A DNA stretch of 64,000 bases, taken from Chiloscyllium plagiosum. Lineage: Eukaryota. A program made the position numbers and the translations under genes. The stretch is taken from assembly GCF_004010195.1 (NCBI RefSeq), contig NC_057727.1, positions 33,724,803-33,788,802 of the forward strand. Reading direction: 5' to 3'. The notes below the pieces were generated by a model. That model was not told the origin of the DNA and ran no database searches. It saw nothing but the letters and a program-made list of their open reading frames with translations. This document shows, piece after piece, positions 1 to 64,000 of this stretch. How positions within the stretch are numbered: position 1 is the first letter of the stretch; each line of letters starts with the position of its first letter.

Positions 1-582
1 ACACTGGGGGGACAGAATGCCAACTTGTGGAATGTTTCAGAGAACATCTCTGGGACACATGCACTCAACAACCCACCGCCCTGTGGCCGACCACTTAAAC
101 TCTCCCTCCCACTCCATCAAGGACATTCAAGTTCTGGGTCACCTCTACTGCCAAATCCAAGCCTGACACCTGGTGGAAGAACAACTCATCTTCCTCCTTG
201 GACCTCTTCAACCACACCACATCAACATCAACTTCACTAGTTTCCAAAATCTCCCCTCCCTCACCTTATCTCAAATCTAACCATCCAACTCGGCACTGCC
301 CTCTTGACCTGTCCTACCTGTCCATCTTCCTTTCCACCTATCCATTCCACCCTGTCCATGACCTATCACCATCACCCCGCACCTGCATCCACCTACTTCC
401 CAGCAACCTCACTCCCACCCCAACCCCCACCCTCTATTTATCTCTCAGCCCCCTTCGGCCCCCCCACCCTCACATTCCTGATGAAGGGCTTATGCCTGAA
501 ATGTCAATTCTCCTGCTCCTCGGATGCTGCCTGACCTGCTGTACTTTTCCAGCGCTGTACTTTTCCAGCACCACATTTTTCA
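1..582 (+). mobile_element. Penelope-like element 3' fragment (decayed GIY-YIG C-terminus, C-rich tract, pLTR tail)
   Basis: Homologous to 35926-36391 and 59745-60350. Tail reads CTGATGAAGGGCTTATGCCTGAAA...GATGCTGCCTGACCTGCTG. Confidence 0.8.
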
Positions 583-839
583 ATATTAACACTCATCGTC
601 AAATAAAGTTTGTTGTTAGATAGATTGACTTGACGCAAATTGAGGATTGAACCTAGGGATGCCTGCCTGTACAACAGGATTGTTTACTGTATAATTTTTT
701 TCAAAACCATTTCAAAGCTACATTGGTATATTCCCACTATTAGAATCCAAGTGGAGGGAAAATTCAGAAGTCCTGATAAGGAATACTAATAAAGTCCTAG
801 AATAGATCTGCAAACTGATTTAAAGACTGTAAGTGCCTT

Positions 840-1180
840 GGGGACAGTTCAGAGGAGGCTTACTAAATGGGGTTGATGACTTATGAGGAGAGATTGGACA
901 GGCTGGGTTTGTAATGCTGGAATTTAGAAGACTAAGAGATGATTTGATTGAAGCCTACAATGTCCTGAGGAGTTTTGACAAGGTAGTTTTAGAGCAGATG
1001 TTTCCTCTTTTGGGGCAATCTAGAATGAGGGGTCACTGTCTAAAAGTTAGAGTCAATCATTTAAAACAGAGATTGGACAAAATTGTTTTTCTTAGAGGGT
1101 CATGAGTCTTGGAACTCTGTCCCTGTGGAAACAGAATCGTTAAATATTTTAAGTCTGAGGTGGATTGTTTCTTGATAAGC
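840..1180 (+). mobile_element. CR1 LINE 3' fragment
   Basis: LEFRRLRDDLIEAY...MFPL.G.SR.RGH, the typical CR1 ORF2 C-terminus. Confidence 0.85.
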
Positions 1181-1199
1181 AATGATAGTGAAATGTTAA

Positions 1200-1410
1200 T
1201 AAAAACCAGAAGAACTGCAGATGCTGTAAATCAGAAACAAAAACAGTGGCTACTGGAAAAGCTCAGCAGGTCTGACAGCATCTGTGAAGAGAAAACAAAG
1301 TTAATGTTTCAGGTCCTCAGAGCTGAGGAACATCACTGGACCTGAAACATTAACTTTGTTTTCTCTTCACAGATGCTGTCAGACCTGCTGAGCTTTTTCA
1401 GCAATGTCTG
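1200..1410. mobile_element. PLE pLTR fragments in inverted orientation (~64-bp arms)
   Basis: About 1254-1317 is the reverse complement of about 1338-1401. Confidence 0.8.
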
Positions 1411-2177
1411 TTTAAGTGTTTCATACTTGATGACGTAGGATTTTAATTAACATTCTGAATAAATGAACCTGGGTTCTCCAAGGGTAATTGAGCTGATCAC
1501 CATGGCAACTTGTTTCTTCAGCAAAATCAAGCATATTTTCATTTCTTTAATATGTTTAGCCGCTTCAGCTAATCCAAAGCATCTGTTTCGATGTTAACAA
1601 AGCTTGGATTTATTTTAATTTTGTTTTAGTTAGGAAATTACTCTGTGAACAGGAAAACAAACACATGAACTTATGATCCATATGATAACGTCTCCTCAAA
1701 GCTGGTTTTTATTAATTGGGCATCATTCTCAATGACCGATTGCTCATGAAGCTGATTAAATTCATATGCTGATCCCTCCTTTCAGTAAGGTTTCAGAGGA
1801 TAATCTCTGATTTATCGTCATGTGATGAATTTTCGAGAAAAGATAATGCCCTGGAAGCTCTCAGTAAATTGAAATAGAAATGTATTGAATTGACATACTA
1901 CCATGTGTATTCTGTAATCCTCCACATTCTTTTTCTAGAACATTTAGCTTTGAACTTTTTAGAATTTACTTGGTGGGATTTGCTGTTAATCCTGTTTACT
2001 TGCAAAAGGAATCATACCCTTATTCCATCGATAAAGAAGCAGAGAAATGTGTGCCTCTGTAGAAACTATTCTTCATGTCACTGTGTCTTGTTTCTGAAGA
2101 CAGAGAATTTGAGGATCTCAATCAACTTTGTTGAGCTGAGCCGCAAACCTTGAAAATCTGTGTTCTCTCTTTTCCAG

Positions 2178-2310
2178 TTTGTTGAATGCATTGGGTTGAA
2201 TAGGAAACCATTTCATCTGATCGGTACATCGATGGGTGGTAATGTTGCTGGTGTATATGCTGCTCAGCACCCAACAGACATCTGTGGCCTAACTCTCATC
2301 TGTCCTGCAG
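2178..2310 (+). CDS. ABHD6: ABHD6 monoacylglycerol lipase, internal coding exon with the catalytic Ser (FVECIGLNRKPFHLIGTSMGGNVAGVYAAQHPTDICGLTLICPA/G)
   Basis: ttttccag acceptor, gtagg donor, 133 nt (phase 0 to 1). Contains the GTSMG nucleophile elbow and closely matches recalled human ABHD6 FVECLKLNKKPFHLVGTSMGG. Upstream exons lie outside the window. Confidence 0.96.
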
Positions 2311-2654
2311 GTAGGTTCTTGCTGACTTGGAATTTCAGTTTAAGAAGTGGAACACTGACCTGCACAAAAAAAGAATATCGTGGATGCTAGGAATCTGAAA
2401 TGAAAAAAAATTTGCTGGAAATACTCATCAGGTCAGGCAGCATCAGACAGATTCAGAAGTCCATATTTCTGTTCAAAGGTCTTTCATCAGAGCACTGACC
2501 TATGAAATTTTGTCAATTTTCATGATTCTTGACCAAATTCCAACAACATTACTTTAAGGCAACAAATATTGTTAATTGAATATGTTTTGTTTTCTCATTC
2601 TCACTAACTCCTGTGTTAGGAGATGCTATCTTGTAGTGACATTGCCTTCAGTTT

Positions 2655-2850
2655 GTGTTGATGCTTTGGGTATTTGGACTCCTACTGAAGCAGAATTGGA
2701 AGAATTCATCAGTATCACCAATAATTATCAACCATCCATTAAATATAAGGTCGCATCACATAAAGAAAGCCTTGATTTCCTAGATACCACTGTAGTTGAA
2801 TTGGCACCAGGCAACAGGTATAAGTCAGCAACCAAATTTTGTTTTTGAAA
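2655..2850 (+). mobile_element. Old Penelope-type reverse transcriptase fragment
   Basis: GIWTPTEAELEEFISITNNYQPSIKY...SLDFLDTTV resembles the PLE RT region after the YxDD motif. Confidence 0.65.
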
Positions 2851-4979
2851 ATAATTGACATAAAATTCTGTGCACATAAAGGCTATTGCCGTAAACGCAC
2901 CTTCTTGACTGGTCACAATGAATGTGTTTCCATTGCAAGACCATAAAGCTGGAATGTTTTAACCAGGCAATTACTCTGGTTTTTCTTTATTGCATTTTTC
3001 GACCTCAATCTCAGCTTTAAATTTAACTCTTTACACGGTGGATGTTATAATCGCATCTACCAAATGTTTTCTCCAGCTTTAAGTGAGTTGTTAGAACCCT
3101 TGATGATTTTTCTTTATTTTTATCATTTTTGGTTTCGATCTCTGAGCTGTGAGCTGAGAACTGAAGGTGACTTTGGACTCTGAGCAGCCACTTTGTTTTT
3201 TTAAAAAGGAACACACAAACTGGTTCAGAACTGGAAATTAATTGCTGGTCGATTCTTGTTCAAAGAATGTTCCAGATATTTTGGTTCTGGAGCTGCATTA
3301 TGCTGAAATAGATGATAGATGTTCAATGTGAACTGGGACCACACAGGGAAACAGCCTGTCTAACAAACTTAGACCAAAGTTTGAACTGGTTTTTGGACTG
3401 CGTTTAAGTCAGAAGGATTGTGCCTGGGAAAGCTACAACCTGAGGTTTTGATTGCTCCCTTATTGTCCTCTCATTTTGTTTGGAGAAAGTTTCGAGAATA
3501 GAATCTCAGTTATAAGTATCAAGTGAATATTCCTCAGAACCTATTGGAAGCTATTCTCATGCATTGGTGTCTTCAGAAACTAAGCAAGATTCAATCCCTT
3601 GTGGCTGTAATGTGGAGTCTTTTTAAGTGAAGTGGTCAGTTTTCTCATTTAGTTTTTCTTTTGATTTATCCCTTAACTGTCTCTGTTGAGTAATTTAATT
3701 TTATTGTGTTGCAAATACAGGAACAGGGAGGTGGATTTGATTTCGCTGTGTGTCGTAACATAGGATTTTACATTCATTTCCAAATAATTTATTACGTCAG
3801 TGATTTCAGGTTTTTTAGGTTCCTAGTTATCTGAGATACTTTGTTGCCAGGTTTAACACTCTACCCTCTCGGCAACCTCCTTCTCTCTACCCCTCTTGCA
3901 GCCTCTCCCTCTTCACCCCACCCTTTCCACCTCAGGAAACATTCCTCTTTCTGATGTATAACACTTGTGCCTAAAGGTTCTGGGTCAGGTATCAAGAGCA
4001 GACAACAATTTTGGATTCTGTTCCACTTCATGTGGTGCACTTATATTACTCAACTAAGCAACTTTACATACTCACAATGACACTAATTGCTTAGAAGCCC
4101 CAGAAACCTGTCTGTCTCAGGGGGTCAATCCATCAACGGATCTCCCAATCTGATTTTGGAGCAGATGAACAAACTGTACCATTGGGTTATTTATGATGTC
4201 TTTTTTAAAATACTTATTCCTTTGCTTTGAATGTACCATATAAGGTAATATCTGGGTTTGGCCCATTTTAATTGGTTTTTGATTAAATCACTGTCCTGTT
4301 TGAGTCATCACCAGATGTATTGTATCTGACCTCTTTTCAAGGTTATGCTTGAAGAAACACAGGCAGCTCCCTTCGGTGTTATCTCCAACTCCTTTATCCT
4401 TGTGGGCAAAGAAATAATGAGGCGCAATATTCCAACACTGTTTTTAAACTTTGAAGACTTCTGGCAAGAATCTATATAATTTCACACAAACGCAACCAAC
4501 AACAACCAGGCTTCTGAAGCAAGGGCACCCGACCTGAAATGTTGACTCTGATTTCTCTCCACAGTTGCTGTCAGACCTGCCAAGCTTTTCCAGCAGTTTC
4601 TGTTTTTGTTTCTGATTTCAAGTGTCCGTAATTCTTTTGTTTTTTTTATTTCTGTAATTTCCCCTGCTGCCTTGCTGTTGTCATACCCACAATGTAGTTT
4701 TTTTGCCAATCAATGAAATGCAACATGAAACAAACTCAGCCCGCAGAGCTTCACCAAAATCAGTTTACATTCATTAATAGTAAAGAAATAAAACAAAGTT
4801 ACAAAATTGAAAATTATTAATAGAAGTGTAAATAATACGTTGGCATAAAGAGCTATTGTATGTACTGGTTTCCATTGCAGATGGTCATCTTGGTAAGAAG
4901 GTGGCTCCTGACTCCCTCTCATAATGGCCTCTGGAAAATGGCTCCCAGCACCAGCCCCAACCCTAGCCCTAGCCCAAGC

Positions 4980-5560
4980 ATCAGGCTGATCCTCTATCTC
5001 AATGCCACGTTCCCGCTTTCTCTCTGTACCCCTTGAGGCCTTTAATATCTATTTTCTTGAATATACTCAGTGACCTGGCCTCAACAGCCTTGTGTGGTGG
5101 GATGTTCCATAGGTTGACCAAGCTCTGAGTTAAGAAATGTTTCCTCATCTCAGTACTAAAAGGTCTTCTCCAAAACCTGAAACCATGATCCTTGGTTCTA
5201 GACTCCCAAACAAGGGAAACATCTAGTCTGTCAAGCTCTGTTAGAATTTTCATATGTTTCCATCAGATTCTCTAACCTTCCTACCCCCCCGCCCCCTCAC
5301 TCACCCTTCTAAACTCTACAGAGTACAAGCTCAGTCAAACCAATCTGTCCTCGTATGACTATCTGCTACACTTTGGTATCGGCTAGTGAACCTTAACTCC
5401 ACTCCCTCTTGGCAAGTATATGCTTTCTCAGGTAGGGAGGCTAAAACTGCACACATTAATCAAGACCCTGTAAAACTGCAGTAAGGCATTCCTACTTCTG
5501 AACTCCCATCTTCTTGCAATAAAGGCCAAGATGCCATTTGCCTTCCCAATTGCTTTCCAA
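4980..5560 (-). mobile_element. CR1 LINE 3' fragment
   Basis: Minus-strand ESRTKDH...EMRKHFLTQSLVNLWN. Confidence 0.8.
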
Positions 5561-6927
5561 CACATTCTACCTTGAGAAGCTGCCAGTTTAAATGGCAAGG
5601 TGGCAGCAGCTAAAATATGGCAGCTCCTGCTTCATTAGGCCATTGGCATTTACAAATGACCTTAGGAAAGTGTTACTGATTGGGCATGGAGACAGCACCT
5701 GCAATATGTCCAGGTATCAGGTTCCCAATGTGATGTTGAAAATCCCAGGATTTCAGAAGTTGCTGTCAAAGGTGTATTAATGGTGAGTGTTGATGGTTTT
5801 GTTGCCATTACAACTGCAAAACTGGTGTGTTTAGCTTTTTGGGAGTTCATCTGTTTAAATTCTGGAGCACAATTTAGATTAGGGTTTATGGAACTAAGCT
5901 TCCATAGTTCCTCTGAAGTCAAAACTGCAATTTTCTGGCTTTGTCTTGCACAAAAGCAAATGCTGATTGTGAAGCAGAAAGGACAGGCTGGCAAAGCAAA
6001 AGCTACGTTGCTGGCCTGTGCTGAAGACTAAAATGCATTGAACAACATGACAGCACAAGGTATCCACCATTGATACTTATTTATATATATTACTGGTGGC
6101 TTATTGTGAAATGACTTCCTGGGATAGTACTTCATTCTGTTGGAATTTTCTCTGGAGTTGCAAGTTGACAGCGCACAGCATGAATTGAAAGGCTCAATTC
6201 ATGCTAACGATTTGTATGTCTATTGCTGATATAACTAGAATCAGCAAGCTCTCTGAGAGGTTGGGTTTCAGTTATTGGTCATCAGGACTTTGTCTTTCTT
6301 AATGCTATTTCAGTGCCATGTGTGTTCTTTGGGCTACAGTTGAAGTTTGTGGAAAACCGGTAACAAAAACTGTAAGTTAAGTGGCTGTGATATTTGTAGT
6401 CTCTTTCTTTTCCTATACTGCATTACAAGAGTTTTGTAGAAAAATGTGCTTCATCAATGGCAAAGAATCATGAAAATAATGAAAAATAAACAATGATGAA
6501 AGAGAAAAGGCAGAAAAAGTGACAACTGATTTTAAATGCTTTAAAGTTTAATGTGACACCTGAAATTTAATGAAGATTATTGTAGTTCACATGGATACGG
6601 TTCACATTGTTCATTTCATCTGACATTACCCCAGGCTAATACTGCAGCAGATTGGAAGCAATCAAGCTGAATGAAACAGGCATTAAAATATTGATGTCCT
6701 CTGTGGACTGGAATTGTATTTTTCTTCATGTGGTGTGTGTGGGGAGGTGGTTGGGGGGTAGGGGGTGGTGGGAGGTGCGGAGGTAAGGGTGGGGGTCCAA
6801 AGCTATGGTAAATTCACATTAGCCGGGCATTGGCTCATGATTCACTAAAGGTACAGCATGTAAAACTCAAAATGTTTATTTGCTGTGTTTAATGTTAATT
6901 AGGTGAAATTCTTCTTTCTTGGTGTAG

Positions 6928-7085
6928 GTCTGCGGTATCCCAATGAAAGCAAATTTGTGAAAGAACTGAAGTCCTTAGAGGAAACAGGAGATGTTAGTAG
7001 AGTCCCCCTAATTCCGTCTACCCCCGAGGAGATGGAAGAGATGCTGAAGCTTTGTTCTTATGTCCGCTTCAAAGTACCTCAGCAG
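6928..7085 (+). CDS. ABHD6: ABHD6 coding exon (G/LRYPNESKFVKELK...PLIPSTPEEMEEMLKLCSYVRFKVPQQ)
   Basis: tgtag acceptor, gtaagt donor, 158 nt, phase-compatible with both neighbours. PLIPSTPEEM..ML.LCSYVRFKVPQQ motif. Confidence 0.96.
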
Positions 7086-7934
7086 GTAAGTGACCTCATT
7101 TCAAAGTTAATAGCTTGCAGGAGGAAAATGGTGAAAAAGAGGCAAGTGATTCCCGTGGAAGTGTATTTTATGCAGCTGCTTCTTGTGTAACAATGAAAAG
7201 CTATGTTAAGGTTTTTTTTTCTTAACTCGGATCCTGCTGCACTGTAAATGAGAACAGACATTTCATGATGGGTGATGCTTCTGGCATATGGTCAGCTGAC
7301 ATCAAGCATATGTTCCCTTTACCAGCAAATGTTTCCACTGACAACAGAGTTCGATATCCTTTCCATTCATCAGTACCAAATAAGTATTGTATTCCTCCAT
7401 GTTTTTACTGCCCAAATTTAGTGAGACTAATGAAGTTGACCTCAAAACGTATCATTAATGATCTCCGTTAAAGTTTGTTATGTTTATATCCTTGTGGATT
7501 TGATTGTCCGGAAACAGAACTCTGGTCATAGGTCACAGCTTCATGCCTGCAGTTGTAAGCTCTCTTGTCCTCCCTGTGCTTTCTGTTCTTAATCATCAGC
7601 AGGAAGCAAATTTTGTGACAGAAAACAGGAGGAACGCAGCTAACCTGATTTCCTTTTCTAAAAAGGCTGACACACTGGTATCATCAATTGAGGCTGGACA
7701 TGTTGCAGATGGATCTTTGTGCCATGAATTGTTCTGACCCATCTGCTACATTGCAAACGGAAGGAAAAGCAAGATTTGTGTTTATGTAGTGTTTCCCTTG
7801 ACCACAGATGTCCCAAACCACTGTCCTGGCAATGAGATGCTTTTTGAATTGTAGTCACTGTTGTTAATACAGGAAGCATAGTAATCAATTTTCATGCAAA
7901 CTGCCACAAATACCTATGTGACCATGAATGGATA

Positions 7935-8200
7935 ATATGATTTGTGATGTTGACTGAGGGATAAATATTGACCAGGACACCAGGAATGTCTTGCCTGCTC
8001 TTGAAATAGTTTGACAGAATCTTTTATATTCAGTAGCACAGGCAGACAGGGTCTGGGTTTGAAATCTCACATGATAAACATCAGAGTTTAGCACTGGAGC
8101 AACAGCCTTGGTTTTTGTGCTCAGGTCCTGTCGGTGGGACCTGAACCTGGGACTTTGTGATTGAGATGCATGTTCACCAACTGAGCTGCAGCTAACGTCA
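7935..8200 (-). mobile_element. Deu-domain SINE (SacSINE1/AmnSINE-like); second copy at ~22500-22712
   Basis: GGGATAAATATTG.CCAGGACACCAGG...GCAGAC.GGG...GTGGGAC.TGAACC...CCAACTGAGC..CAGCT matches my recollection of the reverse-complemented DeuSINE consensus. Confidence 0.65.
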
Positions 8201-10649
8201 AAAACAGCTCTAAATGGAACCCCAGAGAGTAGCCCTGTAACTCTGAACTGAAAAGAAACATTTTCAAAAGTTTTTTGGTTGAGGCTTAGAATTCTAATTG
8301 TACTGCTTTGGTTCTTTCCACCTTTAACTTACGTTGCAAGTGCTAAGGTTTCTGTGATGTTGTAGATGGTCACATTGGGCTGAATATTCCCATTTTCGGG
8401 CAAAGTGTATTTTGAAGTAAAATTGACAGTGCCCAGTCTACCGTGGCTCACAGAAGTTTTTCTAATGCAATCTTCCACTGTTCACCTCAGTAATTACAAC
8501 AACCATCTTGTGGAATCATGAAAGAAGAGGCAGAAATACTCACCACTGCCAGGACCTTCTGGCATTCATGCCACTACACTTTCGGTAAAGCCCAGCTGCG
8601 CACCACACAATGTGCATACTGGACATGGCCTGGGGGGGACGTTAACTCCTTGGTTGCTGGCAGGGGCCTGGAGGTGCTGGTGAACAGGGCAGTGGAGAGG
8701 AGAGGGCTGTGTTGTATCCTGCTCTCTGGGAAAGGAAGCTACATCACTAGACACAAGCAACCTGGACTGAGATAGTGACCCATGTCAGTGCAGTATCCCA
8801 GGTAAAATGCAATGCTCAGTTAGAGCAGAAGGAAGTTCGGTGCTCTACCTCGGTCTGCACAGGTAAGTGTCGCCATCTTCTGTCTGCTACCTCACACTGA
8901 CAGGGCCAGTTCTCACTCCAACTCTGCTACTGCTCATGCATCTCATCAAAGCTCCTGGAATATAACTCTCAGTACTACATGTGTCATGACACTCAGCGGC
9001 TCTCACTCTCCTAACTAACCCTTCCTGCCCCTGACAGAAACACCTCACCACCTCTCATGTTCCTGCATCACCATTAATGGCTCTCCCATCCACTTCCGTC
9101 AAACTCACTTCCTCTCTTTATCTCATTGTGGATGAAATTGGCTCACAGTTGGCCAAGAGGGCTAAGCCTGGCATGGGAGGAGCAGACATAAGATTTCTCG
9201 TGCCGGCTGGGGAAAGAATATCTAATTTGGCTGGTGAAGAGTGCAACGAGTGGGGTTGTGTGAGACCTACGTGGGTGAGCTTTATTATCCTGTGCTGCAC
9301 TGATCTCCCCTTACCACCAATGCTAACTCATTCTTAATCTGCATACGTTTTTATTCCTCTTAGAAAACTAACTCCATCTTTTCTCTTATGCTGCCCTAGT
9401 GACACCCAGTGAACCCTCACCCCAAAGTAGCCAGCTCTGGGGACCGTCAACGCTAACCTCCCCACCCCACCCGTGGAGTAGGCCATTCAATACCCAGATG
9501 GTGGCAAGGCTTTCACCTGCATCCTGCACCAGCTCAGAGGCTTCCACCTCAGTCGATTCTCTTTGTAGATTAGACTCAGGAGCATAATGCACTGACCACA
9601 TCTTTGGCACATTTCTGCAGCATTCCAGGCACCTGCTCAGTCCCAGACATAAGCCAATCCAACGGTGTCAGCCATTAGTAACTTGGTAAAAATACACAAG
9701 CAGGCACAGGAACATCAGGCAAATTTGTCAGATGTCCCGTCAGTAAGCTGGATCAGAAAATGGTGGAGTCCACTCATGTCATCAGTACCATTGCAGGCCC
9801 CAGCAGTCTTCATGGAGAGGTTCATGGCTGCCATGGAGACCCAGCTCCTGCACACTGTGTCTGCTGGATATGTGCATGGATCTGCATTCCACTGCTGTAG
9901 CCATTGGTACTGGACATGATTGGCAATGAGAGAGGGGATAGGGATCTCCCTCCTAAATGTCTCCTCCTCTCATTGGGACAGGGTGGTGTCCATAGGAACC
10001 CAGACAGAGGAGGCATCACTCGCAGAGCCCCAGAAGCTTCTTCTCAGGACACTGCAGAAGTGCCCAGCCCCTTCCCCTCTCTTTGCCTGTGATTCCAAAG
10101 TCTGCAGAAGTTGAGACTGAGCCTGATTCTAGGCAGGGCTAGAATCTCATCAAGATTAGGCCCTCTGGGATCAAATGCCCATTGATACATCTGACCAAAC
10201 AACACAGCTAATTCACAGCAGACTCCCTCCACACTAGCTTCAGGAGTTGGGATTACTACACATCTAGGTAATGGGAGAGAAAGGAAGATGAAAGCTTACT
10301 AAGGACTCATAGGTGATGTGGATGACACAGTACTGTAAATGATCCTGCACTTGTGTAAATATTTGTTCATTTGCACTATTAAAATGTCCAGAGTGTTTGT
10401 CACATGTCGCTCCAGTGAGGTCACACTCATGTGAGAGATGACCAACCTGTTCCGATATCCTCGATATGAAAGAAGCCACATAGCCAAGCATTGCTTATCG
10501 TTAACTTTGACATCACAAATAATATCTTACATCATGAATCATTAAAACATCATGTTATTGGCTGAAGCTAAGACATTGCACTTGAATATGGACAGCACTG
10601 ACACTAAAAACAATGTGCAGGATTTCTCTTAGTGTTGATTCCACATATG

Positions 10650-11045
10650 GAGTCATAGAGATGTACAGCAAAGAAACATATCCTTGGTCCAACCTGTCCA
10701 TGCCAACCAGATATCATAAATTAATCTAGTCCCATTTGGCAGCACTAGGCCCACATCTCTCTAAACCATTTCTATTCACATACCCATCCAGATGCCTTTT
10801 GTAATTGTAATTGTACTAGCCTCCACCACTTTCTCTGGCAGATCATTCCATACGTGCACCACCCTCTACGTAATAAAGTTGCCCCTTAGGTCTCTTTTAT
10901 ATCTTTCCCCTCTCACCCTAAATCTATGCCCTCTAGTTCTGGACTCCCCCACCCCAGGGAAAAGACCTTGTCTATTTATCCTATCCATGGCCCTCATGAT
11001 TTTATAAACCTCTATAAGGTCACATTCAGCCTCTGATGCTCCAGG
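10650..11045 (-). mobile_element. CR1 LINE 3' end
   Basis: Same family as the 3' end at 53831 and 62820-63320; GAGTCATAGAG tail. Confidence 0.85.
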
Positions 11046-11260
11046 TTTAGGTCAATTGGCTGGACGATTGATTTGCAGAGCAATGTGATGCCAACAGCGT
11101 GGGTTCAATTCCAATCTCTGGTTTGAGGTTATGTGAAGGATTGTCCTTCTCAACATCTTCCCTTGCCTGAGGTCTGGTGGCCCTCAAATTAAATCAACAC
11201 AATCGCTTCTCTCTCTAATGAGAGAAAAGCCTCTGTGGTCTGATAAGACTATGGTGACAC
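11046..11260 (+). mobile_element. tRNA-derived SINE of unassigned family; antisense copy at ~18545-18735
   Basis: B-box GGGTTCAATTCC; CTGATAAG.CTATG.TGAC end shared between the two copies. Confidence 0.55.
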
Positions 11261-13631
11261 AACTTATTCAACAACATAAAGGTCAAGGACTGCCAAACTA
11301 TCAGGTCCACTTATACTTTCCACTAAACAAAGGTTGCTTGCCAAATAAGGGACAGAAAATTAAACAATCAAAGGAAATCCAAACCCAGCTGATTCATTCC
11401 GGACTAAAAGCAAAATACTGTGGATACTGGAGGTCTGAATTAAAAACTGAAAGTGCTGGAGAAACTCAGTGGTCTGACACAATCTATGGAAAGAGAAACA
11501 GAATGAATAGGATTTCTCCCCTTTGGAACCTTTGAGTTTCTCCAATAGTTTTTGTTTTTATTTTATTTTCATAAAAGGATGAAAAGAGCTTCCATTCAGG
11601 CTGTCTCTAGTTTCTCATGTACAATGATGCATTGCTCTGTCATGCTGTCTTGCATGTACATCCTGGTCAATGTTCTGATCCTGATCACTATCTTCATCCT
11701 TAGAAGATTGCTGTTGATCCCTCCTTCCCTCTGCATCCAGGATACCATCCCGCCCCCCCCCCCCCCCCCTCACTTTATAATCTTCAGCTGTGAATGGCAC
11801 AGCCTGCCACAGTGATGTAGGGGCATCCGCTCTGGGCAATACTGCAAGGCTCAGCAGAGAGATCCAGGCATGGAAACTTGGCTGACCCTTGACCCCCATG
11901 AGGTCTGTTTCCCCTTTGACTTTTAGACTTGGCCTTTTGAAGCCCACACATTTGGTAGAAGCACGTGCACTCTGCTTGCTGTGTAAGCTGCTGACACGTT
12001 GCACTGCTGTAACATCTTGACTGTTTAGTGCTCTGAACTGTGACAAGCTGCCTGCCTCACCCTCTACAATAAAAAGCAATACAAATCAGAGAGACTGCAG
12101 CCTCCAATTGAGCACAGTGTGAGTGGGTGCTGAAAGATGTAGCTCAGAACCAGGGGGTGCATCCTTTGTAGATGCATGGGATGCAAATGTGTCCTCGTGG
12201 GCCAAGTGACCTGGCAGAAGTGCATAAGTCATAGGCTCAAACTGAAGTGCTGCAGAGCTGAAATGATGTGAGAGTTGGTCCAAGAGCAGGCATAATGAAG
12301 TGGTGAGGCTGGTGGCTTGCCAATGCCAAACTGTGTGGATGAATGGTGAAGAAGGATGGCATCAATGGAGAATCCAAATATCGTAATGAAGTCAGACTTA
12401 GGTGAAGTCTTGGTGCAGCCGCTAGGTAACGCTTTGAATTTAAGGCAGGAATTGGCACTGTCTAGTTTCGCAGGGAAATCAGGGAGAATTGAAGGTGGCA
12501 CATGAATGAGATGAGGCTAGTATTGAGATGCAAATGCATGGAAATAATATAGTTGCCACTCATGATACTAAACTTGCCACATGAAGCACAAGGGGAAAAT
12601 TGGGAATTACTTCATTTGTAAAGATTCTAATTTTTTTCATTCTTCCACTATTTTCCAAACATTCTCTCTATCCCCCAGCTTAAGGGAGTGAAAAATTCCA
12701 TCCAGTGTGTCTGGAGCATTATGTTGATGGTTAGGTTATTGCATTTAATCAGGCCTATCCCTTTAAGAGTCAGTGCTGAGGTGTTTTTTGCGATGTAAAT
12801 TCTGAGATGGTAAACAGTACATGCTGAGAGTGACAAAAGGCTCATCGAGGGAAGTGTCTGTGTATATCATCTGCCTATAAATTCCCAGCACCTGAACTTG
12901 GGGAGAGGCCAAAACATCAAGGTCAGAAAGACGGTAGGAAATTTTCTTTTTTAAAACAAAAACACTTTTAAGACTATTATGGTCACCATTTTAAGTATCA
13001 CAAGTCTATGATGGACTTAAGACTTTTTTTCATTTTTACATATATGTTAAAGTAAACTTTTAATTGGTGCACATGTTCTCTTTATTCAGGATTTTATTAA
13101 AAACTGACAGCACAAAATAAATGAAAACATAAGAAGAATTGAAGCAACTGATATAACTTAGTCAAAATTGTGCAGTCTGATCGGTAAATACGAGCACATC
13201 TTCAAAGCAGTCTATTAGTTATTGTACTTATTTAACAGTCACCCCATAATATGTTCAACTTTGATTCTGGTTTGGCTTTAATCTAAGAATCTGCAAAAGA
13301 GCTTCATTAATGAAAACAGCTATGAAAATAGTGATGTGGAAACAATCTTTCTTGAAGTACCCCTGAGGAACAGGATAGGATACTGTATACTAGAGGAAGT
13401 GTTATCCATGATCATTGTGGTTGTAAATAGAGAGGAAGTGTGTGCTGATACGATTACAGCAGATTAAAAGTCTACAGTAACATTTCCCTGCAGCTGACCT
13501 TGGTGAATCTGGCAATATTAAATTGGGATATTAGCAGAAAACATTTATCACACAGCATTTAGTGGGCCATGCAGCATCTATAGAGAGAAGCAGATTGAAT
13601 GTTTACTTTCAGGTTGTCAGATCAGCTTTCT

Positions 13632-13980
13632 TAGAATTATAGAATCCCTACAGTGTGGAAGCAGGCCATTCAGCCTATCGAGTCCACACTGACTCTCCGA
13701 AGAGCATCCCACACAGACCCACATCCCCACCCTATCCCTGTAACCCTGCATTTCCCATGGCTAACCCATCCGGCCTGCACATCCTGGGACACTATGGACA
13801 ATTTGGTGGCCAATCCACCTAACCCTGCAGATCTTTGGATTGTGGGAGGGAACTGGAACACCCAGAGGAAATGCATGCCGACATGGGAAGAATGCAAACT
13901 CCACAAAGACAGTCACCCGAGGCTGGAGTTGAATCCGGCACAATGAGACAGTAGTGTGAACCACTGAGCCATCGTGCCAA
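13632..13980 (-). mobile_element. HE1-type V-SINE
   Basis: Reverse complement of a tRNA head + V-domain + CR1-like tail. Confidence 0.85.
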
Positions 13981-16277
13981 CCCTTTCAGGATCTAAGGTT
14001 TTAGTTGGGTCTCGTGCAAAATACCAGCTGCTTCCAAATGCTTATAGTCTTGATGGCCTGACATCTGTAAAGACTCTATCCTTTCACCCAGTTTCTCTCT
14101 CTCCACTTATTCAACCATCCTCTCAGCACACTCACCAACACACTAAGAGTTTTAAGAGCTTCCCTGAATATGTCAACTGATGTTACAACAAGGTGGTAGT
14201 TCCTCTGCACTGACCATTTTCACCAGTTTTTTCCTGGATTGCTGGATGAAGGCTTTGTTGTTGATGTAACTGATGTTATGTTGACGGTTCTCAATTAAAA
14301 GATCTCGAGAGGGTAGAACCCCACATGTGAGTTCCTGTTGGAAATGCTGGGAGAAACCTTCCAGCTTAACAAGAGCTTGCAGATGTTGAGTCCTGAAGGC
14401 TGTGAACTGCCTAAGTAGAAAATTAAACTAGAGCCTTCAGATCACCCTTGGTCTTATTGAATGGCAGAGCAGGCTCAAGGCTCCAAATGCACAGAATTTA
14501 TTAAAGTGGAAGCAGAAGGAAGAGAGGTTCTGGCTTTGACGAAGGACAGATCTTTCAGGACCAGAGAAGACAAGATCAGAGAGATTGTGAATGCATCACA
14601 GGTACGAAGGCTGGAAGAAAGGATAGAGTCAAATGAAAATCAGGCAATTGATCATTTAGCTCATTGATGGTTTTAAAGGACTTTATATTTGTTTTTTTCT
14701 ATGTAACAAAATGGAGTAACTGCACCGGAAATAGGAGCAGACTATACAGGCCATCAAACCTGTTCGCCATTCAATACAATCATGATTTCAACACCATTTT
14801 TTTATCTGTTCTCAATAACACTTCTTCCCCAAGACACTTAAAAACCCTCCTATCTCAAAATTAAATATCTTCAGTGGTGGAGCATCCATAGTCCTTGGTG
14901 GGGAGGGGAGGGGAGAGAATTTCATTGATCATGACCCTTTAAGTGAAGTATTTTCTTATCCCCTCCATCCTAAATGATTGACTTGTTATTCCGAAACTAT
15001 GTCTGATTCCCCAGCCAGGGAGAATAACATAGAAGTGTGTGTTCTGTCAACCTGTTTTATAATCTTCAATGTTTCACTGAGATCTTATATTCTTCTAGAC
15101 TCAAAGGAATATAGGGCAGAGTATAACCGTCTCCTGCTTGGCAGGTTTGTGAGGTGGGAGATCCTGTAATATTCCCTGATGTTCTTCCCATACCTACCCC
15201 ATCTGCATTGTCCTGTCAACAATGTTTACGTGGGACAGGTGAAGCCTGGCACAGCACCCCCCCCCCCCCCCCCCCCCCTCACCCCCACCACATCGCCCTG
15301 AATTGAGGCCCTTTATTTAGAGGTCACTTCCCTCAATTTTGAAGCTACAGAAGGAGTTCAAGGGGGGAGGCCCAATAGGTCACCATGCTTGGGCCTTGGG
15401 CTGATAAGGGAATGTCTCCCTCAAGGGCTCCCTTATCTCAGAGCTATACACCTGGGAAGCTTCCTGTCATCCTGGCCTCTGCATCAATCCTGGTCTCTCC
15501 ATCCTGGCTCATTCCCAGCCAAGTCCCTGCCAAATTAGTTTATATATCCCTGTCCCATCACGGGATCCCCTGTACTTAGCTGATCCAAGATTTGGAATCT
15601 GGAGACTGTTCACATCTTAGATCTCTCCACTACTGGAATTTACATGTTGCCATCCAATCAGGTTGTCTGAGGTGTCCAACTGAGCCCAATCATAAAGGGC
15701 TGTGATTGGTGGGGATTCATTCCTGTCACACGATCAACATAAATAATGGCCAGTGTATGCAATCTCTACACTGTAATATAATGCATTATACTCCCTGAAG
15801 TTGAGGAGAATGAGACATGATTACACTGAAACATTCAAGATTATAAAGGGGTTGGACAGGATACATATTGCAATGTTATTTTCCACGGCTGGAGAATCTA
15901 AGATGCAGGCACACAATTTCAGAATAACAAATCAGGCACTTAGGATGGAGATGAGAGGCTACTTCCCTCAAAGGGTAATGGATCATTGAAATTCTTTCCC
16001 CTTCGAGGATTGTGGATGGTCCATCTCTAAAGATATTTAATTTTGCAACAGTCAGGTGTTTTTGTGTCTTGTGGAAACAGTGTTATGGAGAGCAGACAGG
16101 AAAATGGCATTAAAACACTGATTGTATCGAATGGTGGAACAGGTTTGATAGGTCTTGGACATGTATTTACTAACAGTTAAATGTAAAATTGTATATAAAT
16201 TGAATCCTCACTAGAATGACACGTAACTATGGAATGTATATACTATCAAATATGATTATACCTTTTGACTTTCTTAG

Positions 16278-16332
16278 ATTCTTCAGGGCCTTGTGGATGT
16301 TCGACTGCCTCACAATGACTTTTATCGTGAAT
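16278..16332 (+). CDS. ABHD6: ABHD6 coding exon (ILQGLVDVRLPHNDFYRE/L)
   Basis: ttcttag acceptor, gtaag donor, 55 nt. Matches recalled human ILQGLVDVRIPHNNFYRK. Too short for the ORF track; read by hand. Confidence 0.95.
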
Positions 16333-16854
16333 GTAAGACCATTTTATTTAATATACTTTTCTCTCTTTACCATAAATTAGTCCTTTTTAATCTGCAATTG
16401 TTAAAGATTAATGTAGAAGGTGGGATCCTGGACAGTTTTGTTTAGGAGATATTATAATAAGATCATAAGGAATGAGTTAGGACTCTGGTCCCAACCCTGA
16501 TTTTGGTGATTGGAGTCATAGTGCACCGTTGTCCATATGAACAGGCATTCACATCTTCATTATAACTTGTAACAGGTAGCACACTTAGCAACACCGCACT
16601 TCAACATTTAATTGGAAAGGATTCAAATTATATCACATTACATACCAGAGTTACCCAGTTCAATAAAGTTAATAAAATAATTACCATATGATTCAAAATG
16701 ATTTATGTCGATATATAAACCAAAAGTGTAATCAATTTTTACAAAAAAACTACATTGAATATACAGTACAGAAACAAACTCTCTTGGCCCAAGCTCTTCA
16801 TACTAATGTCAATGCTTTGTGTGAAACTTCTCCCACAATTCTTCATCAAACCTG

Positions 16855-17540
16855 ATGTGGAGGGGCTGGTATTGGACTGGAGTAGACAAAGTTAAAAATC
16901 ACACCATAACAGGTTTATTTGGAAGTACTAACATTCAGAGCGCTGCTCCTTCATCGGGTAACTGGTGAGGCAGGATCATAAAACACAGAATTTATAGCAA
17001 AAGATCACAGTGTCATGCAATTAAAACGATATACTGAACAAACCTAAATTACTGTTAAGTCTTTCATCTTTTAGAATGTGTTGCAGGTTTTGGTTCATTA
17101 ATATGTAAATCCCAGAACTTCTTTCAAGTCACATTCTTGAGATAACTTAAGGTTTTATTTTTAAAAAGTGACATCTCAGCTCAGACAATGTATTAAAGGT
17201 ATGAGGTTAGAGTCTGTCTGTATCTCAATCTTGAGTCTGACTGGTTCTATTTCCAAAGTCGGAATTTATAAAATGTTATATGAATTGACTGCCTGCAGAT
17301 TGTGTGCTTTTTGAACAAAAATAGAATATTTCTGCAAATACAATTTTGCAAATGCAAATTCACCCCATAGACGTGTGTGTGTACGCACATGTGGAGGGGA
17401 GTGAGTGAGTGTGACAAAATATAAGCCTGTGAGAGTGTGTGCATGTGGTTGTGAGTGTTGGAGGTGTATGTCTCTCTCTCTCTCTCTCTCTCTCTCACAC
17501 TCTAACTCTCTCCTGGTGTTGTGTGATTTTTATCTTCATC
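16855..17540 (-). mobile_element. PLE-derived repeat, second family (GGAGCAGCGCTCCGAAAGCT type); related copies at 37075-38425 and 45115-45910
   Basis: Shared AAAATCACACAAC...AACAGGTTTATTTGGAAG.ACTAGCTTTCGGAGCGCTGCTCCTTC sequence. The later two copies contain inverted arms. Confidence 0.7.
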
Positions 17541-17859
17541 ACATCTGACAGCATCATGTAGCATTTCGCGTCTGTTCTAATTTCTGGTTTCATTAAACAT
17601 ACAATCATTCTATGAAGTAATTTCTGTGAAACAATTTATATGAAAAAGCTGAAAAAACAACATAAAAATACTAATGTTCCATTAATTCCAGTGGAGAAAA
17701 CCGTCCTCTAAGTTTAAAAACGTAGGTATTCATTACACATTGGATAGTTTGTGATGCTTGGAAAACAGAATTTGGTGATGCCAACCCTATAAATATTCCT
17801 CCATATCATTGCAAAGATTCATGTCCATATATTAACATCACAAAGAGATTAGCGTTGTG

Positions 17860-19200
17860 TGTCTACCCACAGCACATTTCCCATTTTCTCACTCAAAAGT
17901 TCAGCTCTAATTATTAACCGGGCCCTTTGATCCTACACTCCCAATTACTGGAAGTAGGTCTTTCTCTTCTATCTGTTCCCCATAATGTGTTCAAAACTTT
18001 GATCTAATCAACCCCTAACCTTTTAAATTCCAAGAAATGCAATCTTATTTTATGTAATCTCCCCCTTGTGATTTAATCCTGAGAGTCCAGCTGTCATGGT
18101 GATAAATTCACTCTCTGCAAGGTATTATAAGATATCATGCTCAAAACTCCCAGTTCTCCAGATGTTCCTTTACAAGGGTTTTGATATCCAAAGCATGACT
18201 TCTATCTATTAGATGTAGAAACCAACATTACATGAATCTTCTTATTTATTTTTGTGTCTGCTCATGATGTTTTAATGATTTATGTGCATAGACTGTCATG
18301 GTATTTCGTGCTTCCACTATGGATTTCCTTATATTTGCATATACTTAAATCCATTGTCACAGTTTTGCCCTTTCACTAAATCTACCAATATCTCTCTTTG
18401 TAATGTGACACTTCCATCTATTCTGCTTATGTCATCTATTTTTCTATCATCAGCTTGGATGTATGGGTTTTTATCCTGCCACGTCAGATGTTATATAAGG
18501 TATTAGTTGTGGTCCCACTTAATTTCTTTCTCGGCACCAAATAAAGGTAAAGTCATCATAGCCTTATCAGACCGTAGGAGTGCTGTCCCATCAGAGACAA
18601 CTGGTACTGGTTTAAATGGAGGGTCAGTGCACATCAAATGAGAGGAGAGGTTGAGAAAGCGAGTGCTTCATGGTAACTTCAGCCAGTGCAGGAATTGCAT
18701 CCATACCTTGGCATCACTAAACAGCCATCCAGGCAACATTCTGTTAATTAGCATATCAGTCTATAAGTCCAACTCTTATCTCTTTCCAGTCAGCAGATTT
18801 TGGAACCTGGTCGATAATTTGCCTTCAATTCCATGAGTTTCACCTTCAGCTCACCATATCTCTTGGGGGACATTACCAGCTGCCTTATGGAGGTTCATAT
18901 GATTAATGTCCTTAGATATTCTCCTGACCATTATTTTGGTCACTGCTTCAAAAAATGTTGTTGCCATATTTGTCAAACATGACCTTCCCTTGAAATATCC
19001 ATACAGAATTGTTCTGATCAGATAACAAAAGTGCATTGTGTTCAGTCACCCTAAACTTAACTAAAATTTCTAATAATTTCCCAACAGTGGATGGGAGACT
19101 AATTGGTCTATAATTTCTGGGTAATCTGTAGGAATGGCTTCTGAATGAAGAATATAGTGAGGTCACCTGCAATGCTCTCACTTACTTCCTTTAAAGGTCT
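17860..19200 (-). mobile_element. Old CR1 LINE fragments
   Basis: PRNYRPISLPSTVGKLLE and GYFKGRSCLTN motifs on the minus strand. Confidence 0.75.
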
Positions 19201-20814
19201 CCTTATCACCCATTAGTGCCAGTAATTATAATCTTGTTTAAATGAACTTTGGTGAATTTTTACCTTGAGTACTACTTTTTCACAATCCTTTCTCTCAAGA
19301 TTATTACTCATGGATGACAAGATGCTTAGTTCTTTTGATCTTCAATATTTTCTTTAATACCCTGTCCTTTTGTCCCTTCTATTCATGCCTGTGGTTCATG
19401 TTCAGCTATGGTTTGCTGAGCACATTGGTAGTGTCTGCTGGTTATAAGTGCTAATCATCACAACTGTATTGACTGTTATTACAACCTTTCTTTTCATTGA
19501 TGCATCTTTTTAATGATCTGAAGTTCCTGTAAAAATTGTCACAAAAAGATTTCTAGGTTAAGAAAATGGGTCAGTATCAAGAAAAAGTGGGTCATTTTGA
19601 CGTTGGTGCTGGTACTATAACATCCTACTGATTTTCAAATAATTCTGTTTAGGTTGTTGGTGGTTTTTGTTTTCACAAACTTATATTGTGAAGATAAGGC
19701 ATAAAGCCAACAACATCTGGATTCAATAGTAAAAATAGTAAGCTCTCACTAAAATTAGAGCAAGATTTTGATTGGAATTAAGTCTGAAAATGTCAAATTA
19801 ACCTTTTAAGTACTGACTTTTCTCACTTTAAACAAATTAATGATACGTTGAAATGTTTTGTTTATTCAATCTAAAATGCCACAATTATTTTCTGTGCTAT
19901 TTTTTACATTTTTGTGTTAAACTTCATGTTACATTAATGTACATCACTCAACGTGTTATTGTGTTCTGCAATTAAACTAAATGGGAAAGCACAACACAGA
20001 CTTATTCTGTCCTTGCCTCCATTTGCTATGCATCATTTCTTAGTAATCATGAGGAAGCAAAACAGTGACTTATTTTTCTCTTGTCCAACCTGGGTTTATT
20101 AAAACCAGCCGTAGTGTCTACATTCTATCCCAGCTAAGATTATTAGAACAGCAAACACTGGGAGTCAAACTTAACACCTTGCAGTTTATACACTTACTCC
20201 ATCTGGTGGTCATTGTGTGGAGAACGCACTCACCTTGTTGCTGACAAAGGTATGTATTTACTTTTTCAAAGCAAGGCTAGATTAAAGATGTGTCATTTAA
20301 TTTATACTCCCATGTATGCCTTTTGTGATGAATAGGGCTGTAGATTTGACATGGTAAAAGTTTAGAAAAATGCTGAATTAGTAATTGGAGAAAGGTCAAA
20401 TATCACGGAAATCGCAGTACAAAAATTCACGAATAGCTACAGTTTCTGGTAAATAAACCATCTTTACTCTGCTGTATTTGTTTCTTTCACTCTTTTGCTG
20501 CAAGTCTATTCCTTGGTCTTACTTTATTCAATCTTTTATCTCTTATTTGTTAGATGTAACTTTCAACTATCAGGAGCATAAAAATGAACAATATTGGTCC
20601 AGCCACTCAGAACAAACCCCAGCGTGTTCTACTTTTCATTGAAGGCTACAACCTTAACCTCCCAAATCCATGACTGTCAAACAAGGACAGCAGTTGCACA
20701 GGAACATTATCACTTTCAAGTACTGTTCCCAAACATACACCATCTTCATTTTGACATATATTTCTTGTTCTTTCATTATTACTGCCTTACAAACCTGGAA
20801 TTCCTTATTAAGAA

Positions 20815-21635
20815 GAAGGGAGAAGATAAACTATAAGGGCAAACTAGCAAGTTATATCAAAACGGACAGGAAGAACCTCTTTGAAATATATAACAAGGTA
20901 GAGAGAGACCGAAGTGAACATAGGCCACCAGAGAAAGAGGCTGAGGCAATAACAATGAAAAACCAGAAAACGACAGAGGAATTGATTGAATACTTCAAGA
21001 CAGAGGATGCTAATACCATTTCACAAATGTGAAATATTCAAGGAGTTAAAGGTTGGAGGCAGTGCAGAAATAAGTACAATAATATTCAGTAGAGGAAAAA
21101 ATTACTAGGAAAACTAAGGGGACTAAATTCCAACAAGTCTCTGCCAGAATTTTAAAGGAAGCAGCAACAAACATGTACCAGTAGTAATCTTTCAAGAATC
21201 TTTAGATTCTGGAAAAGTCCAAGGGGATTTGAAAACTGCCCATGTAATATCTTTTATTCAAAGAGAGGGAGACAAAAAGTAGTTACGTTTAGGCCTGTTA
21301 GTTTAACATGTGTCATTGGGGGAAAAAAAGGCAACAGTCAATGTGCCTTCTCTATTCCCTTCTGAACCTGGATTCCAGCTTCTTGTGATTCATTACAAGG
21401 ATCCCCATTTCTTCTGTGTAACATTTTTCTGCGTTGTCCCACATTATATTCCATTCTTAAACTCGAATCCCTGGTTCTGAACTTTCCCACCATTTGAAAC
21501 ATCATTCTTGCATCTACCCTGTCTAATCGAATACGTATTTTAAAGGTTCCAGTGAGATCCTTCCTCACTCTTCTGAACCCCAACAAATATAATACTAAAT
21601 GTCAGTCCTGCCATGCCAGGAATCAGTCTGGTATT
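20815..21635. mobile_element. CR1 fragments (+ to ~21320, then -)
   Basis: KINYKGKLASYIKTDRK on +; LGFRRVRKDLTGTFKI on -. Confidence 0.7.
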
Positions 21636-22129
21636 GAAGCATATTATATGGCTGTAAAAATGTTTCCTTTACATAACATTAAACCAGCCTATTCTAATTT
21701 GCTGCGGCAAGTTTAGTTTGCAACTGTTATGCAAATACAGCAATTTCATGCCATTGAAAGCATTTTAATAAGCCAGACTGTGATGTAGTGTTTTTGCAAA
21801 CTAACAGTACATCAGTGCATCTCCAAAAAGCAAACTTTGTATTTCTTCTTTTAACCATCAATCTGCCCCTCACCTGAAGTTGCTATATTATTTGCATAAA
21901 TAACAGCGAGCCCTGTTAATCTCACTGCTATTCAGTCAAACTGTGGACTTTTGTTTTTTGTGTCAATCATTCATATTTGTAACCGACCTCCTCATCGAAA
22001 GAAGTGAAATATACTTTAAAAGTTGACTCTTGTCAAAACCCTTTATAATACTAAGCTTAAACATCTCATAGTTAAGACTTTAATTTTGTGGGTTTTTTTT
22101 TCAATTCTATCTCCTATGACAATTGACAG

Positions 22130-22230
22130 TGTTTCTGGAAATAGTTGGAGAAAACTCAAGACACACTTTGCAGGAAAACATGAAATTCATCAGAGCTCCA
22201 ACCCAGGTCATTTGGGGAAAGCAGGACCAG
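22130..22230 (+). CDS. ABHD6: ABHD6 coding exon with the catalytic Asp (L/FLEIVGENSRHTLQENMKFIRAPTQVIWGKQDQ)
   Basis: gacag acceptor, gtaaat donor, 101 nt. PTQ.IWGKQDQ motif. Confidence 0.95.
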
Positions 22231-23297
22231 GTAAATAAATAATTATGATGTTCGGATTACTTCGGCGTTATATTACTGGCCTAACAACACGCTGAAACTC
22301 AATGTTCAGATATTTGTATTCATAACTTTAATCTAAATGCAAAAGTTATTGGCACTCTTTTTATTAAAAGAAGGAAATCACTTGAACAGTAGTTTTCACA
22401 ACCATGGGATGTTTGAAAGTGAAGCATGGCTGCCAGTTGGTGCATGGCTAGGTTTCAGAAACTGCAATGAGATAGAAAACCAGTCAACCCGTTTAGTAAA
22501 ATTGACTGGGAAACAAATGTTGGCCAGAATAGTGGGAGGGCTCTTCTTTTATTCAAATAATGCCAGTGAACTTTTACATCCATCTTAAACAGCAGACTTG
22601 TTCAGTACTGCAATTAAATATTCTAGACTATATACTGTGTCTGGTAATTGGACTAAAATTAGCTTTATGACTCTAGAGGTGATGTTGTTACCACAGAACC
22701 AAAGCTGACATCATTTCATAATACCATCCTCAGACAATATTATGATGATGAACATAATTCTGAACTCAACCATGACATAAGTAATAAATAAATTATTACT
22801 TCCCTCCAATTTTTCTCTCCTGCTCTCCTGAATAAAAGGATTCCTGCAGGATGGAATTCTATACATAGCAACATTTCTCTGATTTGCAGCTGAGTGCTCA
22901 TAGTATTATTATGATCCAAGACAATGTAGGTGAAGTACACATCTCTGACAGGATCAATTAAGAGTCATTGGTCCATCATTAGTTTGAAAGTAAAATTAGT
23001 TACATATTTAGGATTTCAATTCTTATGTAAATGTTTGAGAATCAGATCTGTTGCAATTCATTATTAAATGAATCTAAATTGGAATTTAGTGTGAGTTTTT
23101 GACCAAAAAGCAGTACAGGAAGGAAAAATTGTAATTTAGTTTGAAAGTCAGTATCCTTTTGAAGAATGTTTGTAAAGAACTGAAAAGTTTGCATTAGTTT
23201 TAAAAGGCTCAACTGTATTTTTCTTGGATAATAAAAAATACTGGTCCATGTGACATTTAACCTGAAAGCAGTACAAACTAGCAGGTTAAGGAAGCAG

Positions 23298-24218
23298 ATA
23301 GAACATAGAACATTACAGCGCAGTACAGGCCCTTCGGCCCTCGGTCTGTGCGCCGACCTATGAAACCAATCTGAAGCCCATCTAACCTGCACGATTCCAT
23401 TCTCATCCATATGCCTATCCAATGACTATTTAAATGCCTGTAAAGTTGGTGAATCTACAACTGTTGCAAACAGTGCATTCCATGCCCCTACTACTCTGAG
23501 TAAAGAAACTACATCTGACATCTGTCCTATATCTATCACCCCCCAATTTGAAGCTATTACTCCTCGTGCTAGCCATCATCATCCTAGGAAAAGGATGTGA
23601 CTACCGTCCAACCTATCCAACCCTCTGATTATCTTATATGTCTCAATTAAGTCACCTTTCAACCTTCTCTCTAACGAAAACAGCCTCAAATCCCTCAACC
23701 CTTCCTCATAAGACCTTCCCTCCATACCTGGCAATATCCTAATAAATCTCCTCTACCCTTTCCAAAGCTTCCACATCCTTCCTATAATGCGGTGACCAGA
23801 ACTGCACACAATACTCCAAGTGCATCTGCACCAGAGTTTTGTATAGCTGCAGCATGAGCTCATGGTTCCGAAACTCAATCTCTCTACTAATAAAAGCTAA
23901 CATACTGTATGCCTTCTTAACAGCCCTATCAATGTGGGTGACAACTTTCAAGGAACTTTGTACCTGGATGCTGAGATCTCTCTCCTTATCTACATTATCC
24001 AGAATACCATTTTCCCAATTACTCTGCATTCCTGTTACTCCTTCCAAAGTGAATCACCTCACACTTTTCTGCATTAAGCTCCATTTGCCAACTCTCAGCC
24101 CAGCTATGCAGCTTATCCATGTCCCTCTGTATCCTGCAACATCCTTCTGCACTGTCCAAAACTATACTGACCTTAGTGTTTTCCGCAAATTTACTAACCC
24201 ATCCTTCTACACCCTCAT
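23298..24218 (-). mobile_element. CR1 LINE 3' portion with (GTTCTAT)n tail
   Basis: LQLYKTLV..HLEYCVQFWSPHYRKDVEALERV. Same subfamily as 29061-30407. Confidence 0.92.
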
Positions 24219-24760
24219 GAGTGCACCACAGAGAATTCTTGTGAGAAAAAGCAAATCATTTTTTGACAGATAAAAAGGCCCTGTGCAAAGTGATTAAAAT
24301 GGTCTAAAACATGCAAATCAATATGAAACTCTTGGAGAGACTAAATGTCACAAAATGACCATATGGATAGTTGACCAACCTGCGTGATGAAAGGCTGAAA
24401 ATGTGTTGCTGGAAAAGCGCAGCAGGTCAGGCAGCATCCAAGGAGCAGTAGAATCGACTTTTCGGGCATGAGCCCTTCTTCAGGATGAAAGGGACAGCAT
24501 AATGTGAAATTATGTAGTTACATGTTGCCACATTTAGGCAATGAGAGATGGAGATGTTTGTATTGTCTCGTGATCTTTGCATCAACTAAAAATGAAGTTT
24601 ACTTCTTTATTTAAAAAAATAATTTGCCTGATAAGGACAAAAAGTAGAATGCTGCTGGTAATTTCATCATCAGGAGTCATTCAACCAATGTGCTCATTTC
24701 ACTATACGGCTCTCCTGCTGGGATCTAAAGATTCCTGTTCCATGTTCTTCCTGTCCCTAG

Positions 24761-24943
24761 GTACTGGATGTTTCAGGAGCTGGAGTCCTTGCTGATAATA
24801 TTCCTGGCTGTAGAGTGGATCTCTTGGAAAACTGTGGCCATTCTGTGGTGATGGAGCGGCCCCGTAAAAGTGCTAAAATTATCCTGGAGTTTTCAGCTTC
24901 CCTGCAAAACACAAGATCAGAAAGCAATAAGAAGTTAGCCTAA
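24761..24943 (+). CDS. ABHD6: ABHD6 last coding exon with the catalytic His (VLDVSGAGVLADNIPGCRVDLLENCGHSVVMERPRKSAK...NKKLA*)
   Basis: ttcctgtccctag acceptor, 60 codons plus TAA at 24941-24943. LLENCGHSVVMERPRK motif. Confidence 0.96.
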   Translation, partial: VLDVSGAGVLADNIPGCRVDLLENCGHSVVMERPRKSAKIILEFSASLQNTRSESNKKLA

Positions 24944-27427
24944 CATTTATAAATGGAAACTGTATTGCTTTGGATTGCAAATAAAATGTAATGCTGTAGT
25001 AATTCCCCAGGAAGCAAAATGACTTGAATGAATGTTGATGCCGCAATTTCATCTGTTAAGAGCATTAATATTTGGTAGTGCTTTCAAAACACATAAACAC
25101 AATTTTGAAAGACACAGAGTATTGCCAGAAACTATATGCATGCGGTATATAAAAAGGAACATAAATCTCAGAAAAATGCTGTTCTTTGCCAGATTTCCCA
25201 CACTCGTTTGATCTTCATTTTGGCAGTCTATATTTCACCATTTGATGCAAATAGCAATGCAATATTTCCCATTTTTCAGTTCAAGACCAGTTTCATAAAA
25301 TTCACAAATCATTAGCATAATTTATTAAATATGTAATTTAGAAATTTTTTTGATTGCTTGGTTATTTAAATCTGTAGAAGGTGGTTTCAAAGCTTTTGTG
25401 GTTAGTAGTAACTTTTTCAACAATGATGTTGAAGGGAAGGTACAGTTGCTATCAATACTGTTTAATGGATATTTTAATGTCATTTTGATAGGAATTTGCA
25501 TTTGAGTGGCTATTTGTTTGTAACAATGTATTATAAAATTTCCTCTGAAACAATTGCTAAACTTCACTACAGTAATAAACATCGTGAACACAATGTTGCA
25601 TAATATCTGCTTTAACATACGATAAGCTGGGAAATAACTAATACATTACACAAACTTTGTTATTTATTTGAGGTTTAACACATTGGTTCAGTTTAGTATT
25701 TTATAAATAAACCAGCCCTGGGCAAACAGATTTCATGAAGTCAGTGAATCGAACAATAAAAATGTTCACTTAGGATACACCTTCAGAAGTAGGAGTCTTT
25801 CATAGTAAATTTTAATCTTACAAGTAAATATTTATGTGAAGAATATTACCAAGAAGTAAGGTGCTACTTTATCCACAAATCTGCGTTAGTTCATTGTTTA
25901 GACTTTTCCCTACCCTTGTGCTATTTGGCTCAACTGAGATGACTGTAGATCTTTAAACAAATTGGCGAAAGCTGTTTTCGGTGATGAGTAAGGTATCGTG
26001 GTTATCATTTCTTTATTCTACCAATGACTTATGAATTCTGTGAATTCTATTGCTATTATAATAAATATATGTAAAACATTTGTGATGCACCAATATTCCC
26101 ATGATCAACAATCACATTTAAATTGTAGAAACAAGTTTAATTGTTTTAGCAGTCAAATGCTGGAATCCCATGAGTGTTGAGAAAGGAATAATGCCTCAGC
26201 TGAATTTGTCTACAATTATTTGGCAAATTGCACTAACTCTTGAATTCTTGGATTATGACTATGAGCGTTGCACCTCAAAACAGGTTAGAACAGCAGCCCT
26301 CATTGTGGTCCATTTCAGCAACTGATGTTGACGGGAATTCAGTTCATGGTACTGAAATCTGCAGGAAAGATCAATAAGTATGAGGATGTTCTAAGTCAAA
26401 TGGGAAGTGTTATAGTTTACTGGGAATACTAAAATGTTTAACTGAGATTGAAATGCTTTTGTTCATGAATATTTTAAGTAAACAGTTTTTCCATAAAAAA
26501 CTAACTTTTCCTGAAAACTTTGGAAATATGTTAATATTAGCATTGCTTTCTAAAACTGAGTTCTGTAATATCTTTTCATCTCTGTGACCAAGGAATGAAA
26601 GTAGAACTGTCAGAAAAAGTAGTTTCTTCCTTCTTCCTCTGACTCTCTGTCATAAGCATGTTGCTTTTGAATGTGGTACAATGGGTGGGTACACTTACAG
26701 TCTATAAGAATATACATCATGGAAAAGATTGTATCCTATGGAGTGACTTTCTAGAGCCAATATCTTTTTGCGTGAATTGGGAAAGGTTTGTATTTTGAAA
26801 ATTTGTCTTGCTTATCCCGGGTTTGCTAAGTTGTACTAAGTTACTAATTATACACAATGCATTTCCAGTTCTTTGTTTATTTATTGTTTATCTTTCTCAG
26901 CCTAAGTGCTAATTTAATAAAATGATTAATATCCTTTAATTTTAGAACTTTTCTGATTGAAAATATTAAAATGATGTAGCATAAATGAATGGTCAGGGGC
27001 CACAGAAGTGAAGAACCCAGCCTTCCTATTGTTAACTATCCTGTTTATTGCAGATTTGTGAATAAGGCAAAGGTATAACTGGAAAAGATATCCAATAGAC
27101 TATTTGAAGAAAATCAGCTTGCTTACCGGAATAATCTGATGGGGACGTAATTGGTTATTTTTCACAAGGTCAGGATTTATGAATGAGATTTCTTTGAAAA
27201 ATTTATGTTCAGCCTTATAATTCAATATATGTTGCAGATGCTAGCAAGTGTTTAAGCTCCCTGACTGACATTTGCATTATTTAGGTACATGAGTAAATAA
27301 TGCTGTACCTTAGAGTACAAGTTTGTTGAAACGAGGAATGAAAATAATTTTTTTTTGAACTTCTTCCATTTGATTACATCCAGTTAATGTACAGGAATAA
27401 TTTTAAATATGCATGTTATAGAACAAA

Positions 27428-27439
27428 AATAAAAATAAA
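27428..27439 (+). terminator. Candidate distal ABHD6 poly(A) signal (two adjacent AATAAA); a proximal AATAAA lies at 24980-24985
   Basis: AATAAAAATAAA followed by a T/GT-rich tract, near the end of a ~2.8-kb AT-rich stretch with no recognisable repeats after the stop. Which site is used is not shown by sequence. Confidence 0.4.
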
Positions 27440-29060
27440 TCTCCTGATCATTGTTTTGCTTTCTGTAATGAATTCACTCCTTGCACACATTTTTACATTT
27501 CATCCTAAGTATCTTTAAATCTCCAGTTGTCTTTATTCTTCTTTTTTCTTCAGTGTCTCATAGCTTCATGACTTCTCAAATGGTCCAAGTGTGTTAGCAT
27601 GGACTTATCCTTCAGAGTTTATCTCAAACACCAATCCATATTCTCTCTCTTGTGAGTGGACATGAGTGTTACATTACATAACTCATTTTACCTGTAAAAG
27701 CCCCTAAGGTATCCAATATCGAATAAAGTATTTAGCCTTTGCATCTCCTCAGCAAGCACCTTTAAGAGGTAAATTAACAGCAAATTGTAACAGTTTTTTT
27801 TTGTATGTTTATTTGTACTTAAGCACCAGATTAAATATAAGCACTAGTGTTTGCAAAAAGGTTTCGGGTTGGTACGTAAGTAGTAAACAGAAAACCAAAA
27901 AAGGAATAGGAATGGTTAGGGAGCAAAAAGATAATTTACACAGGGAAGCAGAGAGTATCTGTCAGGGAGATCCTGTCAAAGATGTATTCAAAGAGGTAGT
28001 TGAAATGCTGGATATGCGAATAGTTGATAAAGAAAGTGTGTTAGAAATGATGACTATATTTAAATATGAGAGGTCAGCAGATCAGATCAGATCAGATGTG
28101 TCCCAGGATACTGAGGAATGTAGAGGACGAAATTACACAGGCACCTGCCATAATTTTCCAATCCTCTTTAGATTCATAGGTCATGCCAGAAATCTGAAGC
28201 ATTGCACAGAGAGTCCTACAGCACAGAAGAGGCCCTTTTGCCTATCGTAAATGCACCACCTATCTACACTAATCCCACTTTCCAGCACTTGGCCCATAGC
28301 CTTGAATGGTATGACATTTCAAGTACCCATCGACGTAATTTTTAAAAGTTGAGATTTCCTGCCTCTACTACTCTCCCATCTTTTGCCTTCTAGATTCCCA
28401 CCACCTTCTGAGTGAAAGATCTTTTCCTCAAATTCCCTCTAAATGTCCTACCTTCACTTTAAAATTATGTTCATTATTAACCCCTCAACTAAGGGCAACA
28501 GCTGCTTCCTATCCACCCTGTCCATGCCCCTCAATCTGAAACACATCAGTCGGGTCCCTCCTTGAATTTTCTCTGCTCTAAACAAAACAACTCAAGCTTA
28601 TCCAGCCTCTCTTCATAGCTAAAAAATGCTCCAAACCAGGAAACATCCTGACAATTTCCCTCTGCATTCCTTCCAATGCAATCACATCCTTTCTGTGCAG
28701 AACAAAATTGCACTCAGAACTCCGAACCAAACCAAAGTTTTGTACAGCTCCAATATATCTTCAATGCTCTTTTAATCTAAGCCACAACTGATAAAAGTGT
28801 GTTTTTCGTATGCCTTCTTAACCATCCTATTAACCTGTTCCTTCAGGGATCTATGGACAAGAACCCCACAATCCCTCTGATCTTCCTAGTGTCTTGTCAT
28901 TCATTGAATGCTCTATTGTCAATGATGTAGCCTCCACACACTCTGGGGCAGAAAATTTCATACGTTCACAATCCTTTAAAAGAAGAAACTTCTTCACATC
29001 TGTTTTGAATGTCTCCTCATTCTCTAATGATGTCCCCTAGGTCAAGATTCCCTTACTTCA

Positions 29061-30407
29061 GTTGTTGGTAGAGTGTTGGAAAAACTTATAAGAGATAGGA
29101 TTTATAATCATCGAGAAAAGAATAATTTGATTAGGGATAGTCAGCACGGTTTTGTGAAGAGTAGGTCGTGCCTCACAAACTTTATTGAGTTCTTTGAGTA
29201 GGTGACCAAACAGGTAGATGAGTGTAAACCAGTTGATGTGGTGTATGTGGATTTCAGTAAGGCGGTCGATAAGGTTCCCCACAGTAGGCTATTGTACAAA
29301 ATGCGGAGGAATGGGATTGCGGGAGATATAGCAGTTTGAATCATAATTGGATTGCTGAAAGAAGACAGAGGGTGGTGGTTGATGGGAAATGTTCATCCTG
29401 GAGACCAGTTACCAGTGGAGTACAGCACGGGTCGGTGTTGGGTCCACTGCTATTCGTCATTTTCATAAATGACCTGGATGAGGGTGTAGAAGGGTGGGTT
29501 AGTAAATTTGCAGACGACACTAAGGTCGGTGGAGTTGTGGATTGTGACGAAGGATGTTGTAGGTTACAGAGAGACATAGATAAGCTGCAGAACTGGGCTG
29601 AAAGATGGCAAATGGAGTTTAATGCGGACAAGTGTGAGGTGATTCACTTTGGTTGGAGTAACCGGAATGCAAAGTACTGGGCTAATGGTAAGATTCTTGG
29701 CAGTGAAGATGAGCAGAGAGATCTCGTTGTCCAGGTGCACAGATCCTTGAAAGTTGCCACCCAGGTTGACAGGGTTGTTAAGAAGGCATACAGTGTTTTA
29801 GCTTTTATTAATAGAGGGATTGAGTTCCAGAACCATGAGGTTATGCTACAGCTGTACAAAACTCTGGTGTGACTGCACTTTGAGTATTGTGTACAGTTCT
29901 GGTCACCGCATTATAAGAAGGATGTGGAAGCTTTGGAAAGGGTGCAGAGGAGATTTACTAGGATGTTGCCTGGTATGGAGGGAAGGTCTTACGAGGAAAT
30001 GCTGAGGGACTTGAGGCTGTTTTCGCTAGAGAGAAGAAGGTTGAGAGGTGACTTAATAGAGACATATAAGATAATCAGAGGGTTAGTTTTGGTGGACAGG
30101 GAGAGCCTTTTTCCAAGAATGGTGACAGCGAGCACAGGGGGGCATAGCTTTAAACTGAGGGGTGATAGATATAGGACAGATGTCAGAGGTAGTTTCTTTA
30201 CTCAGAGAGTAGTAAGGGTATGGAATGCTTTGCCTGCAACGGTAGTAGATTCACCAACATTAAGTACATTTAAGTCATCATTGGACAAGCATATGGACGT
30301 ACATGGAATAGTGTAGGTTAGATGGGCTTCAGATTGGTATAACAGGTCGGCGCAACATCGAGGGCCAAAAGGCCTGTACTGCGCTGTAATGTTCTATGTT
30401 CTATGTT
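29061..30407 (+). mobile_element. 5'-truncated CR1 LINE (RT domain + C-terminus), relatively young
   Basis: [29 protein letters not shown], (GTTCTAT)n tail; few disablements. Nested among older CR1 fragments (~27850-32700). Confidence 0.95.
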
Positions 30408-31807
30408 TAAAATTCTCCCGTTGGTAAAAGCATTTTCTCAAAATCTGTCAAACCCTTTCAGAATCTTGTACATTTCATTAAGAACGCCTCTCAATCTTCT
30501 AAACTGTAATGAATAAAGATCCTGTTTAGCCATTCTTGATAAGTCAATCCTTTAATTCCAGCAATCAGCCTGATAAATCTCTTTTGAACTGCTGCCAATA
30601 TATCCTTTCTTAAATCTAGAGACAAAATCTGTACACATTTCTCCAGGTATGGCATCACCAACAGTATGTACAGTTGTAACACATCTTGCCTTTTCCAAAC
30701 TTCATACTCCTAGCAGTAAAAGACAGAATTCTATTTGCCTTCTTAATTACTTGTTGTAAGTGTGTGCTAACTGTGTGTGTTTTGTGCACAAGAACACCCA
30801 AATCCCTCTATGGTGCACTTTCTTAAGAGTCTCCCTCCACTTAAGTAATAGTCTGCCCTTTATTCCTGCCAAAGTGCAACACCTCCACACTCTCCTACAT
30901 TAAAATCCATCTGCCAAGTTTTTGTCACTTACTCAACTTGTCTCCAACCCCTTGACATTCCATTCTGTGCCCTCCTCCAAGTCATTGGAGAATAGTAAAT
31001 TGGATAGTAAATAACTGAGGGGCCAGGATTGATCCTTGTAATACTCCACTAGTTACATCTTTCCAATTTGAAAAAGACCCATTATTCCTGACTTTCTCTC
31101 TTTAGTGTGTTAGCCAGTCCTCAATCTGGGCAATTATCCCAATATTGAGAGTTCCAATCTAGTGCAATAATCTTACTGAATGCCTTCTGAAAATCATTTA
31201 CCTGATTCCCCATATTGAACTCTGCTCATTATATCCTCAAAGAAACTTTGTTAATTTGTTAAACATGATTTCCCTTTCAGAAACCATGTTGACTTGGTTT
31301 GTGTCCAGATTTTCTAAATGTCCCGCTATTTCTTCCTTAATAAGAAACTCCAGCATTTTCCCAGCAACAATTGTTTGGCTAACTAGCTTATAATTTCTGC
31401 TTTCAAACTTTCTTCTTAACAGAGATGTCACATTAGAGATTAACCAATCTGCTGGAATTCTCCTGGAGTTTACAGTGGGATGTTTACAGTGTCCTTCACT
31501 GTGAAGGTCAATACACAATATTGGTTTAAATTATTTACCATTTTCCTGTTATTAATTCCCCAGTCACATTCTCCAATGACCCCATACTTGCTTTTAACCT
31601 ACTTACTTTTTGCACCGTGGTTAGGGGGAAGGGGAAATGAGAAACAAAATGATTCAATCCTATTATAAGGCATATATTAATCAGTTTCCTACTGGTTGCA
31701 ACATTTCTTCCAAATACTCGTGTTATGTAATCAAGGTTTCCTCTATTAGCGTGCTTTGAAGTGCAGATCCTGTTTGTTACTGCAGATACGTCTTCACAGT
31801 ATTCTAC

Positions 31808-32098
31808 TGGTTAGCACTGCTGCCTCACAGCGCCAGAGACCCGGGTTCAATTCCCGCCTCAGACGACTGACTGTGTGGAGTTTGCACATTCTCCCCGTGT
31901 CTGCGTGGGTTTCCTCCGGTTTCCTCCCACAGTCCAAAGATGTGCAGGTCAGGTGAATTGGCCATGTTAAATTGTCCGTAGTGTTAGGTAAGGGGTAAAT
32001 GTAGGGGTATGGGTGGTTTGCGCTTCGGCGGGTCGGTGTGGACTTGTTGGGCCGAAGGGCCTGTTTCCACACTGTAAAGTAATCTAATCTAATCTAAT
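31808..32098 (+). mobile_element. HE1-type V-SINE
   Basis: B-box GGGTTCAATTCCC, V-domain GTGTGGAGTTTGCACATTCTCCCCGTGTCTGCGTGGGTTTCC, (AATCT)n tail. Confidence 0.92.
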
Positions 32099-33779
32099 AT
32101 CTATAGAGCGCTTGCTGTTTGTTTTTGTATTTCTTGCCAATTTACTTTTATAATTAAATTTCTCCTTTTTATAGTTTTTTAGTCATCCACTCCTCATCCT
32201 AAAAAAAATTCCCAATCCTCTGGGTTTCCACCGCTTAGGTTTTGTTTGGATACACTCCTTGACTGCTTTTGTTAACCACTGGTGGTTCGTCCTTCTCATC
32301 AAGTCCTTCTTATTGATTGGAATACATTTTTGCTGAGCGTTATGAAATATCTATTTAAATATCTGCCACTACTCATCCATTGACATTCCTCTTTATCTAT
32401 GTTCCCAGTACACTTTAGAGAATGCTTTCTTCGTACTTCTGTAATTGCCCTAATTTAAGTTGAGGACACTAGTTTGAGTTCTGAGTTGCTATTCCTCAAA
32501 TTGAATTTGAAGTTCTACTATTTTGTGATTGCTAACTCCAGAGGATCCTTAACTACAAGATCTATAATCAATTCCAGCTCATCACACATTACTAGATCTA
32601 GAATAACCTGTTCCCAGGTAGGTTCTGCAATGCACTTCTCAAAGAAACAATTCCAGATACATTCTATAAATTTGACTTCCATGTTACCCTTGGCATTGAT
32701 TTGTACAGGAGAAAGTGAGGACTGCAGATGCTGGAGATCAGAGTCAAGAGTGTGGTGGTGGAAAAACACAGCAGGCTAGGAGCATCCGAGGAGCAGGAGA
32801 ATCTACGTTTCAAAGTCACGCAGCTGCTTCGAAATCTGCAACATTTGACATTACTACTGCAAACACTAGGGGGCACACCAGATTAACCCAATTTCACATG
32901 CTTTACTATTCCCTCCATCTTTTTGACTTGATTAAGTACCATCCACACCCCGCAACATACCTTCTGTTTTTTAAAGTTTCTTTGAATAGGCATATTATCA
33001 TGTCTTTGAAGGATCATCTGCCGTGCAATATTTAAAAAGAGCTATATTCAGCACCTTAATATATCTGGTTTATTCTGAAAGATGCTGCAAAGGGAAATAC
33101 AGCATTTTCAAAGTTTAAATCAATGATAAAAAGCACAAGTTTCACAGTTCAAAACAGCAAAAGGAGAGAAATAGGAGTTTCACAGTTTAAACAAACAAAC
33201 GACTGTCAGCAGTTTCACTGTTTAAACTTGCAAGAAAACCTGAAGTCCAGGAATTGACGTTGTTGTTAAAGAAATGTCATAAGAGTAACAGATAAATGAT
33301 TGGTTGGTGGGTATTTTGCTCATCTGTCTGTCAAAATTCACAAATTTTTAGTTATTGTAAGGTTTTGTTAAAAATTTCAAATAAACTGCCTTCCCGGTTG
33401 ACTTTCTTATGGTAGTGAGTTGTGACTGTGGAATGTCCGGGACACCAGCGTGACCGAGGAGAAGCATGCGTGGATTAAGTATGTGTACTCCGAGAAATTC
33501 GATTTAGCCTCCTTGAACTGCAGATTGACCTGTACACACTGAGATGCATCTGGGAGGGGGCAAGTTATTTGAACACTTTGGTCATATCCCTTAGACTACA
33601 GTCATCTGCTTTGATCAGTGGTCATTGACAGCAGGGTGTGACTGTAAGCGAGACTGGTACTCTGCTTGAGAAGGTAGAAGTGAAGCATCACCTTTGCATT
33701 TGCAATTGTAAAAGTTCAAGATGATCACAGTCTTTATAGATGGAAGTGGGAGCCGCAGAATGGATGAGTAAACTGGAGA

Positions 33780-34407
33780 CCAGCAGCCTCACAGTGCCAG
33801 AAACCAGGGTTCGATCCCAGCCTCAGGCGACTGTCTGTGTGGAGTTTGCACATTCTGCCAATGTCTGCATAGGTTTCCTCTGGGTGCTCCGGTATCCTCC
33901 CACAGTCCAATAATGTGAAAGTCAGATGAATTGGCCATGCTAAAATTGCGAGGAGAAAGTGAGGTCTGCAGATGCTGGAGATCAAAGTTGAAACTTTATT
34001 GCTGGAACAGCACAGCAGGTCAGGCAGCATCCAGGGAACAGGAGATTCGACGTTTCGGGCACAGGCCCTTCTTCAGGAATCAAGAAGAAGGGCCTGTGCC
34101 CGAAACGTCGAATCTCCTGTTCCCTGGATGCTGCCTGACCTGCTGTGCTGTTCCAGCAATAAAGTTTCAACCATGCTAAAATTGCCCATAGTGTTCGGTG
34201 CATTCGTCAGAGGAAACACAGCAGGCCAGGCAGTATCCGAGGCGCAGGACACTGTGATCATCTTGAACTTTTACAATTGCAAATGCAAAGGTGATGCTCC
34301 ACTTCTACCTTCACAAGCAGTGTACCAGTCTCGCTTACAGAGGGTCGTTGTAGACTTTTTGGGCCAAATGGCCTGTTCTCATACTGTAGCGAAACTAATC
34401 TAATCTA
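33780..34407 (+). mobile_element. HE1-type V-SINE interrupted by a PLE palindrome (33950-34170) and by a PLE fragment plus inverted flank copy (34212-34340)
   Basis: SINE sequence resumes after each insert. 15-bp direct repeat CCATGCTAAAATTGC at 33935-33949 and 34171-34185. Confidence 0.85.
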
Positions 34408-35143
34408 TGGAGAGAAAACAGAGTTGATGTTTCGGATCCTGTGGTCCTTCTTCAAATCTGACTGTAGCGAGGAAAACGTTGGTATATATGTTTGGTACAC
34501 TCTACGTTAGCTGTCTATTTCTAATTAACCTTTCAAGTCCAATAAAGAAACACTAACTCTGCCTTCTCTCCAGACCTGCTTAGTTTCTCCAGCAATTTCT
34601 GTTTGTGTCTTCATGGTAGAATGATTGGTTTCTTAAAATGTTATCTCTTTAGAATATTTTTGTCTCATCTTAAATTTTATTCGTTAGCATTAACAATTTC
34701 GGTTTTTGTTTCAGATGTCCAGCGTCTGCAGTACTTTATTTTATCCCCGTCTTCTACCTTATAGTGTATTCCGGTCGCTAAGCTAATGCAAGTTTGTTTT
34801 TTAATTAACAGGTTCTTCACTTTCTTTAAGAATTTCAGAGGAGAACGTGAGGTCTGCAGATGCTGGAGATCAAAGTTGAAACTTTATTGCTGGAACAGCA
34901 CAGCAGGTCAGGCAGCATCCAGGGAACAGGAGATTCGACGTTTCGGGCACAGGCCCTTCTTCAGGAATGAGCAGAGAGTGTTCAGCAGGAGAAGATAAAA
35001 GGTAGGGAGGAGGGACTTGGAGGAGGGGCGTTGGAAATATGATAGGTGGAAAGAGGTCAAGGTGAGGGTGATAGGTCGGAGTAGGATGGAGGCGGAGAGG
35101 TCAAGAAGAAGACTGCAGGTCAGGAAGGCGACCTCACTTTCTC

Positions 35144-35310
35144 CTGTATCCCATTGCAGACGACCTGCCCTCCCCCTGTCTGTATTCCATTGCAGACGCT
35201 CTGCCCTCCCACTGTCTGTATCCCATTACCGACGATCTGCCCTCCCCTGTCTGTATCTCATTGCAGACGATCTGACCCTCCCCCTGTCTGTATCCCATTG
35301 CAGACGCTCT
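35144..35310. repeat. ~36-bp minisatellite, ~5 copies (CTGTATCCCATTGCAGACGATCTGCCCTCCCCCTGT), inside the PLE
   Basis: Repeated unit read directly. Confidence 0.85.
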
Positions 35311-35430
35311 GTCTCCATTTGACATCTTATTGAATGACTATCCTGGTGCATGAGCAAACTGAGCTCCATCTCCTTCATCCGGTTCATTAGAATAGATTGC
35401 AATTTGTTGATGATCTCATACAGATCCCTG

Positions 35431-35925
35431 NNNNNNNNNNNNNNNNNNNNNNNNNNNNNNNNNNNNNNNNNNNNNNNNNNNNNNNNNNNNNNNNNNNNNN
35501 NNNNNNNNNNNNNNNNNNNNNNNNNNNNNNNNNNNNNNNNNNNNNNNNNNNNNNNNNNNNNNNNNNNNNNNNNNNNNNNNNNNNNNNNNNNNNNNNNNNN
35601 NNNNNNNNNNNNNNNNNNNNNNNNNNNNNNNNNNNNNNNNNNNNNNNNNNNNNNNNNNNNNNNNNNNNNNNNNNNNNNNNNNNNNNNNNNNNNNNNNNNN
35701 NNNNNNNNNNNNNNNNNNNNNNNNNNNNNNNNNNNNNNNNNNNNNNNNNNNNNNNNNNNNNNNNNNNNNNNNNNNNNNNNNNNNNNNNNNNNNNNNNNNN
35801 NNNNNNNNNNNNNNNNNNNNNNNNNNNNNNNNNNNNNNNNNNNNNNNNNNNNNNNNNNNNNNNNNNNNNNNNNNNNNNNNNNNNNNNNNNNNNNNNNNNN
35901 NNNNNNNNNNNNNNNNNNNNNNNNN
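35431..35925. other. Assembly gap (495 N)
   Basis: Run of n. Confidence 1.
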
Positions 35926-36297
35926 CAGCATTTCATCTCCCCCTCCCACTCCACCGAGGATATGCAGGTCATTGGACTCATCCACCGCCAAACCACAACA
36001 ACCCGACGGTCGGAGGAGGAGCGTCTTATCTTCCGACTGGGAACCCTCCAACCGCAGGGGATGAACTTGGACTTCACCAGTTTCTTCATCCCCCTCCCCC
36101 CCCCTTGTCTCAGCTGGATCCTTCCGGCCCGGCACCGCCTTCCTGTCCTGCAGTCTTCTTCTTGACCTCTCCGCCTCCATCCTACTCCGACCTATCACCC
36201 TCACCTTGACCTCTTTCCACCTATCACATTTCCAACTCCCCTCCTCCAAGTCCCTCCTCCCTACCTTTTATCTTCTCCTGCTGAACACTCTCTGCTC

Positions 36298-36333
36298 ATT
36301 CCTGAAGAAGGGCCTGTGCCCGAAACGTCGAAT
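36298..36333 (+). ncRNA. Minimal type-I hammerhead ribozyme motif in the PLE pLTR; antisense copies at 34045-34080 and 34933-34968
   Basis: AUUC-CUGAAGA-A-GGGC(CUGU)GCCC-GAAA-C-GUC-GAAU: CUGANGA and GAAA cores, 4-bp stem II, stem I AUUC/GAAU, GUC site, palindromic ACGU in place of stem III. Confidence 0.65.
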
Positions 36334-36409
36334 CTCCTGTTCCCTGGATGCTGCCTGACCTGCTGTGCTGTTCCAGCAATAAAGTTTCAACTTAAGAATT
36401 TCAGAGCAA

Positions 36410-36670
36410 GTTGACGGGGGAAAGCGCACGGTCAGGGTGGATGGCGCATGCGCTTTACGGAAGGTGACCGACGATTGCCGGGAGACAGAGCGGGAAATGA
36501 CGCTCCGGTGACCGGCGGTTGCCCGGGGACAGAACGGGAAGTGACACTCCGGTGACCGGCGGTTGCCGGGCGACAGAACGGGAAGTGACGTTCCGGTGGC
36601 CGGCCGTTGCCGGGTGACGAGCTCTGGCAGTCCGCTCGAGCTGCCTGTCAGTCTGTAGCTGGCCGTCGCC
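36410..36670 (+). promoter_or_regulatory. CpG-rich RPP14/HTD2 promoter/5' region: NRF1-type GCGCATGCGC (36444-36453), E2F-like GCGGGAAA, repeated GGAAGTGAC (ETS/CRE-like) motifs
   Basis: Abrupt CpG enrichment immediately upstream of the RPP14 ATG. Motifs read directly from the sequence; the TSS is not determinable. Confidence 0.75.
36463..36618 (+). repeat. 44-bp tandem repeat, ~3.5 copies (GGTGACCGGCGGTTGCCGGGNGACAGAACGGGAAGTGACGNTCC)
   Basis: Unit starts at 36463, 36507, 36551 and 36595. Confidence 0.92.
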
Positions 36671-36762
36671 ATGAACAGTCCGGGGGAGGAGCGGGAAGCT
36701 GCGGCCTACGAGCGGCACGTTTCCAGAAACAGCTGCCTTTACCACTACCTGAAGGTCGGCCT
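36671..36762 (+). CDS. RPP14: RPP14 (RNase P subunit p14) coding exon 1 (MNSPGEEREAAAYERHVSRNSCLYHYLKVG/L)
   Basis: gtcGCCATG Kozak context, gtgagt donor, phase 2. Aligns to recalled human AATYERVVYKNPSEYHYMKVCL. Confidence 0.92.
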
Positions 36763-36861
36763 GTGAGTGAGAAATATCTCCCGATTCCTCGGCACCACGC
36801 CGATCTTTGAGTTCCTCCTGTTCGACTGCACTCACTCCGGTTTCGTTTCTTTTTAAAACAG

Positions 36862-36952
36862 AGAGTTTGGGGAAACGAGGCCTGCGTTCAAGGTGAGCGC
36901 TGCTCACTTTAAACAGTTGATCGTTTCGGCGCTGAAGGATTTGCACGGAGAG
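36862..36952 (+). CDS. RPP14: RPP14 coding exon 2 (EFGETRPAFKVSAAHFKQLIVSALKDLHGE)
   Basis: Follows a 99-nt intron; tttctttttaaaacag acceptor, gtatga donor, 91 nt. AAxFKQL..SA.KDL.GE motif. Confidence 0.93.
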
Positions 36953-37352
36953 GTATGAATGCAATAATTCGGTATTCCACTCCCTGGTACTATCATTGAT
37001 GGCTCAATCGGCCTCGCAAGGGAATACAGACTGAATGTAACGTCCAGATAGTGATACGCTGCAGAAAAGGGATTCAGTTAAAAATCACACAACGCCAGGT
37101 TACAGTCCAACAGGTTTATTTGGAAACACTAGCTTTCGGAGCGCTGCTCCTTCTTCAGATAGTTGTGGAGCAGGACTATAAGAAAGAATTTATAGCAAAA
37201 TATTATAGTGCCATGCAACTGATATGACATTGAATAAACCTAGTAGGGTAAAAACAATGACTGCAGATGCTGGAAACCAGATCCTGGATCAGTGGTGCTG
37301 GAAGAGCACAGCAATTCAGGCAGCATCCGAGGACAGGCAAAATCGACGTTTC

Positions 37353-37912
37353 GGGAGGAGCGGGAAGCTGCGGCCTACGAGCGGCACGTTTCCAGAAACA
37401 GCTGCCTTTACCACTACCTGAAGGTCGGCCTGTGAGTGAGAAATATCTCCCGATTCCTCGGCACCACGCCGATCTTTGAGTTCCTCCTGTTCGACTGCAC
37501 TCACTCCGGTTTCGTTTCTTTTTAAAACAGAGAGTTTGGGGAAACGAGGCCTGCGTTCAAGGTGAGCGCTGCTCACTTTAAACAGTTGATCGTTTCGGCG
37601 CTGAAGGATTTGCACGGAGAGGTATGAATGCAATAATTCGGTAGTCCACTCCCTGGTACTATCATTTATGGCTCAATCGGCCTCGCAAGGGAATACAGAC
37701 TGAATGTAACGTCCAGATAGTGATGCGCTGTAGAAAAGGGATTCAGTTAAAAATCTCACAACGCCAGGTTACAGTCCAACAGGTTTATTTGGAAACACTA
37801 GCTTTCGGAGTGCTGCTCCTTCTTCAGATAGTTGTGGAGCAGGACTATAAGAAAGAATTTATAGCAAAAGATTATAGTGCCATGCAACTGATATGACATT
37901 GAATAAACCTAG
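37353..37912 (+). pseudogene. Tandem duplicate of 36684-37243: ATG-less RPP14 exon 1, intron 1, complete exon 2 copy (37531-37621) and the start of intron 2
   Basis: Constant offset of 669 bp. Exon 1/intron 1/exon 2 part appears identical; about 7 substitutions by eye in the intron-2 part. Confidence 0.9.
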
Positions 37913-38864
37913 CTTGTTGTTAAGTCTTTCATTTTTAGAATGGGTTGCGGTTTTGGTTTGTTAATATGTAAATCCCAGAACTACTTCTAAGTCACATTCT
38001 TGACTTAACATAAGGTTTTACTTAAAAACGTGACATCTCACCTCAGACAATGCATTAAAGATGTGAGGCTAGAGTCCACTTTGGAAATAGAACCAGTCTG
38101 ACTCAAGATGGGATATAGACAAACCCTAACCTCACACTTTTAATGCATTGTCTGAGCTGAGATGTCACTTTTTTTATATACAACCATAAGTTATCTTGAG
38201 AACATGACTTAACAACAATCTAGACTTGTTCATTATATCATTTCAGTTGCATGACACTGTAATCTTTTGCTATAAATTCTGTTGTATTATCCTGCTCCAC
38301 AACTATCTGATGAAGGAATGGTGCTCCTAAAGCTAGTACTTCCAAATAAACCTATTGGACTATAACCTGGTGTTGTGTGATTTTTAACTTTGTCCACCCC
38401 TGTCCAACACTGGCTCCTCCACATCGTGGAAAAGGGAGACATTGTCCCATAAAATTTGAATTGAAAAGGCAATTTCGAGCAAAATATTAATTACCTAGAA
38501 GTGTTTTACTAAATCTCTTACTACAAAGGCAGTATAGGTGGTTTTAGTGTGTTGTGTAGGGCAGTGATATATTTCCAACAGACTGACCTGGGTTTGTGAA
38601 ATGTTATGACCTCTAATTTATGCCATTTGGCAATTTGGTCTCATTTGCATTCTTTTATCTAACTCTGACACCATACACTTTAGGGTTGATGTGAAGGTTT
38701 GAGAGAGGGAGCAAAAAGATTTGAAAATTGCTCCAAGTAGGAGGAACCTTTAGGTTTGCTAGTGCCAGTGCATCAAGGTTACTAGAGATGATTGTAATTC
38801 CACAAAAAAATTGCTGGAGTAAACTTTTTAAAATACTGATGTGAGATCCCTTCTCTGCATAGAT

Positions 38865-39240
38865 GGTGGTATTGTAATGTCACTGTAGAAGTATTCCAGG
38901 CGCCCATGCTCATGCCCTGAGGATGTAGCTTTGAATCATTTACCATGGCAGCTGATAGAATTTGAATTCAATTAATAGTTCTGAATTGAATACTAATTTC
39001 TCAACCACGAAACTATCTTCAAAAGCCATAAAAATGTATCTGTAGGAAAGGAAACTAGTCAGCTTTACCTATTTTGCCTAAATGTGACTCTGGATGTGAT
39101 AGTTGACTCAGTTTGTTTGATTCTTAACTTTCATTCTGAATCTTGAAATGGCCCAGCATGTCACTAAGCCAACGGGCAATGAGGAAGAACAACAAATGCT
39201 GGCCTAGCCAGCAACATTCACATCCCGTGAAATAACAATA
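38865..39240 (+). mobile_element. Old SINE family; related copies at ~53220-53595 (+) and ~42150-42313 (-)
   Basis: Shared ...GGAAGGAAA.CT...TGACTCTT.ACTGCCCTCTGAA...GGCAAT...AAATGCTGG.CT.GCCA.CAA sequence. Confidence 0.55.
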
Positions 39241-39556
39241 AAAATCCTCTGAGTAAACTTTCTACTGAAAAGGCTCAAATAGAACTGAATGGAAATGGAC
39301 ATTAGCTTGAAAAAGTGAAAGTGAGGTCTGCAGATACTGGAGATCAGAGTCTAGATTAGAGTGGTGCTGGAAAAGTACAGCAGGTCAGGCAGCATCCGAG
39401 GAGCAGGAAAATCAGCGTTTCGGGCAAAAGCGCTTCTTCAGGAAGCCCTTCATCATTAGCTTGAAAAGACTGATTCTTTTGGTAAGTCACCTGCATTCTA
39501 CCCAGTGAAAGCTTTATTATATCCCCTTAACAAAATGTGATGTTAGACGAGTAGTA

Positions 39557-39800
39557 ATGGAACCAAGTGATAAGAAAGAGGAAAATAAGCAAATTGTATT
39601 AAAGTTACATGGAAAGTTTATTCACACTGCTTGTCAAAGATGCTGGTGTAGTTGTACACCAGGTGGATTCAGAATTAGTGGCAAATGTGAAGTATGTAAA
39701 GTGTATTGGCAATGTGCAATAAGAATGAACATCATAGTCTCAGATATCATAGCTAAAAGTATTTTCAGCAATTGACTTGGTAAAAGGTATCATATGGTAA
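39557..39800 (+). mobile_element. Possible decayed LTR-retrotransposon integrase zinc-binding fragment
   Basis: KQIVLKLHGKFIH ... KCEVCK (HHCC-like spacing). Short and degraded. Confidence 0.3.
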
Positions 39801-42317
39801 TCTGTAGCATGGTGCATATACCTGAGCTGATCAGACTACGAGTTGCTAATTATATTGGGAAATGTGATTCATGCAAAACGAAATCCCTTCAGATTGTTGG
39901 CAAACACAGATTCTAGCAATTAGTCTATGCATGAAATTCCAAACTGCCTTCTGTTCTCATAGTCCTGCTACTGTAAAGGTACTACCCTTTTTCCTAAGTA
40001 TTTGAATATATTATATGCAATAGGGTTGACATTCTAAGCCTGACAGTTTGAAGAAAATTCTGAAAGTTCTGCACTGTATAACACCATCTGGGACAGAATT
40101 TAACTCAAAATATTTGTTGTATTATAAAAGAAAGGATTGTTAAAAATTTAATGCCTTGATAAAGTAATGTTGTGATGGTAAGGTATAATCAAACACGGTA
40201 GTCAACTATTAAGATTAGTTCCTCATTGTTAATTTGAATTAATTACAAAATTGTGGATTCTGTGCAGTTAATAGAAGTAGATGAGACACCCTGTGTCCCA
40301 GACGTTCTTGTATTGTGCTGAAGGTCCTGAAGAATAGGATGTGGTCGTTCAGGAGCTGGATAGCGGTAATTTGAGTGATTGTGACATATGACTGAACTTT
40401 TGCATCAAAAGATCAATTGCCTAGAGTAGATATTCTGGTAACATGTACTCCAGAGGAGTCTAGTTAATGAAGGGATGTGACAATTAGATGTGGTGGGATT
40501 AAGTTATCTATTTTGTGAATGACTCATCTTTTCTGAAAGCTGGCACCCAGCAGTAAAGTTGAGTTGTTTGTGCTTTAATGGAAATAGCATATAATCTTTC
40601 AATGGAAGAGAACATTTTGTATAGCTGAATTTGTGGAAAGAACGTCTATTTTTACCTGGTAAGCAAAAACGTGCATTTGGAGAGAACTAACAGCTTTGTC
40701 ATTTGGTCTACTGGATGATTAAACTGTTCTTAATTTGTTCAAGTATGAAATAACATCTGCATTGAAAATATGCTGTACATAGCATATTGCATTGTGATAT
40801 TGAATGCTATTTGGATTTGATGAGATAATGGGCTAGCACTATTGCAAAATGTAATTTGTATTCTACAGAAACTTATACAAAAATCTGCACAACTCTTGAT
40901 TTTCAAAGTTAAACTGCATACTTGTGTCTAATATAGAAAAGATAAAGGATTGCTATGATGTATTTGCCCTCATCTGTCCAAGGACATTTGTTACAAAACA
41001 AAGTCCAACCTATTTCTTTACACGTTTTGATGTTGCCACTGTATTTTTCCAACTTTCAGATGAGGGAAGTATAGAATTATTTTTCTTACAGAAAGAGAAC
41101 TTGTTGGTGAAACATGATATGTGATAAGATGAAGGGTCACTGGACGTGAAACCTTAACTCTGCTTTCTCTCCATAGATGCTGTCAACCTGCTGAGATTTC
41201 CCACCAATTTATGATTTTGGTTGTGTTCTACATTATAGAATGATTGGTTTCTTAAAAATGTTATTTCTTCAGAATGTTTTTGTCTCCTCAAATTTTATTC
41301 ATCTTTCTATTCATTAGGATTAGCTCCCACCTGACAATGCTGGACAGGTGACCTCCTTCCAAACACTGTTGAATAAATGTTTACCAATGTTTTGAGAATT
41401 ATTGGATGTAAATCTTTTTTTAATCACTGAATATATGAATGTAGCTGATCTGTGTTCAGTTCAAACGAACAGCACGGCAGAACTCAGCTTGGCATGAGGG
41501 AACCATACGTCAGAAGCTATGCTGAAGTACTTTGTTTGAGGATGGATCTTTTTCTAAATAAAAATTAATCAACCCGTTCATACACTCACAACACACATCC
41601 AAGACAGATGGGACTTGTACCCAGATCTTGACTACATTTAAGTAGTGAGTTACCTTCACAGAACTAATTGATAGCAGCTATGGTTTAACTTTTATTGTAA
41701 GACTAACTCAATGACTCTAGAACAGGAAGCAATCATTGACTGCTGTCTTATTCTTTAAATGACAATTCTTTACAAGCAGATTAAATAGGGTAATGACTCT
41801 CCTTATATAAAAAAATGCTCCTGAGATTTGGATGTATTTTTTGTAAAATCTTATTAGTTTAGAGCCACTATGTAATTGTTCACGTCTCCAAGCATTGCTA
41901 AAGTAAGTTGTTCCTGGAGGCAAAAGTTTCCACTTTCCTGTCGAGATGTTGTAATTGGGACCTTCCTTAACATCTTCACTCTGATTCCTCTAATAAGCTC
42001 TAACTTGTAATTCCCCCTTAGGGTTGGAAAGTATAATATCAGTTCCACTCTAACAACCTTTATTACTGTCCTTCCTACATATTCCTTAATTTATTCATAC
42101 CATTTATGTGTCAGCACACATTCCTTTGTGAACCACAGGTCAGGATTTAAGTTATTGGGCTGTGGGTATTGTTGGCAAGACCAGCATTTATTGCACAGCC
42201 CTCTGTATCCCTTAACTGAATGGTTTGCTATGCCATCTCAGGGCAGTTAACAGTCAACCACGTTGAAACTCATAGGCCAGACTTCCTTCCCTGAGGAACA
42301 TGAGTAAACCAGACTGA

Positions 42318-42568
42318 TCCAGTGTATAGCTGAAAATGTGTTGCTGGAACAGCGCAGCAGGTCAGGCAGCATCCAGGGAACAGAAGAATCGATGTTTCGG
42401 GCAGCCCGAAACGTCGATTCTCCTGTTCCCTGGATGCTGCCTGACCTGCTGCGCTGTTCCAGCAACACATTTTCAGCTATACACTGGAATGCCTGAAATG
42501 TCGATACTCCTGCTGTTCAGATGCTGCCTGACCTGCTGTGCCTTTCCAGCACACCACACTCAACTCTG
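42318..42568. mobile_element. PLE pLTR palindrome (85-bp arms) nested in a further pLTR fragment
   Basis: 42318-42488 is self-complementary about 42403. CTGATCCAGTG(T/C)ATA is repeated at 42314 and 42566. Confidence 0.88.
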
Positions 42569-43858
42569 ATCCAGTGCATAACCATAAATGTACTGTCACC
42601 AGTCCTAACCTGCAGGAAATCAATGATAAACTGTACAAATCATTTGCTCTTTTCCTGATAGAGGTTCGTGGCTGACTTAGTAATTCTGTCAGTTGAAAAC
42701 TGAAAGAACAAACACCAAGTTTTATGTCATTGTTGCCATTTTTGATCAAAACAAATCTTCAGAGGGAGGAAAGGATTGCTCATTTTGAACTATGACTATA
42801 GCGTTCATAAATTTGTCTTCTTTTCTGCTCCCTGGGAGTTAGTTAGCCTCCTTGGTACTGATATTCCTTGGCTTTTCTATACTCTACCACTTGACGTTGC
42901 AGCACTCATCGTCAGCAGTTGATATAAGTTTGCTTTGACCATCTCTTCTCCACCTCCAACCTAAATCTGGATATTGCTATTGACTTTCAACCCCAAATAC
43001 CCTATTTGGCAAAGTTCTGTTATCAAGAAAAATTCTGCTTCTCTTTGGATCCAATTTTTCTATTCCTACAAAGTAGTCCAGCAATTCTGTAATAGTATAG
43101 TTCAGCGATAATATCTTGAACAGCCAGCTGCAGATCCTCTAATATTTCAGAAGGCCTGCCAGTAGCTACCTGAATTATGTGCAGCAAAAATTATTTTTAT
43201 TGCAACAAAAACTGCAGCTCAAAGTCATAGCCAGCAGTCTGTGACTGTGACCATGGCTTGTTGTTACCTCATCGACTTGGAATCACTAAGCAACTTCCTT
43301 TCATCTCAAATCTTCATATCTTAAATGTTCCCTAACCATGACCTGTAATCTCGTCTGCACTTGGTTTTGTTTCCATCAACATCACCCTTCCCAGCTGCAA
43401 CAAATTTCTTTCTGCATCTTATCTCGATTTTCAAATCTCTGAATGACTTCATCTCATCCTATCTCATTGATCATCTTCAGCCTTGTGTCCTCACACACTT
43501 CTGTTCCAGATTTTGTTTTGTTGTTTAGTTTACTATTTGTTTCTTGTCTATATTCCAGAATCACTGGGTACTTTATTGTTGTCTATCTTTCTTTCCTCTC
43601 TCAAATCTCCAGATATCATTAGTTGCTTTCTCAATGACCTTCCCTCTATCTTAAGGTCAGGATTAGCATGGTTTGCTAATGAAAATGTTTAGACTTGTTT
43701 TAGACAAGTGACCCTTTCAATATCTGCAGGCAGTTTGGAGCCCTCAAATTTAAGTTGCCCACTTCCCAGTAGGAAAACACCCAATCCACATTTGTTATTG
43801 TCCTATGCACCACAGGTGCAATTGCACTTTTCCTTTAATTCATTCATAGGATATCGTT

Positions 43859-44164
43859 ATTAGATTAGATTAGACAAGACTCCCTACTGTGTAGAAGTAG
43901 GCCCTTCGGCCCAACAAGTCCACACCGACCCTCCGAAGAGTAACCTACCCAGTCCCATTTCCCTCTGACTAATGCACCTAACACTACGGGCAATTTAGTA
44001 TGGCCAATTCACCTGACCTGCACATCTTTGGACTGTGGGAGGAAACCCACGCAGACACTGGCAGAATGTGCAAACTCCATACAGGCAGTCGCCCGAGGCT
44101 AGAATCTAGCCTGGGACCCTGGTGCTGTGAGGCAACAGTGCTAACCACTGAGCCACCGTGCTGC
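43859..44164 (-). mobile_element. HE1-type V-SINE; another antisense copy at 45460-45720
   Basis: (TAGAT)n start, reverse V-domain, reverse A/B boxes. Confidence 0.9.
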
Positions 44165-44526
44165 TCGGGGTTGAGCATTTTTTTGTCCATCCCTAGTTGC
44201 CAATGAGAAGGTGGTAGTGCAGCCTCGAACCACAGTGGTTCAATTTGGTGTAGCTACCCCAAAAATGCTGTTGGGTAGGGAATTTCAGGATTTGTAGTGG
44301 TGTTCTAGATGCCAGTAGGTGTGTGATTGAACATTGTTGTATCATCCATACAGATGATTATTTATTCCAATCTCTGTGTCACAAATAATTCACAAACCGT
44401 GTAGAGTTTAACAAGAGTATATATCCATACTCAGTTTCCTTTGGAAAATGTATTTATTTCAATATGCCTTAGAAATTCATGCCTGTCATTCTAAAGATTA
44501 ATGTTCTTAAAATATTTATTTTGCAG

Positions 44527-44603
44527 TTTGGAGCGGCCTTACCTGTTGATGTATTGAGATATGAAGAAGAAACATTGATAGCTACATTGAGAGTAAGAAG
44601 CAG
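44527..44603 (+). CDS. RPP14: RPP14 coding exon 3 (FGAALPVDVLRYEEETLIATLRVRS/S)
   Basis: ttttgcag acceptor, gtggg donor, 77 nt. Aligns to recalled human VDAALPLDILTYEEKTLSAILRICS. Confidence 0.94.
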
Positions 44604-44895
44604 GTGGGTGTGCATAGTAATGATATAAAGCTACTTTATTGTGATAAATATAACTTAAAAAATCATTGTAGTACTTTTTTATTTGAATAAAGCCTTATTG
44701 AACTCAAAAATGAATAAGTTCCAGATGAAAAACTGGTTTATGGTGCATGACTAGGTCAAGTACTGTTGGCTTCCACTGTCTTCTGCCAGAACCAGACTTT
44801 TCTTTGCAATCATAATGGAAGGGAACAAGAGCTTGCCATTCATTCCTACTGTATCAAACATTTCCTTAAATGACTGTTGGTTCCCCCACTTTTTT

Positions 44896-44896
44896 T

Positions 44897-44933
<37 letters not shown>

Positions 44934-45047
44934 CCATATATATGTGTATATATATACTCTCTCTATTATGTATATCTCTCTCTATTATGTATATCTCTCT
45001 CTATGTGTATATCTCTCTCTATATATTATATCTCTCTCTCTCTATCT
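44896..45047. repeat. Compound (CT)n/(TA)n microsatellite
   Basis: Read directly. Confidence 0.95.
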
Positions 45048-47522
45048 CACCCAATGTGAGAAGCTCATAGATTTCTGTGAAGATACATGCACTCCCTTCT
45101 GTTCACTGAACCCAAGTTGTGGAGGTGCTGCTGTTGGACTGGGGTGGACAAGGTTAGAAATCACACAAGTTATAGCCCAACAGGTTTATTTGGAAGTACT
45201 AACTTTCTAAGTGCTGCTCCTTCATCAAGTAGCTGTGGAGTAGGATCGTAAGGCAGAATTTATAGCAAAAGATTAATGCCATGCAACTGACACAATCTAT
45301 TGAACAAACTTAGATTGCTGTTAAGTCTTTCATCTTTTGGAATGGATTGCAGGTTTCAGTTCATTAATATCTAATTCGAGTTATCTCGAGATTGTGACTT
45401 AAAAGAACTTCTGGGATTAACATATTAATGAAATGAAACCTGCAACCCATTCTAAAAGGTTAGATTCCCTACAGTGTGGAAACAGGCTCTCCGGCCCAAC
45501 AAGTCCACACCGACCCTCCGAAGAGTAACCCACACAGACCAATTTCTCTCTGACAAATGCACCTAACACTATGGACAATTTAACATGGCCAATTCACCTG
45601 ACCTGCACGTCTTTGGACTGTGGGAGGAAACCCACGCAGACACGAGGCGAATGTGCACACTCCACACAGACAGTCACCCGAGGCTGGAGTTGAACCTTTG
45701 GACCCTGGTGCTGTGAGGCCGAAAGACTAAACAGCAATCTACATTTGTTCAATATATCATTTTGGTTGCATGACACTGTAATCGTTTGCTATAAGTTCTG
45801 TATCTTATGATCCTGCTGCACAGGTACCTAATGAAGGAGCAGCGCTCCGAAAGCTGGTACTTGCGAATAAACCTGTTGGACTATAAGCTGGTGTTGTGAT
45901 TTTTAACACTGAATCTCAAGCTCCCTTGTCTTATCTATGAATTGAACTACTTCTGCCATTTCTCTCCTATCGTCTTCCCTTGTGCCCTCTGAGATCAGCT
46001 TTTTCGTAAGACACAGGTCCTACTTTCTTTAGTCCATTAATACTAAGTGACTACATTGAATTACCTTTCCTTGCCAAAAATGCTAACTGGCATTTAAAAA
46101 AATATTGTCTCCTTAGATCTTTTCCTTCATTCTTTCAAAATTGCCATGCCCTCCAGAAGAAGGCAACTTTCACCCCTCTGTCTTTGCAAACTGCAATTAC
46201 ATCTCCACTCTCCCTTTAGTCTCAAATGTTTGAACATAGTGGTCCTTCCCAAATCTATGCTCAATTTTTCTGCAACAGTTTATTTTGATCTCTGTCCAGC
46301 TAACCATCTTTGCCAGATAACTGAAACAATGCTGATCAATGGCAAAACTTACACATTTGTATTGCATTTTATTATCCTTTCATAATCTTTTTCCTAATGT
46401 TGGCAGATTCGTCAATGTCACTAACCTCTAATGAAGTTCCTCTGTTATCCAGCTCAATTGAATGACCTCACTTGGTTCCACAGTTACCTAATTTATCCTG
46501 CTTAGGCTATTGAAAAAATGCATTTTTGGTCACAATTTGTTCATGATTAACAAGCTGCCCCTTATCAATATAATTGTAAGCACACATTAGTTTCCAGGGG
46601 GGCTACATTTAGGACTACATTTCCACCATATCTCTCATGTGTTCTCTCCTCCTTTGTGCTTGACAGGTATCCTGTTTTCTCTTTGGGTTTATCTACAGTT
46701 AAATATTAGGAAAGACTGAAACCATTGTTTTTAGCCTTCAACTCTGTACTGTGAGCCCTATTGTTTGCAATTTTGCCAAGCTGAGCTTTGTTTCATGATC
46801 CTTTCATCACATAAACCATCAGGTTTAAATTTGTAATTTGTTCTGCCTTTGCCTCAGCTTCAACCCATCTGTTACTGGAATACTTTTTCTAAAATGCTTT
46901 CTTGGGCTGTGATGACAATGCAAACATTTATGTCTATATCTTAATTGCCTTTGAGAAGGTGGTGGTAAGCTGTTGCCACACATGTACCTCAAAGTAGTGC
47001 CTCCTGTACATCCACTTGAACATGTGGTGTGAACTCTGTCTGCATTGCTCATACATCTTCCATGTCCTCAATGACCTTACTGGTTCCAGGTCACTAAATA
47101 CTTCAGATTTAAAATTATCTTTATTTAAATTATTTTTACAACTTGACCTTCTCAGTAACATCCTTCACCCATTCTACTTCAAACTCTGTTCCTTTGACTC
47201 TTCTAGTATAGCCCACTTTTTATTTTTTCCACCACATTCCTTCATCATTTGAGCCCTGTGCTGTAGATTCTCTTGTTAAACCTCTCACACTTCGCACCTC
47301 TTTAAGCCCTCCTTGAAGACGTAAGCATTTTTTTTAGAAAAAGAGTTTAAATTGTTGCTCAATCTCTCTTTAGGTTGCATTTTATATTGCTTCATCGGTT
47401 AAGTATTTTGGAATATTAGTTTAAAGTCACTATGTAAATTTTAAATGTTTGAACGAAGAACACTAAAACAAATGTCAATGTCTAACTCTTGCAAGTTTTA
47501 TTAAAAGTATTTCTGTTTACAG

Positions 47523-47601
47523 TGGCCTTGTGAAGCTGTGGAGTGCACTGACCCTGCTGGGATCTTATCAAAATCAGAAGTGTGCTTTCAGAGTGATGCA
47601 G
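47523..47601 (+). CDS. RPP14: RPP14 coding exon 4 (GLVKLWSALTLLGSYQNQKCAFRVMQ)
   Basis: tttacag acceptor, gttata donor, 79 nt. GLVKLWS.LTLLGSY...KCAFRV.Q motif. Confidence 0.96.
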
Positions 47602-48525
47602 GTTATATATTTGTTTATTATAGAAAAAATAATCTTTAAGTTATTCTTTAACCACAAAACATAAAATAGAAAACTGCTGTTCTTCAGCTGTTACCTAGTG
47701 GTTATATTAATAGAGTTGTCATTTCTATCAAAGAAAACACAAACCTGACTTTTACAATGTTGCAAATCACTATGAATCCAAATCACTAAAGTATCCATTC
47801 TTTAATTTTATTCAAATTTTTATTTATTTTAGCAATAATTTAAACTGAAATGTTATTTTTGTTCCTTGGAATTGTACTTTTCATTTCCACCTGCTGTTTT
47901 GTCTATTTCTCTTTTTCATTTATTACTATTCTTTCATTTTCCAACATGTTGAATCCTCAGATTATTTCACTTGAAATTAATTTCAATTCATCCATATTTA
48001 TATTACCTCTTTGTGATTATTGCCTGTATTCCCTTGTCTCTTTGTCTCTCTTCTACTCTGCCTATCCCCTACATATAGCTGTGTTACACTTATAATAGTA
48101 ATGTCTATTTTCCTATTAATCATTTAGACCATTGTACTATAGAGTATAAATTGGTTTCAAGGTTGAGGAAAACTGTAATAGCCCAAATTCTAGTAGAATC
48201 TTGAAATTCACTGAGAACAAGACCAACTGTGAGGTCTGAATTCAGCAGGACAAAGCAGAGGGATCCATTTCGTTGGGATGTTTATTTAATTGGAATGATC
48301 ACTGGAGCAGATCTGGAAGAACGATGTATTGGATATTGATTTTATATTTCTTTCTCCAATTCTGTAGTTGTGGAAAAACCCATCAAAATGTAATATCTCT
48401 TGATGGGAGAAAGGAAACTAATCTTTGTATTTTAGATCTCCAAATGTAGTTAAACAGATTTTAAAACAACTTGATTGTTGTTTTTAATTGGTAATTAATT
48501 GCATTTTTATCTCTTTATTGTATAG

Positions 48526-48582
48526 GTCTCGCCATTTCTTCTTGCACTATCAGGCAACAGTAGAGAATTGGTGTTAAACTGA
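48526..48582 (+). CDS. RPP14: RPP14 last coding exon (VSPFLLALSGNSRELVLN*)
   Basis: ttgtatag acceptor, TGA at 48580-48582. Exon lengths sum to 92+91+77+79+57 = 396 nt = 131 aa + stop. Confidence 0.96.
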   Translation, partial: VSPFLLALSGNSRELVLN

Positions 48583-48626
48583 GGTCATTGACAATTAACA
48601 GGTGTTTAAAGTGACCGCTCTAAAAA

Positions 48627-49145
48627 ATGCAATTTTGTACTCAAAGAGTTATACTTAGTATCTTTCAGAGCCCATTAAAGATGGGTCACTGGCGCACAAG
48701 CAACATGTTGATACCACAAAATGCTTTTCTTCGGACTGTGCATCTTCAGGTTGGCGAAAGAGCTGAACTTACTAAAGCTTTTTCACAGAGTGATGTATTC
48801 ACCTTTTCAGAGTTAACTGGTGATACTAACCCATTACATCTTAATGAAGATTTTGCCAAAGACAACAAGTTTGGAAAGCTAGTTGTTCATGGTGTACTGG
48901 TTTGTGGATTAATGTCTGCCGTTTTGGGAACCAAGGTACCCGGATGTGTTCTTCTATCCCAGGAACTCCGGTTTTTAGCACCCTTGTACATAGGTGAGCA
49001 GGCCTCAGCAATTGCAGATGTTATTAAAATAAGGAGGTCAATAGCTTGGATTGCTGTTTCATGTATTGTCAAAGAAACTAAGAAGGTTATAATGAAGGGG
49101 GAAGTGAAGATCATGTTGCCAGAGAATAGAGATCAAAGTGTATGA
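48627..49145 (+). CDS. HTD2: HTD2, mitochondrial hydroxyacyl-thioester dehydratase type 2 (MaoC/hot-dog fold, mtFAS II), 172 aa, intronless
   Basis: Hydratase-2 motif [13 protein letters not shown] and ...VHGVL. The first 43 aa have no D/E and are R/S/L-rich (presequence-like). Lies directly downstream of the RPP14 stop, as in human. Confidence 0.96.
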
Positions 49146-49207
49146 ATTTATCATTGAAACTGAAAAATAACTTGGAAAAGTTATATTAGCCAATGAATAT
49201 TATTTAA

Positions 49208-49213
49208 AATAAA
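49208..49213 (+). terminator. Candidate RPP14/HTD2 poly(A) signal
   Basis: AATAAA 62 nt after the HTD2 stop, followed by TG-rich sequence. An alternative AATAAA lies at 49675-49680. Confidence 0.55.
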
Positions 49214-49970
49214 TACCAATGATTGTAAATACTGTCTTGTAACTTGTGAAAAATGTGTGGCAACATTTGTTCTTGTATCTGGGATGGCTTTTGTAACTAA
49301 TCCAGGCTAGTAAACACTTAGATTGGCTGTCTCAACATAGTTTTCCATTTTACTTTAATTCTAAGAACAAAGTTAAACTAAAACTTCAAATTTTACAAAC
49401 AGATTACCTCTAACAGAGAATGACTGGGGCAACAATTAGAATATTGAAGATGATGGAGGTCTGATATGAAGTCACACATCAACATGAAGTGGAATTATAT
49501 CACCTCTCCTTCAACATTGCTAAGCAAAGTCCAGAAACACACTGCCAAATAGCACTATAGGTCACCTTCAGCATATGGTGTGCAACGATATAAGAAATTG
49601 GTTCAACTTCAACAGGACATCGGAAGGGCAACTAGAGATGTGCTAATGTTGTAAAGGACACACAATCTTTCAATAATAAAAATATCCCTTAACGTCTTGC
49701 ACTCACCTGGAAATTACAAGAAGTACCAATATACCTACAGGTAGGTTTTGATGCACAGTATCTCAACCTTGCACAATGAAAAATAGCTTGGGCCCTGTTT
49801 TGGAGATTGTTGGTAAGCCAAATCTCTCAGCATGTAGAAGTGCAGGACTTAGTCACCATACAAGCCATTTTTGCACAGTAAATGATACAGTGGCACAACT
49901 AAGATAGAAGTTATGGATTTTTGAGTTTATTCATGCACCAGCCCTTTTCTAAAATTGCTGTATTATTTGT

Positions 49971-50280
49971 GGGCGGCACGGTGGCACAGTGGTTAGCACT
50001 GCTGCCTCACAGCGCCAGAGACCCGGGTTCAATTCCCGCCTCAGGCGACTGACTGTATGGAGTTTGCCCGTTCTCCCCGTGTCTGCGTGGGTTTCCTCCG
50101 GGTGCTCCGGTTTCCTTCCACAGTCCAAAGATGTGCAGGATCAGGTGAATTGGCCATACTAAATTGCCCGTAGTGTTAGGTAAGGGGTAAATGTAGGGGT
50201 ATGGGTGGGTTTCGCTTCGGCGGGTCGGTGTGGACTTGTTGGGCCGAAGGGCCTGTTTCCACACTGTAATCTAATCTAAT
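49971..50280 (+). mobile_element. Full-length HE1-type V-SINE
   Basis: GGGCGGCACGGTGGCACAGTGG A-box, GGGTTCAATTCCC B-box, V-domain, (AATCT)n tail. CpGs are retained, so likely young. Confidence 0.93.
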
Positions 50281-51454
50281 TACATAACATGAAAAAAGGA
50301 ATATAAAAGGCTGTGAACTGTCACTGAATTTAGTCAATATACATACACACAGCAAATATTCAGAGATTAGATTTACTTTTAGGGTAAAAATTGGAAGTAT
50401 ATGCACATAACAAATTAGTGGTATACTGATGATGAAGTTGTGGTACACTGCAGAACCTGAGGAGGTTTTACAAATTATCATACAAGGAAAATCTCAACAT
50501 TTAGAATATAGATTTGAGTATGAATATTAAAACGCCAAAACAATGGTAAATAAAAGGGATATACTAGAAGAAAGCAGTAATGATTGAAGTAGATTGTGAC
50601 CCACTGGAACAAGACATTTGTCTATTTTGGACAAATTATAACAGAAGATGGCAGATGTCATGCAGAAGTTAGAAGGGTAGAAGTAGCCAGAAGAGATCTC
50701 ATGAGATGAAAAATATTAACAACAGGAAAACTCAGGCTTATAATAAAGAAAAGAAATCTGGGATAATGCTTCATTCTATCCACATTCCCATAAGGCTCAG
50801 AAACCTGGACAATAAATATCAATGGAAGGAAAGTTCACCCTTCAAATGTGGATGCTAAAGTAAATACTAAAACTTACACATACACACTATAAGACAAAAG
50901 AAAAATACTTGAAATTGCAAGACCAACCTCTGAAATGACATCCAGAAAATAAAATATATGTATTTTGACCATAACATTAAAGCTGAAAAGCTATTGGGCT
51001 CTCTGGTAGATTGAGGACAACCTGAAGAGGGATTGACTTAGACATAGTTAGATTTGTCTGTCACCGACTGGTAGTAGATGAGCTACGATGAGCATATGGG
51101 GATAATATAAACATGTAAGTGGCACACCATGATAGCAGATCTCCTGACAACAAATCAGTGGCAGAAACAAGTTTATCCACAGTTGAAAGCAAATTAAAAG
51201 CTAATCTAATTTTTTTTTCATCTCTGGTAGATTTTGATTAAGTGACACAAATAGGCCATAAAATTTGTTGTGTCATAGAGTCAAAAAAATGCTTTTCACC
51301 AGTTCTGTCAAATCTCTAGGGAGATTTGGCCATGGACTTCCATTGGATTGGTCTACCTTATAGAAATGTACAGCAATGATGTGATGTTGCCTTCTGCAGG
51401 ATGGCTGACCAGAAAACCCTCTTGCTTTTACTGTCTGCAGTCAAATACATTGCA

Positions 51455-53180
51455 ACATAGAGGATAGGATCAGGAGTAAGTCATTCAAGCTCTTGAGTCT
51501 GTTCCCCCCACTCAATATGATCATGGCTGATCAATGACCTCAATAATTTAGTCCTTTCCTCGTCTTCCTCCTCCTCTATCCCCGCCACAACATATGCCTT
51601 GATGATCCCTTTAGGAACAAGAGCAATATCTACTTCCATGTAAATACATAACGTTTTGACCTCCATCATTTTCTGTTGTAATGAATTCCACAGGCTCACC
51701 ATTCTCTGGGTGAAGAAGTTTCTCCTCATCTCAATTCTAAAAGATTGATTCATTATCATTACACTATGAAGCCTGGTTCTAGACTCCCCCACCATTGGGA
51801 ACATCCTTTCTGCATATAACCTGTCTCCTCATACATCAGTCCTGCCATCTCAAGAATCAATTTGATAAGCCTTCACTGCTCCCCTATATCTAGTACATCC
51901 TGAGATAAAGAAGACCAAAACTGCACAAAATATTCAAGTGTGGACTCACCAATGCCCTGTACAATTGCAGAAACATATCCTTGTTCTTGAACTCACATCC
52001 TCTTGTTATGAAGGCCAACATGCAGTTTGCTTTCTTTACTGGCTTCTGCACCTGCACATTTATTTTCAGTGACTAATGCATGAGGACAGCCAGGTCTCAT
52101 TGAACATTCCCCCTCTCAAATCTTTACCACTCAAAAAATAATCTGCCTTCCGATTTTTGCTGCCAAAGTGGATAACCTCACATTTATTCATATTATATTG
52201 AATCTGCCATGCATTTGCCCACTACTGAGCCTGTGCAAATCACACTAACATTTCTGCATTCTCCTTGTAGCTTACCCTTTTCACCCAACTTTGTGTTAAT
52301 TACAAATTTTGAGATATATTTAGTTACCTTTTTTAAATCATTAACAGTATTATGAATAGCTGGGATCCTAAGTACCAATCCCTGTGTATCCCACTATTAA
52401 CTGCCTGCAAGTCAGAAAAAGACTCATTTTCTGTTTGCTAACAAATTTTCTATCCATATCAATACACTACCTCAATCCCATGCAATTTAACTTTACACAT
52501 TAATCTTTTATGTGGGACTTTGTTAAACGTCTTCTGACGTCCAAGTAAACAATATCCATTGGCTCCCCCAATCAATTCATTACATCCTCGAAGAACTCCA
52601 GTGTTTTCTCAAGCTTGATTTCCCTTTTCCATATCCACTGACTATGTCTGACTCTACCACTGTTTTCAAAGTGTTCTGATATAAAATTCATGATGATGGC
52701 ATCTTGCATCTTCCCCACTATCAGTGTTAGACTTACAGGTGTATAATTCCCTGTTTTCCCTCTAACTCCTGTATTAAATGATGGGGCTACATTAACTACA
52801 CTCCAACCTGTAAGAATTGATTCAGAGTTGAAATAATCTTGGAAGACGACCACCAATGCAGCCAATATTTCTATGGTCACTTCCTTAAGTACTTCATGAT
52901 GTAGATTATTAGGCCCTGAGGATTTATCAGTCTTCAATCTTATCAATTTCACCAACACCATTTTTCTACTAATTTGAATTTCATTCAGTTCCTCCCCACC
53001 TCGAAACCCTGTGATCCCCATATTTTCTGGTACATTATTTATGACCTCCCTTGTGAAGACATAAGTTGGTCAACATTTCTTTGTTCTCCTGTTTCTGACT
53101 GTAAGGAACCCACATTAGTTTTCACCAAATCTTGTCCCTTTACAAACCTATAGAAACTTTACAGTCACTTCTTATGAACT
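51455..53180 (-). mobile_element. Old CR1 LINE (RT region to 3' end)
   Basis: LKTDKSSGPNNLH, GNYTPVSLTLIVGK, EMRRNFFTQRMVSLWNSL. Confidence 0.85.
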
Positions 53181-53830
53181 CTGCAAGACATCCTGGAATA
53201 GTGTACATAGAATGGGGAGATGGTGGGACAGTGTTTATGTCTCTAGACTAGAAATTCAGAGATCCAGCATGATGTTCTTGGGGTACAAATTCTAATCCAT
53301 TCTGACAGCCGGTGGAATTTCAATCAAATTTAGTTAATAAATCTGGAATCGAAACTTACTCTCAATAATCATGAATTTATTGCAAAAACTCATCTGGTTC
53401 ACTAATAACATTTAGGGAAGGAAATCTGCCATTCTTAGCTCGCCTGATCTAATGTTATTCCAGACCCATCGCAAAGTGCTTGACTCTTCACTGCCCTCTG
53501 AACTGGTTTAGCAACCGAATCAATGAAATGGCAATTCGAGATCTGCAAGAAAGGTTGACCTTGCTAGTGACTTCATGTCTCATGAAAGAACAAAGAGAAA
53601 ATGAATTATATTTATAATTGCAAAATATAAATAGGTAATTCATTCCAACAAGTCAGTGCTAGTGTTTATAGTGCACATAAGGCTCATTCTATTCCTTCTA
53701 CTTCCATTTCAGCATGTCTTTCTCCTTTCCTTTAATTCATGCAGCTAATTTCCGAAAGCATCTAAGCTTTTTGCCTCAACCACTTTGCAAGTTCCACATT
53801 CTAATCACTGTTTGAGTAAGATATTTCTTC

Positions 53831-56800
53831 TCATAGATCATAGAGTCAGCATGGAAATAGACTCTTCGGTCCAACCCGTCCATGCCGGCCAGATATCCCA
53901 ACCCAATCTAGTCCCATCTGCCAACACCCGGCCCATATTTCTTCAAACCCTTCCTATTCATATACCCCTCCAGATGCCTTTTAAATGTTGCAATCATACT
54001 AGCCTCCACCACTTTCTCTGGCAGCTCATTCCTTGCACATACTACCCTCTACGTGAAAACGTCGCCCCTTAGGTCGCTTTTATATCTTTCCCCTCTCACC
54101 CTAAAACTATGCCCTCTCGTTCTGGACTCCCCCACCCCGGGGAAGAGACTTTGAATATTTATCCTATCCATGCCCCTCATGATTTTGTAAACCTCTATGA
54201 GGTCACCCCTCAGCCTCCGACGCTCCAGGGAAAACAGCCCCAGTTGATTAAATCTCTCCCTATAGCTCGAATCCTCCAATCCTGGCAACATCCTTGTAAA
54301 TCTTTTCTGAACCCTTTCAAGTTTGACAACATCCTTCCGACAGGAAGGAGATGAGAATTGCATGCAATAATCCAAAGTGGCCTAACCAATGTCCTGTACA
54401 GCCACAGCATGACTGTACAGAATTCTGTACTCACAGTGCTCACCACTGTACCACTGTGCCACCTGTAGTTTCTCCTTAGGTCGCTTTTATATCTTTCCCC
54501 TCTCACCCTAAAACTATGCCCTCTCGTTCTGGACTCCCCCACCCTGGGGAAGAGACTTTGAATATTTATCCTATCCATGCCTCTCATGATTTTGTAAACC
54601 TCTATGAAGTCACCCCTCAGCCTCCGACGCTCCAGGGAAAACAGCCCCAGTCGATTAAATCTCTCCCTATAGCTCGAATCCTCCAATCCTGGCAACATCC
54701 TTGTAAATCTTTTCTGTACCCTTTCAAGTTTGACAACATCCTTCCGACAGGAAGGAGATGAGAATTGCATGCAATAATCCAAAGTGGCCTAACCAATGTC
54801 CTGTACAGCCACAGCATGACTGTACAGAATTCTGTACTCAATACTCTGACCAATAAAGGAAAGCATACCAAATGCCTTCTTCACTATGCTATCTACCTGT
54901 GACTCCACTTTCAAGGAGCTATGAACTGCACTGTAAGGTCTCCTTGTTCAGTAACACTCCCTAGGACCATACCATACAGTGTATAAGTCCTGCTAAGATT
55001 TTGTTTCCCAAAGTGCAGCACCTCACATTTATCTAAATCAAACTCCATCTGCCACTTCTCAGCCCATTGGCCTGTCCAATCAAGATCCCGTTGTAATCTG
55101 AGGTAACCTTCTTCGCTGTCCACTAAACCTCCAATTTTGGTGTCATCTGCAAACTTACTAAGTATACCTCTTATGCTCGCATCCAAATCATTTATATAAA
55201 TGACGAAAAGTAGTGGGCCCAGCACCGATCCTTGTGGCACTCCACTGGTCATAGGCCTCTAGTCTGAAAAACAACCCTCCACCACGTCGAACACGTTACT
55301 GATCACCAGTTTCACCAGTTTTCTCATTTCCCCTCCCTTCACCTTACCCCAGTTCCAACCTTCCAGCTCAGCACCATCCTCATGATCTGTCCTACCTGCC
55401 AATCTTCATTCCCACCTATCTGCTCCACCTTCCTCTCTGACCTATCACCTTTATCCCCACCTCCATCCACCTATTGCACTCTTAGCTACCTTCTGTCTGC
55501 ACCACCACCCCCACCTACCTCCCATTTATCTCTCCACTCCGGAGGCTCCCAGCCTCATTCCTGATGAAGGGCTTCTGCCTGAAACATCGATTTTCCTGCT
55601 CCTTGGATGCTGCCTGACCTGCTGTGCTTTTCCAGTATCACTCTAATCTTGACTCCATATAGATCACGTCCGTAGATCTGCCCTCGTCAATTCTCTTTGT
55701 TACTTCTTCACAAAACTGAATCAAGTTTGTGAGATATGATTTCCCACACACAAAGACATGTTGACTGTCCCTAATCAGTCCTTGCCTTTCCAAATACATG
55801 TACATCCTGTCCCTCAGGATTCCCTCCAACAACTTGCCCACCACCGACATCAGGCTCACTGGTCTATAATTCCCTGGCTTGTCCTTACCACCCTTCTTAA
55901 ACAGTGGCACCATGTTAACTCTGTTTGCCAAAGCTATCACATGATCCTGTTTTGCCCTCCTGATTTCCTATTGCCTTAACACTCTTCTAAGGATTCACTC
56001 CATCTATCCTGGTTATACTTGATTTATGCTTCCTTCTTTTTCTTAACCAAACCCTCAATTTCTCTATTCATCCGGCATTCCCTACACCTAACAGCCTTTC
56101 CTTTCACGCTAACAGGAATATACTTTCTCTGGACTCTTGTTATCTCATTTCTGAAGATTTCCCATTTTCCAGCCATCCCTTTACCTGCAAACATCTGCCC
56201 CCCAATCAGCTTTTGAAATTTCTTGCCTAATAACTTCAAAATTAGCCTTCCTCCAATTTTAGAATTTCAACTTTTAGATCTGGTCAATCCTTTTCCATCA
56301 CTTTTTTAAAACTAATGGTCGATGGCCCCATAGTGTTCCCCCACTGACACCTCAGTCACCTGCCCTGCCTTATTTCCCAAGAGTAGGTCAGGTTTGCACC
56401 TCCTCTAGTAGGTACATCCACATATTGAATCAGAAAATTGTCTTGTACACACTTAACAAATTCCTCTCCATCTGAACCCTTAAAACTACGGCAGTCCCAG
56501 TCAATGTTTGGAAAGTCAAAATCCACTAGCATAACCACCCTATTATTCTTACAGATATCTGAGATCTCTTTACAAATCTGTTTCTCAATTTCCCTCTGAC
56601 TATTAGGGGATTTATAATACGATCCCAATAAGGTGATCATCCCTTTCTTATTTCACAGTTCAACCCAAATAACTTCCCTGGATATATTTCCAGGAATATC
56701 CTCCCTCAGCACGCTGTAATGCTATTCCTTATCAAAAACACCCAGCACGCTGTAATGCTATTCCTTATCAAAAACACCACTCCCCCTCCTTGCCTCCCTT

Positions 56801-58640
56801 TCTGTCCATCCTATAGCATTTGTACCCTGGAACATTAACATGGCTCCATTCCTGAGCCATGTTTCTGTATTTGCTATGATATCCCAATCCCAAGTTCCTA
56901 ACCATGCCCTGATTTCATCTGCCTTCCCTGTTAGGCCCTTGCATTTAAATAATGCAGTTTAATTTATCAGTCCTACCTTGTTCTCTGCTTTGTCCCTGCC
57001 TGCCCTGACTGTTTGACTCACTTCTGTTCTCAACTGTACCAGTCTCTTTCCCCATTATCTCCCTGGGTCACCCCACCCCCCCCAACCTTAATAGTGTAAA
57101 TCTCCCGAGCAGCTCTAGTAAATCTCCCTACCAGTATATTAGTCCCCTTCCAATTCAGATCCAATCCATCCTTCTTGTACAGGTCACTTCTACCCTCCCT
57201 TGTACAGATCAATTCTCCCATACACCAGGTCAATTCTCCCATACACTAGCTCCTTAGCAGATGCATTCATCTGCTTCATCCTCCTATTCCTGTTCTCACT
57301 AGCTCGTCACAACGGCAGTAATCCAGATATTACTACTCTTGAGGATCTCTTTTATAAATTCCTGCCTACCTCTTTATATTCTCCATTCAGAATCTCATCC
57401 TTTTCCCTTCCTATGTCATTGGTTCCAATGTGTACAATGACTCCTGCTGGTCCTTCTCCCCCTTGAGAACATTCTGCACCCTCTCTGAGACATCATTGAT
57501 CCTGGCACCAGGGAGGCAACACAGGGAGGCAACACACCATTCTGATTTTTCGCTGCTAGCCACAGAAACATCTGTCTGTGCCTCGGACTAGAGAATCCCC
57601 TAACACAATTGATCTCTTGGAACCTGATGTTCCCCTCATTGCATTAGAGCCAGTCTCGATACCAGACACTTGGCTGTTCATGCTACATTCCTCTGAGAAT
57701 CTATCACCCCCTACATTTTCCAAAACAGCATACTTGTTTGAAATGGGGATAGCCACAGAAGACTCCTGCACTACCTGCCTACTTCTCCAACCTTTCCTGG
57801 AGTTAACCCATCTATGTGACTGTACCTGCAACTTTTCTCCCTTCCTATAACTGCCATCCATCACACCCCTTGCGCTTGTAAATTCGTCATTGCCTCTATC
57901 TGTCTCTCCAACCGATTCATTCAATCTGATAGAATTCGCAACCAACGACATTTATTGCAGATATAATCCTCAGTAACACAAAAGCTCTCCCTGAACTCCC
58001 ACATCCGTCAGGAAGATCATATCACTCTACTAAAGGCCATTTTTGCTTCTTTCAATCTACAGACTGAGAAAATAGCACTGTCTTATTCCTCTACAAAACA
58101 CGACTCCAGGCTAACTTAGTACTTATGGTTTATATTTTTAAGTTTAATCAAGAGACACATCTCAATAAAACTTATAATAAGGAAGAACCCACTCTATTCA
58201 CTACTGCAGACTTACTGTAAGGCTACACCTAAAAATATTCACTTATCTGTTTCTGTGCTGCGGCGTATCTCAACAATCCTTCAAGATTAGTTGTGAATTT
58301 CACTGTTTGTTAATTTTCCCAGATGCACTCTGATGTCCAGTGATACATGAATTCAAACAACAAAGGCAGTAACTGTGCAGGTTCACTGCTGCGTCAGTTA
58401 GCAGTGTAAGTTTCTTTCTCTCTCTCCTCCACTGACCTCAACATGTGCTGCATTTGTTTGTTCCTCTCCCTTTTAAAAGTGCTGTTGTTTGGCTTTTTTT
58501 CTCCAAAAATTCCAAAACAATGCAACTGCACATAAAACAGTAATTGCTGCTTCTGTAATTTGAGGAAATCACTTTCAACACCTAAACTACCTCAAAAAAA
58601 AGAGTAGCCTGTTACAGCCAGATATTTTTCCTCGTCCTCT
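53831..58640 (-). mobile_element. Near full-length, disabled CR1 LINE: ORF1 (SGNH/GDSL esterase-like, ATG ~58040) and ORF2 (APE endonuclease + RT), with internal deletion, duplication and PLE insertion
   Basis: IVLGDSLVRGTDR; VVMLVDFDFPNIDW; PGNYRPVSLMSVVGKLLE; [13 protein letters not shown]; SKFADDTK. The 5' boundary is approximate. Confidence 0.9.
55300..55652 (+). mobile_element. PLE 3' fragment inserted in the CR1
   Basis: C-rich tract + CTGATGAAGGGCTTCTGCCTGAAACATCG...GATGCTGCCTGACCTGCTG tail. Confidence 0.85.
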
Positions 58641-59744
58641 ATCTTGGATTATCCAGAATCCTTTCTCCCTATTATATTTATTTGCCATGCTTTATTAGTA
58701 CATAGTTCTCTAATGCACCAACTATTTATACTTTGTATAAAATGAGGAACATCAAAAGGCCAAAAATGTAGGAATAGTGCTGACCACCGATCTTCAGAAA
58801 GCTTCCCAGAAAACATGCAATGGATTCAAGAGCACAGATGCCCTTTATTGTCACTTTGAATTTGTTGCCTTCTATAGTGCATGTAGGGTGCAGTAGTAAG
58901 GTAGTCAGCAGGCAACTTAATCAGCAAATAAAATTGAATAATTCTCATTAGTAGCAAAGCAGAAAGTAGAAAAAAACCAGAGAATATAAATCACTGTGCA
59001 GTTATTGAAATAAAAATTGGAACTTACAAGTGAGGTTAAAGCAGAAATATAAAATGTCAGAACATAAACCTTTAAAAGACCTTTTTGAGGCTATGGGGTC
59101 TGTACTTGTGAAATTATTGCTTTGGGGCCACAGAGGTTGTTCGACCGAAGCTGTATCTTGCTGCGCTGTCACAACCTCAGTTAATCCTGATTAAATAATG
59201 CTTAAGCTTTGCATTGACTATATGGTTACTAGAAGTTCCCAACTGACCAATCATTTTTATGCTGGCTTCACCTTTTTTTGGTGGGCTTGAAGGAACAAAT
59301 ACCTTTCTTTTGTTCTATATTTTATTGTTGTTCTGTGATAAATATAACATTCTAGTAGTGAGGTACTGCATCTATGAATTTTATCCCTGCACTTGTTTTC
59401 TGTCTATGTACTAATTAGAACTTAGTACTTTGAAATTTTGTCTTGTTTTGGTGCTCAAATTTTATATTTGATGATTTTCTGCTGGGCAGTGACTCAGCAT
59501 TGATCTCTGATGCTTTCTTGATGTGTGGTGCTGTTGAGCAGCAAATTGCAAATCAATAATCTAATCAAGTTTTTTTGACCAATGACTGGATTTTACAAGC
59601 CCTTGCTAGAATCTGTAATTTTGAATGTGACAATGAGGATGAATTTTATACATTCTTGTATTTCTTAGCTCTGAATTATGATTGGAATTGTCGACATTTA
59701 TTTGTAGAGACAGGCTCGAAGCAAAGACTTAGCATAATTAACTG

Positions 59745-60533
59745 AGAAGAAAGTGAGGACTGCAGATGCTAGTGATCAGAGTCAAAAAATGTGGCGCTGG
59801 AAAAGCACAGCAGGTCAGGCTGTATTTGAGGAGCAGGAGAATCAAAGTTTTGGGCATAAGCCCTTCATCAGGAAGGTGGGTGGGGGGAAGGGGGCTGAGA
59901 GGTAAATAGGAGGGTGGGAGTCGGGGTGGGCGTGGTGGCCTTGATGCCATGTGGTTAGAGAGTTGTAAGATGGAAGATGAGGTATTCTTCCTCCAGGCAT
60001 CGGGTGCTTGGATTTGGCGGTGGAGGAGGCCCAGGACTTGCATTCCTTGGCAGAGTGTGAGGGGGAGTTGAAGTGGTTGGCCACAGGATGGTGGGATTGT
60101 TTGATGCGTGTGTCCCAGAAATGTTCCCTGAAACGTTCTGAGAGTTGGTGTTCTGTCTCCCTAATATAGAGGAGACCACATTGAGAGCGATGGACACAGT
60201 AGATGAGGTGATTGTACATGCAGAAAAATCTGCGCTGGATGTGGAAGGATCCTTTCTGGTCTTGGACGGAGGTAAGGGTGGAGATGTGAGCACAGATTTT
60301 ACACCTCTTACGGCAGTAAGGGAGGGTGTTGGGAGTGGAAGGTGAACTCATGGAATGCTTACCAGCTACCTTCCCCCAAACCCACCCCCACCGTCCTATT
60401 TATCTCTCAGCTGCTGACTTCCCCACAACCCCCCCAACATACCTAATGAAGGGTTTATGCCTGAAATATCGATGTTCCAGCTCCTCAGATGCTGCCTGAC
60501 CTGCTATGCTTTTCCAGTGCCACACATTTCGAC
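59745..60533 (-). mobile_element. Penelope-like element 3' part with a GIY-YIG endonuclease remnant and an inverted pLTR
   Basis: CRKRCKIC...NHLIYCVHRSQCGLLYIRET...SERFREH...HPVANHFNSPSHS. Flanking imperfect repeat ATAAT(T/A)AACTGAG. Confidence 0.88.
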
Positions 60534-60749
60534 AATAATAAACTGAGGAGTCTTGCTGAAAATATGATAATATCTAATAAAAATAAAATTCCTTGCTCTC
60601 CTAAGAGACTAACACATGTAAAAATATATGCAGAGTCTTACGTGCGGGATGGCAGTCATTTTCAGATGTTGTATTGTGAATTTTAAGTTATTTTAAAATA
60701 TTTAACTTCACTGAGATTTGTATTTTTAAATAGGTTACATTGCATAGGA

Positions 60750-62680
60750 CTGCGTAAGATATACTGCATTAAAAATAGGCTATTTGACCAGACTAGTCCA
60801 GAGATGTGACCTATTCAAGCCTGCCATCATTTTTCCAAATCTACCTTCATGACTATCTATGTGCTTCTCCTCCATATACTGGACTAGCTTCCCCTTAAAT
60901 GCAGATATATTATTTGCTTTAACCACTCAATGTGGTGCTTGAGTTTCACATTCTCATCACTCTTTAAGTAAGAACATTTCTTTTGAATTCCCTGTTGGAT
61001 TTTCTGATACCTATCTGATATTGATTTCCTCTAGTTATATTCTCCTCTGCAAGAGGAGATATCCTCTTTCTATCCAGTCTTTAAAATCTTTGATAATTTT
61101 AAAGGTCTCTATTAGGTCACCCCCAGCTTTCTGTCAAGATAAAAGAAACTCGGACTGTCCATCCTGAAATGTATACCCAAGCATTTCTGAAGCTATCCTA
61201 GTAAATTCTCTCTGTACCTGCTCCAGTGCCTCTATATCCTGTTTTTAATACAGTGATAAGAACTGCATTCTATACTGTTAAATGTGGTCTAACCACGATT
61301 CAGGATTATTTTATCACTTATCAATACTATCCTTCTAGAAATAAAGCCGAGAAATTGAAGTGCTTCTTTCTTGATGGCCTTACTACAACTTTTAGTGATT
61401 GGTGTTGTTATGGGGTAGGCTAGACCACTCAAAACCTTCTTAAGTAGGCAGCCTAGACCATAACTTTGCAATTTGTTTCAGTAAGTGTACAGTGAAAATT
61501 ACCTGGATTAAGGTAGCGAGGTGGACTACCAGGTTTAAAACAGTCAAAAAATGTATTCACAAAATTACACAATGAAACATGAAGAACAGAATAAAGAACC
61601 CCTACAGAACTCAGTCTATCCAAACTAGACTTAAGTATGCTGTTCTGAATATTCACAACAGTCCCAATGAGCAAATCCCCTTTAAAACACAGTACAAAAA
61701 AGGAACAGATACTTACAAGATAAAGTTAGAAGGCAGAAAGTGAGAGAGTTTGTTTCCACACAGCTCACTGTTGAACCCCCAAACAGTTCTGGACTGAACT
61801 CTACTACTCAGCTCAGCTAGAGAGCTGACCACTCCCCTTTCATTATAGAGGTCACTTCTAAACCATGACCACTTTAGCCTGAAGTCTCATCTGTTTACAT
61901 ATTTTAAAAAAGGACTCGCAATACCCCTTAATCTCTGTACCAAACCAGACTGATCAGACCCCGGCCAGGTTTATTACCCCTCTGAAAAAAGTCAAGGACA
62001 GAGTCTCCTTGATCCAAGGAACAGCTTTTGGAAAAAAGGGACAGTGTATTTATGTCCTGGGATTTCTTTGCTCCTTTACCCTATATGGTCCTGCACTTTC
62101 TAACTAATAACTGATCTCCAGATTCCTCCGACCAAAATATCCCCACATTTACTTGTGTTGAACTTAATTTACCAATTATTTATTAATGTTCTTTTATAAT
62201 TTGTTGAGGTCCTCCTAAACACTCAGGATCCCACCCCCAATTTGGTGCAAATTGAGAAACTGTGTTTACAATTCCAAGGTCCAACTCATTAATGTAAAAC
62301 AAGAACAGCAATGATCCCAACACTGATTTTTTGGAACACTAGTTGCCACCATCTGCCATTTTGAATAGCTATCCTTCATCTGGCTGTCTGCTTCATGTCT
62401 TGATGCAAGTTAGCAATACATTCTGCCAGTTGGCTCCTGACTTCATATTCTCTATTTTCATTGATCTGTTATGGGACAACTTATTTACAGACCTTTTGAA
62501 AATCCAGATAAACCATGTTTATTGCATTACCTTCTACTTTCTAAGTTATCTCTTCAGAAAAATCAAGAATTGTTCAAGTAAGATTTTCCCTTTGAAATCC
62601 ACACTGACTATTCATTACCATGTATTTATTTTTGAGGTGTTCTTCTATGGTCTCATTCAGTATGGATTCCTTTACATTTC
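60750..62680 (-). mobile_element. Old CR1 fragment interrupted by a solo LTR
   Basis: Minus-strand KEALQFLGFISRRI and MVMNSQCGFQR motifs. Confidence 0.7.
61406..62043. mobile_element. Solo LTR (638 bp)
   Basis: Begins TGTTA, ends GGGACA (TG...CA). 4-bp target-site duplication GTGT at 61402-61405 and 62044-62047. CR1 sequence rejoins across it. Confidence 0.8.
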
Positions 62681-62694
62681 CTGAAACTGATGTC

Positions 62695-63482
62695 ACCGCT
62701 GCCTTACAGCACCAGGGGCCTGGGTTCAATTCCAGCCTTAGGTGACTGGCTGTGTGGAGTTTGCTCATTCTCCCTGTGTCTGCATGAGTTTCCGCCGGTT
62801 TCCTCCCATACTCCAAAGATGTTGTGAAATTTGAAAGGGTTCAGAAAAGATTTTTAAGGATGTTGCCAGGGTTGGAGGATTTGAGCTATATGGAGAGGCT
62901 GAACAGGCTGGTGTTGTTTTCCCTGGAGCGTCCGAGGTTGAGGGGTGACCTTATAGAGGTTTACAAAATCATGAGGGGCATGGATAGGATAAATAGACAA
63001 AGTCTTTTCCCTGGGGTTGGGAGTCCAGAACTAGAGGGCATAGGTTTACGGTCAGAGGGGAAAGATGTAAAAGAAACATAAGGGGCAACGTTTTCACACA
63101 GAGGGTGGTACATGTATGGAATGAGCTGCCAGAGGAAGTGGTGGAGGCTGGTACAATTGCAACATTTAAAGCCATTTGGATGGGTATATGAATAGGAAGG
63201 GTTTGGAGGGATATGGGCCGGGTGCTGGCAGGTGGGACTAGATTGGGTTGGGATATCTGGTCGGCATGGATGTTTTGGACTGAAGGGTCTGTTTCCATGC
63301 TGTCCATCTCTATGACTCTATGTGGATTGACCATGCTAAATTGCCCTGTAGTGTCCAGGAAGTGCAGGCCAGATGGATCAGCCATGGTAAATGTGGAGTT
63401 ATGGAGATTGGGTGAGATGCTCTTTGGAGGGCTGGTGCAGACTGGATGGTCTCTTATGTAATGTAGGGATTCTATGATTCTG
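62695..63482 (+). mobile_element. HE1-type V-SINE split by a CR1 3' fragment (~62820-63320)
   Basis: SINE head/V-domain, then ERVQKRFLRMLPGLE...LRGDLIEVYKIMRG, then the SINE tail resumes. Confidence 0.85.
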
Positions 63483-64000
63483 TGTTAAGATAACTTGTCC
63501 AAACTTACCTGGATATGTTCTGTTCGTATTCTTAAATATATAAATTTTATTAGTTATCAACCAGTTCTCTGGCACTACACCTTACTCTAATGAATTAATA
63601 ATGAGTGTAACATCTCTATCTCTTTCCTGGATTCTTTTAAAATGCAATCCATCTGGGGCAGAAATCTTTTGAGTTTGATTAGCTTATTTGATAAGTTCTT
63701 GTTTTAATTTTAAAAGCACTGATATAATTGATAATCTCACGATTTAACCTCATATCTACTTGTTCTTTATTCCAGATAAACGCTAAAATGAAAATGATTA
63801 TTTAAAACTTTTGTTATCTCTTTAATCTCCCCTGTGGTGTCACCCTTTCTATCCAATAATAGCCATATTCCTATCACAACCTTTTTTAATTGATGTATCT
63901 GTAAAATATTATGTTGTCTTGTTGTATGTTCCTTGATAATTTAATGTCATCGTCTCTCTTTGCCTTTCTGTATTTTCAACTTTTCTCCTATTCTCCTGGT

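What the first reader, a model, noticed from the sequence alone, without database searches (positions are those of the whole stretch)
48526..49145. Bicistronic RPP14/HTD2 terminal exon in a cartilaginous fish
Seen: the RPP14 TGA (48580-48582) is followed 44 nt later by an intact, intronless 172-aa HTD2 ORF, with no AATAAA in between and one just after HTD2. HTD2 is in a different frame and has an in-frame TAA two codons upstream (48621-48623), so readthrough or frameshift fusion is excluded and it needs its own initiation. Known: human RPP14/HsHTD2 is a described bicistronic mRNA linking RNase P to mitochondrial fatty-acid synthesis, conserved in bony fish. Inference: an elasmobranch copy would date the arrangement to the jawed-vertebrate ancestor, and automated annotation could easily miss one of the two ORFs.
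Basis: partly seen in the sequence, partly recalled or inferred. Interest (0 to 1): 0.72.

Follow-up and report, generated by a model that had tools for sequence, protein, structure and literature searches.

The report
Shark RPP14-HTD2 mRNA with fossil copy
A bamboo shark has the known vertebrate gene whose single messenger RNA carries instructions for both a tRNA-processing subunit (RPP14) and a likely mitochondrial fat-building enzyme (HTD2); RNA reads and a dead DNA copy of that RNA elsewhere in the genome show the shared RNA is real, so this is a well-supported but largely expected case.

Summary
In detail: RPP14 stop 48580-48582, 44-nt spacer, intact 172-aa HTD2 in another frame, AATAAA at 49208. 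The gene is the orthologue of the human bicistronic RPP14/HTD2 locus. New evidence that one mRNA carries both ORFs: (1) a processed pseudogene on contig C7 joins all five exons and both ORFs up to the poly(A) signal; (2) a 1638-nt assembled contig splices exon 4 onto the terminal exon and runs through HTD2; (3) 81 of 88 listed poly(A) read ends lie beyond the HTD2 stop, none near the RPP14 stop. Corrections: NCBI already annotates both ORFs in many cartilaginous fishes; and fusion is not excluded, because an in-frame acceptor inside HTD2 (48669) gives a 271-aa fusion annotated in a sister species, though it was not seen in the two contig sets tested. Unlike human, the RPP14 start codon appears to lie in the first exon, so the human exon-2 switch seems unavailable. 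How HTD2 is initiated is untested. This scan reported the same arrangement before in another shark genome. Known kind, modest interest.

The parts
36251..37000 (.). CpG-rich promoter region; palindrome GCGCATGCGC at 36444-36453 (its label as an NRF1-type site is recalled)
36590..36762 (+). Exon 1 as far as the retrocopy shows it; RPP14 ATG at 36671 (G at -3, A at +4). The 5' end likely reaches about 36496 if contig X1 uses the same four exons
36862..36952 (+). RPP14 exon 2 (91 nt)
37353..37912 (+). 98.75% identical duplicate of 36684-37243: exon 1 end without the ATG and an identical exon 2 (37531-37621) with both splice sites; real duplication or assembly artefact unresolved
44527..44603 (+). 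RPP14 exon 3 (77 nt), with two out-of-frame AUGs (44549, 2 aa; 44561, 5 aa)
47523..47601 (+). RPP14 exon 4 (79 nt), with in-frame AUG at 47596 (20-aa ORF to the RPP14 stop)
   Evidence: its last letters are the loose ends of contigs X1 and X16
48526..48582 (+). Terminal exon, RPP14 last 18 codons and TGA
48583..48626 (+). 44-nt intercistronic spacer without AUG; TGA 48612 and TAA 48621 close the HTD2 frame
48627..49145 (+). Intronless HTD2 ORF, 172 aa (AUG with A at -3); further in-frame AUGs at 48681 and 48705
48652..48669 (+). Candidate alternative 3' splice site (AG 48667-48668); exon 4 joined here gives a 271-aa RPP14-HTD2 fusion matching NCBI XP_072438500.1 of C. punctatum at 264 of 271 residues
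   Evidence: not seen in contigs
49208..49229 (+). AATAAA and main poly(A) site (68 reads at 49229; 4 at 49226, 3 at 49231; minor site 49335, 6 reads)

Best explanation
This is the shark orthologue of the vertebrate RPP14/HTD2 gene: one five-exon spliced, polyadenylated mRNA carries the 131-aa RPP14 ORF followed 44 nt later by the intronless 172-aa HTD2 ORF, and HTD2 is likely made from its own AUG on that same mRNA by ribosomes that scan past the RPP14 start or resume scanning after a short upstream ORF. Shown: exon structure, both ORFs on one spliced RNA, 3' end beyond HTD2, and a germ-line retrocopy of that RNA that likely dates to the stem of the bamboo-shark family. Inferred: that both proteins are made from this mRNA, and the route (about 0.55 for leaky scanning or reinitiation): the RPP14 AUG lacks G at +4, only three AUGs lie between the two starts and all open short ORFs (2, 5 and 20 aa), the last ending at the RPP14 stop. 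Keeping the RPP14 stop and all of HTD2 in the last exon would protect the RNA from nonsense-mediated decay, which likely explains why HTD2 is intronless (inference). RPP14 serves RNase P/MRP and HTD2 mitochondrial fatty-acid synthesis (from human work, not tested here).
For: Retrocopy G000:C7:66761688-66762632 (-) is colinear across all four introns and both ORFs, 84-91% identical per exon, ending in AATAAA and an A-run. Contig X1 record 2 (1638 nt, depth 109.5) lies on 48524-49600 with 512 letters upstream, the 30 shown being the end of exon 4; intron depth 0-5.6. X16: junction contig depth 92, terminal-exon contig 95, intron contig 11. X20 raw poly(A) reads: 81 of 88 listed tails after the HTD2 stop, 7 in its last 70 nt, none listed earlier. 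Only one intact copy of each ORF was found in the genome. Chondrichthyan HTD2 starts at the same Met in all 18 sequences aligned. Human precedent: PMC4705651, PMC5932603, PMC11837024 (passages).
Against: No ribosome or peptide data. Out-of-frame AUGs in RPP14 are not significantly depleted (2 seen, 3.1-3.5 expected, P 0.24-0.33). In an engineered bicistronic reporter the downstream ORF gave about a thousand times less protein (PMC11751868, abstract only), and in human an exon-2-less transcript is predicted to encode HTD2 (PMC13408128, passages), so a minor splice form could supply most HTD2. The poly(A) test rests on one library (X21 laid 0 reads); X1 is RNA only by guess and from another organism label; a contig is not a single molecule. 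The Met at 47596 is absent in two lamniform RPP14 proteins.
Confidence: 0.8

Rival explanations
1. The bicistronic RNA exists but is functionally an RPP14 mRNA; HTD2 comes mostly from a minor splice form that removes or shortens the RPP14 ORF, such as exon-2 skipping (40-aa upstream ORF) or a donor at 36647 that cuts out the RPP14 AUG, a shark counterpart of the human exon-2 switch.
For: Human precedent (PMC13408128, passages). A donor-like CCT/GTCAGT lies 24 nt before the AUG and reads GTAAGT in the retrocopy. Modelled forms leave only short ORFs before HTD2. Long first ORFs suppress downstream ones (PMC11751868, abstract).
Against: No such RNA was observed; the retrocopy and the 512-nt upstream arm of X1 fit the full form. 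The zebra-shark gene model read through this region lacks the six codons that hold the donor-like site, which suggests it is not conserved, though that model may be edited. Direct joins of exons 1, 2 or 3 to exon 5 left no loose end in two contig sets.
Confidence: 0.3
2. An alternative acceptor inside HTD2 (48669) is used in a regulated way and gives a 271-aa RPP14-HTD2 fusion protein, or, from the AUG at 47596, an HTD2 with a changed N-terminus.
For: NCBI model XP_072438500.1 (C. punctatum) has exactly this junction; the site has CAG with 10 of 14 pyrimidines, as many as the main acceptor, and is kept in the retrocopy; 'FQ' at this place recurs in most shark and stingray HTD2 proteins.
Against: No loose end or contig break at 48669 in X1 or X16, although X16 did resolve an 11% intron-retaining branch. 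Only 1 such model among the chondrichthyan records seen. The 9 joined models from bony fish and a bird have differing junctions, as gene predictors would make. The fusion would bury the mitochondrial presequence and drop RPP14's last 18 residues (inference).
Confidence: 0.12
3. RPP14 and HTD2 are separate transcription units that only overlap in the last exon: RPP14 RNA ends at ATTAAA 48674 and HTD2 has its own promoter in intron 4.
For: ATTAAA at 48674; intron-4 contig depth 11 against 95 in X16 and about one intronic read in X20; NCBI lists HTD2 as a separate '-like' entry in several sharks and gives two lamniform sharks RPP14 isoforms with other C-termini.
Against: No poly(A) tail listed before 49077; the exon 4 junction accounts for most terminal-exon depth (92 of 95); the retrocopy holds both ORFs. 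No CpG-rich bin near 48500.
Confidence: 0.04

Closest known systems
Human RPP14/HsHTD2 bicistronic locus (Autio et al. 2008; not held, seen only as cited in passages of PMC4705651, PMC5932603, PMC11837024, PMC4419486, PMC6825209)
   Same: Same two orthologous proteins in the same order on one mRNA, HTD2 after the RPP14 stop; similar sizes (131 vs 124 aa, 172 vs 168 aa); ABHD6 upstream and a PX-domain gene downstream (human gene order recalled).
   Different: The RPP14 AUG appears to be in the first exon, not in a cassette exon 2; chondrichthyan HTD2 lacks two residues before 'PGC' found in tetrapods and lungfish; an in-frame acceptor inside HTD2 is annotated in a sister species; the genome holds a retrocopy of the whole bicistronic mRNA.
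TRNAU1AP/PRPF39 control of human RPP14 exon 2 (PMC13408128, passages)
   Same: One locus from which splicing could shift output between RPP14 and HTD2.
   Different: The shark seems to have no non-coding first exon, so skipping the AUG exon is not available; any switch would need another splice event, none shown here.
Processed pseudogenes (retrocopies)
   Same: The C7 copy has no introns, ends at the poly(A) signal with an A-run, has stops and frameshifts and a possible target-site duplication.
   Different: It records a two-ORF mRNA, so it serves as a dated fossil of bicistronic transcription.

Membership tests
Vertebrate RPP14/HTD2 bicistronic locus | First ORF encodes RPP14 | tested here: met
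   131 of 131 identical to NCBI-named RPP14; the retrocopy's first 81 codons match human RPP14, 6AHR chain H, E 1.1e-8
Vertebrate RPP14/HTD2 bicistronic locus | Second ORF encodes HTD2 (MaoC-type dehydratase with D-x-N-P-x-H motif; catalytic role of D and H recalled) | tested here: met
   D66, N68, P69, H71 invariant in 28 of 28 aligned sequences
Vertebrate RPP14/HTD2 bicistronic locus | Both ORFs on one spliced, polyadenylated RNA | tested here: met
   retrocopy, contig X1 and poly(A) reads of X20; no single long read seen
Vertebrate RPP14/HTD2 bicistronic locus | HTD2 lies wholly after the RPP14 stop in the terminal exon, as a separate ORF | tested here: met
Vertebrate RPP14/HTD2 bicistronic locus | HTD2 has an N-terminal mitochondrial targeting sequence | tested here: inconclusive
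   First 25 residues have 3 basic and 0 acidic residues; no predictor or localisation test
Vertebrate RPP14/HTD2 bicistronic locus | Both proteins are translated and active | not testable with these tools
   Only indirect: each is the sole intact copy found and is conserved
Human RPP14 exon-2 splice switch | RPP14 AUG in a skippable second exon behind a non-coding first exon | tested here: not met
   The retrocopy runs contiguously from 36590 through the AUG; X1's arm length points to a start near 36496 in the CpG island; the zebra-shark model reads contiguously from the promoter to the AUG. A rarer upstream exon is not excluded.
Processed pseudogene (C7 copy) | All introns removed at exact junctions | tested here: met
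   4 of 4 junctions
Processed pseudogene (C7 copy) | Poly(A) remnant after the signal and target-site duplication | tested here: inconclusive
   Six A's 13 nt after AATAAA; flanks share a degenerate 17-19-nt repeat, score reached by 37 of 2000 random flank pairs
Processed pseudogene (C7 copy) | Disabled ORFs, neutral decay | tested here: met
   3 stops in RPP14; 1 stop, two 1-nt indels and a 12-nt deletion in HTD2; 58 non-synonymous to 24 synonymous codon changes

The most novel reading that the evidence does not exclude
Cartilaginous fishes keep the ancestral form of the locus, with the RPP14 start in exon 1, and balance RPP14 against HTD2 by a splice choice of their own: an acceptor inside HTD2 that yields a real RPP14-HTD2 fusion protein physically linking an RNase P subunit to the mitochondrial dehydratase, while the human cassette-exon switch evolved later.
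Probability: 0.12. Interest if true: 0.65.

Novelty: new member of a known kind. Interest (0 to 1): 0.3.

Why it matters
It extends one of the few proven vertebrate bicistronic mRNAs from bony vertebrates to cartilaginous fishes with transcript-level evidence, placing it in the jawed-vertebrate ancestor (inference). The retrocopy shows that such an mRNA existed in the germ line long ago, a type of evidence usable where no RNA data exist. Because the shark seems to lack the human skippable AUG exon, it is a cleaner test of whether HTD2 is really translated from the two-ORF mRNA, a mechanism that a 2015 review called uninvestigated (PMC4705651, passage). The gain over what is published and annotated is small.

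Tried and rejected
Idea that the 188-aa skate and sawfish HTD2 forms start at an AUG overlapping the RPP14 stop: the 16-residue extension does not match the window's spacer read in frame and no DNA of those species was available; left open. Lamniform RPP14 isoforms of 120, 153 and 157 aa as products of acceptors in exon 5: their C-termini have no convincing match in window 44000-64000, rejected. AUG depletion as a mark of leaky scanning: not significant. AUG at 36497 as an N-terminal extension of RPP14: closed after 4 codons. Joined RPP14-HTD2 proteins as evidence of a conserved fusion: 9 models with differing junctions and 3 more among 148 representatives, treated as predictor joins that only show adjacency in bony vertebrates. 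Dating beyond jawed vertebrates: none of 148 representatives was a non-vertebrate RPP14-HTD2 join as far as names were seen; 10 were named, 7 of them invertebrate HTD2 with no RPP14 label, no lamprey, hagfish or amphioxus among them; this says nothing about linkage. One search listed no holder on record as RNA; X21 laid no reads (no test). Autio 2008 and one review were not held. Search for HTD2 + RPP14 + shark found 0 papers; related searches listed none on cartilaginous fish by title; subscription papers and supplements were not seen and may hold such a statement.

Full report
Observation. The 172-aa ORF matches Pfam MaoC_dehydratas (E 4e-16) and the human HTD2 structure 3IR3 (E 1.9e-51).

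A fossil of the mRNA. Searching the own genome with HTD2 gave the window itself and one broken copy on contig C7; searching with RPP14 gave the window's exons and the same C7 place. BLASTN shows that the C7 copy is a run of consecutive pieces matching window 36590-36758, 36862-36945, 44525-44599, 47522-47603 and 48524-49184 (84, 88, 87, 91 and 89% identical). All four introns are GT-AG and are absent from the copy at exact junctions. The copy ends in AATAAA and a six-A run; its flanks share a degenerate repeat whose score 37 of 2000 random flank pairs reach, so a target-site duplication is suggested but not firm. It has 3 stops in RPP14, 1 stop and three indels in HTD2, and 58 non-synonymous to 24 synonymous codon changes, as neutral decay would give. 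It is therefore a processed pseudogene of a spliced RNA that held both ORFs. Reading by hand, at 13 sites where the three bamboo-shark proteins differ from whale or zebra shark, the copy shares the bamboo-shark residue at 7 and the older one at 6; at 3 sites special to Chiloscyllium it shares 1. This roughly places the insertion on the stem of the bamboo-shark family (inference, no tree built).

Gene structure. The exons give RPP14: ATG 36671, five coding exons, 131 aa, identical to a protein that NCBI names RPP14 from Chiloscyllium plagiosum; the retrocopy's first 81 codons match human RPP14 in 6AHR. The AUG sits in a CpG island. An ABHD6 exon lies upstream at 6903-7187 and a PX-domain exon about 10 kb past the window's end, which fits the human order ABHD6-RPP14-PXK (recalled).

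RNA evidence (window 48300-49600, four runs). X20 (raw poly(A) single-cell reads, about 2% of the run read, 215 reads laid): listed poly(A) tails at 49229 (68), 49226 (4), 49231 (3), 49335 (6), 49121 (4) and 49077 (3); that is 81 of 88 after the HTD2 stop, 7 in its last 70 nt, none listed near the RPP14 stop or ATTAAA 48674 (listing needs 3 reads). X21 laid nothing. X1 (RNA by guess, another organism label): one 1638-nt contig with 512 letters before 48524, the 30 shown being the end of exon 4, running through HTD2 to beyond 49600. If its arm is exons 1-4, it starts near 36496. X16 (kind not recorded): exon 4-5 junction depth 92, terminal exon 95 unbroken from 48524 to 49269, intron contig 11. 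Neither contig set has a loose end at 48602 or 48669. Contigs drop rare forms and are not single molecules; exons 1-4 were not covered by any lay.

Relatives and annotation. Of 130 proteins at E below 1e-30 (120 listed), the top 18 are this protein and 17 from cartilaginous fishes, 14 with species names, including the chimaera Callorhinchus. Four of the 14 HTD2 proteins are named 'RPP14 isoform X1' by NCBI, and the chimaera cDNA product is named RPP14-like. HTD2 and RPP14 have consecutive accessions in Hemiscyllium, Cetorhinus and Carcharodon. This suggests the same locus across sharks, rays and chimaera, but I did not see their DNA. Annotation thus does not miss the ORFs; it mislabels them.

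Is a fusion excluded? Not by splicing. NCBI's C. punctatum isoform X1 is 271 aa: RPP14 residues 1-113 joined to HTD2 from Ser15. Joining window exon 4 to 48669 gives 271 aa, 264 identical to it; the acceptor is CAG with 10 of 14 pyrimidines, like the main one, and survives in the retrocopy. Against its importance: it is unseen in X1 and X16 although X16 resolved an 11% branch; it is the only such chondrichthyan record met; and 9 joined models of bony fish and a bird all differ in junction. I give it 0.12 of being a used, functional form.

How HTD2 is likely made. Two in-frame stops in the spacer rule out readthrough or frameshifting, so on the main RNA HTD2 needs its own AUG. Between the two starts lie only three AUGs, opening ORFs of 2, 5 and 20 codons, the last ending at the RPP14 stop. 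The RPP14 AUG has G at -3 but A at +4; the HTD2 AUG has A at -3 and is the conserved first Met in all 18 chondrichthyan sequences aligned, some skates and the sawfish having an extra upstream Met. Leaky scanning with reinitiation after a short ORF is the simplest route and is what a review proposes, untested, for human (PMC4705651, passages). The AUG count is not lower than chance (P 0.24-0.33), and an engineered bicistronic RNA gave about a thousand times less downstream protein (PMC11751868, abstract). In human, loss of the AUG-bearing exon 2 gives an RNA predicted to encode HTD2 (PMC13408128, passages). The shark AUG appears to be in the first exon, so that switch seems unavailable; exon-2 skipping (40-aa first ORF) or a donor-like site at 36647 could replace it but were not observed or tested.

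Comparison and verdict. The system is known: conserved for over 400 million years according to Autio 2008 as cited in PMC5932603 (passages); also PMC11837024, PMC4419486, PMC6825209, all passages; PMC12819141 passages were irrelevant. The original paper was not held. A search for HTD2, RPP14 and shark found 0 papers. This locus is a member of the known kind by every feature that could be tested; translation of both proteins could not be tested. What is added: transcript-level support in a shark, a retrocopy that fossilises the bicistronic mRNA, and two differences from human (first-exon AUG, candidate fusion acceptor). Interest 0.3.

Noticed in passing
G000:C7:66761540-66762713 approx. (L002 1340-2526, minus strand): Processed pseudogene of the whole RPP14-HTD2 mRNA; its 3' UTR is about 85 nt longer than the parent's and a 30-nt piece beside the poly(A) signal is inverted relative to the parent, so one of the two was rearranged after insertion.
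   Followed up: yes
window 36684-37243 and 37353-37912: 560-bp tandem duplication (98.75% identical) holding the end of exon 1 without its ATG and an identical second exon 2; including both exon copies would cut RPP14 to 77 aa. It lies near an assembly gap (35431-35925) and another 99% inverted repeat (36136-36393 / 34873-35130), so it may be an assembly artefact.
   Followed up: partly
window 36463-36618: 3.5 copies of a 44-bp GC-rich unit in the promoter and 5' UTR, each with a CGGGAAGTGAC-like motif (ETS-type label recalled).
   Followed up: no
window 6903-7187: Exon of ABHD6 (match to human 7OTS, E 3.6e-18), plus strand, upstream neighbour.
   Followed up: yes
G000:C18:33798571-33798723 (L013/L014 border); CpG-rich bin just past the window end: PX-domain exon on the plus strand, probably PXK (name recalled from human gene order).
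   Followed up: partly
   Followed up: partly
P0139, P0195-P0197: Basking and white shark have annotated RPP14 isoforms with unrelated C-termini (120, 153, 157 aa), likely other last exons; no counterpart found in this window.
   Followed up: partly
window 49335 and 49675: Minor poly(A) site at 49335 without a canonical signal; contig X1 runs to about 49650, near a second AATAAA at 49675, so a longer 3' UTR may exist.
   Followed up: no
window 48583-48619: The first 34 nt of the spacer are identical in the retrocopy although the copy is only about 88% identical overall; may be chance.
   Followed up: no
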